DNA of 64,000 bases from Marsupella aquatica (lineage: Eukaryota > Plantae > Marchantiophyta), in the NCBI GenBank assembly GCA_973895155.1, contig OZ316892.1, forward strand, positions 30,869,802 to 30,933,801, in the 5' to 3' direction. Both the position numbers and the translations under genes were made by a program. The notes under the pieces are model-generated. The model did no database searches, was not told where the DNA came from, and saw only the letters and a program-made list of their open reading frames with translations. This document shows positions 1-64,000 of this stretch, in pieces. Numbering within the stretch: position 1 is the first letter of the stretch; every line of letters starts with the position of its first letter.

Positions 1-2619
1 GGCCATGCTTAAGATCATTCTCGATGAATTCAGAAACTTTGGGGATCTTGTCAAGGAAAAATTCTTCAACAACTTGTGGCCTTCCAAATATGCGGACAAG
101 GAAGATTACACAGAGCGGAACCGGAAGAGAGCCAAACGATATCTACACCAATTTTACATGTGGATGGAGCTTAGATCTCCTGACACTCTGTGGGCATACC
201 CGCCTGCATTTCAGAAATGGGTGTCTATTGAAGAGGGAGACGCTCTTGCCGACCTTTATTCGATGTACCCAGCGGAGGGAAAGTTTCCACCACGTTCATT
301 GTTGGAGTGGGAGAGACTTCACTGTCCGTGGTACCTCGACACAGACAAATGGGATTTACAGTTTGACAAAGCTGAGAAGGATGCCTTCATGAAGTTGCAG
401 AAGTCCCAGATCCCTGCCAACTATGTGTCTGCAATGAAGCAAGGTCTCCAGTCTGATGTTGACGAATCTGCATCTGAGTTACAAAAGAATTGTGAGTCTC
501 TTGTCATGCACGTTGACCGAAGCCGTAAGCCAAGAGCAAAGGCAAAGAATGAGTCAGCTGCACCAAGTGACTCCACAAGGTCCTTCAAGAAAAGTGAGTA
601 GTCTAAGCGCTTTTTGGTTACTTGTTGGCACTGCTTATGCAGGAGTTTCATTTGGAAATCCCTTTGATTAATAGCGCCTGGCACTAGTCTAAAAGGTTGG
701 ACTCATGCAAGTTTCTGTGCCTAATAGGAGGTCGAAAGTCCAACACTGAGGTCCCGGCTGCCGAAGGGAAGAATGATGCAACTCCTCAGGCATCGGAGGC
801 AAACACTGGAGCTCAAGAAACCCCGGATCAAGGGACCCCGGATGGTGCTGGCAAATCCATTGTCCCTGTTGACGCAACTAGCACAAAGAAAAAGAAAAAG
901 AGAGGCGCCGGTGAGGACAGAGCAGCATCATCTACTCGAGACGTTATTTCCTGTGGACTTCAAAGAGATGTCGGGAATTTTAAGCGAAGGTGTTCTAGAC
1001 ACTGTTTTGTGGAGTCCAATTTAAACAAATTTTACGATTTGGTATTTAACAAGGGGATGAAGCCCATGTGGGTTACTAAAGTTGAGGCCTGGGGAAAGGA
1101 ATTGGTAAAGTCAGGAGACAGAGAGAAGGGAGTAATGCGTGGCAGAAAAGAGAGGGGCTTTGGTGTGGATGCTGGTTTCATCTACATTCCCACTGGATTA
1201 AAACCAACACTTCTTGATCGGAAAGTTCCCAGATGGAACCTTCAGGATTACACTATTCCTAGCTCTTTCTTCCGAGCCATGGAGCCGTTCCTTGCAGACA
1301 ATGGCCTACTTGCAATTTTACACAGAGGAGACTATGATCAGGTATCTGAAGTGATTGCGGCTTGCCAGGATTCTAAGTGTTTCCAGTGTATTTCAACCCA
1401 CCATGTGGTCATGACTACACCAATGTATAGGCCCCGATCTGATACTCAGGTAACAATTCCTCTTGCACATAATAACCCCCGGCGCTACTATCAGCATTCA
1501 CAATATCTACAATTCACTTATCTTTCGTAAGGATGAATGGTAGATTAGCGCCAAGTGCTAATATATGTGTCTGTTTTCTTATACTGCCTTCATTGGGAAA
1601 CTGTGTTGTAGATATTCACACTTACTCTTAATATATTTGCCGCATTTTGACAAAGGGAAGGGTCCCGAAAGACCCCAAGTTCCGGCCACTCTCGAATGAA
1701 GAAGACCCTTCCGTCACTAACATTATTGGGTTTTCGTTGCCGCAACATGACCCAACTCCTGAGCTCCAATTTGCAGGAAATTCACGATTGCCTATGGGTT
1801 TCATGCAAACTATTTTGGAATTGGTGACTCTTCCTGGAGATATCGTTATGGACTGGACAGTAGGTTCCGGTAGTACGTTTGTGGCTGGAGATTATTTTGG
1901 TCGCTTTGTTGTTGGGCTGGAAAATCGGCCAGAGTTTGTTGATACTTCCAGTAAGGTCTTCCTCGATCTTTTACAAAACAAAGAAGTGGTTGCACCAACT
2001 CCTCCTAAGAAGATTCCTGGAAGTAAGAAGTAGGACAGGCTCCGTGCTATTCTAAATTTTGATTCGGAAGACAAGGATGAGGGTGGCAATGCTTCTCAGC
2101 AATCTAAAGATGATGAGGTGTTGAAGAATGTGGTGGACCTTGGATCTGGAGATGAGGGCAGTGAAGAGTAATTTTCTTTAGCTTTCTTTCTCTCATTGTA
2201 TACTTTTTTCCAAAGAACTCCTATACTCCCTTTTGTCTAGAAAATTCGCCCGATTTCCCAACTTTGACTAAAGAACTCCAGTTCAAATTCTCAGGTCAGA
2301 GTGGAATCTTCGGAGGCATTTTCAACTTCGAATGAACGTCTCTAGGAACGTTGTACAGACCCCAGAGAAGCCATTTGTTCTCCCCTCTTATGCTGAAAAG
2401 GCGGCACGACGGGCAGATTCAGTCAGGACGCTTACTTGGGAGAGTAAGGGTCTTAGACTCAGGAGAGGCTCAGATAGAAAGTTTGTGCAGAATCACTTCA
2501 TAGATGATATTGCAAAATCCAAGTATGTGGACGACAAAGCAGAGTCCACTGATAGATCAGAAAGTAGCAGTTCTGAATTGGGCTCAGAGTCGAGTGGTGG
2601 TTGTGGATCTAGTCTTTAG
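1..2619 (+). pseudogene. Spliced gene (5' end outside window) for a beta-class N4C/N6A DNA methyltransferase-like protein, probably disabled
   Basis: Exon ..593; GT-AG intron 594-727 joins ORFs 5..601 and 697..1530 in frame (phase 1); exon 728-1449; intron 1450-1611; exon from 1612. The protein has VDAGFIYIPTGL (position of motif IV, D/S-PPY), FFRAMEPFLADNGLLAILH, and later LPMGFMQTILELVTLPGDIVMDWTVGSGSTFVAGDYFGRFVVGLE (SAM-binding motif I region, PF01555-like). Apparent frameshift near 1631-1646 and TAG at 2031; the frame stays open to ~2170, with a possible last exon to 2619. Confidence 0.72.
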
Positions 2620-2772
2620 TTTTCTTTGTTTTATTTACCCGTTTATGGAGAACGACGACACTCAATAAGAAGCCGTGACATGTCAAATTAGAGTAGTGCC
2701 CGGCGCTATTACTGTAGCCGGTAGTTCAAAGAGGTTTTTATTTGGTTGTTTTCCTTATAGCGCCCGATGCTA
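672..2772. repeat. Dispersed 15-bp palindromic motif TAGCGCC-N-GGCGCTA, 5 degenerate copies
   Basis: 672-686 TAGCGCCTGGCACTA; 1473-1487 TAACCCCCGGCGCTA; 1546-1560 TAGCGCCAAGTGCTA; 2694-2708 TAGTGCCCGGCGCTA; 2758-2772 TAGCGCCCGATGCTA. All lie in predicted introns or the 3' flank. Confidence 0.75.
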
Positions 2773-2921
2773 GTATAAATGTACTCAATGGCCGCTTCAC
2801 GTCCAATATATGTGACAAATTTTCATACCCTTCGGTGTCTTTTTTTGGGTGCACATTTGCTGGTATGAGTTTTGTTGTTTGTTGTTTGCTGTTTACTGTT
2901 TGCTGTCACGGAGAGATCCCC

Positions 2922-5731
2922 CCATTTCTCTCTTTCCTTGACTGCGCCGGCCAACTCTCCTTGGGTCCGAGTCAGTTTATCTTTGATAATCTGATTGTCA
3001 GATTGAGCGGTATCCAACTGCCCCTGCATGATGTTTAGCTCATGCCGCTTAATCCGCAGCTCATCTTGGGCTTTCTTGGCCACTTGCAGGACTTCCACCT
3101 TGGCTTCCTTCTCCCTAAGCCGCCGGATGACCTCGTCCTTTTTGCTTCTCTCCAAAGCCACCGCTTCTTCTAATCGGTGCTTTTCCAACATCTCCCTCTG
3201 GAAAAAGGGTCCCTGCTCCAACTCCTCCCCAAAGATGCTGACCGCCAGGTCCCCACACATCTCCCCGTACTCCATGGCTCTATCCTTAGCATAGGTGGAG
3301 TAACTAGAAGTCATCAGCATCAACCACCGCGGCCTCTGCTCCCAAGCCACCTTGCGGATTTCTTCTACGGTGGCAAGAGGGTTGCTTCTTTTTTTGGCAA
3401 GCCGCCTGATGTCCTCCGGCCAATCTCCTCCTGGTAAATCCTTCTCACTAGCCAGGGCTGCTTTCTCTTCCTCCCTAAGTCGCTCCTGAAATTCTTGTGC
3501 CATCTGCTTTATGCCGTGAAAGCTCGGGGGAGCAACCTCTGGTTGGGGAGACTCGGGGCTACTCTGCTGGGTGGGGTCCCCTCAAACTACTCTTGGAAGT
3601 GTGGGGATAAATCGGCCACAGGTCCTTACTCCTGGAACAAGATGATCCAACCCATAGCCGGAGTTATCATTGTTGTAGTCCTCCATCGCCTCCTCCACTA
3701 CTTGGACTCCCGACTTCTCCCTTTGTTCCCTTGGTCCAGTCGTGAAAATGGCCTTACAGATCACGGGCTTTGGTTCTGGTTTCCAGGCTGTCGTCTCCCT
3801 CTGCTCTTCGCGGGAAGGAGCCTTAGGCTGCTCTGCCTCTGATTCGGGGCTTGAGGCTCCCACATACATTCGCACTCCCGGCTTGTGTTCTGGCCTCCGT
3901 CTCTCCTTGGCTCCGGTAAAGGGGTCTTCCCTTCTGAGTCGGCTTAGGCCGACCTCTGGGGCAGCGTCCTGTATCGGTGCCGTTGCCGTTGCTGGAACCA
4001 GTGTTGGTGCCGTTCTCTTTTCCTTCTCCAGCAATTTCAGCAGATTTTGCATGCCTGGTTGCTGCATCGGCAAGTCTTCTTTCCTTGGCCGAAACACCTG
4101 CTCGATTGTAGGACTGTTGGGCTGGTTGGGCTTCTCTGGTGCCGGCCCCTGCTCCGGAACCTCCTCCGGTGCCCTTGCCGATAGGGGAAGTATTGGGGCA
4201 AATATTTGACTTCTGGCATACCGGCACAATAGCGGCATGTGATAGCCAAGCCGGGACACGCTTCCCACGCCGATCATCTGCTGTTCCTCCTTCAAGATTT
4301 TCTTCAATTGGTTGAGGAGGTACCCGTTGTAATCCCGGCTTGGGTCTGGCCTTTCTGCTAGGTAGACCTGAGCCTTGCCGATCTCTGCCCTCGGCAAGTT
4401 ACAATGCATGGTCACCCGCAAGAAATCGATCATCTCTCCGATGTGTGGGTTAGTGCAGGTGTTCCGGAAGAAGCCATTCTTTGTTGATGGTCCTGGGAAT
4501 GACCGGAACTCCTTGTCAGGTAAGGTCTTCCTGGTATCAACCTTGGTCTTATTACCCATCGACAAGCCAAACACCTCGGCAATCACCCGGGGAGTGAGAT
4601 AGAAATCCTTCCCATACACCCTCGTGGAATTGGTCTCGGGTTCCCATGCATCCCACGAATTCTAATAAGTCTGAGTTTGGCACCTCCGGCTTCAGCCATG
4701 GTAATCTTACGAAGGCTTCCAAGCCGAATTCGGCCATGAAGCCTTGGTACTTCTTGGTCTGCATGGCCGTAAAGCATGCATCCTCCTCCCGTGCAAAGTG
4801 CAATTGCACTTCCTCCGGTAGGGTCGCCGCCCAGCCTTTCCAAGTGTCATCGTTTGTTGGAATGGCATTGATGGGATTGACCTCTTCCACTTTGGCTTCT
4901 CCCTGCCTCCTGCTCTGCTGCTCTGCTGGCTTCCTTGGTGCCGCCGACCTCGTTCTTTTTTCCGGGGTGGCCTCTTTGTTGTTGTTTCCTTTCCTCTTCA
5001 TCTCGGCTGCCGTGGATGTTTCTCCTAGCAAGGTTGCCTTTGTCCACCCCTCCGTGTTACCCTTCAACTCCCAGTGTAGGTCGTTGCAACGATTGATGGC
5101 TTCCCGGATGCCGATGATTCTGTTTTCGCAAAACAGAAGGTCGTCAAGCTGATTGGCAGTAGGAGTCCACAAGAACTTGGCCTTGATAAGTTCTCCTCCT
5201 AAGAAACCGTCTTCTGCAGTTCCCAGAGCCAAGCAAGCTCCTGCCGTTCTTGAGCTGCTCTCTCCAATTCTTTGTCCTGGTAAGTCCTAACGTACTCACC
5301 TGCCCGTTCAAACAGGCATCCCCAAAAATGTGCCACTTGATTGACGTTGCTCATACCCTCCTTGAGTTGATCATTGGTATCTGTTCCCACCCCGAGTGCT
5401 TGCCTAAGCAACTGACAGCATTTGGCCTCCCGTAGTCGTCTCCCCAGTTCATTCTTGCAAATGAGCCACTATTCCTCGCAAGCGGTCCTTACCCCTCTCC
5501 TCCTCTAGTCTTCCCTCCCGTTGGTCACCCCTAGCCGCCGACGCTTAGCGTGCCCTAACCCTAATTGTGTTCTCTCCCCCGGCGTCCTTACTTCCGGCCT
5601 CGTCCCGGGTTCCATAGTCACCCTTAATTGTTTATATTTTCCTTGTTTTTGTTCCTATACTAAGGTGTTTCCAAGGTACACTCCTGCTTTACCATGTAAA
5701 CCGGGATAGTGATTCCTGGCTAGGCATCACA
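2922..5731 (-). mobile_element. Truncated, diverged copy of family-A giant LTR with a disrupted internal ORF
   Basis: Colinear with ~11420-14046 and has the same terminus (...TAGGCATCACA at 5731). ORF pieces 5199..5411, 4552..5232, 3582..4619 and 2823..3503 match the family-A protein. Left part missing; no TSD. Confidence 0.88.
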
Positions 5732-6218
5732 CCTCGTCAAAGTTTTGGATAAACTTCGTCATATCCTACCCGTAGTACCTACAAGTGTTCCAAGGGAGTG
5801 TGGCCGAGGTGCTCAAACCCTTGGGTCTTCAAGTAACATGCATGCTTTGGGTGGAGAATGATTTTGTGAACATTCTCCCCCATCTGATGCATGATTAATT
5901 TGGCCACCGCGACGGTGGCTATAGGTAGGCCGGATACTGAGGCCGGCTCCTTCCGCTTCCTACCCCGAGAATGGTTTTGTGGAATGGAGATATGAAAGTA
6001 TTTGGTAAAAACTATCAAACTTTTTCACTTTTGAGCACTATATTAAGATCATTTGAAGCAATCAACAACTTTATAATCTATTTTGATCTTTGAAGTAAAG
6101 TTATGGAGGAAAATGAAGAAATCCAAATTTTCATGAAGAATCGCTTTGGACAAAAACCGAAGAAACTTGCTTTTCCATTGAAGAATCGTTTTTGGAGAAT
6201 CTACAATAACTTTGATAG

Positions 6219-6377
6219 TGTTATAAGGGACAAAACCCTAACCCTACTTACCCTAGAACATAGGAGGTTACATAACCGCCATACCATGTACTACATAGGG
6301 AGAGATTTCCACTCCCACAATGCAATGAAGGAAGTGAGCTTGCTGGTGTATTGAATGTCCATGATTAATCCATATCA
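6219..6377 (+). repeat. 5' LTR of Copia element 1
   Basis: TGTTATAAGG...CATATCA, repeated at 16817-16975. Confidence 0.95.
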
Positions 6378-6726
6378 CGTTATCAACACGACTCTATCCT
6401 TGGAGCACAATTCTTGATTTTTCCTTAAGCAATTGATTCAGTGAATCGATATGCACATTTCGAATTATTGATTGAACCAAGGATCAAATTTTTTTTCTCA
6501 AACAACACCTTGAAGGATCAGGAGCGCAGACATCTGAACACCGAATACCCACATTGAAATTTGCTCTTTGATCAATGCGAGGAAGTTTCTTCTTCACTGT
6601 TTTCTTTCCATTTGAATTTCTTAGACCTCAATGCCACAACTGATTTAAAGAATTCAGGCAGAGCATAACTCACAAATCGCTTGATATAACTCGATTTGAG
6701 ATCCTATCATCATAACTTCCATCACC

Positions 6727-9494
6727 ATGAATTCAATAGAGAAGCTTCAATTTAAGGCTCTAACTATTGATGGTGCCAATTATTTCTCCTGGTCACTTGA
6801 TGTCGAAGCATATCTTTACTCAAAAGACCTATAGGACGCTATTTTAACCGATGCAGGCCTAACATTACAGCAAAAGGCGAGAGCATTAATCTTCATACGC
6901 CACCACCTTGTAGAGCCACTCAAGATTCAATATCTCAATCAATACAACCCTCGAATTCTTTGGGAAGATCTCAAATCACGGTTTGATCACATGAGCCTAG
7001 TCTCTCTGCCGGCCGCACGCCACGACTGGATAAATTTGCGTGTACAGGACCACACTTCTATATCAAACTACAACGGAGAACTTTTTTGCATCACCTCTCA
7101 ACTCGCAATCTGTGGCCACCCAATTAATGACGCCGAGCAGATTGAAAGAACCCTATCAACATTCAGTGCCAGAAATCTCATCCTTGCATCCCAATACCAA
7201 AACATGGGTTTTACAAAATATTATGAGCTAATTGCTCATATGCTTCTTGCTGAGAAGCACCAAATACTCCTACTGGAAAATGCAAAATCTTGCCCACCAG
7301 GTACAGCCGCTCCACCACCCAAACCTGAAATCAATTTCAACAGACAAAATGATAAGATCCGAGGCAAAGGACGTGGCACATTCAGGGGGAGAGGACAACG
7401 ACCATTTATCAGAGGCAGAAACCAACAAAGGGGCAGAGGCTATGGACAATTCCATAATTTGGAATACCAATCTTCTGGACATTTTTATCGAGGAAGAGGA
7501 CAACGTGGACAAGGTAATGGATACAGAGGCAGAGGCCGTAGCGGAGGCCGTGGCCGAGGACCTAATAGTTGGACCAGAGAGAACGAAAATCTGACTGAAT
7601 GTTTCAGGTGCGGCACAAAGAGTCACCTACAGAAAAATTGCCGATCTCCTGCCCACCTGGTCCAACTTTATAAACAAAGCATGGAATTACCTAGTAATGA
7701 AGCCCATGGAAACTATATGGAAACTACAGATGATATTGAGGGATATGCACCAGAAGTACATACTGCCCAATTAGGAGCTAATCCCTCTATGCTCGACGAT
7801 CATCACAACTGTATTGTCGATAGCGGCACATCTCATTCCATCCTATGCCATAAAGATTATTTCCTACGTATCACTCCATCCCACAGATCCATGACAACCA
7901 TAACTGGACCTAATCATATAGAGGAAGGTTATGGTCCAGCACAAGTCAGATTCCCCAAGGGCACAATTCTCCACATAGACTCCGCCATTTATGCTCCGCG
8001 GGCTACTCGAAACCTGATAAGTTTCAGTGATATACGCGCCAATAAATTCCACATTCATACAGAGACATGTGGCAACCGTGAGGTCCTACATATCCTAGAA
8101 AATACCACATCAGGGAGATTAGTGCGAGAGATACTCCCCGTATATCCCCCAGGACTCTACATCACCCGAATCTATTCATATCATGCTACAAGTACTTCAC
8201 TGACTTTAACACAAATATGGCATAATTGCCTTGGACATCCTGGTACAAGTATGTACCACAATATACTGAAGGCTACCATGGGCATACCTAAAGGCGTTCA
8301 CCCATCTGCTACCAGCAAACCCTGCCTCGCATGCTCACAAGGAAAAATGGTTACCCGTCCCTCACCATCCAAGACAATACATCAGATACCACAATTTTTG
8401 GAGAGAATACACGCTGATGTCTGTGGCCCTATTGACCCTCCTTCTGGCCCATTCCGATATTTCCTAGTTATCATGATGCCTCTACTAAGTGGTCTCCCTG
8501 CTCTCTACCCGTAACCTGGTCTTCCCACGAATATTATCGCATATATTGAAATTAAAATACCAATTCCCAGAGAGTCCCATCAAAACCATTAGAGTTGATA
8601 ACGCGGGGGAATTTACCTCCAAAACTTTTGATACACTCTGTGAAACTGCAGGTATCAATACAGAATATCCGGTTCCACATGTTCACTTTCAGAATGGTCT
8701 TGCAGAATCCATAATCAAACGAATACAGATGGTGGCCAGACCTCTCTTGATGCAGTCAAATTTACCAGCATCAGCTTGGGGCCATGCGGTCCTGCATGCA
8801 GCTGCCCTTATTCAACTGAGACCGTCCTCATTTAATACACAGACCCCACATTTTCTAGCATATGGATTACCACCAAACATCACACATCTACGAATTTTTG
8901 GCTGCCTGGTACTTGTCCCAATTTTAGGTCCCAAGAGAACTAAAATGGGACCTTAGAGACAGTGCGGTATCTATGTGGGCTTTGACTCACGCTCTATTAT
9001 AAGATATTTGGAACCTTCCACAGCAGATGTTTTTAAAGCACGGTTCCAAGACTGCCATTTCTTTGAAGACGATTTTCCAACCCTTACAGAAGATCCCAAG
9101 AGAAATGGCGATGTACCAGTGAAAGACTTACAATGGTTGTCTCCTCGCCTGCTTACAGAGGACCACTGAACTAAAGAAACAGATCTGGAAGTACAACGTG
9201 TTCTCCACTTACAACAAATGCTTATGAAACTTCCCGATGCATTCAACGATGCAGCCACTGTCACTCGCTCACACATCGAAGCAGCCAACATACCAGCTCA
9301 AATTTCTCGGCAGCCTACACCAGCCACTCACGCTGCACCCAAGGCCAAAAGAGGATGCCCACTGGGATCCAAGGACTCTCATCCAAGACAGTCCCGCACG
9401 AGTGTAGCTCGTCCATCTCCATAGAACCATCTTCACAAGGACCAGCCGATAATGAGGAGATCACAATTAATTACGTACATATCGGGAAGATAAT
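6727..9494 (+). pseudogene. Copia gag - protease - integrase (stops and frameshifts)
   Basis: Zn knuckle CFRCGTKSHLQKNC, protease IVDSGTSH, GAG-pre-integrase WHNCLGHP, integrase HADVCGP / IRVDNAGEF / QNGLAE. Confidence 0.93.
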
Positions 9495-12400
9495 TGTGGT
9501 GCGTCCCATGGCTCCCTAAACCCAAGAAACCCCCCAGCTCAAGCCGATTCCCGTAGGTTTCGTGCTTGGCGAGGCCATTTCCGCGGCTTAGTGGCATGGG
9601 ACGCTGCTAACCTTCTACTACTACTATTAAAATTTTACACACATATACTGGACAGATCCTTCATCGGGTCATGAGATACGTAGCCGGCCTAATCTAGGCC
9701 TTTCCCTGTCTTCCCCTCCGTCTTCTTAGGTATGTTTGGATTCCGCCGCCGGAATGATCCCCAATAGGCTTGGTTAAGCCGCTAAGACCTCTCTCAGCTC
9801 GACACATCCAACTCTCACTCCCCTGCTTACTTTCCTTCCCTTTGGTTGATGTGGGCACTCTTCACAGAAGTTAATGCGACACACAAATAGCAAAATGACT
9901 CATTCTGACTGAGTCATACCATGCACTTGCCATACAAACAGTACATCTCATACACAAGTTCTGCGAACTAAGCCGTGAGGCCAACTCTATTCAACTCTTA
10001 GGCATGAGGAAACATGAATATACACAAGGGTCACTGTATGACTAACCGAGAGCGTCTCGTACTACTTGATCCCAGCCCGGCTGGTGCAAACTAAAAACTT
10101 GCTAAAGAAGAGGCCCTGAGCTCCCCGCTGCCCAGGTACTTATCCTGGCAGTGGATCCGCCATTCTTTGCATCGTAAGCCTAATCTACTTAACAATAATC
10201 TACTTGCCCGAATCTACCTATGTACAGCAAGGCAGGAGCACAAGTGTTGCTCCTACCAGTGGGACCGCAATCCCACTAAGCTAAGTGTCAGGGCCGCTCC
10301 TGGTCCTGATCCTAATCCTAAACTTGGAGATCAGCGCCCGCCCTGCCCACTCACGCCTCCTCCCTCCACGTCCGCCCTCCCTAAAAGGAACGGCGCCCTT
10401 GCACCGTCACGACACCGGTGGTGGATCCTTAATGGACGCCCCCAACGCTTCCTCCTCAGCCATTGCCGTAGGCTCATTCTCTGACAGATTACCTGCCCTT
10501 GACTGAGTCAACTCTCCATCGGCCTGACTGGGTCCACCATCGGCGTCGGCATCGGTACGGCCTCAGCCTCGGCTACGGTCTCCCCGGCCTGCTCAAGAGG
10601 CGGATCTGGAATACCGGCCTCATTACTGAGTAGTTCATCTTGGGCCGCACCACCCCCACCTGTGATGATAGCGGGATCTATTGCCGTATTCATGCCGGAG
10701 GATGGTGCTGGTTCTACCTCTTTGGTCACCACGGCTTGTGGAGTCGGATTACTCCTTGACCCTGAAGGTTTCCGCTTTTTCTTCTTTTCTGGTTCGGCAG
10801 CTGGTCCCTTCCCCTTCCCACTTACTTCCGGCACTGGTGCAGTTGGCGCGGCTTTTTCTTCGGCCAATACCACTCCTGGTAACTTGGTTGCCCCAATTGG
10901 AGTTGGGCCTGATGAAGACAAGCACTTAAATACTGCGGCTTGTTTCTTCAGCCGCTCTGTTTGGTTGTCGGCCCGCCGCTGGAGGTTCTCCATCTTCCTC
11001 GTGATTTCCTCCAACTCCTCCTGGGTCTCATCCAGGTCCTTGCGTGCCTCCTCTAGTTCCTTCTGGGCTTCCTCCCGTTCTTGTTTCAAGGTAGTCCTCT
11101 CCTCCTGGGTTGCTCTTAGCTCCTTGTCGAGCTCTGCAATGATGACAGACTCCATCTGGTTCATCTTGGCGTAAGTCTGTTCGAGCATCTCGTCCTTCTC
11201 CCTTAGGTCGGCCTTGAAGCTGGCCGTCAGGGACGCAAGCTCCTGCTGCAGCGCCATAATCCCTTGATAGGATTTCCCTAACTCGGCCTCCTTCTGCTCA
11301 AGGGCTCCGCGGATTTTCTCGAGCTCCCCCTTCAACGCCCATTCCTTTCTTTGGGTCTCCGCCATGGCCCGGCTGTTGGCTGTTATGTGGGCCTCCTCTG
11401 TATTCTTCAGCTCTTGCTTCCACTTCTCCCTCTCTTTGATCGTGTCGGCCAACTCTCCCTGCGTCTGAGTCAGTTTATCCTTGATATTCTGATTATCAGC
11501 CTGCGCGGTGTCCAACTGCCCCTGCATGATGTTCAGCTCATGTCGTTTAATCCGCAGTTCATCTTGGGCTTTCTTGGCCGCCCTTAGATCTTCAATCTCG
11601 GCTTCCATCCTCCTAAGCCGCCAAATGACCTCGTCCTTCTTGCTTCTCTCTAAAGCCACCGCTTCTTCTAATTGGTGCTTCTCCAACTGCTCCTTATGGA
11701 AAAAGGGTCCTACTTCCAACTCCTCTCCAAAGATGTCGAGCGCAAGTTCCCCACACATCTCACCATACTCCATGGCTCTATTCTTAGCGTAGGTGGAGTA
11801 AGTAGAAGTGATCGGCATCGCCCATCGCGGCCTCTGCTCCCAAGCCGTCTTGCAGATCTCTTCAATCGTGGCTAGAGGTTTGCTTCCTTTTTTGGCTAGC
11901 CGCCTGATGTCCTCCGGCCAATCTCCTCCTGGTAAATCCTTTTCCCTAGCCAGGGCTGCCTCCTCTTCCTGCTTGATTTGCTCCTGAAATTCCTGCACCG
12001 TCTGTTTTATGCCGTCGAAGCTCGGGGGAGCAACATTTGGTGGGGGAGACTCAGGGCTACTCTGCTGGTTGGGGTCCCCTTGCACTACCCTTGGAAGTGT
12101 GGGGACAAACCGGCCACATGTCCTTACTCCTGGGATGTGATGGTCCGACCCATAGCCGGAATTATCATGGCTGCAGTCCTCCACTGCCTCCTCTACTTCT
12201 TGGCCGTCCGGCTTCTCCCTCTCCTCTTCGTCGGTAGGAGCTTCAGGCAATTCTGCCTCAGATTCGGAGCTTGAGATTCCCACATACATTCGAACACCTG
12301 GCTTGGATTCAGGCCTAATTTTCTCCTTGTCTCCAGCAAAGGGGTTTTCTCTTGTGAGCCGGTGTAGGCCTACCTCTGTAGTAGTGTCCTGCATTGTTGC

Positions 12401-14046
12401 CGTTGCCGTTGTTGTTGCCGATGCCGATTTCTTTTCTTTCTCCAGTAGTTTCAGCAGACTCTGCATGCCTGGTTGCTGCATCGGCAAGTCCTCCTTCCTG
12501 GGCCTAAACACCTGCTCGATCGTAGGGCTAATAGGTGGTTGAGGCTTCTCAGCCAACGGCCTCGGCGTTGGAGCTTCCTCGGGTGCCCTTACCTGCAGGG
12601 GAAGTACCGGGGCAAAAGTCTGACCTCTGGCATACCGGCACAACAGCGGCATGTGATAGCCAAGCCGCGACACGCTCCCCATGCCGATTACCTGCTGCTC
12701 CTCCTTTAAGATCTTCTTCAATTGGTTGAGAAGGTACCCGTTGTAGTCCCGGCTTGGGTCTGGCCTTTCTGCCAGATAGACCTGTGCCTTGCCGATCTCT
12801 GCCCTCGGCAAGTTACAATGCATGGTCACCCGCAAGAAGTCGATCATCTCTCCTATGTGCGGGTTGGTGCAGGTGTTCCGGAAGAAGCCATTCTTCGTTG
12901 ATGGCCCGGGGAACGACCGGAACTCCTTGTCAGGCAAGGTCTTCCTGGTATCAACTTTGGTCTTATTGCCTATCGGCAAGCCAAACACTTCGGCAATTAC
13001 CTTGGGAGTAAGATAGAAATCCTTCCCATATATCCTCGTGCAATTGGTCTCGGGTTCCCATGACCCCACGAATTCTAATAGGTCTGACTCTGATACCTCC
13101 GGCTTCAGCCATGGTAATCTTACAAAGGCCTCTAAGCCGGATCCGGCCATGAAGAAGTTGGTACTTCTTGGTCTGCATGGCCGTGAAGCATGCATCCTCC
13201 TCCCGTGCAAAATGTAGTTGCACCTCCACCGGTAGGGTTGCCGCCCAGCCCTTCCAGGTGTCATCCCTGGTTGGAATGGCCTTGATGGGATCGACCTCCT
13301 CCTCTTCGGCTTCTCCCTGCCTCCTGCTCTGTTGCTCGGCTGGCTTCTTTGGTGCCGCCGACCTCGTTCTTTTTGCCGGGGTGGCTTCATCGTTGACGGC
13401 TCCCTTCCTCTTCATCTCTGCTGCCGTGGAGGTTTCTCCTAGCACTGTTGCCTGGGTCCACCTTTCCGTGCTACCCTTTAATTCCCAGTGTATGTCGTTG
13501 CAGTTCTTGATGGCCTCTCGGATGCCGACGACGCTGTCTTTGCAAAACAGAAGATCGTCGAGTTGATTGGAAGTAGGCGTCCATAGGAACTTGTCCTTGA
13601 TGAGTTCGCCTCCTAAGAAAGCCGTCTTCTGCAGCTCCCACAATCGAGCGAGCTCCTGCCGTTCTCGAGCTGCCCTTTCTGATTCCTCGTCCTCGTAAGT
13701 CTTGATGTACTCAGTTGCCCGTTCGAACAGGCATCCCCAGAAATGTGCCGCTTGATTGACGTTGCTCATACCCTCCTTAGGTCGATCATCGGTATCTACT
13801 CTCTCCCCGAGTGCTTGCTTAAGCAGCTGACAGTAGTTGGCCTCCCGTAGTCGTCTGCCTAGTTTGTGCTCGCAAATGAGCCACCATCTCCTGCAAGCGC
13901 TCCTTACCCCCGGCCTCGGCCCGGGTTCCATGGTTGCCCCTAATGGTTTATATTTTCCTTGTTTTGTCCCTATACTAAGGTGTTCCTAGGGTGCCTTCCT
14001 GCTTTACCCACTTAACTGGCCGAGTGATTCCTGTCTAGGCATCACA
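9495..14046 (-). mobile_element. Family-A giant solo LTR (4552 bp) carrying a ~1140-codon gene
   Basis: TGTGGTGC...GCATCACA termini (7/8 inverted match); 5-bp TSD ATAAT at 9490-9494 and 14047-14051; inserted between Copia integrase and RT; no gag or pol inside. Solo-LTR status and strand are inferred from the termini and by analogy with families B and C. Confidence 0.85.
10508..13931 (-). pseudogene. Family-A LTR-encoded protein: conserved N-terminal domain, Pro/Glu-rich linker, long coiled coil; one frameshift
   Basis: ORFs 12963..13931 and 10508..13390 join if 1 extra base near 13150-13156 is removed (compare 4735-4750). Heptad-rich E/K/Q/L stretch at ~10930-11700. Confidence 0.85.
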
Positions 14047-14051
14047 ATAAT

Positions 14052-15920
14052 GCAGCGTGATACAATCCGAGTTGATGATATCTTTGCATTCCAGATTTCC
14101 GAGGACATTATCAATACAACTCCTGATCCCCTAACCATTGCTGAGGCCCGAACTTGCCCGGATTGGCCACAATGGGAGCTAGCTATCAATTCAGAACTGG
14201 ACTCCCTAATCAGACGAAAAGTTTTTGGGCCCATCATTCCTGCACCTGCCGGACTTCATCTTACAGGATACAGATTTATTTTTGTTAGAAAACAAAATGC
14301 GAAAGGAGAAGTTATCAGACATAAAGCGCGCCTAGTCGCGAAGGGCTATACCCAGATCCCCGGCCGGGACTTTGATCAAACATACTCTCCTGTCATGGAT
14401 TCCATCACATATAGATATCTTATTGCATATGCTCTTATCCACAAACTAGTAATGCATATTTTAGATGTGATTACTGCCTATCTATATGGTATCCTTGATA
14501 CCAAAATTTATATGAAGGCACCCCCGGAACTCATCAAGCGATTGATGTTTCACATTGAGGGGGAGAAAACCGGTAAACTAAGCCCAGGTCTACAACCTGG
14601 AGTATAGCAAACTTGTCCTATAGGCAATTTGACTTCAGTGACAACTGAGACTGGACCTTTAGTCCCAACCACACAAGATGTGCTGCACACATCCGCTCAG
14701 AGGAAACGAATGTCTTCCTCACAGGTTACCCCTGTTACACAAACAAAGAAAGTTAAAAGAGAACTTGCAGTTCAGGTACTTCGCTCTCTATATGGTTTAA
14801 AATAGAGTGGGCGGACCTGGTATAAACGCTTCAAAGCTGAAATGATTGCACTGAATTTTATTACTGACGATATTGCCCCTTGCCTATTTCTCAAACAGGA
14901 CGGAAATGAATTTGTCATTATAGCAATTTATGTTGACGACATCAATATTTTTGGCAAAGCAAAAATTACAGCTGATACAATAGACATCCTGAAGAAGATA
15001 TTCGAGATGCGGGACATAGGTAAACCCACCTATTGCTTGGGCTTACAGTTTAATCACTTGCATCATGGCATACTCATTACTCAATCTACCTATACTGAGA
15101 AAGTATTAAAATAGTTTAACATGGAGACTGCTTACCCTGTTAGCACTCCTATGGATTTGAGATCCTCAGATCCTGCAAAGGATACATTCAGGAAATGGAC
15201 TGCACCAGAAGCCATTCTTGGCCCAGAAAAGCCTTACCTCTCAGCAATCGGGGCTCTCATGTACCTGGCTACACAGTCCCGTCCTGATATCTCTTTTGCA
15301 GTCAATCTTCTTGCACGCCATAGTGCCAAACCAACTATTCGTCACTAGAATGGCGTAAAGCAAGTATTCCGTTACCTGCGAGGAACCACAGACTGGGACT
15401 ATTCTTTCCCAAGCAGTCAGAAAATCTATTGGTGGGATATGCAGGCGCAGGATACCTTTCAGACCCTGACGATGCAAAATCCCAGACGGGATATGTTTTT
15501 CTTCAAGGAGGTACTGCTATCTCCTGGAGAAGCTGCAAACAAACATTGACAGCTACTTCGTCCAACCACGCGGAAATCATTGCCCTCTACGAAGCCACTA
15601 GGGAATGCATTTGGTGAAGAAACTTGATGGATCATATTCATACACACACAGGGAACTCTCGTTTGGATAAACCTACGATTATCTATGAAGATAATCGACC
15701 CTGTGTCGATCAGATAGTGCAGGGTTTTATCAAAGGCGATCGTATTAAACATATAGCACCTAAATTCTTTTATACACATGAGCAGCACGGCGGACAGGTC
15801 AATGTACAGTGGATTCCTAGCAAGGAAAATCGAGCAAATTTATTTACGAAACCACTACCATCATCTCTCCACAGAGAACATACATATGGTATAGCATGAG
15901 AAGCATGACCTCACTGCTGT
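14052..15920 (+). pseudogene. Copia reverse transcriptase - RNase H (stops and frameshift)
   Basis: KARLVAKGYTQ, LDVITAYLYG, SLYGLK*SGR, IYVDDI, SQTGYVF, YEDN, KHI motifs. Confidence 0.94.
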
Positions 15921-16816
15921 AGGGCATCGATAGATAAATCAGAACTGACATTATTGATGCAGCGCATTCATGAATATCTCAACATTTCTTACACACAGGC
16001 TACAGTTTCAAATATCTATAGATAACCAGCGATATACTCTACTACCATTCTGTCACTCGACATTTGACTTATGCTCATCCGCAAGCTGAATAATAGAGCC
16101 GAGCTCAGGATATATCTATAGATCAAGAATCGAGAGAGATAGACGTCAACTAGCAACCAACTCATTTTCGCACTTAATCACACATAAGCGCAACATCTTC
16201 TTACCGTCCGAGCTTTATTGATTATGACCGAGTTTTTGCACCGAGCAAACCAAGCGCAGGACGACGCCAAACTCCAGGACCCTGGGCGCACAACCGTGAA
16301 CAACGGAAGTGCAGCAATCGACCCTAACAACGACTCAATCGCCACTTCTCGACTCAACTTCTTGACTCAATAGCCATCCACATTCTACCTCAGCACTGCC
16401 GTGCAACAATATCCGATCACAGAGCAATCCCCGATTCCCCGTTCCCATCGATTGCCTCGAAGTTCAAGCTTCAGCTCACGAAGGAGACTATCGAATGTAT
16501 ACCTAGTATGTAAACTTCTTTTTACACTTAGCCTTACACTCAATAGTCAATAGAACTTAGATTTACTTTTACATATACAAACTACTGCTTAAGTTTTACA
16601 CACCCTAGTATCTTTTTTTTTGTTATAATTCTTTGATATATTTCATTTTTGGCCTTAGACCATGTAATAGTAGTGGCACTCTTCCCATGATTGAAGCATG
16701 GTTTTAATGAGACCATACTACACTTTGGCCAAATAATAGACATATCATTACAAGGGTTAGTTTTTCCCCATACTTTTATGGTTGTTTGAAATATTTTTCA
16801 TTCAACCAAGGGGGAG

Positions 16817-16975
16817 TGTTATAAGGGACAAAACCTTAACCCTACTTACCCTAGAACATAGGAGGTTACATAACCGCCATACCATGTACTACATAGGGAG
16901 AGATTTCCACTCCCACAATGCAATGAAGGAAGTGAGCTTGCTGGTGTATTGAATGTCCATGATTAATCCGTATCA
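16817..16975 (+). repeat. 3' LTR of Copia element 1
   Basis: Follows the PPT; followed by TSD GATAG. Confidence 0.95.
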
Positions 16976-16980
16976 GATAG

Positions 16981-19900
16981 AGGATTGTGGAGTTTTACCA
17001 CTTGACTCTTAAACAGTTTTACCTTTCTATTTGAGCTTGTTTTTTTTTTTAAATTTGAAATTTGAAATTTATTCCGCGTGAACCCCACGGATGGTGGAAA
17101 CAAGCGGGCCAAAAGGTGGCAGGCCATCAAGGGCGGAAAACAACAACAGCCCCAAAGGAGAAAAGACAACCATCCACCCAAACCTAGCAATACAATAGAT
17201 AGTCGTCTAGAGTATAACCAGAGTCAGACAACTGAGTGCCACATCAGGATTGTTTGAGCTTTGTTTCAATTAGTTAGGATTAGATTTAGAGTGACACCAC
17301 TTGTCACCTTAGAGGTTTAGGTTTAGATTTATAAAGACCTTAACCCTACCATATCTCTTAGAGTCTTAAGTTTCTTTTAGATAGGAATAGGTTCCTCGCC
17401 TATGGAGGAAACCCCTTGATTTCTCCCAGGCTATGAGGGATCCTACATTTGGACTCCCAAGCAAAATTCTTATGTCTTTTCTTCTGAATTGATTCCTGAC
17501 CAATTTGTGGGTCTTTCTCTCATGCCAAATTGGGCTTAGGAGAGAGAATCTAATGAAGGAGAATAGTACCATCATCCAAATTGAATTCAAGCATTTCATG
17601 CACCAATCTAAGTATTCAAGTTTTGGATGTATGAATTAGAGATAGAGAATAGAATTGAATGAATGAATAAGGCAAGTCTTTCAAATATAGTAAATAGGGA
17701 ATCGTATTGACTCTTACAACATAAAGCCAATCACCATAGGTGTATAAGGAAGTTGGAGAGGAGAGAAAACCAATTTATCTATCGAGAAGAAGGAGAGCCT
17801 AAAGGAATTCAACTCATAATATTTTCTGAGACAATCAGTTCATGATTCCGTGTGTGTTCAAAACAGCAAAGAAATCACTTAAGGATTTCAAAACACATAA
17901 AACCGTACTAAATCACTTTCATTATTCCTATCGAGAATGAACTTTGGTGTTTTGAAGCTTAATCACGGACATTATAGGTGATTACACTTACCACAGGTTC
18001 TTGGGGTGACTTGTTGAGGGGGACATCTCCCTATCTTCCTTCTCTGGTGGAGACGGTATTGCCACTGCCGTTAGTACGGGCACTGGGGCCACGACCGTGA
18101 TTGTATTGTCCACCGGGGCCGTCTCTCGGGTTGGGGCTTCCTAGAACGGTGGTGTTGTACCTACCCCGCATTGATGGGTACCGGACGGATTGTGGACAAG
18201 TGGTGGAGGGACTTCCTCGTCCTCCAAGCTCAGGTTGACATGTTTACCACGGATTTCACCCAAACAAACGGTGCAACCGGTGGTGGAGAGCGGCTTGAGG
18301 GGGGCTAGGGTGGTGTCTGGGCCTGGCCGTTCCCGAGAAGGATGGCCGCTGGTGCCACGGTTGGTGCTGCCATATTGAGCCGTACACTGGGATCATGTTG
18401 GGTCTAGGCTGGGCGAGCGCTTGTGCTTTGGCAAGGATGATGTCAAAATGATGCCATTGTAAGTCTATGGTTCCTGGAATTTGGAAGAATTTGTCAAGGA
18501 GGTAGAGGATGGCTTCTTCAAAGCCGATGTACTTGTCCCCGTCGAAGAAGAGTTTGGAAATCTCTTCATCCTTGCAATACTTGCTTTTGAATGTGAGCCC
18601 GAAGTCACAGATCCAATGGGAATGGCCTAACAGACGGACACGGTGCTCAAAATGCTTCTTGACTTTGTACCTCCACAGGTTGGTATTAGCGAATGAAGCG
18701 GAAATATGACTTCTATCGCAAGAAACTGGTACCAAAACCAAACAACTGAACTGGACAGGATAGGGGCAGACATATGGCAGTGTCAAAAGGGTGGCTGGTG
18801 GCTAAGAGTGGTGGACCTTGCCACCCGATGCCCTCACCAATCCCAGCACTCACGCCTAAGTGCCCTTGGTGCCCAAACGCCTCCACGGAATACCTCGAGC
18901 AAGCACCCTAGTGCCCCTTGCACCACCAGCGGCCCCTCCCATACGAAGCCGCACTTGCTCTCCTACACGACCACTACTCAATGGTCCTCACTATCTGCAC
19001 AAGCAACCAAGCATCTCGGTAAGTAACCCTTCTGGATCTAGAACTCGCCAAGTCTAGCATCCTAACTCAAGCTCAATAGACGTTGGTAAATAGGTCAGCG
19101 ATAGGTCCTCCGGATGCCATAAGCCGGAACCAGAAGCCACGCCCACTGTTTGTCCAAAACAACTCCTTCCTTGGGCACGGCCCTGGTTCCCCCTCGTACC
19201 TATCCATCACCAATTGACCACCCTAACCTCAGGACATGCTCATGGCCCAATTAGCGTAGCTTGTCCCAACACGCCGAGACCAGAATGGCCCCGACTCACA
19301 AATCCAACCCACGATTCACACTACTGATGGTCTAGGGGCCGAACTCTCTTGGGGCTCAACCTCCACACCTACTTGGCCTTGCCTCCCCAATGCAAGCTCC
19401 CTTGGGAGACTGAACGCAGCTTGGCTGCTGTTCGGCAGGATTTGGCAAGTGGGCGAGTTAACACCCGCAAACCCAAGACCCCAAGGTACCCCCAGACCCA
19501 GCTGAGCTCAGGATGGCATATCCCTTCTCAAGAGCTTTCCAATGCACCCAAGAAGTCCTTGAACGGACTTCCCGTTGGGAAGATATTGTCATTTCCGTTT
19601 GGCGGTTTCCCTTAGTGTCGCGACCGCCGCAGCTCACGACTTCGGCTCGCCCTTAGCCCCCAGGGAGACACCACTCCCCTCATATATGCTTCTGGAGACC
19701 TGCCACCCCCGGACCAGCTTTGGTCCCTAAACATTTGGCCCCCAACCCGGATCCCATCGCACATAATGGGTGCGCCACCAACTGGCAACTCCCATAACTT
19801 TCTTGATAGGCATCCGCAAGCGGAGTGCCTTAGCCCGTTGTGATCGGGTCGACCCGGTGCTCATGCCTAGACCCTCAGGTCTGATCGCCGCTTGGGGCCC

Positions 19901-20740
19901 CCGACCGACCCAACCCAAATCGGGCCACAACTTGCGCCCCAAGCGTCCGTTGCCCATGGCGTCAACTCCATTGGCCTTGGGCCCAAGAGGAGCTCACACT
20001 CAAGCCCTCAGAACTCAAAGTCCATCCGGAGGTCCGGACAGCCGTCTTTGAGCCCGGCCCATTTCCCCTTGACCCGACCAGCTACCCGCTAGTCCAAGTC
20101 CTTAGTGTGTGTCCCCAGCTTGGCTCCTTGCCTCGCTAGTGCCACGTCTCATTGCCCACAAGTCTCCCCATGCTAAGTCCTCCCCGGATGGCCTATCCGG
20201 GCCTGGACCATAAGGGAGCTCGGCGTTGGAGTCAATGACGCCGGAGCTAAGTATTAAGGTAGTCAAGTTCTGTGACTCTAAGTGTGGTGCATGCGAGGAG
20301 ATGGCTCAAAGCTGGCGCAAGGAGTGAACAAGTGAGGCGCAAGTAGGGAAGAGCTCACCTTTTATACTCTTGCCGTGCGTCGACCAATCGGCCCTCTTGC
20401 TCATGATAGGCTGAGCTCCTCACGCCCAAAGTGTACTGGCCACTAGTCGGGTCCGGGTCAGAGCGTGCCAGAGGCTGCTACTGGTTCAGTTATATGGACC
20501 CAAGGTTGACTACCATAACGCGCTCCTAATCCGGTGGTACGTCAAGTGCTGCGCCGCCAGCCCGAGCGTGAATGCCCATTATTACTAAACCTGTCCTAAC
20601 CATCATGACTAGCTAATTTAGTGTCGTTATGCTAATAGCTACGGATTCCTATATCTACTTTGTACTGTTAGATAGTGCTCTAGTCTTGTGACTCATGAGC
20701 TAACCACAGTTAGTCTAACTCGGGTTAGGACTTAGCTAAT
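16981..20740 (-). other. Unclassified TE-derived segment (AT-rich LTR-like part to ~17986, decayed minus-strand ORF ~17990-18790, GC-rich region to 20740)
   Basis: Continuous with 5732-6218 once the Copia element is removed. Possible LTR edge ...GATTACA at 17986; ORF 18256..18786 has no recognised motif. Confidence 0.3.
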
Positions 20741-23700
20741 TGTGACACGGGTAACGTGTCACTTGACCGAACCCAGGTCGTAGATTAGGACTTATACGGT
20801 CATTAGGACCGTAGCCATAGCGTAGAATAGCACGTATAGCCGTCAAGTTGCCATTATGATTAGATTAGGAGTAGGTTAAGATAACCGAATAATTACGAGT
20901 TCAGGAAAGGGATTATTACGCACGACCGAGGTACGGTGGCGGCAGCGGAGTAAAAATCAGTTAGAAGAATCACGCTTGGACCGAGGCGCCGACTTCAGCT
21001 CGTTATCAATGACCAAACGGCCTGACCTTCTCACGCTCGGGCTCGTCCTGGCACCCCCATAAGAGAGGAGCCGATGGCACTGCGGGCCATTCGCTCATGT
21101 TTACCTTTTTGGAATTTGCGGACGCTGCCATCCGCTCGCCTTTTTGATTGAATCCAGTCGACCTTTACGAGGAGATTATCGAGGGAGAAGAGCGGAATGT
21201 GGCGAGATTTAGTCAGGATGAGCGAGGCCTCCGCGAAAAAGGACCAGCCAGGTGGGAATGCGGACGCAACAAACCGGACTACGAGGTTAGTATGACCCTC
21301 ACAGCCTTGGGATTTTGGACCTTGTTTGGCGAGGTAGGTGCTAAGTTCTCCGAGACTTACTGGTACTCTTGCCCCGAGAAAGCCGCTTACGAACAAAGGT
21401 ACGCGAAGCTGGTAACCAAGGTAGCACTGGTTAATTGCGAAAGGACAGCCATCACCAGGGATTCTAGCTACAACGAGCTGCGAGACTACATCACCGAACT
21501 ATATCTCAACGAGGAAGGGCTTAGATCGGTAGCAGAGGCGATTCTTGAGGTTCCAGCTAAGTTCTTTAAGCTGAAGGGCAACCAACGACTTACTCAAGCG
21601 GAGTTCGACAAGATTCTGGGGTACCTAGACCAGCAGATTGCAGCCAAAAAGCGCCAAGAAGACATCAGCAGACAACGGGAAGCGGCGCGTAATCTCACGT
21701 TCCTCGGGGAAAGCTCTAACGCCTTCAACTGGGATATGGCTACCCCAGTGCCTCAACCAATGACCACCGGAGTACCGCCGAACCAGTCCCAAGTCCGTCC
21801 AGTAATCAACACGGAGTGTTCTTCGGGTTCCGAGCGAGCTAGTCCGCAACTCGAACAGCGTCCTCGTAAGCGGTCAAGGACTATGACGGCCCCCGAATCA
21901 ACACGGACCCACGCCGCGCCTGCACCTGCCCCGACAAACCCCCCAACCAACCAGACCCGACGGCCCCCGGATAACCCGAAGTCCAACTTATTACAAGTAA
22001 TCCGCGTCCCCGAGGTAGTCTGGATCGCGATCAAGAAACTCGAACATGCGGACTATCTCAAGGAGCATCAGTTGGAGCGGTTCGCCCACTTACTATGGAG
22101 GCCGTGCGCCGCCGGGCCGAAGGAGATTTGTGAGTTCATCTCCAATTTTGACACTGATGCGTCGACCACCAAGGTTTCGGGGCAGACCTTATCACTCACG
22201 GAGCATCGGTTAATGCAAATTTTCTGCCTACCAACCGGGCCGGTGCCGGTGGAAATCCAAATTCGGGATAAGGAGTATACACCGCGGCACTTCAAACCCG
22301 AGGGTAAGACGGACAACGGATACAAGCAGGGGGCGTGCACCAACTTAACCTGTATGGAGCGGCTTAACTTCATACGGACTACCCTACACATGATTGAGCC
22401 ACGATCCGAGATTTCCCTCTACACGATCGTGCAGGTGGAACAGTACAAACGACGAAACTGGGCCCAATTCTTCTACCGAAGATTCTCGGGGGAGCTGAAG
22501 CGGGCTCAGGGTGGTATGGCTATTGGAGGGAAGACTTACTTGGGAAGTCATATCGCCATTATCCTCGCCTGGTACAAGGCACGGCGGGAGGCCAGAGGAA
22601 AGAATATGGCCACCTCAGCCCCGGGTAATGTCACCCCCGCCCCAGAGGAGGCAACCCCGACTACGCGGACTACCGTCCCTCGGGCAAACCCCGAGCCGGA
22701 AGCCCCGACTAATACTCCGCAACCGCCCCCTGTGGAAATTCCACCGCCTCCTTCCGTTGAGCTTCCGCTACCTGTAGTACAACCACCCCCAATCCCTCCA
22801 CCACCTGAAGAAACCTTCCCCTCCCCAGCGCTGACTACGGAGGAGCTCATTGCCCCTGCCGAGGAACCACCGGTACCCGAGAGGATGGAGGACTACCAAG
22901 TAGCCCCGGGGACCATGGCCTACGACCTGGTCCAGAAGTTTAGCCAGACTATGTCTGGGGAGCTGGCGACATACATCGGACAACAAGTCTCGGCATACTT
23001 TCAGCCAGCCTTCTTCATGTTAGAGCACCAACCACGGATCGTCAGCCGCTTGGAAGAAGAACTCATGGCGAAGGGGAATGAGATCGGGCGTCTCCAGATG
23101 CTGGTAGAGCACCTCGAGGAGGAGGCAACGACCCGCCGCGAGGATTTAGTCCGCACTGTCGAACAGAGGGACGGACTAACCCAGGAGTTAAGCGGAGCGC
23201 AGGCCGAACTCAAGAAGCTGGACGATACCGTGCTTCAATTTACGCTCAGAATCTTCGGCTCGGGTTACCAGCCTGACCGACCTCAACAAACAATTCCTGC
23301 AGGCAGCACAGCAGGTGGCTGGTCTCTCCGCCGAACGAGATAAATTGCTAGCGCAGGACCAGGTCCATCACGACGCCATCGACCAGCTCAACTTGGAGGT
23401 GGCGCGGCTCCAGACTGAAGCCGATGAAGCTGCAAACGAGGCGGAGGAAGCAGTACGGGACAACAAGGCTTTGCAGGACCCCGTCACCCTGCTCGTCCTC
23501 CAGCGGGGAAAACCTGGGCCCACCTCTGATCAAGGCGGCTCGAGGTCTTGCCCCGACAAGGGGACCAGCCCTGGTCCAACCACTGCACACACATAAGGGG
23601 TGGTTAGCGAAGGGTAGAAGCAGGCGCCGCGCGAGGCGGTTAAGTCAGCGGCATCTTTTGGTTAGGCGTAACGACAGAATGACTGTCATTAGGCGCCGAT

Positions 23701-24580
23701 TAGCGGCAGTAGGAAGAATTAGGGCTGGTCAGTTAGGATCAGCCAACGTAGGATGGAGTCCATCAACGGACTAGAGTTTGTCAGTAGGCTTGGCCGCTGC
23801 CATTCCGGTTGGCACACTCGTAGTCGACGGTCAACCGGTCAGTGCAGCGCGACCAGTAGTCAGCAGATAGTTAGTCAGTAGGTAGTACCCCGGAAGGTAG
23901 TATCCTCCGGTTCTCTTCCGCTATGGTAGTATTTAGGCTTCCCCTTCCGCGATGGGAAGGGGGGAGAAGGCTTAGTTATCTCGGTAGAAGAAAGGCGAGG
24001 CACGGGGAGTCCCGGCCTGAGTAGGGTCAGAGCGCACCAAGGAGTGAGAGCCAGAGTCGAGCTTGCTGGGCAAGTGCGAGGCAGGGCCTCGTAGAGACTG
24101 GGCATCGACTGCCGTTGGGCCTGCTGACCCCCTTTGAAGTCGAGTCAACCATGTAAACTGATGCTTCGCTGAGTAAATGTAGTCTTTTCCCCCTAATGTT
24201 TTTGAGAGTAACTGGTGTTGTGTGTATGCTTTGTCTGGGCAAAGGCGCCATTTTAAGGGACGTACCGGGTGCGGACTAATGGTAGGGATTGCCACTCATT
24301 GCATGTCACAAGGTCCTGTCACGTCGATGGCTTGAAAAGCCCCAAGTCGGGAGTTAGTCCGCGTCACTAACTGAGGGAATATTCCAGCGGTGGAAAATAA
24401 ATATACCTATGTCAAGTACGAATTATGCGAGTGTTATACCAGTAAGTATATCGGCTTAGCCCGACTTAGGGCTATTGAAGGTCACTACACACCTCCTTGC
24501 CCGAACCCTCACCCCTACTGGTGGTCGAGGTCGCACCACGACACTAACCTGGATTTAAGGCCCTGGTTAGGGGTGCGACA
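20741..24580 (+). repeat. Family-C 5' LTR (3840 bp) containing a large sense ORF
   Basis: TGTGACAC...GTGCGACA; boundaries fixed by the TSD-flanked solo copy at 35644-39475. Confidence 0.93.
21148..23596 (+). pseudogene. Family-C LTR-encoded protein (~815 codons; conserved domain, Pro-rich linker, coiled coil); one frameshift near 23240
   Basis: 731-codon ORF plus 23315..23596; the solo copies lack the extra T and read through this point. The true start is unclear (no ATG at 21148; possible splice acceptor near 21157). Confidence 0.85.
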
Positions 24581-24597
24581 TACGGCGTCCAGTTTTT

Positions 24598-24615
24598 TGG
24601 CGCTAGATGGAGGGG
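24598..24615 (+). promoter_or_regulatory. Putative primer-binding site TGGCGCTAGATGGAGGGG, 17 nt downstream of the LTR
   Basis: Starts with TGG, lies between LTR and gag, resembles Tat-lineage PBS sequences. Confidence 0.7.
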
Positions 24616-24694
24616 GCACTCATTTTGCCTTACGAGTGGAGCCGTGTAGTGAGCTAGTAACTTTTGATTTTGTACTCGACGTGAAGGAAGGGGC

Positions 24695-27600
24695 ATGCCC
24701 CTTACCCGGTCACGTTCTGCGTATTTACAACAACCGGACGGAGCATCAAGGTTGGAAGAGAATACCGCGTCCGGCGAAGCGGGGAGCTCGGCTTCCCAAG
24801 CAGGATCGCGTGTTGTGATGGGTACCCAAGCACCAATCGCGGGAGGAACTCCACCGGTTCCACCAGCCCCGCAGGTACCAGATGCGTTGCGGCCGCCTGC
24901 GGCTCAAAACGTGTCGCAACGATCCCGGTTTCACTATCGACCCTTTAAGGGACGACCCACAGACGACCCTGATGAATGGATAGCTAAGTTCGAGGCCACG
25001 GCCAAGGCAAATGGTGAGGAAGCCATTAAGCTAACCATTCTTCCAGGCATACTACGAGGAGAAGCGCGCCCGTGGTATAACTTACAACCCCCGGGTTGTA
25101 CATGGGGCCAGTTCCAAACGGCGTTCTTGCAAGAATTTCGGCCCGTCGGGATCGAATCTCGGACCCTGTCAAAAATCGGGTGAATGCAAATGGGTAAGCA
25201 TGACTCACTTCGCAAATTTCTGCAGCGGTTCCAGAAGGTTGCCGCCAAGATTCGGCCTAAGCCAGATGACTCTATGCTGAGGAAATGGTTCGTCAACGCG
25301 CTACCCCAGAGGATGGCGTTCTCGGTGCTAGAAAAGAAGACCACCACTCTACAACAAGCAATTGATAGTGCCGAATCCTTCAGGGTATCGCACTACGCCT
25401 CTCAGCTTAATAGGAGGACCAAGCATAAGAAGAGCAGGAGGTATCATACCTTCAGCGACTCCAACTCTGAGTACGACGAGAAGAAAAGGAAGAAGAAACG
25501 ACGACATAAGAAGAAGGGCCGGACCAGCTCTTCGTCAGACTCTGATTCAGAGTCTAGTGATTCCCTGTCCAGTAGCCCGACGTCAACTGGCTCATCCTCC
25601 AGCGAGACCGAGTCAGAGTCTTGAAACCACAGAAGAAAGAAGGGATCACGGTCAGATACAGGTAAACATAAACCGCGAGCCAAAGTCGTCACCGCGGACC
25701 CAAAGGCTGCTGAGGTAGAGAAGTTGAACAAAATCACAGACCGGCTGAAGGCACTATCGGTGCACTTGGTGGAAAAACCTCCGGACAAGAAGAAACCACC
25801 GGAAATCCGAGCGCATGCTTGGTGCTCCAAGTGTTATCAGTCGGGACATGTGGTGCAAGAATGTCCAAGATGGAACACTCGCGTGCACCAGATGGAGTTG
25901 GAGCCCGGACAGTCCGAGCCAAAGGGATGCACGATGGAGTACTTCTTCGAGGATCCAGGTGAGGCGGTGTTCCAGATGAGTATGACGGGACCTCGCACCC
26001 TAAGCGGCCACAATCCAGGGTTCCATACCCCTTATCCGTATCCGGTGAATGGGCGTGGCCCCCAGATGGTGAGCAATCCAAGTATCCCACCTAAACCCGG
26101 AGTTTGGCGGACCCCGGTTTGCTATAATTGCGAGAAACCTGGTCACTTTGCCCGAGAGTGCACGGAGCAAAGGAAGCAAGGGGATGGGAGAGCGCTTCCA
26201 TTGTGCCAGGTCTGTCGAACCGAAGCACATTCCACGTCAAACTGCCCCTTGGTGCTAGCCGCGAAGGCCGGCGCCGTCAGAGCTGCTCAACCTGCGGCCC
26301 CACCAATTACGGATGCAGTAGTACAAATGGTAACAATGGAATGGCAGGACGACTCCACCAAATGGATCAATCTCATAGAGGCAGTCGAGCAAACAGGAAC
26401 GCACGCAGACGACGAGTGCTATCGCGTTTCTACCCGATCATCCCGCAAGAAGGATAAGTACAAAGAACGAGATCGGAAGGATGCCCAGCAGAAAGAGGCG
26501 ATCGCAGATAAGAATAGTCCAATGGAACCAGACGAGCTAGAAGACTACCAGCGGGATAACCCGAAGTTATTCTACCCACGAGTAGAGGAACTGGTCAAAA
26601 AGCAATTGGAAGCCTACGAAGCCCAAGAGCACGAGAAAGCCATTAAGAAGGATATTGTCGATGCTAAGGCGGCCGAAGAAGCCAAGGAAGCTGAGACTGC
26701 CTTGCAAACTGAAGTCAAGGGAGCAGAAGCAGTAAAATCTGCGACCCCACCGTCTAACCAATACGACATCAAAAAGGATGTTCAGAACTGTGCAGCCACA
26801 GCCACTGTCGGACAACTATTGTAGGATAACCCGAAGTATCGGCAACAACTCAAAGAGATGCTGATAGGAAAGAGGAGGCGATGGCTACCTCCGGTAAGCA
26901 CCTTAGCCGACTGTATGATGATTTACCAGGACTTAGGAGCGCCGGAAGTCTCTATCGAGATAGCGGGCTGTACTGTTCGGTTTGTACCGATAGACGGCGG
27001 GTCCGGTGTAAACATCATGACAGAGGACACTTCCGTAAGGTTGGGATATACATCTTATCAACCCACGGCGCGCGCCATTTGGTTAGCAAACGGCGCCAGG
27101 ATCATGCCACTAGGGACGTTAACCAAGATATCCACGTGGATTGGAGGCCTCGAGTTCTTTCTAAATTACCTGGTGATGCGACCAGTCCGACCCTCTTCTT
27201 ATCCAGTACTGCTGGGCAAACCCTGGTTATACGGTGCCCGAGTCGTTACCGACTGGGGAAGGAAGGAATTACGATTCGGTAACCCGACTACGACGGTGTC
27301 CTGGAAGGAAGAAGACTACCAGGGCGAAACGCCCCAGGGACCCGAAGAATATGACTCGGAGGAGGACATCTCAGAAGAAGAGGTGAATATGGTGGAGTTA
27401 ATCTCTCGCCTGGATGAAGAGGAAGTCTTCGGGGTAAATGCCGTCCGAGAAGCCCATATTCTGAACCAGCCCAGACCAGCGGCCCAAATCAAAGCACCCG
27501 GGAAACCAGAAGGAGATGATGCGGCAACGGGCGGAGCATTCCCCAGCAGGGTGAGCTCTACGAAGGTAGTTGGCCGGCTGGCCTTACCCGGTATACCCGA

Positions 27601-28182
27601 GGAAAATGCTACTCAGACCGTCACTCCTCCCGCAAAGAAAAAGGTTACCTGGAGCCCCGAGATTCTGTCTGTAATAGAGGAACCCAAGGAACTCCCAAAG
27701 GAGCAGCCGACAGTCTGGGAACCTGTGGCCTACGATGGCACCAGACTAGAGGAATTGGAAGCTCACCTTGACCGGGCCACCAAAGACCATGTGGAGGTAA
27801 TCCGCAAGGAATACTATGGCAGGTACACCACCAAGAGGGAGAGAACATTCAACGTCGGTTATGGCCTACGAGCGCCAGAGGAAAAGGCCATCCAAGAACT
27901 CCTATCGGAATATGAGGACGTCTTCGCATGGAGTCATCGAGACTTAACCGGGATTTCATCGGCCTATGGCGAACACGTCATCGATCTAAACTTGGGTGCT
28001 CATGCCGTCCGAGAAAGGCAACGAAGACTAAACCCAAGACATTCCGTCTTGGTAAAGGAGGAGTTGGATCAACTGATCGTGGCGGACATCATCTATCCCG
28101 TCTTATCTAGCGAATGGGTGTCCCCCATTGTGGTGGTTCCTAAGAAGGTAGGGCCTGATGGTAAACCTAAAATTCGAATATG
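24695..28182 (+). pseudogene. Family-C gag-pol N-terminal part (in-frame stops at ~25181, ~25622, ~26822)
   Basis: Gag FKGRPTDDPDEWIAKFE, Lys/Ser-rich spacer, three Zn knuckles, aspartic protease, RT N-terminus. Confidence 0.92.
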
Positions 28183-29379
28183 TGTAGTTTGCTATGAAGA
28201 ACCAAAAACAATTTAAAGGTCTTCAAACTCGGTATTCGTTCCCATAAAGAACAAGATGGGGTTGATTTGATACATAAAAACACAAATGAGAGTTTAAGAA
28301 CTCTCTTTAACACATAGTAATCAGAATTGATTACTTTACTAAGGTATTTTGAAGATCGCTCCCCAGCGGTGAGTGGTTTTCAATGACAACTCAGCATCAT
28401 GTAACCATAAAGTAATGAAAAGGAAATGATTAACAAAACACAAGGAAAAATATCTCAAAGTATGCTAAGGGAGTCTGGAATAGACCAAGGTTACTCCTTA
28501 GACATAAGTCAAAATGAAAAGACTTAAGGTTTCAAATCCATATTGTTTTTCAGATCTAAATTGCTTACTAGAGTACCTTTTAAAATGCCGTCAACATGTC
28601 TTATCCTTTCTTTCTAAGTGGTACTCAGATAAGATCTAAAAGGTAGTTACTTCAACATTTAGATGGTACTAAGCAACATGAAAGAAAATCCATCACTTTC
28701 AAATAAGACTTAAACTCAGTGAGTTAACTCCAAGAACTCAGGAGATTGTAATGAGTCACCCAAAGAGGAATCTGTCATCACAACTCAAAAGATTTACACA
28801 ACTGGAATTTTACTTCCCATGATTTATTCAAAGGATTAAATCACAAGAAGGAGGAAAGTCTTCTCCTGGTGTCAAGCTTGATCTCGAACTCTTAACATTC
28901 ATGATCAACTGGCAGAACACCAAGGAAAGGCAAAAATTGCTAAACTTTACCATCATCTACACTAGTGGTAGAGGGGTCTTATAGTAAAAATCTACTGAGT
29001 GAGAGGTCACAGGGTCGAAGAGACATGCCTCTTCATACCCCTCAAAATTTTAAAATGGCGATTCAGTAAGTGAAAAGCCGGAAAAATGGCTAAGTATGAA
29101 CTCGTAACTAGTAAACTATTAACTCGTAATCGGAAACTAGTAACTCTTAAACTAGTAAAAGCTAAGTCGTAACTCGTAATCGCGGTAAAGTAAAGACTTG
29201 ATGAATTCAACTATTTTTAACTTCCTAACTATAAGTCAGAAAACTCTGAGATTTTGCCAGGAGGTTTTCCTAGGTACAGACTATACACTAAAGAAGTATG
29301 ACAGCTTCCAAAGCTCTAGAATGCATTTCTAAAAAATCAGATAAGATGTACTACTCTAAAAACTAACTAAAAGACTTCT

Positions 29380-31812
29380 TCAAGCTTGCTGTCGGATGTC
29401 GTCGGGTTCCAGCAACTCCACAAGGGTAACAATTCGGTTCTGAGTAACCTCCATCAGTTCAGCTTGGCGTGGGGATCCTCTGGAGTATGGTAGGCACCTC
29501 AGTTGTCTCTCAGGGTACATCAAAGGCATTCTCTTCATCAAATAACATGAATCAATACGAAGGGCTTCTCTGTATATCCCGATCACATCATAGTTGTTGC
29601 AGGTAGCAGCATATACTTGGGGATAATGGTACAGGAACTCATCACTACTCATCATCCTGGAATAGAAGGGTCGAAGTCTCCATCTGACATCTCTGAAGTA
29701 TCGGTTGAATTCAGCTAGAGTCTGAGAAGTGACATTATTCCAGATCCTCTGTTTCTCAGCCAATGTACTGGTTGAAACAAGGGTAACCTTAGGTCCTTGT
29801 GGTATGTAATCGTGTTGTAGAGTAGTAGACTTCTTGCTCTGCATCAGGAAGGAAACCACAAAATCCAAGGCATAGGCTGCAAAGTTTCCAAAGTATGCCA
29901 GAACTAAGTCTGAATCCTCTACCTCTACATCACCTTGGAGTAGCATCATAGCAAGAATAGGCCGAAAGTATATTGAGTCAATCCAGAACTCATCAAATTG
30001 TGCCATTTCCACTCTAGAAGTACCAAGACACCTAAGATCGAAGATGTAGCTTGCCTCAGTCTTCTTTAGATAGTAGTATCTCCAGAACTCTCTAACCGGT
30101 GGTCTGTTGGCCTGCATTATTTTGCAAGTGGTGGCATACCTGTGTACTTCTGACTCAGGACGTCTAGGGTACCTGCTTTCGATAGTAGCATTCCGAGGTG
30201 TTTGAGTAGATGAAGTGACAATTGCTACTAAGTCTGGATTGGATCTTAAGGCAGTATCAACATCTTCAAATCCCTGCCTTGGGGATGACTCAAGAGAATT
30301 ATCATAAGATCTCTAAGTTTCACCATTTGAGGGTGGATCAGAGTCTTCAGGTAGATCTTTTCTGTCAAAAGGGTGCTCATATTGTGACCGATTGTAGGTG
30401 GGTCCTTCTGTGGGTTCGTAGTTGGAATCAGGGCTGTAAGGTTGCGAACCTGGGCTAGGAGTAGGACTAGCAGTTGGACATTGTTGGATTAAGTTGCGGA
30501 CCACAGATGCCATCTGTCAAGGTTCACACTGTAGTAGTTCTAACAAGTCATCCACAATGGCCACACAGCTGATACTATCTGTTACTGGAATAGGCTCACT
30601 TGTTTCTAGGGGAGGGGGGTGTACAGTGACAGGAGTACAGATCACAAATTCCATTGGTGCTAGTTCTCTTGGGGGAGAGGTCATTCTGACAGGACTTAGC
30701 TGATCATGAAATGGTGATCCCAAACTAACAGCCTCCATTCTCAAATTATTAACAGCATCATATAGTCCATCATCACTGCAACTGAGGAGAGATGTCAACT
30801 TATCAATAAGCTGCTGATTCGACTCTGCCTTCAAAGGAGTGGAGGAGTTGGTCCTTAGGTTGACAGTTGCAAGAGCCAGTTCAGCAACGTTGGCTGATTG
30901 CTCAGGAGAATCTCTGTCTTCTCCAGCTCCAGGTTGATCTCTCATATTAACTCTTGGTGAATACACCACGTTATGCAGAGGGTGTCGAACCAGCTCTAAG
31001 TTATGAGCAGGTGTCCTATCTAATTCCATCTCAGCATCCACATTCTGATCATGAGAATCCAGGGGAACAGCATCCACTGGTTCTTCCATACTTAGGTCTT
31101 CTTCAATGCCTAACTCAATCAGGAGCAGCCCTCTTTCCGTTTTCTCCTCTGGATATAAACAATCATAAGCATGATAGAGTTGAGACAAATAAATCTGCAG
31201 ACGAGTGGGTCTACCTGCCTTCATGGTCCTCACCTGATCCTTCATCACATTGAAAATTAGTAGGGCCCAATTCACCTAGACAGATCCACTGTGTGCGGCT
31301 ACAATTGTATTCACCAAAGCCACTGGACAGATGGTTGGCTTCTTCGGGTGTAGAATGGGTACTAGAAATTCCAGAAGCACTCTCAAATCTGGATAAATAC
31401 ACTGTGTTAAATTCCAGCCATTGGTGAGATTGCGAGTCCCAGAGAAGTAAGGTGTAGATAAATCTTTCTTCTTCGAATACAATCCTTCTCCTTCTGAAGG
31501 GCAGCGGAAGGCATAAGCAATTTGTTCCACAGTCCATAAGCTGGGTCGAGCTCGAATAGTCTGTCGAAATTCAGGAGCAAGCACTGACCCCTTTACAAAA
31601 TCCTGCAAATATGTGTCGAGCTCTACTTCCCAAGGAACGGCAAGTAGATGCTGCAAACCTAGCTGCTGTAAGGAAGTCCGTAAATTTGCATAGCTATTGG
31701 GTGCTGGTGGAATTTGGGCGACTATGCTCTTAGGAATTGCCAGAGTGTCAACTCGGTACTGTTCATCAATGCCGAGGTTTGCCATAGCTCTCATCCGATA
31801 TGTTGAGTGCAC
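29380..31812 (-). pseudogene. Family-B LTR-encoded protein (~810 codons; three in-frame stops)
   Basis: ORFs 31276..31812, 30517..31275, 30313..30513 and 29380..30117 are all in one frame, and 30118-30312 is open. The N-terminal domain aligns with the A and C proteins. Confidence 0.85.
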
Positions 31813-31984
31813 TAAGGAGTGGGGAAGCTGGTAGAATCAACAGAGGTGGCAGGAATTAAGTTAGGAGTGAGCGCTCGAAGTCTAATTTGCCTTTTCTTCA
31901 ATTCGCGTTCGCCATCCCGTTGCTAAGTCCCGTTGGAAGTAGCCGTAAGACGTCGCGATCATCGGTCGCCAACTCATAAAGCCC

Positions 31985-32110
31985 TAACTAGTAAGTCGTA
32001 ACTAGTATACTCGTAACTAGTATACTGTCGCAACCCCATAACTCGTAACTCGTAACTCGTAACTCGTAACTAGTAACTCGTAACTAGTAACTGGAGTTTA
32101 CTCGTAAACT
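31985..32110. repeat. ACTCGTA/ACTAGTA heptamer tandem array in the family-B LTR
   Basis: 4 perfect ACTCGTA copies at 32041-32068 plus variants; related clusters at ~29098-29182 and ~42545-42657. Confidence 0.9.
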
Positions 32111-32248
32111 TACTTTAAACTTGGGAACCGTAACTTGTAGACAGAATGCTATCTCCGTTTTGTTATCAACAATTAGAGGTTAAACCCCATAAAAAATTTA
32201 AAAATTTTCAGTTTCTTCATGATTTTGGAAATACCCACTACTTACATA

Positions 32249-32260
32249 GCCCTCTCCTCA
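32249..32260 (-). promoter_or_regulatory. Polypurine tract of the family-B element
   Basis: Minus strand TGAGGAGAGGGC-TA-TGTAAG, within ~30 bp of the integrase stop codon. Confidence 0.8.
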
Positions 32261-32275
32261 AACGGCGCCGTGCCC

Positions 32276-35200
32276 TCACAAGCCTTTGGAATGCGGTAAA
32301 TAATATTTCTTCACCCTGAAACCATTAATGCGTGTTGCTAGGGGTTCTCCATCCAAGGTTTCCAAAGATAAGGATCCATTTGGCCATATAGTAACAACTT
32401 TGTAAGGGCCGATCCAGTGAGTGTGCAGCTTCCCAGGGAAAAACATATACCTAGAGTCATACACAAGAGCCAAATCTCCTGGCTGTAGTGTCGGTATTTT
32501 TAACTTCTTATCATAGGACATCTTTCGTTTATCCTGCTGTTGAATGGTATGTTGTAAAGCTAGAAGTCTATGTTCTTCTAATTCATCCAGAATTTCCAAC
32601 CTAGTGTGGAAACTATCAAGTTCAGGAACCCTCTCAGAGATCAGAATCCGTTCAGTAGGTAGTTCAAATTCAATGGGGGTAACACTATGCATACCAAAAG
32701 TTAAGTAGAATGGGGTTCGCAAGGTAGTAATCTTTTCTGCGGTTCTGTAAGCCCATAAAGCAGAGTGGAGTTTGATGTCCCAATCCGTTTTATGTGCTTC
32801 CACCATTTTATTCAATATTTTTCCCATTAACCCATTAGCTCTTTCAGTCAATCCGTTAGCTCGGGGGTTATAAGGGGTGGTCTTTCGATGCTTACTCAAA
32901 TATTTCTCCGTAATGAACTCAATTGTCTCATTAAGGAAGTGCAGGCCTCGATCACTTACCAATTCCAAGGGGCAGCCATACCTGGTAATAATGTTTTCAA
33001 ATAAGAAATTGGCGGCTGTGGCAGCGTCATTCTTCCTAGTATGCTTAGCCTCCACCCATTTGGTGAGGTAGTCTGTAGCAAGAATGATATATCTGCTTCT
33101 ACTTCGTCTAGCAGCAGGGGAAATGGGGCCAATAAAGTCTATTCCCCATTTTTCAAACGGAGATAGAGGCAAAATGGGAGTTAGAGGCCATTTTGATGTT
33201 GCAGTAGGCTTCCCTATTTGCTAACAAGGGTCACAGCTTTGAATGTAGTTATAAGTGTCCTTGTGCATGGTAGGCCACCAAAATCCAGCATCCTTAATTT
33301 TCTTAACCGTTGTATTAACGGCATAGTGTCCACCTGAAGCTTCAGTGTGTAAGGCTGAGATGACCTTTGGAACTTCTTGAGCTTCCAAGCAACGGTGAAG
33401 CCTCTGATTTGGCAATAATTTAAATAAAACACCCCTCACAATAGTATACAGTCCGACTTTGTATAGGAAAACAGCTTTTTCTTCTGCATTCAAGCCTGGT
33501 GGATAAAGTCCATGAGTGAGCATCTGAACAATGTCAAAGTACCGTGAGTCTTCTCCCTCCAAATGCCATAGCTGCTCGTCTGGAAATTGATCAGACAAAG
33601 GTTCAACACTAGGATCTCCAGGAAGTCGGGATAGGAAGTCTGCATTCTCATGGTGTTTCCCGGCTCGAACCTGTACCTCATAATCATATTCTTGTAAAAG
33701 AAGGACCCACCTAGCAATGCGCCCACTTAAATCTGCCTGATTCACTAGGTATTTCAAAGAAGAATGATCCGTGTGAAAAATGGTTTTATAACCCAAAAGA
33801 TAGTGCCGGAACTTTTTACAAGAGAAAATGACTGCTAAGGCCTCCCTCTCTGTGACCGTATAATTTTTTTCAGCATTATTCATTTGCCTACTGGCGTAAT
33901 ATATAGGGTGATCTTTCTTCTCATCATCCAGTTGACTTAAGGTAGCTCCCACACAAAAAGCTGAAGCATCAATATATACATGAAAAGGTTTCTGCCAATC
34001 CGGCGGTTGTAGAATGGGCGCAAGAGTTAGCTTGTTTTTTAAAACCTCAAAGGCTGTTTGCCTGTCTGCAGTCCACACATATTCCGTGTCCTTCTTGAGG
34101 AGCTTAGTTAAGGGCATGGCAAGGTCAGCATACTTCCGGATAAATCGTCTATAATACCCCACATAGCCTAGGAAGCCTCGCAACTCCTTCAAATTTCCAG
34201 GGGGGTGTAATGCCAGAATAATCCGAACTTTCTCCGCATCCACTTCGATTCCTCTTTGTGAGATAACATGTCCTAGCAGAATACCTTCCTTCATACCGAT
34301 GAAACATTTCTCAGGATGTAAGCATAATTGCGACTCCCGGCATCTTTGAAACGTCAGTTGCAAATGGTTAAGGTGTCTCAAGGCCGCTCCATATACACAA
34401 AAGTCATCAATGAAAATCTCTAAAAATTTTCTGAGGAAATCCTGAAAGATGATCATCATGATTCTTTGAAATGTACCAGGGGCATTGCACAGACCAAAGG
34501 GCATAACACGAAAAGCATAGGTACCCCAATCCGTGGTAAAGGTAGTCTTGTCACGATCTTCCTCTCTGATTGACACCTGGTTATAGCCAGAGTATCCATC
34601 CAAGAAACTATATAATTCATGAGAAGCAACTAAATCAAGGACTAAATCTATAAAAGGTAGAGGGTAATGATCTTTTCTGGTGGCTGCATTAAGTTTCCGA
34701 AAATCTTGACACACCCTTATCTTAGGCTTCCCATCCGGTCCAGGTTTCTTAGGAACAATGACGATAGGTGAGACCCAATCACTACTAAGCACAGGATAAA
34801 TAAATCCCGCTTCTGTTAATTTGTCCAGCTCTTCTTTAACCAACATAGAGTATTTAGGATTTAGGCGGTATTGCCTCTGTCTTACTGGTACAGCTCCTTC
34901 TATCAAGTCAATTCGGTGTTCACCCAGATGGGGTGGTATTCCTTTAAGATCCTTGTGACTCCACGCAAAAACATCCTTGTATTGAGTCAACAGGTCAACA
35001 TACTTCTCTCTTAACTCACCTGTAATATGGTTACTAATGTTTAGAAACTTCCCTGGCTCTATTTCAATCTTCTGACATTTTCGAGGATCTACAATACCGT
35101 CGGTGTTGTCTGAAAATTCAGCCTCCCAGGGTGGCTCTTTGTCATTTTCAGGGTTATCTTCTCTGATAGATTCCCCTTCAATGGCCTCGCGTCAGGAAGT

Positions 35201-35643
35201 GTTATTAGTATCTTCCTCTTTGATTGGGTCCTCTTCTGTCTCAAAAATATCCAAATAACCTACTTCTAAGGAATTAAAATCACGAGCTCTAATAATAAAA
35301 GTAGAGTCTGAAAAATCAGAAGTATAGCCATCGTCAGATTGAGTTTCTCCCAAATGAGGTTCATCTGTCCAACTTATAGTGACTCTTGGTTTTCCAAAGG
35401 ACATCCGACGATGTTCCCAATCAACCTTGACTTTGGCTTTATACAACCAGGGTCTTCCTAAGAGTAAAGGAAAAGTAGAAGACACTTCCGGTCGAAGGAC
35501 CACAAAATCTAAAAGAAATGTTAGACCTCCAATAATAGTAGCAACACCAATAAGTTTCCCTACTGGTACAACTCTTGACTGGTCAGCCATTCTTAGGATT
35601 TGTAAGGTCTTTTCAAATGTAGTCAATCCAAGATTGAAAGCGG
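32276..35643 (-). pseudogene. Family-B pol: protease C-terminal half, RT, RNase H, integrase (in-frame stops at 35192 and 33221)
   Basis: LLLGRPWL; LDGYSGYNQ, MPFGLCNAP, FIDD; DAS/TDH; WGIDFIGP, SDRG, NGLTER, GPY. Confidence 0.95.
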
Positions 35644-38600
35644 TGTGACACGGGTAACGTGTCACTTGACCGAACCCAGGTCGTAGATTAGGACTTATAC
35701 GGTCATTAGGACCGTAGCCATGGCGTAGAATAGCACGTATAGCCGTCAAGTTGCCATTATGATTAGATTAGGAGTAGGTTAAGATAACCGAATAATTACG
35801 AGTTCAGGAAAGGGATTATTACGCACGACCGAGGTACGATGGCGGCAGCAAAGTAAAAATCAGTTAGAAGAATCACGCTTGGACCGAGGCGCCGACTTCA
35901 GCTCGTTATCAATGACCAAACGGCCTGACCTTCTCACGCTCGGGCTCGTCCTGGCACCCCCATAAGAGAGGAGCCGATGGCACTACGGGCCATTCGCTCA
36001 TGTTTACCTTTTTGGAATTCACGGACGCTGCCATCCGCTCGCCTTTTTGATTGAATCCAGTCAACCTTTACGAGGAAATTATCAAGGGAGAAGAGCGGAA
36101 TGTGGCAAGATTTAGTCAGGACGAGCGAGGCCTCCGCAAAAAAGGACCAGCCAAGTGGGAACGCGGACGCAACGAACCGGACTACGAGGTTAGTATGACC
36201 CTCACAGCCTTGGGATTTTGGACCTTGTTTGGCGAGGTAGGTGCTAAGTTCTCCGAGACTTACTGGTACTCTTGCCCCGAGAAAGCCGCTTACGAACGAA
36301 GGTACACAAAGCTGGTAACCAAGGTAGCACTGGTTAATTGCGAAAGGACAGCCATCACCAGGGATTCTAGCTACAACGAGCTGCGAGACTACATCACCGA
36401 ACTATATCTCAGCGAGGAAGGGCTTAGATCGGGAGCAGAGGCGATTCTTGAGGTTCCAGCTAAGTTCTTTAAGCTGAAGGACAACCAGCGGCTTACTCAA
36501 GCGGAGTTCGACAAGATTTCGGGGTACCTAGACCAGCAGATCGCAGCCAAAAAGCGCCAAGAAGACATCAGCAGACAACGGGAAGCGGCGCGTAATCTCA
36601 CGTTCCTCGGGGAAAGCTCCAACGCCTTCAACTGGGATATGGCTACCCCAGTGCCTCAACCAATGACCACCGGAGTACCACCGAACCAGTCCCAAGTCCG
36701 TCCAGTAATCAACACGGAGTGTTCTTTGGGTTCCGAGCGAGCTAGTCCGCAACTCGAACAGCGTCCTCGTAAGCGGTCAAGGACTATGACGGCCCCCGAA
36801 TCAACACGGACCGACGCCGCGCCTGCACCTGCCCCGAAAAACCCCCCGACCAACCAGACCCGACGGCCCTCGGATAACCCGAAGTCCAACTTATTACAGG
36901 TAATCCGCGTCCCCAAGGTAGTCTGGATCGCGATCAAGAAACTTGAACATGCGGACTATCTCAAGGAGCATCAGTTGGAGCGGTTCGCCCACTTACTATG
37001 GAGGCCGTGCGCCGCCGGGCCGAAGGAGATTTGTGAGTTCATCTCCAATTTTGACACTGATGCGTCGACCACCAAGGTTTCGGGGCAGACCTTATCACTC
37101 ACGGAGCATCGGTTAACGCAAATTTTCTGCCTACCAACCGGGCCGGTGCCGGTGGAAATCTGAATTCGGGATAAGGAGTATACGCCGCGGTACTTCAAAC
37201 CCGAGGGTAAGACGGACAACGGATACAAGCAGGGGGCGTGCACCAACTTAACCTGTATGGAGCGGCTTAACTTCATACGGACTACCCTATACATGATTGA
37301 GCCACGATCCGAGATTTCCCTATGCACGATCGTGCAGGTGGAATAGTACAAACGACGAAACTGGGCCCAATTCTTCTACCGAAGATTCTCGGGGGAGCTG
37401 AAGCGGGCTCAGGGTGGTATGGCTATTGGAGGGAAGACTTACTTGGGAAGTCATATCGCCATTATCCTCGCCTGGTACAAGGCACGGCGGGAGGCCAGAG
37501 GAAAGAATACGGCCACCTCAGCCCCGGGTAATGTCACCCCCGCCCCAGAGGAGGCAACCCCGACTACGCGGACTACCGTCCCTCGGACAAACCCCGAGCC
37601 GGAAGCCCCGACTAATACTCCGCAACCGCCCCCTGTGGAAATTCCACCGCCTCCTTCCGTTGAGCTTCCGCTACCTGTAGTACAACCACCCCCAATCCCT
37701 CCACCACCTGAAGAAACCTTCCCCTCCCCAGCGCTGACTACGGAGGAGCTCATTGCCCCTGCCGAGGAACCACCGGTACCCGAGAGGATGGAGGACTACC
37801 AAGTAGCCCCGGGGACCATGGCCTACAACCTGGTCTAGAAGTTTAGCCAGACTATGTCTGGGGAGCTGGCGACATACATCGGACAACAAGTCTCGGCATA
37901 CTTTCAGCCAGCCTTCTTCATGTTAGAGCACCAACCACGGATCGTCAGCCGCTTGGAAGAAGAACTCATGGCGAAGGGGAATGAGATCGGGCGTCTCCAG
38001 ATGCTGGTAGAGCATCTCGAGGAGGAGGCAACGACCCGCCGCAAGGATTTAGTCCGCACTGTCGAACAGAGGGACGGACTAACCCAGGAGTTAAGCGGAG
38101 CGCAGGCCGAACTCAAGAAGCTGGACGACACCGTGCTTCAATTATGCTCAGAATCTTCGGCTCGGGTTACCAGCTTGACCGACCTCAACAAACAATTCCT
38201 GCAGGCAGCACAGCAGGTGGCTCGTCTCTCCGCTGAACGAGATAAATTGCTAGCGCAGGACCAGGTCCATCGCGACGCCATCGACCAGCTCAACTTGGAG
38301 GTGGCGCGGCTCCAGACTGAAGCCGATGAAGCTGCAAACGAGGCGGAGGAAGCATTACGGGACAACAAGGCTTTGCAGGACCGCATCACCCTGCTCGTCC
38401 TCCAGCGGGGAAAACCTGGGCCCACCTCTGATCAAGGCGGCTCGAGGTCTCGCCTCGACAAGGGGACCAGCCCTGGTCCAACCACTGCACACACGTAAGG
38501 GGTGGTTAGCGAAGGGTAGAAGCAGGCGCCGCATGAGGCGGTTAAGTCAGCGGCATCTTTTGGTTAGGCGTAACGACAGAATGACTGTCATTAGGCGCCG

Positions 38601-39475
38601 ATTAGCGGCAGTAGGAAGAATTAGGGCCGGTCAGTTAGGATCAGCCAACGTAGGATGGAGTCCATCAACGGACTAGAGTTTGTCAGTAGGCTTGGCCGCT
38701 GCCATTCCGGTTGGCACACTCGTAGTCGACGGTCAACCGGTCAGTGCAGCGCGACCAGTAGTCAGCAGATAGTTAGTCAGTAGGTAGTACCCCGGAAGGT
38801 AGTATCCTCCGGTTCTCTTCCGCTATGGTAGTATTTAGGCTTCCCCTTCCGCGATGGGAAGGGGGGAGAAGGCTTAGTTATCTCGGTAGAAGAAAGGCGA
38901 GGCACGGGGAGTCCCGGCCTGAGTAGGGTCAGAGCGCACCAAGGAGTGAGAGCCAGAGTCGAGCTTGCTGGGCAAGTGCGAGGCAGGGCCTCGTAGAGAC
39001 TGGGCATCGACTGCCGTTGGGCCTGCTGACCCCCTTTGAAGTCGAGTCAACCATGTAAACTGATGCTTCGCTGAGTAAATGTAGTCTTTTCCCCCTAATG
39101 TTTTTGAGAGTAACTGGTGTTGTGTGTATGCTTTGTCTGGGCAAAGGCGCCATTTTAAGGGACGTACCGGGTGCGGACTAATGGTAGGGATTGCCACTCA
39201 TTGCATGTCACAAGGTCCTGTCACGTCGATGGCTTGGAAAGCCCCAAGTCGGGAGTTAGTCCGCGTCACTAACTGAGGGAATATTCCAGCGGTGGAAAAT
39301 AAATATACCTATGTCAAGTACGAATTATGCGAGTGTTATACCAGTAAGTATATCGGCTTAGCCCGACTTAGGGCTATTGAAGGTCACTACACACCTCCTT
39401 GCCCGAACCCTCACCCCTACTGGTGGTCGAGGTCGCACCCAACCCGGATTTAAGGCCCAGGTTAGGGGTGCGACA
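35644..39475 (+). mobile_element. Family-C solo LTR (3832 bp) with LTR gene, inserted in the family-B protease
   Basis: TSD AGCGG at 35639-35643 and 39476-39480; near-identical to 20741-24580; removing it restores VNIMTEETA|FNLGLTT. Confidence 0.96.
36051..38498 (+). pseudogene. Family-C LTR gene in the solo LTR (three in-frame stops)
   Basis: Single frame 36051-38498 with stops at ~37161, ~37344 and ~37836. Confidence 0.88.
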
Positions 39476-39480
39476 AGCGG

Positions 39481-42295
39481 TCTCTTCTGTCATAATATTT
39501 ACACTTGATCCACCGTCAACTGGTACGTCTGATAATACACAACTCAAGATTTGAGCTTCTATCTCTGGTGGTCCCTTATCATCCCATTCAATTCGCATAG
39601 CCTCGACTGAAGGTAACTTTCTTTTCCTCCTTTTGCCGGTGAGCAAGGTTCTTAATTGCTTTTTATAGGTAGGGTTGTCTTGCAGTAATTCCCCAACTGT
39701 AATATTTGTCGGTTGATTCTTCACTACTTCTACAATATTGTAACCTTCTGGCTTAGTGGTTATTGGTGTATTAACTGTTTGGTCAGAGTTCTTTCCTTCT
39801 TTAAGATTAGCTTCCTTTTCCACTGCAATGGGTATTTCCTCAGTTAACTCGTGTAACTGAGCCTTAATTTCTTCTGATATGTCTGGTTGAAAATATTTTG
39901 GATCATACCTGTCGTAAGCTGGGTCATCCTCCTTAGGAATACCTTCTTCCGCTGGAATTCTTGACTTGCCCTTCCTCTTGGATGATTTCTTACTCTTGGG
40001 GTCCTCTTCTTTATGCTTCTTCCCTTGATGAGACTTAGACCTTGTGGTAGCATAAGTTTTCAGAATTTGGTCTCTTTCCTGAATTTGTTTATTAGGCATC
40101 CCAATGACATTTTCTTGCACCAAGTGTTCTAAGTCGATATCTACAATGGTTCCTGACAATGGTTGGGTGTAGATATTATGCACTTCTGTTTCTTCCTCTG
40201 TACTTGTTTCAATAGTTACACGTCCACACTGGTCGGTATCTTCTTGACTGTATATCATCCTGACTTCCTCTGGTCGGGGAGCTTCCTTCACAGGTTCCTT
40301 AGCAAATCTCACCATCATCTTAGGCTTAGGTGGGTTCAGACATTCCACAGGGAGGTGACCTTCTTTTCCACAATTTCCGCAAATGGGAGTATATCCCACT
40401 TCTCTCTTTGGATACGGACAGTCTGGTGAGTAATGTCCTAATTGGCCACAATTGTAACAAGTACCTCGTTCTCTTGGTACCCCTCTGGGCGGATATCCTC
40501 CGGGTGGTCCCATTGGTGGTCGTGGTGTTGGCCGGTTAAAAGAAGACGGTCCGGGTGCTTTTGGTTGAGCCCAAGTGGTAGGAGTTGTAGGGGGTGGAAA
40601 ATATTGTCCCGCAAATGGTGCTTGAACTGCATATATATCTCCATAATCCATCATTTCTGCTTCCTCTCCAAAATTTACAGCACGCTGTAAAGTGGGGCAC
40701 TCATGATGATAATGCCCTTGGTTATTACAACGGGTACACCAAACATTATTCCGAATAGTGGGAGGAATTTTCCGAGGTGGTTTAAGCACAGCAGCATTAA
40801 CAGAGAGCTTAGTTAATTTACTAGTTAAGGAATCCATCATTTTATCCAGATTTTTAGCTTTTTGAGGGACTGTACTTTTTTGCATTCTTTTCTTCTTAGC
40901 AGCATCCACCTCCTCAGAACTTGAATCAGAACTGGTACTGCTACTAGAACTCGAGTCACTACTCGTTTCTTCAGTACTGGTGGTGTCACTTCCATCAGTT
41001 TCAGAGCTTGAGGAGGACTTAGACTTTGTTTTATTTTTCTTTTTATTTTTCTTTTTATCTTTCCTTTTATTTTTCTTTAGATCCTTCTTTACTCGTTTCT
41101 TCTTTGAAACCTCTGAGTCTACATATTTTTGGGCGGCTTCTTGTGCCTCCTCAAAAGTGGTACCACCTTCCCTTCTTACGTACCTTGCAATACGGGATGG
41201 TAATCCATTGATAAACCAATCTCGTGTGGTAGATTTTGCCGTGTTAGGATTATACTTATCCACCAGATCAAGTAACTTGTCTGCATATTTCCTCACTGAA
41301 CCATGTTTCTTCATAGTTAGCTGAGAAATCCTTGCAAAGGCCCTTGCTTCAACTCCATCCTCTTTATATTTGTCTAGAAAGGCTGTTTTAGTTTTCCCCC
41401 AATCATTTTTATCTGGAAATCTGTCATACCATTTCTGGGCATTTTTCTTTAATAATCCTCCAAAAATGGTGGCCTTCTCAGCGTCTTGAGTTTGTCCATT
41501 GGAGGTAGCTGTAGCTTCAAATTCCTTTAAAAATGTCTCAGCATCTTCTTTAGATGTCCCTTTGAAGGTGTCATAGTGAATATTATTCCTGGCCATTTGA
41601 ATTCTTCTTATTGGAGGAGGTACTGGGTTAACCCTGGCCGATCCACCAGTCTGTTGGGATCCTGTGCTAAGAATTGGCCCTTGGGATGTCAGAGGTAAAT
41701 GAGAAATTAGTGAAATAGTAGTGCTGGTTGAACTTGCAGCACTGGTATTGCCACTGAAATTTCCTAACCCAATCAGCTTGGAATAAAGTTCGGTTGTGAG
41801 AGGGGGTAGTTCTTCTAATCCGAATGCTTCACCAGAGTTAGTCTGCAAAGGGGTAAGGGAATCATAATCCAAAGTCAGAGAGTTAGTTCGTTGGGTTTCT
41901 CCTTCGATTACACTTCCATGTCGTGAAGTCCTGGAATCATTAATGCCAATGGTTTGAAATGAGGGTGTGCCTTCATATTCACCCAGACTTCTTGATCTAC
42001 TCAATGATTTGACAATATCTGCTCCCTTCTTCTTTGCTTTTACCGGTACATATTGCACATCTCTCGAACGTAATTTATACACCACTGGTCGACTGGTTGC
42101 AGGTTTATTCACGGTTCCTTCTGCTGCACTCTGTTGGATGAGCGTAACTCTTTCCGCTACACTCCCAGGTGATGGAAAATTGGGTGATTGGAAATCTTGG
42201 AGTAATTCTCGAGGCTTAAGCGACTCTTGCGATGATTCTGATGCTGATTTTTCTTCGCGTCGTGACTTCCAATTGCGCTTCCCTTTGTCAGTCAT
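39481..42295 (-). CDS. Family-B gag and protease N-terminal half (open frame, interrupted by the solo LTR)
   Basis: FKGTSKEDAETFLKEFE, WFINGLP, three CCHC knuckles, PVDGGSSVNIM. Confidence 0.92.
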
Positions 42296-42817
42296 TCCTC
42301 ATTCTGAAAGGCATTTTCTTTGGAAGAGAGTTGGCGGGTGTGATTGCTTGAAGGTCCTCCTTCTCAAGAGACAACTTCAATGGTCACATCGTTTTGTCAT
42401 GTCTCTACTCCATGCCCTTCCAGGTTTGCTCGATCCATGGCCAGTATGCCCCTTCGGTTGACACCTCTCTGCATCCGGCGTCCGCAATGGTCGCGTTGTT
42501 TCATAGAGTTGTTGACGGGGTGCGACTCTTCTTTGTGTCCCGTATACTCGTCAACACGTATACCCGTAAGCGCATGAACTCCTATACTCGTAAACTCGTA
42601 GAGTCGACTGTAACTCGTAAAGTAGTAATCGTCACGACGCTTACTCATAACTCGTAAGGGTTAACCCGCAATGCCTTATCCCTTTGTATCTTGGTGATTC
42701 CTTAATAACAAAGTACCCCGTCCACTTCTGATTTCTCAATGTTTGGCTAACCTTACTTTATCTGAGTCCCCTATTTTGTCTTTGCATCAATGTTCTAGCT
42801 AAGTCTTGTATAGAAAT

Positions 42818-45800
42818 TGTTAAATTATGAAATATATATACACCAACAAAAGATGATTGAATTTCTCTTAAGTCAATGTGACTTATTATATGTTGTACAT
42901 TGGGGTAGTTGTAACTACCCTCTCCTAGTCTTGTGTCTCTTTATATCTAGGTATTGCATACCTCTTTGTATCATATGGACTAAGGGTTAAATATATTCTA
43001 ACACTCCCCCTTGGTTACTTTATGTTTCTTAAAGTAGCCATTTTGGAAATAAATTTAAGCCTAGTTCTGAATATAATGGAAAAACTCATTGGGGTATGAC
43101 CTCATTAAAAACCCCCTGCTTTCTTCTGGGGTAAAAAGAGTGTCACTACCTTACATGTAATGAGTTAAAACTAGTAAGAAAGGAGTGTAATCATGTATGG
43201 CTAAATTTAAACGAGTGTTTGATAGGATGTGTCGAAGTGTTCGAGTATGGAGAACATACGTTCAGTAGAATATGCATAGAACAAAGGAAGTATCGTGGGG
43301 AAACATAGTGTTGTCAAGTCGCAATGGAATAAGAAGTTTATGGAAGAGGTGGGGAAGTCAGATTGCAGTGAAGTCCGATAATCTACGGAGTCCTATTCCA
43401 GTCGAATGCGCTTCGTGGAGAATGCGAGGTAAGGGCTTCGTAAAAAGGTCAGCGCGATTATCTTTAGAAGGTATCCATTGAACATTGATTTGGTCCCCGT
43501 GCTGTTCATGTGTGTGGAAAAATTTGGGGGCAATATGTTTGATTCGGTCGCCCTTGATGAAGCCCTTAACTATCTGGTCAACACAAGGCTTGTTATCCTC
43601 GTAGATGATAGTAGGCTTGGTAAGAATTGCATGGCCTGTAGATGACTGGATGTGATTGATAAGTTGTCGAAGCCACAGGCATTCTCGGCTGGCTTCGTAT
43701 AGTGCTATGATTTCCGCATGGTTGGAGGATGTGGTCGTCAAAGTTTGCTTGGTACTTTTCCAGGATATGGCTGTATGTCCTTGTAGAAATACATATCCCG
43801 TCTGGGATTTCGCATCATCAGGGTCCGTAAGGTAACCTGCATCTGCATAACCAATTAATTCGTTAGACACATCTTTAGGGTAATAGAGGCCAGTATCGAT
43901 TGTACCTTGAAGGTAGCGCAGTATCCTCTTAATGCCATTCCAATGTCTAATAGTCGGTTGGGAGCTGTGGCGAGCAAGCAAGTGGACAGCAAAAGAAATG
44001 TCTGGGTGGGTTTGATTCGCCAGGTACATCAAGGCTCCTATAGCAGAGAGGTAAGGTTTCTCTGGGCCCAAGATTGGTTCGTGTTCGGTCCTGCGCTTAT
44101 ACATATCTCTGGATGTGTCTGAAGCCATAGGTGTCGTGACTGGATAGCTTTTGTCCATGTTGAATTGTTTTAATAGTTTTCTGGTATATGTAGATTGATG
44201 AATAAGAATACCGTTGGATAAATGTTCGAATTGAATGCCAATACAAAATAGGGGTTGACCAATATCCTTCATTTCGAATATGCTCTTAAGTGTGGTAATG
44301 GTTTGATCCATAATGAGTTTAGTACCCATGAGGTTAATGTCGTCGACATATATGGCTATGATTATAAATTCAGTGCCATGTCTTTTGATAAAAAGGCAAG
44401 GGGCAATGTCCTCATTCACGAAACCAAGTGCAAGCATCTCTGCACAGAAACGTTTATACCAGATGCGGCCACTCTGCTTTAAACCATAGAGTGACCTAAG
44501 AACCTGTACAGCAAATGCTTTCTCTGGTTTCTTGGTTTTATTGATTCTGTGGTGAACAGGATTTACCTCAGCGAGTAAGTCAGTATAATTCAATGGTGAA
44601 TCCGCTGACTGTTCACCATTAGCAATTTGCTGGGCCTTTTTATTTTGGACCGCTGATGAGTCATGTATTTCAGCAGGTATCATCTGGCCTGAGTGAATGA
44701 GATGGTCCTTAAAGTCCTGTGTAGGGACAATCTTATCAATACCCGACTTTAGGTCCGGGGTTGGGGAGGTTGTATGCTCCCCCTTAATGTGGAAAATTAC
44801 CCTCTGAATTAATTCAGGTGGAGCTTGCATTTGTATGTCAGTATCAAGTATACCGTAAAGGTAAGCAGTTACCACGTCCATAAGATGCATACGAATTTGA
44901 TGTGTGAGGGCAAAAGCAATCAGATATCGGTAGGTAATGGAGTCCATGACCGGTGAATGAGTAAGGTCGTAATCTTTGCCATATATTTGCGTGTAGCCTC
45001 TAGCCACAAGTCTGGCTTTGTAGCGGATTACTTCACCTGCGGCATTATGTTTGCGTATCAATATAATCCTATACCCAGTTAGGTGTTGTGCAGCAGGGAC
45101 GATTCGGAGTTCTCCAAAAACTTGGCGAGATATCAGAGAATCAAGCTCGGAGTTAATAGCAGAGTTCCATTTGGGCCAGTCTGGTCGTTGTTGTGCTTCT
45201 TTAATTGTCCGAGGTTCGGGTAAATCTTTAGTTATATCCTGGGATATAAGAAAAGCAAAATGCTCATCTAGTTCAGTTAAATTTCGATGCCATAAATGTC
45301 CAGTATGCATATAGTGGATGGATATTTCTTCATTGTCATCCTGTATAATTGGTGGTAATTGTAAGGATAAATGTGTTGATACAGGTGTCTTCTGCCGTGG
45401 TCTAGAGTCTTTGGAACCTGAAGGTCTGCCTCGCTTAGCCTTGGGAGCGAGGTCTGTGGCTCGTGTATCTGGTATATGAATTCTCGTAGGAGTATTGGCT
45501 GCATCTATATGTGATTTCGTTAAATTTGTAGCATCATTAAATGCGTCATGTATTTTCTCCATAATTTGATGGAGATTTAGAATGCGTTTCACTTCATCGT
45601 TTGTCAATTGAGTACGAGGATCATTCCAGAATGGATCCTTTGTTGTCCATTCTAATGTGTGTGTTGAGACAGGCTGTTTGGAGAGTTGTGTTGGAGTTAG
45701 AAGTGTTGGGAAGATGTCTTCACAGAATTTACAGTCCTAGTATCAAGCTCGAAACACATCAGCAGTGGTGGGTTCGAGATACCTTATTATCGAGGGAGAG

Positions 45801-48372
45801 TCGTAGCCAACATAGATGCCACGTCGACGCTGTGGTCCCATCTTGGTGTGCTTGGGGCCAAGAATGGGTACTAGAACAAGGTAGCCAAACACTTTCAGGT
45901 GTGTAATATCTGGTATAGAGCCATATGCTAGTTGGTGTGGTGTGTAAATATTAAAAGCCGATGGTCTATATCGCAGTAGTGCAGTGCCATGGAGTATAGC
46001 ATGTCCCCAGGCTGTAAGTGGGAGTTGTGTCTGTAATAGCATAGGTCTTGAGATCATCTGTAAATGTTTTATTAATGCCTCTACAGTACCATTCTAGAAA
46101 TGTACATATGGTACTGAGTATTGGATTGTGATGCCCAGGACTTGACAGAAGTCATCAAATGCTGGTGATGTAAATTCGCCAGCATTATCAATTCGAATTA
46201 TTTTGGTAGGAGAGTCAGGGAATTGAGTGCGAAGACGTATAAGCTGTGTTAGCAGTCTGGCAAAGACAAGGTTTCTTGTGGAAATTAAAGAAACAGAGGA
46301 CCATTTGGTGGAGGAGCATATCATTACTAGGAAAAACCTAAATGGTCCACTCGGTGGATCAATAGGTCCGCAGACGTCCACATTGATCTATGAAAGGAAG
46401 TCAGGGATTTGATAGGTGTTCTTAGTGGAAGCTGGATGAGTGATAAATTTGCCTTGTGCACAGGGGATGCAAGTGTCTAACTTCGTGGATGGGTGTACTC
46501 CTTTTGGTATGCCAATGGTGTTCTTCATAATTTTATGGTACATCCCTGGGCCTGGGTGGCCGAGGCGGATATGCCATAATTCTGTTGGGGATAATTGTTG
46601 TCGTTGGGAATTGTAAGACATGATCTTAGTGGCATAAACGCCGGGGGGATGGAGTGGTAATGTCTCTAGTGTGATGGGGCCATTATCAGTTTCTCGAAAA
46701 ATCTGTAGAGAGTTTATGTGGTTGTCGGGTGCAGAGCGTATATGGAGATTGTTTTGACGGACATCATGGAAACTTAGTAAGTTCCGTGTCGCGAGTGGGG
46801 CATATATGGCAGATGCAATTTTAATGGTTGTGCCTTGAGGGAGGGTAAGTTGGGCAGGTCCATGGCCTTCCTCTAATTGGTTTATACCTGTGATAGTAGT
46901 CACAGGTCTATTTGATGGGTATATGTGCTGGAAATAACATTTGTCTTTTAGGATTGAGTGAGAAGTGCCGCTGTCAAGAATGCAAATATCAGCACCGGCG
47001 AGAGATGTGTCATTTACTTCATGTGATATTATATGAACCTCTGATGGGGGAGGTGTAAGCGTGTATTTGGAGAGATCGTCATCGATCTCCAAGTGATGTG
47101 CGGCTGTTAAGGTGTTGGATGTTGTGAGGGAGGCCTGGTATAGTTTGACTAGGTGAGCTTGAACTCTGCAATTCTTTTGGATATGCCCTGGCCCACCGCA
47201 ACGGAAACACTTGGGCTGATTATTTGTGGGATAACTCTGTGCAGGTTTATTTGGCATTTGATTGGGGTTACGATACCAAGAATTCATGGGGGGCTTGAAG
47301 TTTTTGCCTTTGTCTGTGCAAAATTGTTGTCTCTTGTGGAATTTATTAAAACGACTTGGATTGCCTTTAAATTGGCCACGAGGTCGGTTGTAAGAGGAAT
47401 TACCTCTATTGGTATTCATGAATTGTATTTCCGGTTTAGGAAGCGTGCCTGGTGGTCACTCGCGAGAGTTCTTCAAAAGGAGGAGGTCATTCTTTTCAGC
47501 CAGGAGCATGACTGCAATCAAATCTGAGAATTGGGTGAAATGGCGTTGTCTATAAATCTGCGATAACTGCATGTTTGCTGCTGAGAATGTAGAAAGAGTC
47601 TTTTCGATCTTTGCTGCTTCATCAATTGGTTCGCCGCAGGCTGCTAGCTGAGCAGTGATCCGAAATAAGGCGCTATTGAATTTGGCAATTGTAGGGTAGT
47701 CTAGAACTCGTAAATGAATCCATTCATTTCGTGCAGCTGGTAGGGAAATTAGACGCAGATGGTCAAACCTCAATTTGAGAGCGTCCCATAGGGCTCGGGG
47801 ATTAAACTCTGTAAGGTATTCAAGTTGTAGTTCGGCAGCGAGGTGATGGCGAATGATATATAGTGCCTGAGCCTTTTGTTGTAATGTGCCATTGATATCT
47901 GCTAAGATAATGTCGCCGAGGCCTTTCATGTTGAGAACAATTTCTGTATTCTGTGCCCAAGATAAATAATTGTCGCCATCTATTGCGAGCAATGGGAATT
48001 GGAGCTTCTCCAATGTTGTCATAGTCAATGAAAATTTTGTGGTGTACTTGGTGAAAGAAAAGAAAATGTGTCTCGGGGAATTTCGTTCGATGCTTCGTTC
48101 ACAAGAAAAATAGGAAAAAAAAATTCACAAGAGGCCTATGAGTAGCTCGAGAGTTGTTGGAGGAGCAAAATCATGTGCTGATAACGTGTTAAATTATGAA
48201 ATATATATACACCAACAAAAGATGATTGAATTTCTCTTAAGTCAATGTGACTTATTATATGTTGTACATTGGGGTAGTTGTAACTACCCTCTCCTAGTCT
48301 TGTGTCTCTTTATATCTAGGTATTGCATACCTCTTTGTATCATATGGACTAAGGGTTAAATATATTCTAACA
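42818..48372 (-). mobile_element. Ty1/Copia LTR retrotransposon, Bianca-like, full length
   Basis: Identical 186-bp LTRs at 42818-43003 and 48187-48372; TSD GAAAT at 42813-42817 and 48373-48377; PBS CGTTATCAGCAC on the minus strand next to the 5' LTR; PPT AAGGGGGAG 43004-43012 (-). Confidence 0.97.
43358..48028 (-). pseudogene. Copia element 2 gag-pol with several in-frame stops
   Basis: gag 47456..48028; CCHC CFRCGGPGHIQKNC; ILDSGTSH; integrase DVCGP / IRIDNAGEF; intact 749-aa RT-RH ORF with YVDD. Confidence 0.94.
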
Positions 48373-48377
48373 GAAAT

Positions 48378-48873
48378 CACTACATATTCCTCCCTGGTAA
48401 TTCTTCCATTTAGCCTTAAAATAACCAAATGTAGATTTACTCCTTCCCACCAAGTAATAGATAGCCAATGCATCCCTCTTCTCCCTCTTAGAGATAACAC
48501 CCAAGTTTGTACATACCTATTATGTAAATTTCTCACTCTAAGGGACCCTAATGATCTGATAGGTGGCATTTGGAGTTACTTCATCTATAATTACTTAGTG
48601 TTAAAAATCTATCAAATATTCCTCTATCATCCTTAATTGAACCATTGGTTCATAATTATTCACTGCATTCTCAATGCTGTCAATATGATCAGTCCAAGGG
48701 AATTCAAGTAGGTGTAACTTATTTAATTTATTTTCAATTCCCCCTTCCTCTTCCTTGGTCAAAAATAAATATTCTTGCTTATGCTTCCTTAACAAAAAAT
48801 CAAGGTCAAATTCCTCCGGTATAGGTTGGAGCTTGAATCCTTCCAAACCTTTTCTCTTCAACACCACCAAATT
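48378..48873 (-). pseudogene. Decayed fragment of a fourth LTR-gene homolog (continues at ~42671-42817 across the Copia insertion)
   Basis: LHLLEFPW..ENAVNNYEP, FT**VCTNL and VRLAKH fall in the same order as LPW..EFVGSWEP, NTCTNP and SRLGYH in family A. Confidence 0.5.
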
Positions 48874-50755
48874 CACCAATTACGGATGCAGTAGTACAAA
48901 TGGTAACAATGGAATGGCAGGACGACTCCACCAAATGGATCAATCTCATAGAGGCAGTCGAGCAAACAGGAACGCACGCAGACGACGAGTGCTATCGCGT
49001 TTCTACCCGATCATCCCGCAAGAAGGATAAGTACAAAGAACGAGATCGGAAGGATGCCCAGCAGAAAGAGGCGGTCGCAGATAAGAATAGTCCAATGGAA
49101 CCAGACGAGCTAGAAGACTACCAGCGGGATAACCCGAAGTTATTCTACCCACGAGTAGAGGAACTGGTCAAAAAGCAATTGGAAGCCTACGAAGCCCAAG
49201 AGCACGAGAAAGCCATTAAGAAGGATATTGTCGATGCTAAGGCGGCCGAAGAAGCCAAGGAAGCTGAGACTGCCTTGCAAACTGAAGTCAAGGGAGCAGA
49301 AGCAGTAAAATCTGCGACCCCACCGTCTAACCAATACGACATCAAAAAGGATGTTCAGAACTGTGCAGCCACAGCCACTGTCGGACAACTATTGTAGGAT
49401 AACCCGAAGTATCGGCAACAACTCAAAGAGATGCTGATAGGAAAGAGGAGGCGATGGCTACCTCCGGTAAGCACCTTAGCCGACTGTATGATGATTTACC
49501 AGGACTTAGGAGCGCCGGAAGTCTCTATCGAGATAGCGGGCTGTACTGTTCGGTTTGTACCGATAGACGGCGGGTCCGGTGTAAACATCATGACAGAGGA
49601 CACTTCCGTAAGGTTGGGATATACATCTTATCAACCCACGGCGCGCGCCATTTGGTTAGCAAACGGCGCCAGGATCATGCCACTAGGGACGTTAACCAAG
49701 ATATCCACGTGGATTGGAGGCCTCGAGTTCTTTCTAAATTACCTGGTGATGCGACCAGTCCGACCCTCTTCTTATCCAGTACTGCTGGGCAAACCCTGGT
49801 TATACGGTGCCCGAGTCGTTACCGACTAGGGAAGGAAGGAATTACGATTCGGTAACCCGACTACGACGGTGTCCTGGAAGGAAGAAGACTACCAGGGCGA
49901 AACGCCCCAGGGACCCGAAGAATATGACTCGGAGGAGGACATCTCAGAAGAAGAGGTGAATATGGTGGAGTTAATCTCTCGCCTGGATGAAGAGGAAGTC
50001 TTCGGGGTAAATGCCGTCCGAGAAGCCCATATTCTGAACCAGCCCAGACCAGCGGCCCAAATCGAAGCACCCGGGAAACCAGAAGGAGATGATGCGGCAA
50101 CGGGCGGAGCATTCCCCGGCAGGGTGAGCTCTACGAAGGTAGTTGGCCGGCTGGCCTTACCCGGTATACCCGAGGAAAATGCTACTCAGACCGTCACTCC
50201 TCCCGCAAAGAAAAAGGTTACCTGGAGCCCCGAGATTCTGTCTGTAATAGAGGAACCCAAGGAACTCCCAAAGGAGCAGCCGACAGTCTGGGAACCTGTG
50301 GCCTACGATGGCACCAGACTAGAGGAATTGGAAGCTCACCTTGACCGGGCCACCAAAGACCATGTGGAGGTAATCCGCAAGGAATACTATGGCAGGTACA
50401 CCACCAAGAGGGAGAGAACATTCAACGTCGGTTATGGCCTACGAGCGCCAGAGGAAAAGGCCATCCAAGAACTCCTATCGGAATATGAGGACGTCTTCGC
50501 ATGGAGTCATCGAGACTTAACCGGGATTTCATCGGCCTATGGCGAACACGTCATCGATCTAAACTTGGGTGCTCATGCCGTCCGAGAAAGGCAACGAAGA
50601 CTAAACCCAAGACATTCCGTCTTGGTAAAGGAGGAGTTGGATCAACTGATCATGGCGGACATCATCTATCCCGTCTTATCTAGCGAATGGGTGTCCCCCA
50701 TTGTGGTGGTTCCTAAGAAGGTAGGGCCTGATGGTAAACCTAAAATTCGAATATG
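48874..50755 (+). pseudogene. Duplicated family-C gag end / protease / RT start
   Basis: Matches 26301-28182; extra TGG>TAG at ~49828. Confidence 0.93.
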
Positions 50756-53700
50756 TGTAGTTTGCTATGAAGAACCAAAAACAATTTAAAGGTCTTCAAA
50801 CTCGGTATTCGTTCCCATAAAGAACAAGATGGGGTTGATTTGATACATAAAAACACAAATGAGAGTTTAAGAACTCTCTTTAACACATAGTAATCAGAAT
50901 TGATTACTTTACTAAGGTATTTTGAAGATCGCTCCCCAGCGGTGAGTGGTTTTCAATGACAACTCAGCATCATGTAACCATAAAGTAATGAAAAGGAAAT
51001 GATTAACAAAACACAAGGAAAAATATCTCAAAGTATGCTAAGGGAGTCTGGAATAGACCAAGGTTACTCCTTAGACATAAGTCAAAATGAAAAGACTTAA
51101 GGTTTCAAATCCATATTGTTTTTCAGATCTAAATTGCTTACTAGAGTACCTTTTAAAATGCCGTCAACATGTCTTATCCTTTCTTTCTAAGTGGTACTCA
51201 GATAAGATCTAAAAGGTAGTTACTTCAACATTTAGATGGTACTAAGCAACATGAAAGAAAATCCATCACTTTCAAATAAGACTTAAACTCAGTGAGTTAA
51301 CTCCAAGAACTCAGGAGATTGTAATGAGTCACCCAAAGAGGAATCTGTCATCACAACTCAAAAGATTTACACAACTGGAATTTTACTTCCCATGATTTAT
51401 TCAAAGGATTAAATCACAAGAAGGAGGAAAGTCTTCTCCTGGTGTCAAGCTTGATCTCGAACTCTTAACATTCATGATCAACTGGCAGAACACCAAGGAA
51501 AGGCAAAAATTGCTAAACTTTACCATCATCTACACTAGTGGTAGAGGGGTCTTATAGTAAAAATCTACTGAGTGAGAGGTCACAGGGTCGAAGAGACATG
51601 CCTCTTCATACCCCTCAAAATTTTAAAATGGCGATTCAGTAAGTGAAAAGCCGGAAAAATGGCTAAGTATGAACTCGTAACTAGTAAACTATTAACTCGT
51701 AATCGGAAACTAGTAACTCTTAAACTAGTAAAAGCTAAGTCGTAACTCGTAATCGCGGTAAAGTAAAGACTTGATGAATTCAACTATTTTTAACTTCCTA
51801 ACTATAAGTCAGAAAACTCTGAGATTTTGCCAGGAGGTTTTCCTAGGTACAGACTATACACTAAAGAAGTATGACAGCTTCCAAAGCTCTAGAATGCATT
51901 TCTAAAAAATCAGATAAGATGTACTACTCTAAAAACTAACTAAAAGACTTCTTCAAGCTTGCTGTCGGATGTCGTCGGGTTCCAGCAACTCCACAAGGGT
52001 AACAATTCGGTTCTGAGTAACCTCCATCAGTTCAGCTTGGCGTGGGGATCCTCTGGAGTATGGTAGGCACCTCAGTTGTCTCTCAGGGTACATCAAAGGC
52101 ATTCTCTTCATCAAATAACATGAATCAATACGAAGGGCTTCTCTGTATATCCCGATCACATCATAGTTGTTGCAGGTAGCAGCATATACTTGGGGATAAT
52201 GGTACAGGAACTCATCACTACTCATCATCCTGGAATAGAAGGGTCGAAGTCTCCATCTGACATCTCTGAAGTATCGGTTGAATTCAGCTAGAGTCTGAGA
52301 AGTGACATTATTCCAGATCCTCTGTTTCTCAGCCAATGTACTGGTTGAAACAAGGGTAACCTTAGGTCCTTGTGGTATGTAATCGTGTTGTAGAGTAGTA
52401 GACTTCTTGCTCTGCATCAGGAAGGAAACCACAAAATCCAAGGCATAGGCTGCAAAGTTTCCAAAGTATGCCAGAACTAAGTCTGAATCCTCTACCTCTA
52501 CATCACCTTGGAGTAGCATCATAGCAAGAATAGGCCGAAAGTATATTGAGTCAATCCAGAACTCATCAAATTGTGCCATTTCCACTCTAGAAGTACCAAG
52601 ACACCTAAGATCGAAGATGTAGCTTGCCTCAGTCTTCTTTAGATAGTAGTATCTCCAGAACTCTCTAACCGGTGGTCTGTTGGCCTGCATTATTTTGCAA
52701 GTGGTGGCATACCTGTGTACTTCTGACTCAGGACGTCTAGGGTACCTGCTTTCGATAGTAGCATTCCGAGGTGTTTGAGTAGATGAAGTGACAATTGCTA
52801 CTAAGTCTGGATTGGATCTTAAGGCAGTATCAACATCTTCAAATCCCTGCCTTGGGGATGACTCAAGAGAATTATCATAAGATCTCTAAGTTTCACCATT
52901 TGAGGGTGGATCAGAGTCTTCAGGTAGATCTTTTCTGTCAAAAGGGTGCTCATATTGTGACCGATTGTAGGTGGGTCCTTCTGTGGGTTCGTAGTTGGAA
53001 TCAGGGCTGTAAGGTTGCGAACCTGGGCTAGGAGTAGGACTAGCAGTTGGACATTGTTGGATTAAGTTGCGGACCACAGATGCCATCTGTCAAGGTTCAC
53101 ACTGTAGTAGTTCTAACAAGTCATCCACAATGGCCACACAGCTGATACTATCTGTTACTGGAATAGGCTCACTTGTTTCTAGGGGAGGGGGGTGTACAGT
53201 GACAGGAGTACAGATCACAAATTCCATTGGTGCTAGTTCTCTTGGGGGAGAGGTCATTCTGACAGGACTTAGCTGATCATGAAATGGTGATCCCAAACTA
53301 ACAGCCTCCATTCTCAAATTATTAACAGCATCATATAGTCCATCATCACTGCAACTGAGGAGAGATGTCAACTTATCAATAAGCTGCTGATTCGACTCTG
53401 CCTTCAAAGGAGTGGAGGAGTTGGTCCTTAGGTTGACAGTTGCAAGAGCCAGTTCAGCAACGTTGGCTGATTGCTCAGGAGAATCTCTGTCTTCTCCAGC
53501 TCCAGGTTGATCTCTCATATTAACTCTTGGTGAATACACCACGTTATGCAGAGGGTGTCGAACCAGCTCTAAGTTATGAGCAGGTGTCCTATCTAATTCC
53601 ATCTCAGCATCCACATTCTGATCATGAGAATCCAGGGGAACAGCATCCACTGGTTCTTCCATACTTAGGTCTTCTTCAATGCCTAACTCAATCAGGAGCA

Positions 53701-56700
53701 GCCCTCTTTCCGTTTTCTCCTCTGGATATAAACAATCATAAGCATGATAGAGTTGAGACAAATAAATCTGCAGACGAGTGGGTCTACCTGCCTTCATGGT
53801 CCTCACCTGATCCTTCATCACATTGAAAATTAGTAGGGCCCAATTCACCTAGACAGATCCACTGTGTGCGGCTACAATTGTATTCACCAAAGCCACTGGA
53901 CAGATGGTTGGCTTCTTCGGGTGTAGAATGGGTACTAGAAATTCCAGAAGCACTCTCAAATCTGGATAAATACACTGTGTTAAATTCCAGCCATTGGTGA
54001 GATTGCGAGTCCCAGAGAAGTAAGGTGTAGATAAATCTTTCTTCTTCGAATACAATCCTTCTCCTTCTGAAGGGCAGCGGAAGGCATAAGCAATTTGTTC
54101 CACAGTCCATAAGCTGGGTCGAGCTCGAATAGTCTGTCGAAATTCAGGAGCAAGCACTGACCCCTTTACAAAATCCTGCAAATATGTGTCGAGCTCTACT
54201 TCCCAAGGAACGGCAAGTAGATGCTGCAAACCTAGCTGCTGTAAGGAAGTCCGTAAATTTGCATAGCTATTGGGCGCTGGTGGAATTTGGGCGACTATGC
54301 TCTTAGGAATTGCCAGAGTGTCAACTCGGTACTGTTCATCAATGCCGAGGTTTGCCATAGCTCTCATCCGATATGTTGAGTGCACTAAGGAGTGGGGAAG
54401 CTGGTAGAATCAACAGAGGTGGCAGGAATTAAGTTAGGAGTGAGCGCTCGAAGTCTAATTTGCCTTTTCTTCAATTCGCGTTCGCCATCCCGTTGCTAAG
54501 TCCCGTTGGAAGTAGCCGTAAGACGTCGCGATCATCGGTCGCCAACTCATAAAGCCCTAACTAGTAAGTCGTAACTAGTATACTCGTAACTAGTATACTG
54601 TCGCAACCCCATAACTCGTAACTCGTAACTCGTAACTAGTAACTCGTAACTAGTAACTGGAGTTTACTCGTAAACTTACTTTAAACTTGGGAACCGTAAC
54701 TTGTAGACAGAATGCTATCTCCGTTTTGTTATCAACAATTAGAGGTTAAACCCCATAAAAAATTTAAAAATTTTCAGTTTCTTCATGATTTTGGAAATAC
54801 CCACTACTTACATAGCCCTCTCCTCAAACGGCGCCGTGCCCTCACAAGCCTTTGGAATGCGGTAAATAATATTTCTTCACCCTGAAACCATTAATGCGTG
54901 TTGCTAGGGGTTCTCCATCCAAGGTTTCCAAAGATAAGGATCCATTTGGCCATATAGTAACAACTTTGTAAGGGCCGATCCAGTGAGTGTGCAGCTTCCC
55001 AGGGAAAAACATATACCTAGAGTCATACACAAGAGCCAAATCTCCTGGCTGTAGTGTCGGTATTTTTAACTTCTTATCATAGGACATCTTTCGTTTATCC
55101 TGCTGTTGAATGGTATGTTGTAAAGCTAGAAGTCTATGTTCTTCTAATTCATCCAGAATTTCCAACCTAGTGTGGAAACTATCAAGTTCAGGAACCCTCT
55201 CAGAGATCAGAATCCGTTCAGTAGGTAGTTCAAATTCAATGGGGGTAACACTATGCATACCAAAAGTTAAGTAGAATGGGGTTCGCAAGGTAGTAATCTT
55301 TTCTGCGGTTCTGTAAGCCCATAAAGCAGAGTGGAGTTTGATGTCCCAATCCGTTTTATGTGCTTCCACCATTTTATTCAATATTTTTCCCATTAACCCA
55401 TTAGCTCTTTCAGTCAATCCGTTAGCTCGGGGGTTATAAGGGGTGGTCTTTCGATGCTTACTCAAATATTTCTCCGTAATGAACTCAATTGTCTCATTAA
55501 GGAAGTGCAGGCCTCGATCACTTACCAATTCCAAGGGGCAGCCATACCTGGTAATAATGTTTTCAAATAAGAAATTGGCGGCTGTGGCAGCGTCATTCTT
55601 CCTAGTATGCTTAGCCTCCACCCATTTGGTGAGGTAGTCTGTAGCAAGAATGATATATCTGCTTCTACTTCGTCTAGCAGCAGGGGAAATGGGGCCAATA
55701 AAGTCTATTCCCCATTTTTCAAACGGAGATAGAGGCAAAATGGGAGTTAGAGGCCATTTTGATGTTGCAGTAGGCTTCCCTATTTGCTAACAAGGGTCAC
55801 AGCTTTGAATGTAGTTATAAGTGTCCTTGTGCATGGTAGGCCACCAAAATCCAGCATCCTTAATTTTCTTAACCGTTGTATTAACGGCATAGTGTCCACC
55901 TGAAGCTTCAGTGTGTAAGGCTGAGATGACCTTTGGAACTTCTTGAGCTTCCAAGCAACGGTGAAGCCTCTGATTTGGCAATAATTTAAATAAAACACCC
56001 CTCACAATAGTATACAGTCCGACTTTGTATAGGAAAACAGCTTTTTCTTCTGCATTCAAGCCTGGTGGATAAAGTCCATGAGTGAGCATCTGAACAATGT
56101 CAAAGTACCGTGAGTCTTCTCCCTCCAAATGCCATAGCTGCTCGTCTGGAAATTGATCAGACAAAGGTTCAACACTAGGATCTCCAGGAAGTCGGGATAG
56201 GAAGTCTGCATTCTCATGGTGTTTCCCGGCTCGAACCTGTACCTCATAATCATATTCTTGTAAAAGAAGGACCCACCTAGCAATGCGCCCACTTAAATCT
56301 GCCTGATTCACTAGGTATTTCAAAGAAGAATGATCCGTGTGAAAAATGGTTTTATAACCCAAAAGATAGTGCCGGAACTTTTTACAAGAGAAAATGACTG
56401 CTAAGGCCTCCCTCTCTGTGACCGTATAATTTTTTTCAGCATTATTCATTTGCCTACTGGCGTAATATATAGGGTGATCTTTCTTCTCATCATCCAGTTG
56501 ACTTAAGGTAGCTCCCACACAAAAAGCTGAAGCATCAATATATACATGAAAAGGTTTCTGCCAATCCGGCGGTTGTAGAATGGGCGCAAGAGTTAGCTTG
56601 TTTTTTAAAACCTCAAAGGCTGTTTGCCTGTCTGCAGTCCACACATATTCCGTGTCCTTCTTGAGGAGCTTAGTTAAGGGCATGGCAAGGTCAGCATACT

Positions 56701-59700
56701 TCCGGATAAATCGTCTATAATACCCCACATAGCCTAGGAAGCCTCGCAACTCCTTCAAATTTCCAGGGGGGTGTAATGCCAGAATAATCCGAACTTTCTC
56801 CGCATCCACTTCGATTCCTCTTTGTGAGATAACATGTCCTAGCAGAATACCTTCCTTCATACCGATGAAACATTTCTCAGGATGTAAGCATAATTGCGAC
56901 TCCCGGCATCTTTGAAACGTCAGTTGCAAATGGTTAAGGTGTCTCAAGGCCGCTCCATATACACAAAAGTCATCAATGAAAATCTCTAAAAATTTTCTGA
57001 GGAAATCCTGAAAGATGATCATCATGATTCTTTGAAATGTACCAGGGGCATTGCACAGACCAAAGGGCATAACACGAAAAGCATAGGTACCCCAATCCGT
57101 GGTAAAGGTAGTCTTGTCACGATCTTCCTCTCTGATTGACACCTGGTTATAGCCAGAGTATCCATCCAAGAAACTATATAATTCATGAGAAGCAACTAAA
57201 TCAAGGACTAAATCTATAAAAGGTAGAGGGTAATGATCTTTTCTGGTGGCTGCATTAAGTTTCCGAAAATCTTGACACACCCTTATCTTAGGCTTCCCAT
57301 CCGGTCCAGGTTTCTTAGGAACAATGACGATAGGTGAGACCCAATCACTACTAAGCACAGGATAAATAAATCCCGCTTCTGTTAATTTGTCCAGCTCTTC
57401 TTTAACCAACATAGAGTATTTAGGATTTAGGCGGTATTGCCTCTGTCTTACTGGTACAGCTCCTTCTATCAAGTCAATTCGGTGTTCACCCAGATGGGGT
57501 GGTATTCCTTTAAGATCCTTGTGACTCCACGCAAAAACATCCTTGTATTGAGTCAACAGGTCAACATACTTCTCTCTTAACTCACCTGTAATATGGTTAC
57601 TAATGTTTAGAAACTTCCCTGGCTCTATTTCAATCTTCTGACATTTTCGAGGATCTACAATACCGTCGGTGTTGTCTGAAAATTCAGCCTCCCAGGGTGG
57701 CTCTTTGTCATTTTCAGGGTTATCTTCTCTGATAGATTCCCCTTCAATGGCCTCGCGTCAGGAAGTGTTATTAGTATCTTCCTCTTTGATTGGGTCCTCT
57801 TCTGTCTCAAAAATATCCAAATAACCTACTTCTAAGGAATTAAAATCACGAGCTCTAATAATAAAAGTAGAGTCTGAAAAATCAGAAGTATAGCCATCGT
57901 CAGATTGAGTTTCTCCCAAATGAGGTTCATCTGTCCAACTTATAGTGACTCTTGGTTTTCCAAAGGACATCCGACGATGTTCCCAATCAACCTTGACTTT
58001 GGCTTTATACAACCAGGGTCTTCCTAAGAGTAAAGGAAAAGTAGAAGACACTTCCGGTCGAAGGACCACAAAATCTAAAAGAAATGTTAGACCTCCAATA
58101 ATAGTAGCAACACCAATAAGTTTCCCTACTGGTACAACTCTTGACTGGTCAGCCATTCTTAGGATTTGTAAGGTCTTTTCAAATGTAGTCAATCCAAGAT
58201 TGAAAGCGGTGTGACACGGGTAACGTGTCACTTGACCGAACCCAGGTCGTAGATTAGGACTTATACGGTCATTAGGACCGTAGCCATGGCGTAGAATAGC
58301 ACGTATAGCCGTCAAGTTGCCATTATGATTAGATTAGGAGTAGGTTAAGATAACCGAATAATTACGAGTTCAGGAAAGGGATTATTACGCACGACCGAGG
58401 TACGATGGCGGCAGCAAAGTAAAAATCAGTTAGAAGAATCACGCTTGGACCGAGGCGCCGACTTCAGCTCGTTATCAATGACCAAACGGCCTGACCTTCT
58501 CACGCTCGGGCTCGTCCTGGCACCCCCATAAGAGAGGAGCCGATGGCACTACGGGCCATTCGCTCATGTTTACCTTTTTGGAATTCACGGACGCTGCCAT
58601 CCGCTCGCCTTTTTGATTGAATCCAGTCAACCTTTACGAGGAAATTATCAAGGGAGAAGAGCGGAATGTGGCAAGATTTAGTCAGGACGAGCGAGGCCTC
58701 CGCAAAAAAGGACCAGCCAAGTGGGAACGCGGACGCAACGAACCGGACTACGAGGTTAGTATGACCCTCACAGCCTTGGGATTTTGGACCTTGTTTGGCG
58801 AGGTAGGTGCTAAGTTCTCCGAGACTTACTGGTACTCTTGCCCCGAGAAAGCCGCTTACGAACGAAGGTACACAAAGCTGGTAACCAAGGTAGCACTGGT
58901 TAATTGCGAAAGGACAGCCATCACCAGGGATTCTAGCTACAACGAGCTGCGAGACTACATCACCGAACTATATCTCAGCGAGGAAGGGCTTAGATCGGGA
59001 GCAGAGGCGATTCTTGAGGTTCCAGCTAAGTTCTTTAAGCTGAAGGACAACCAACGGCTTACTCAAGCGGAGTTCGACAAGATTTCGGGGTACCTAGACC
59101 AGCAGATCGCAGCCAAAAAGCGCCAAGAAGACATCAGCAGACAACGGGAAGCGGCGCGTAATCTCACGTTCCTCGGGGAAAGCTCCAACGCCTTCAACTG
59201 GGATATGGCTACCCCAGTGCCTCAACCAATGACCACCGGAGTACCACCGAACCAGTCCCAAGTCCGTCCAGTAATCAACACGGAGTGTTCTTTGGGTTCC
59301 GAGCGAGCTAGTCCGCAACTCGAACAGCGTCCTCGTAAGCGGTCAAGGACTATGACGGCCCCCGAATCAACACGGACCGACGCCGCGCCTGCACCTGCCC
59401 CGAAAAACCCCCCGACCAACCAGACCCGACGGCCCTCGGATAACCCGAAGTCCAACTTATTACAGGTAATCCGCGTCCCCAAGGTAGTCTGGATCGCGAT
59501 CAAGAAACTTGAACATGCGGACTATCTCAAGGAGCATCAGTTGGAGCGGTTCGCCCACTTACTATGGAGGCCGTGCGCCGCCGGGCCGAAGGAGATTTGT
59601 GAGTTCATCTCCAATTTTGACACTGATGCGTCGACCACCAAGGTTTCGGGGCAGACCTTATCACTCACGGAGCATCGGTTAACGCAAATTTTCTGCCTAC

Positions 59701-62700
59701 CAACCGGGCCGGTGCCGGTGGAAATCTGAATTCGGGATAAGGAGTATACGCCGCGGTACTTCAAACCCGAGGGTAAGACGGACAACGGATACAAGCAGGG
59801 GGCGTGCACCAACTTAACCTGTATGGAGCGGCTTAACTTCATACGGACTACCCTATACATGATTGAGCCACGATCCGAGATTTCCCTATGCACGATCGTG
59901 CAGGTGGAACAGTACAAACGACGAAACTGGGCCCAATTCTTCTACCGAAGATTCTCGGGGGAGCTGAAGCGGGCTCAGGGTGGTATGGCTATTGGAGGGA
60001 AGACTTACTTGGGAAGTCATATCGCCATTATCCTCGCCTGGTACAAGGCACGGCGGGAGGCCAGAGGAAAGAATACGGCCACCTCAGCCCCGGGTAATGT
60101 CACCCCCGCCCCAGAGGAGGCAACCCCGACTACGCGGACTACCGTCCCTCGGACAAACCCCGAGCCGGAAGCCCCGACTAATACTCCGCAACCGCCCCCT
60201 GTGGAAATTCCACCGCCTCCTTCCGTTGAGCTTCCGCTACCTGTAGTACAACCACCCCCAATCCCTCCACCACCTGAAGAAACCTTCCCCTCCCCAGTGC
60301 TGACTACGGAGGAGCTCATTGCCCCTGCCGAGGAACCACCGGTACCCGAGAGGATGGAGGACTACCAAGTAGCCCCGGGGACCATGGCCTACAACCTGGT
60401 CTAGAAGTTTAGCCAGACTATGTCTGGGGAGCTGGCGACATACATCGGACAACAAGTCTCGGCATACTTTCAGCCAGCCTTCTTCATGTTAGAGCACCAA
60501 CCACGGATCGTCAGCCGCTTGGAAGAAGAACTCATGGCGAAGGGGAATGAGATCGGGCGTCTCCAGATGCTGGTAGAGCACCTCGAGGAGGAGGCAACGA
60601 CCCGCCGCAAGGATTTAGTCCGCACTGTCGAACAGAGGGACGGACTAACCCAGGAGTTAAGCGGAGCGCAGGCCGAACTCAAGAAGCTGGACGACACCGT
60701 GCTTCAATTATGCTCAGAATCTTCGGCTCGGGTTACCAGCTTGACCGACCTCAACAAACAATTCCTGCAGGCAGCACAGCAGGTGGCTCGTCTCTCCGCT
60801 GAACGAGATAAATTGCTAGCGCAGGACCAGGTCCATCGCGACGCCATCGACCAGCTCAACTTGGAGGTGGCGCGGCTCCAGACTGAAGCCGATGAAGCTG
60901 CAAACGAGGCGGAGGAAGCATTACGGGACAACAAGGCTTTGCAGGACCGCATCACCCTGCTCGTCCTCCAGCGGGGAAAACCTGGGCCCACCTCTGATCA
61001 AGGCGGCTCGAGGTCTCGCCTCGACAAGGGGACCAGCCCTGGTCCAACCACTGCACACACGTAAGGGGTGGTTAGCGAAGGGTAGAAGCAGGCGCCGCAT
61101 GAGGCGGTTAAGTCAGCGGCATCTTTTGGTTAGGCGTAACGACAGAATGACTGTCATTAGGCGCCGATTAGCGGCAGTAGGAAGAATTAGGGCCGGTCAG
61201 TTAGGATCAGCCAACGTAGGATGGAGTCCATCAACGGACTAGAGTTTGTCAGTAGGCTTGGCCGCTGCCATTCCGGTTGGCACACTCGTAGTCGACGGTC
61301 AACCGGTCAGTGCAGCGCGACCAGTAGTCAGCAGATAGTTAGTCAGTAGGTAGTACCCCGGAAGGTAGTATCCTCCGGTTCTCTTCCGCTATGGTAGTAT
61401 TTAGGCTTCCCCTTCCGCGATGGGAAGGGGGGAGAAGGCTTAGTTATCTCGGTAGAAGAAAGGCGAGGCACGGGGAGTCCCGGCCTGAGTAGGGTCAGAG
61501 CGCACCAAGGAGTGAGAGCCAGAGTCGAGCTTGCTGGGCAAGTGCGAGGCAGGGCCTCGTAGAGACTGGGCATCGACTGCCGTTGGGCCTGCTGACCCCC
61601 TTTGAAGTCGAGTCAACCATGTAAACTGATGCTTCGCTGAGTAAATGTAGTCTTTTCCCCCTAATGTTTTTGAGAGTAACTGGTGTTGTGTGTATGCTTT
61701 GTCTGGGCAAAGGCGCCATTTTAAGGGACGTACCGGGTGCGGACTAATGGTAGGGATTGCCACTCATTGCATGTCACAAGGTCCTGTCACGTCGATGGCT
61801 TGAAAAGCCCCAAGTCGGGAGTTAGTCCGCGTCACTAACTGAGGGAATATTCCAGCGGTGGAAAATAAATATACCTATGTCAAGTACGAATTATGCGAGT
61901 GTTATACCAGTAAGTATATCGGCTTAGCCCGACTTAGGGCTATTGAAGGTCACTACACACCTCCTTGCCCGAACCCTCACCCCTACTGGTGGTCGAGGTC
62001 GCACCCAACCCGGATTTAAGGCCCAGGTTAGGGGTGCGACAAGCGGTCTCTTCTGTCATAATATTTACACTTGATCCACCGTCAACTGGTACGTCTGATA
62101 ATACACAACTCAAGATTTGAGCTTCTATCTCTGGTGGTCCCTTATCATCCCATTCAATTCGCATAGCCTCGACTGAAGGTAACTTTCTTTTCCTCCTTTT
62201 GCCGGTGAGCAAGGTTCTTAATTGCTTTTTATAGGTAGGGTTGTCTTGCAGTAATTCCCCAACTGTAATATTTGTCGGTTGATTCTTCACTACTTCTACA
62301 ATATTGTAACCTTCTGGCTTAGTGGTTATTGGTGTATTAACTGTTTGGTCAGAGTTCTTTCCTTCTTTAAGATTAGCTTCCTTTTCCACTGCAATGGGTA
62401 TTTCCTCAGTTAACTCGTGTAACTGAGCCTTAATTTCTTCTGATATGTCTGGTTGAAAATATTTTGGATCATACCTGTCGTAAGCTGGGTCATCCTCCTT
62501 AGGAATACCTTCTTCCGCTGGAATTCTTGACTTGCCCTTCCTCTTGGATGATTTCTTACTCTTGGGGTCCTCTTCTTTATGCTTCTTCCCTTGATGAGAC
62601 TTAGACCTTGTGGTAGCATAAGTTTTCAGAATTTGGTCTCTTTCCTGAATTCGTTTATTAGGCATCCCAATGACATTTTCTTGCACCAAGTGTTCTAAGT

Positions 62701-64000
62701 CGATATCTACAATGGTTCCTGACAATGGTTGGGTGTAGATATTATGCACTTCTGTTTCTTCCTCTGTACTTGTTTCAATAGTTACACGTCCACACTGGTC
62801 GGTATCTTCTTGACTGTATATCATCCTGACTTCCTCTGGTCGGGGAGCTTCCTTCACAGGTTCCTTAGCAAATCTCACCATCATCTTAGGCTTAGGTGGG
62901 TTCAGACATTCCACAGGGAGGTGACCTTCTTTTCCACAATTTCCGCAAATGGGAGTATATCCCACTTCTCTCTTTGGATACGGACAGTCTGGTGAGTAAT
63001 GTCCTAATTGGCCACAATTGTAACAAGTACCTCGTTCTCTTGGTACCCCTCTGGGCGGATATCCTCCGGGTGGTCCCATTGGTGGTCGTGGTGTTGGCCG
63101 GTTAAAAGAAGACGGTCCGGGTGCTTTTGGTTGAGCCCAAGTGGTAGGAGTTGTAGGGGGTGGAAAATATTGTCCCGCAAATGGTGCTTGAACTGCATAT
63201 ATATCTCCATAATCCATCATTTCTGCTTCCTCTCCAAAATTTACAGCACGCTGTAAAGTGGGGCACTCATGATGATAATGCCCTTGGTTATTACAACGGG
63301 TACACCAAACATTATTCCGAATAGTGGGAGGAATTTTCCGAGGTGGTTTAAGCACAGCAGCATTAACAGAGAGCTTAGTTAATTTACTAGTTAAGGAATC
63401 CATCATTTTATCCAGATTTTTAGCTTTTTGAGGGACTGTACTTTTTTGCATTCTTTTCTTCTTAGCAGCATCCACCTCCTCAGAACTTGAATCAGAACTG
63501 GTACTGCTACTAGAACTCGAGTCACTACTCGTTTCTTCAGTACTGGTGGTGTCACTTCCATCAGTTTCAGAGCTTGAGGAGGACTTAGACTTTGTTTTAT
63601 TTTTCTTTTTATTTTTCTTTTTATCTTTCCTTTTATTTTTCTTTAGATCCTTCTTTACTCGTTTCTTCTTTGAAACCTCTGAGTCTACATATTTTTGGGC
63701 GGCTTCTTGTGCCTCCTCAAAAGTGGTACCACCTTCCCTTCTTACGTACCTTGCAATACGGGATGGTAATCCATTGATAAACCAATCTCGTGTGGTAGAT
63801 TTTGCCGTGTTAGGATTATACTTATCCACCAGATCAAGTAACTTGTCTGCATATTTCCTCACTGAACCATGTTTCTTCATAGTTAGCTGAGAAATCCTTG
63901 CAAAGGCCCTTGCTTCAACTCCATCCTCTTTATATTTGTCTAGAAAGGCTGTTTTAGTTTTCCCCCAATCATTTTTATCTGGAAATCTGTCATACCATTT
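50756..64000 (-). mobile_element. Duplicated family-B Gypsy (LTR 50756-54812 with ORF 51953-54385; pol 54842-58209; gag 62047-64000)
   Basis: Matches 28183-41434. Confidence 0.94.
58210..62041 (+). mobile_element. Duplicated family-C solo LTR with LTR gene 58617-61064
   Basis: TSD AGCGG at 58205-58209 and 62042-62046; same insertion site as 35644-39475. Confidence 0.96.

What the first reader, a model, noticed from the sequence alone, without database searches (positions are those of the whole stretch)
728..2033. Intron-containing, bacterial-type (beta-class) N4C/N6A DNA methyltransferase-like gene in plant heterochromatin
Seen: motif order IV then X-I-II, as in beta-class amino-methyltransferases. 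The SAM-binding part PGDIVMDWTVGSGST..GRFVVGLE closely follows PGDxVLDPFxGSGTT..GRxxIGxE, but the catalytic D/S-PPY position reads YIPT. The domain is fused behind at least ~300 aa of unknown, partly basic sequence. Known: such enzymes are rare, horizontally derived in eukaryotes (bdelloid N4CMT, Marchantia sperm DN4MT1). Inference: a TE-borne family that may be catalytically altered and act as a DNA-binding or epigenetic modulator; this copy seems disabled.
Basis: partly seen in the sequence, partly recalled or inferred. Interest (0 to 1): 0.8.

Follow-up and report, generated by a model that had tools for sequence, protein, structure and literature searches.

The report
Disarmed methylase gene with own palindromes
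This is a broken copy of a repeated, intron-containing plant gene that resembles a bacterial DNA methylase but lacks the catalytic motif in every relative found; it likely rides on a jumping gene and likely binds a mirror-image DNA word repeated in its own introns to shield that element from silencing, a design already proposed for seaweed transposons.

Summary
The spliced model aligns with a liverwort (Calypogeia) protein at 35% over 650 columns. It has a beta-class amino-methyltransferase domain (PF01555 above cut-off; profile match to phage enzymes, probability 97.9).

The odd catalytic site is not decay. 0 of 39 relatives carry D/N/S-P-P-Y/F/W, and among close copies 26 of 35 listed changes around it are synonymous. 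So the family is a selected pseudo-enzyme that likely still binds SAM.

Five copies of a 15-bp palindrome lie only in introns and the 3' flank; four are closer to perfect in other copies. Best reading: a DNA-transposon accessory protein that binds its own element's palindromes and likely counters silencing. No transposase, TIR or ParB domain lies in the window, so transposon carriage is inferred.

ParB-methylase accessory genes are published for algal transposons. The scan noted such genes, several also disarmed, many times elsewhere in this genome (unchecked AI notes). Verdict: new variant of a known kind, interest 0.5.

The parts
1..593 (+). Exon A (open at the 5' end; frame from base 2): conserved region of unknown fold, then the start of a basic linker
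   Evidence: 38% identity over 97% of the query to P0046, E 9e-26; 33% over 76 aa to P0045; no Pfam, NCBIfam or Atlas assignment
594..727 (+). Intron 1 (GT..AG, 134 nt, phase 1)
   Evidence: Keeps exons A and B in frame; diverged copies differ inside 599-692 while the flanks align; similar acceptor context in L001
728..1449 (+). Exon B: basic low-complexity linker, then the N-terminal (motif IV) half of the beta-class methyltransferase fold
   Evidence: 40 relatives; hhalign to phage beta-class enzymes; model of relative P0009 confident over this half, best Foldseek hit CcrM, E 1.9e-4
1183..1194 (+). Degenerate motif IV, Y-I-P-T in place of D/N/S-P-P-Y
   Evidence: Register; 0 of 39 family rows canonical; among copies only synonymous changes plus I>L are listed
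1450..1611 (+). Intron 2 (GT..AG, 162 nt, phase 0)
   Evidence: Spliced Calypogeia models join here with matching residue spacing; L001 has a GT donor at the same codon boundary
1612..2167 (+). Exon C: motifs X-I-II (SAM-binding half), then an acidic linker; carries this copy's frameshift (T run at 1636-1638) and premature stop (2031-2033)
   Evidence: PF01555 E 8e-8; PDB sequence hits M1.HpyAVI, CcrM, M.MboIIA, M.PvuII; lesions absent from other copies (tables 3 and 4)
1833..1922 (+). SAM-binding motifs I and II (PGDIVMDWTVGSGST ... GLE)
   Evidence: D-W-x-x-G-x-G and G[LM]E kept in 6 of 6 family sequences that cover this half properly
2168..2294 (+). Intron 3 (GT..AG, 127 nt, phase 2; boundaries inferred)
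   Evidence: Keeps the frame into exon D; the model aligns with P0045 as one segment
2295..2619 (+).
   Evidence: 49% identity over 90 aa to P0045, E 3e-21; 18 K/R against 10 D/E; no Pfam family
672..686 (.). Palindrome copy 1 (consensus TAGCGCC-N-GGCGCTA), in intron 1
1473..1487 (.). Palindrome copy 2, in intron 2
   Evidence: other copies lie closer to the consensus (places 1475 and 1477; 1482 differs the other way)
1546..1560 (.). Palindrome copy 3, in intron 2
   Evidence: closer to the consensus in other copies (place 1556)
2694..2708 (.). Palindrome copy 4, in the 3' non-coding flank
   Evidence: the one mismatch is absent in other copies (place 2697)
2758..2772 (.). Palindrome copy 5, in the 3' non-coding flank
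   Evidence: closer to the consensus in other copies (place 2767)
2911..2921 (.). Breakpoint: the gene's flank is cut off and joined to an unrelated high-copy repeat (2922-5731)
   Evidence: Loose ends at 2906 (run X1) and 2922 (all four runs) and a sharp rise in depth; 2922-5731 is 85% like 11420-14046

Best explanation
This is a dead copy of a multicopy, spliced plant gene whose protein has a bacterial beta-class DNA methylase domain without the catalytic motif, and it likely is a DNA-transposon accessory protein that would bind the 15-bp palindromes in its own element's introns and flank and so likely keep the element free of host silencing. Shown: the exon structure, the homology, the family-wide loss of motif IV under purifying selection, the kept SAM-binding motifs, the non-coding palindromes and the decay of this copy. 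Inferred steps, with odds: (1) it cannot methylate adenine N6 or cytosine N4 (0.8); (2) it is carried by a cut-and-paste transposon whose transposase lies outside the window (0.8); (3) a dimer of the protein recognises the two-fold palindrome, through an upstream ParB-like part not seen here and/or the methylase fold with the basic C-terminal domain (0.65); (4) occupancy of these CG/CHG-rich sites blocks or reverses 5mC silencing in the manner of VANC (0.5).
For: Fold and motif order. Motif IV in 39 rows: position 1 is Y11 A11 F8 S4 C3 R1 T1 (no D or N); position 2 is never P; position 4 is T27 N6 and never aromatic. In N4CMT, replacing these same two positions (SPPY to APPA) abolishes methylation (PMC8885841, passage). 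Selection: 26 of 35 among-copy changes listed for 1120-1400 are synonymous, against 22-28% expected. Multicopy: 324-951 contigs at 80-100% identity lay on 1-3000 in each of 4 runs (this count includes about 100 bp of the neighbouring repeat); several distinct paralogs in Calypogeia. Palindrome: 5 copies in 1-2903 and 0 in the other 61 kb. The best palindrome of any sequence reached 5 copies in 0 of 100 shuffles and 0 of 16 control tiles (maximum 4 in each). All 5 lie in the 24% of the region that is non-coding. The distant relative L001 has two copies of a different palindrome in its non-coding DNA. Decay of this copy: 17 of 22 listed exonic private differences change the protein, and 28 of 40 listed differences are G>A or C>T in this copy, the signature of 5mC deamination. 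Precedent: Sola1-1_Ec32, PAG2/PAG3, and VANC binding of non-coding motifs. Beta-class enzymes work as dimers (PMC10406627, passages).
Against: No transposase, TIR or target-site duplication for this element in the window. No ParB signal in exon A or in P0046, which reaches about 285 aa further upstream. Binding, inactivity and anti-silencing are all untested. The SAM-binding motifs are conserved, which a pure DNA-binding protein need not keep. The homolog search was seeded with the degenerate sequence, so active relatives may lie beyond its reach. The variant tables are cut to the 40 best-supported rows (40 of 72), and variants co-segregate by subfamily, so the synonymous count is not a set of independent events. 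The SAM half of the structure model had pLDDT under 50, and the VIA search ranked tRNA methyltransferases first (Z 9.2; MboIIA 6.5). The palindrome excess over controls is modest on count alone (5 against 4).
Confidence: 0.5

Rival explanations
1. The protein is a transposition helper rather than an anti-silencer: it binds the palindromes to bring the ends together or to load the transposase, as TnpA does for CACTA elements (recalled).
For: The same palindromes and the same loss of catalysis fit; two of the sites lie in the 3' flank, towards an end.
Against: Three of the five sites lie in introns of the gene itself, the layout reported for VANC sites (PMC5735166), not at the termini. The termini are not in the window.
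Confidence: 0.15
2. The protein is the inactive half of a heterodimer (METTL14-like) that guides an active amino-methyltransferase, from another transposon family or the host, to the palindromes, so that the element is still marked with 6mA or 4mC.
For: Beta-class enzymes split DNA recognition and catalysis between subunits (PMC10406627). Inactive methylase partners are known (PMC4738411, passages). Unchecked notes describe similar genes in this genome as predicted active.
Against: No active partner in the window or among the 39 relatives; partner dependence across families is an extra assumption.
Confidence: 0.12
3. The domain is still an enzyme with changed chemistry: it uses SAM to methylate another acceptor (protein, RNA, or DNA at another atom), with x-L-P-T/N-G as a new active-site loop.
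For: SAM motifs kept in 6 of 6 sequences; P, T/N and G of the loop conserved and selected; D-L-P-Y and D-I-P-Y variants occur in 5 of 12 phage enzymes, so position 2 is tolerant.
Against: Position 1 varies freely (Y, A, F, S, C), unlike a catalytic residue, and the base-stacking aromatic residue is gone in all 39 rows.
Confidence: 0.15
4. The gene is an ordinary host gene family (DN4MT1-like) that sits among retrotransposons by chance and is not mobile.
For: No transposase in the window; conserved intron positions; liverworts are known to host a bacterial-type 4mC enzyme.
Against: Many close copies and frequent small frameshifts among them; family-specific non-coding palindromes; DN4MT1 has TSPPY and is a two-copy gene.
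Confidence: 0.06
5. The odd motif is mere pseudogene decay of an active methylase.
For: This copy is decayed.
Against: The same non-canonical motif occurs in relatives down to about 25-35% identity, and the variation at these codons is synonymous.
Confidence: 0.02

Closest known systems
Accessory gene of Ectocarpus Sola1-1_Ec32 (PMC12477816; passages read; supplements not read)
   Same: Prokaryote-type N4C/N6A methyltransferase domain in a large protein (1104 aa there; over 730 aa here, about 1000 with the part seen in P0046), proposed to bind its own transposon
   Different: Predicted there to methylate and to carry a ParB-like domain; here motif IV is lost family-wide, the host is a land plant, and ParB and transposase are not seen in the window. 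Sequence homology was not tested.
Red-algal Plavaka accessory genes PAG2 and PAG3 (bioRxiv 10.1101/2025.02.11.637652; section 8 and passages read)
   Same: PF01555 domain on a repeat element (PAG2); inverted repeats next to the gene proposed as its binding sites (PAG3)
   Different: PAG2 is fused to SET, and PAG3 is ParB plus a 2OG-oxygenase. Here there is neither, and the palindromes are dispersed in introns, not arranged in tandem arrays.
VANC proteins of Arabidopsis VANDAL transposons (PMC5735166; passages read)
   Same: Works-like model: an element-encoded protein, family-specific short motifs in introns and other non-coding parts, proposed anti-silencing
   Different: No homology was seen or tested; VANC motifs are non-palindromic 8-9-mers in tandem repeats; VANC function is shown by experiment, this is not.
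Marchantia DN4MT1a/b (bioRxiv 10.1101/2021.02.12.428880; passages) and bdelloid N4CMT (PMC8885841, passages; PMC10406627, passages)
   Same: Beta-class (permuted) amino-methyltransferase domain of bacterial type in a eukaryote; N4CMT also has introns
   Different: Both keep SPPY, are active, and are low-copy host genes; this family lacks the motif and is multicopy.
CcrM, M1.HpyAVI, M.MboIIA and phage beta-class DNA methylases
   Same: Best sequence and fold matches; CcrM also has a C-terminal extra domain that binds DNA
   Different: About 30-40% identity over the SAM half only; catalytic motif absent here; no donor lineage can be named.
Inactive methylase domain of DIRS1 retrotransposons (PMC4738411; passages)
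   Same: A transposon-borne adenine-methylase domain described as likely inactive in all copies
   Different: A PCIF1-derived group-2 domain inside a retrotransposon polyprotein, not a beta-class domain in a separate spliced gene.

Membership tests
Beta-class N4C/N6A DNA methyltransferase (PF01555) | PF01555 match above the curated cut-off | tested here: met
   32.9 bits against 26.7; the relatives score below the cut-off, 14.8-24.7 bits
Beta-class N4C/N6A DNA methyltransferase (PF01555) | Permuted order, motif IV before motifs X-I-II | tested here: met
   hhalign
Beta-class N4C/N6A DNA methyltransferase (PF01555) | SAM-binding motif I (D-x-F-x-G-x-G) and acidic motif II | tested here: met
   D-W-x-x-G-x-G and G[LM]E in 6 of 6; the usual Phe is replaced
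Beta-class N4C/N6A DNA methyltransferase (PF01555) | Catalytic motif IV, D/N/S-P-P-Y/F/W | tested here: not met
   0 of 39 rows; so it is filed as a derived pseudo-enzyme, not as an active member
Beta-class N4C/N6A DNA methyltransferase (PF01555) | Methyl transfer to DNA | not testable with these tools
   needs an assay
DN4MT1 / N4CMT host 4mC writers | (T)SPPY motif | tested here: not met
DN4MT1 / N4CMT host 4mC writers | Common descent (tree) | not tested
   their sequences were not among the hits; no tree was built
ParB-methylase accessory genes of DNA transposons (Sola1-1_Ec32 type) | N4C/N6A methylase-like domain in a large protein | tested here: met
ParB-methylase accessory genes of DNA transposons (Sola1-1_Ec32 type) | N-terminal ParB-like domain | tested here: inconclusive
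   The gene start lies outside the window; P0046 shows none but is itself one exon; its model had pLDDT 37
ParB-methylase accessory genes of DNA transposons (Sola1-1_Ec32 type) | Linked DDE transposase, TIRs, target-site duplication | tested here: inconclusive
   None in the window, but the element is cut at base 1 and at about 2910; no genome is held
ParB-methylase accessory genes of DNA transposons (Sola1-1_Ec32 type) | Own inverted-repeat sites in the element (proposed for PAG3) | tested here: met
VANC-type anti-silencing system | Family-specific short motif concentrated in non-coding parts | tested here: met
   5 of 5 sites non-coding; a different palindrome in L001
VANC-type anti-silencing system | Protein binds the motif and lowers 5mC in trans | not testable with these tools
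   needs ChIP/EMSA and methylomes
VANC-type anti-silencing system | Homology to VANC | not tested
   no VANC sequence was compared; no Pfam family hit the non-methylase parts

The most novel reading that the evidence does not exclude
Bryophyte DNA transposons have turned a captured bacterial or phage DNA methylase into a catalytically dead, SAM-binding, sequence-specific DNA clamp: each family co-evolves its own palindrome and uses the pseudo-enzyme as an anti-silencing factor, a second, independently evolved VANC-like system, possibly sensing the cell's SAM level.
Probability: 0.35. Interest if true: 0.75.

Novelty: new variant of a known kind. Interest (0 to 1): 0.5.

Why it matters
Sequence-specific anti-silencing by a transposon protein has been shown only for VANDAL/VANC (as stated in the Bostrychia preprint). 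The algal ParB-methylase genes are assumed to write a mark. A land-plant branch that has kept the fold and the SAM site under selection but lost the catalytic motif suggests that binding, not methylation, is the selected function. The short palindrome gives a ready target for a direct test in a liverwort, and a set of natural protein-palindrome pairs could serve as tools for targeted demethylation.

Tried and rejected
No whole genome is held, so flanks and copy number could not be read directly.

Protein searches: the word-indexed search with exon C found nothing among longer proteins (0 of 270 candidates). Exon B alone had no meaningful PDB sequence hit, and the family profile had none at E<=1. 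The viral contig scan confirmed 0 of 41 candidates. The metagenome scan confirmed 1 of 587, a 1241-bp contig with no flank. Atlas searches of exon A and P0046 gave no usable hit.

Structure: the model of P0046 was unusable (pLDDT 37) and was not searched. A single-sequence comparison of P0046 with a phage ParB-like N-terminus gave probability 0.3. A dimer prediction was not run because the queue was full, so dimer formation rests on the literature only.

Depth was not used as a copy number.

Rejected readings: 2904 as the start of an LTR, because other copies share the letters to about 2910 and then go on differently; the Val after the intron-2 donor as proof of a conserved intron, because spliced models also have Val there. 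No tree was built: only about 70-100 aa align well with prokaryotic enzymes.

Literature: searches listed no paper whose title or abstract start describes a land-plant pseudo-methylase accessory gene; most hits were seen as listings only. Subscription papers, reference 50 of PMC12477816 (PubMed 21507349, seen only as a citation), and the supplements of PMC12477816, PMC4738411 and the bioRxiv preprints were not read and may bear on this.

Full report
Observation. The ORF at 1632-2030 hits PF01555 above its cut-off (E 8e-8, 32.9 against 26.7 bits). Its best PDB sequence matches are beta-class DNA amino-methyltransferases (M1.HpyAVI E 3e-4, CcrM, M.MboIIA, M.PvuII). The rest of the window is LTR-retrotransposon sequence and unassigned ORFs: 79 ORFs of 100 aa or more were scanned (most of 48874-64000 was left out as a duplicate), and none gave a DNA-transposase family.

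Gene structure. Three GT-AG introns (594-727, 1450-1611, 2168-2294) join four exons into a 731-codon model that is open at its 5' end. It aligns with the annotated Calypogeia fissa protein P0045 as one segment, 35% over 650 columns, E 8e-112. Exon A matches P0046 at 38%, and exon D matches P0045 at 49% over 90 aa. Contigs of four sequencing runs show that this copy has two private lesions: a missing T at 1636-1638 (present in three runs; the fourth has no cover there) and TAG at 2031-2033, where most depth in all four runs reads CAG. A metagenome relative at 36% identity has splice signals at the matching places. The named relatives are all from a liverwort, so the host is probably a bryophyte (inference).

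The domain. A full HMMER scan with the exon-B half gave 40 hits; one (P0040) is a repetitive protein at the threshold and was dropped. A profile of 41 sequences aligned to a profile of 12 phage methylases, picked as hits of exon C (fetched in 60-72), with probability 97.9 and E 6e-13, placing YIPT on motif IV. The exon-B half alone gave the same register (probability 63, E 7e-5), and the reversed alignment gave 0.3. An AlphaFold model of P0009 was confident only for that half. Foldseek ranked CcrM first (E 1.9e-4, TM low); VIA ranked tRNA methyltransferases first and M.MboIIA at Z 6.5. So the fold evidence is supportive but weaker than the profile evidence.

The catalytic site. In the 39 of 41 rows that cover it, position 1 is never D or N (S in 4), position 2 is never P and position 4 is never aromatic. 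All 12 phage enzymes read D-P/L/I-P-Y. Replacing positions 1 and 4 abolishes N4CMT activity (PMC8885841, passage). Among close copies, 26 of the 35 listed polymorphic changes in 1120-1400 are synonymous, against 22-28% expected; at the motif the changes are silent except I>L (40 of 72 rows were shown, 5 private to this copy were set aside, and the changes are not independent). By contrast, 17 of 22 listed exonic differences private to this copy alter the protein, and 28 of 40 listed differences are G>A or C>T in this copy. So the family is under selection with the odd motif, while this copy is decaying, probably under 5mC. SAM motifs I and II persist in 6 of 6 sequences that cover them. The search was seeded with the degenerate sequence, so more remote active relatives are not excluded.

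Palindromes. TAGCGCC-N-GGCGCTA occurs five times within two mismatches in 1-2903 and nowhere else in the window. A control that lets any 7-bp-arm palindrome compete reached 5 copies in 0 of 100 shuffles and 0 of 16 other tiles; the maximum was 4. All five are non-coding. Four are closer to perfect in the other copies. L001 carries two copies of a different palindrome upstream of its exon B. This is the layout expected of family-specific binding sites.

Context. The flank is cut at about 2910, where other copies continue differently and an unrelated high-copy repeat begins at 2922. With base 1 inside exon A, neither end of the carrier is in view. No ParB domain was detected in exon A or P0046. 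Transposon carriage thus rests on the multicopy state, the palindromes and precedent.

Mechanism. The best-supported reading is a transposon accessory pseudo-methylase that, as a dimer (beta-class enzymes act as dimers; PMC10406627), binds the two-fold sites in its own element and likely keeps 5mC silencing off, as VANC does for VANDAL (PMC5735166). Confidence is 0.5. The rivals are a transposition helper (0.15), an enzyme with new chemistry (0.15), an inactive partner of an active methylase (0.12), a host gene family (0.06) and plain decay (0.02).

What is known. A ParB-like plus N4C/N6A methylase accessory gene is described in Ectocarpus Sola1-1_Ec32, with similar proteins cited for green and red algae and the same self-binding proposal (PMC12477816). 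PAG2/PAG3 of red-algal Plavaka elements carry PF01555, or ParB with adjacent inverted repeats. Inactive transposon-borne methylase domains are known from DIRS1. Retrotransposon-borne DAM domains keep their catalytic pocket (bioRxiv 10.64898/2026.05.21.726589, passages). DN4MT1 and N4CMT are active SPPY enzymes and are not the right comparison.

Earlier notes. Unchecked AI notes from this scan report ParB-methylase genes with palindromes on Mutator-, Sola- and CACTA-like elements elsewhere in this genome, many called disarmed. Look-ups by sequence found no look-alike of this copy, so this may be a further family. I reached the pseudo-enzyme and palindrome reading before these look-ups (note; statement). 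The notes gave me the ParB lead, the VANC comparison and three papers, and they are not counted as evidence.

Verdict. A real feature and a new variant of a known kind: a land-plant, catalytically disarmed but selected form of the algal methylase accessory gene, with a conserved extra C-terminal domain and its own palindromes. Interest 0.5.

Noticed in passing
window 42818-48372: Copia element on the minus strand with two identical 186-bp LTRs (TG..CA) and a GAAAT target-site duplication: a very recent insertion, though its ORF is interrupted.
   Followed up: partly
window 6219-16975: Copia element with LTRs of about 160 bp (98.8% alike) and a GATAG target-site duplication, split by a nested minus-strand element at about 10.5-14.0 kb.
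   Followed up: partly
window 20741-24580, 35644-39475, 58210-62041: A 3.84-kb TG..CA repeat in three copies (98%); the copy at 35644 has an AGCGG target-site duplication inside a Gypsy element, like a solo LTR, yet the repeat holds a 731-codon stop-free frame without a Pfam family.
   Followed up: partly
window 26301-41434 and 48874-64000: A 15.1-kb direct duplication at 99.87% identity: a very recent segmental copy or an assembly artefact.
   Followed up: no
window 2823-5286 and 10508-13985 (minus strand): Two copies (75-85% alike) of a long ORF with no confident Pfam family, distantly related (29%) to the ORF inside the 3.84-kb repeat; possibly an accessory ORF of an LTR element.
   Followed up: partly
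window 31933-34836: A control tile held four copies of a palindrome with arm TACTAGT, the highest count outside the finding.
   Followed up: no
window 29380-31836 (and copy 51953-54409), minus strand: Three ORFs of 186-310 aa downstream of the Gypsy pol with no Pfam family; possible extra gene of that element.
   Followed up: no
L001 127-147 and 372-386: Two copies of a CAGCG-N5-CGCTG palindrome in non-coding DNA upstream of the homologous exon, different from the window's palindrome.
   Followed up: partly
L008 90-1349: The Natrialba phage PhiCh1 adenine methylase has a weak ParB-type N-terminus (TIGR00180, E 6e-5, below cut-off), a prokaryotic example of the ParB-methylase layout.
   Followed up: no
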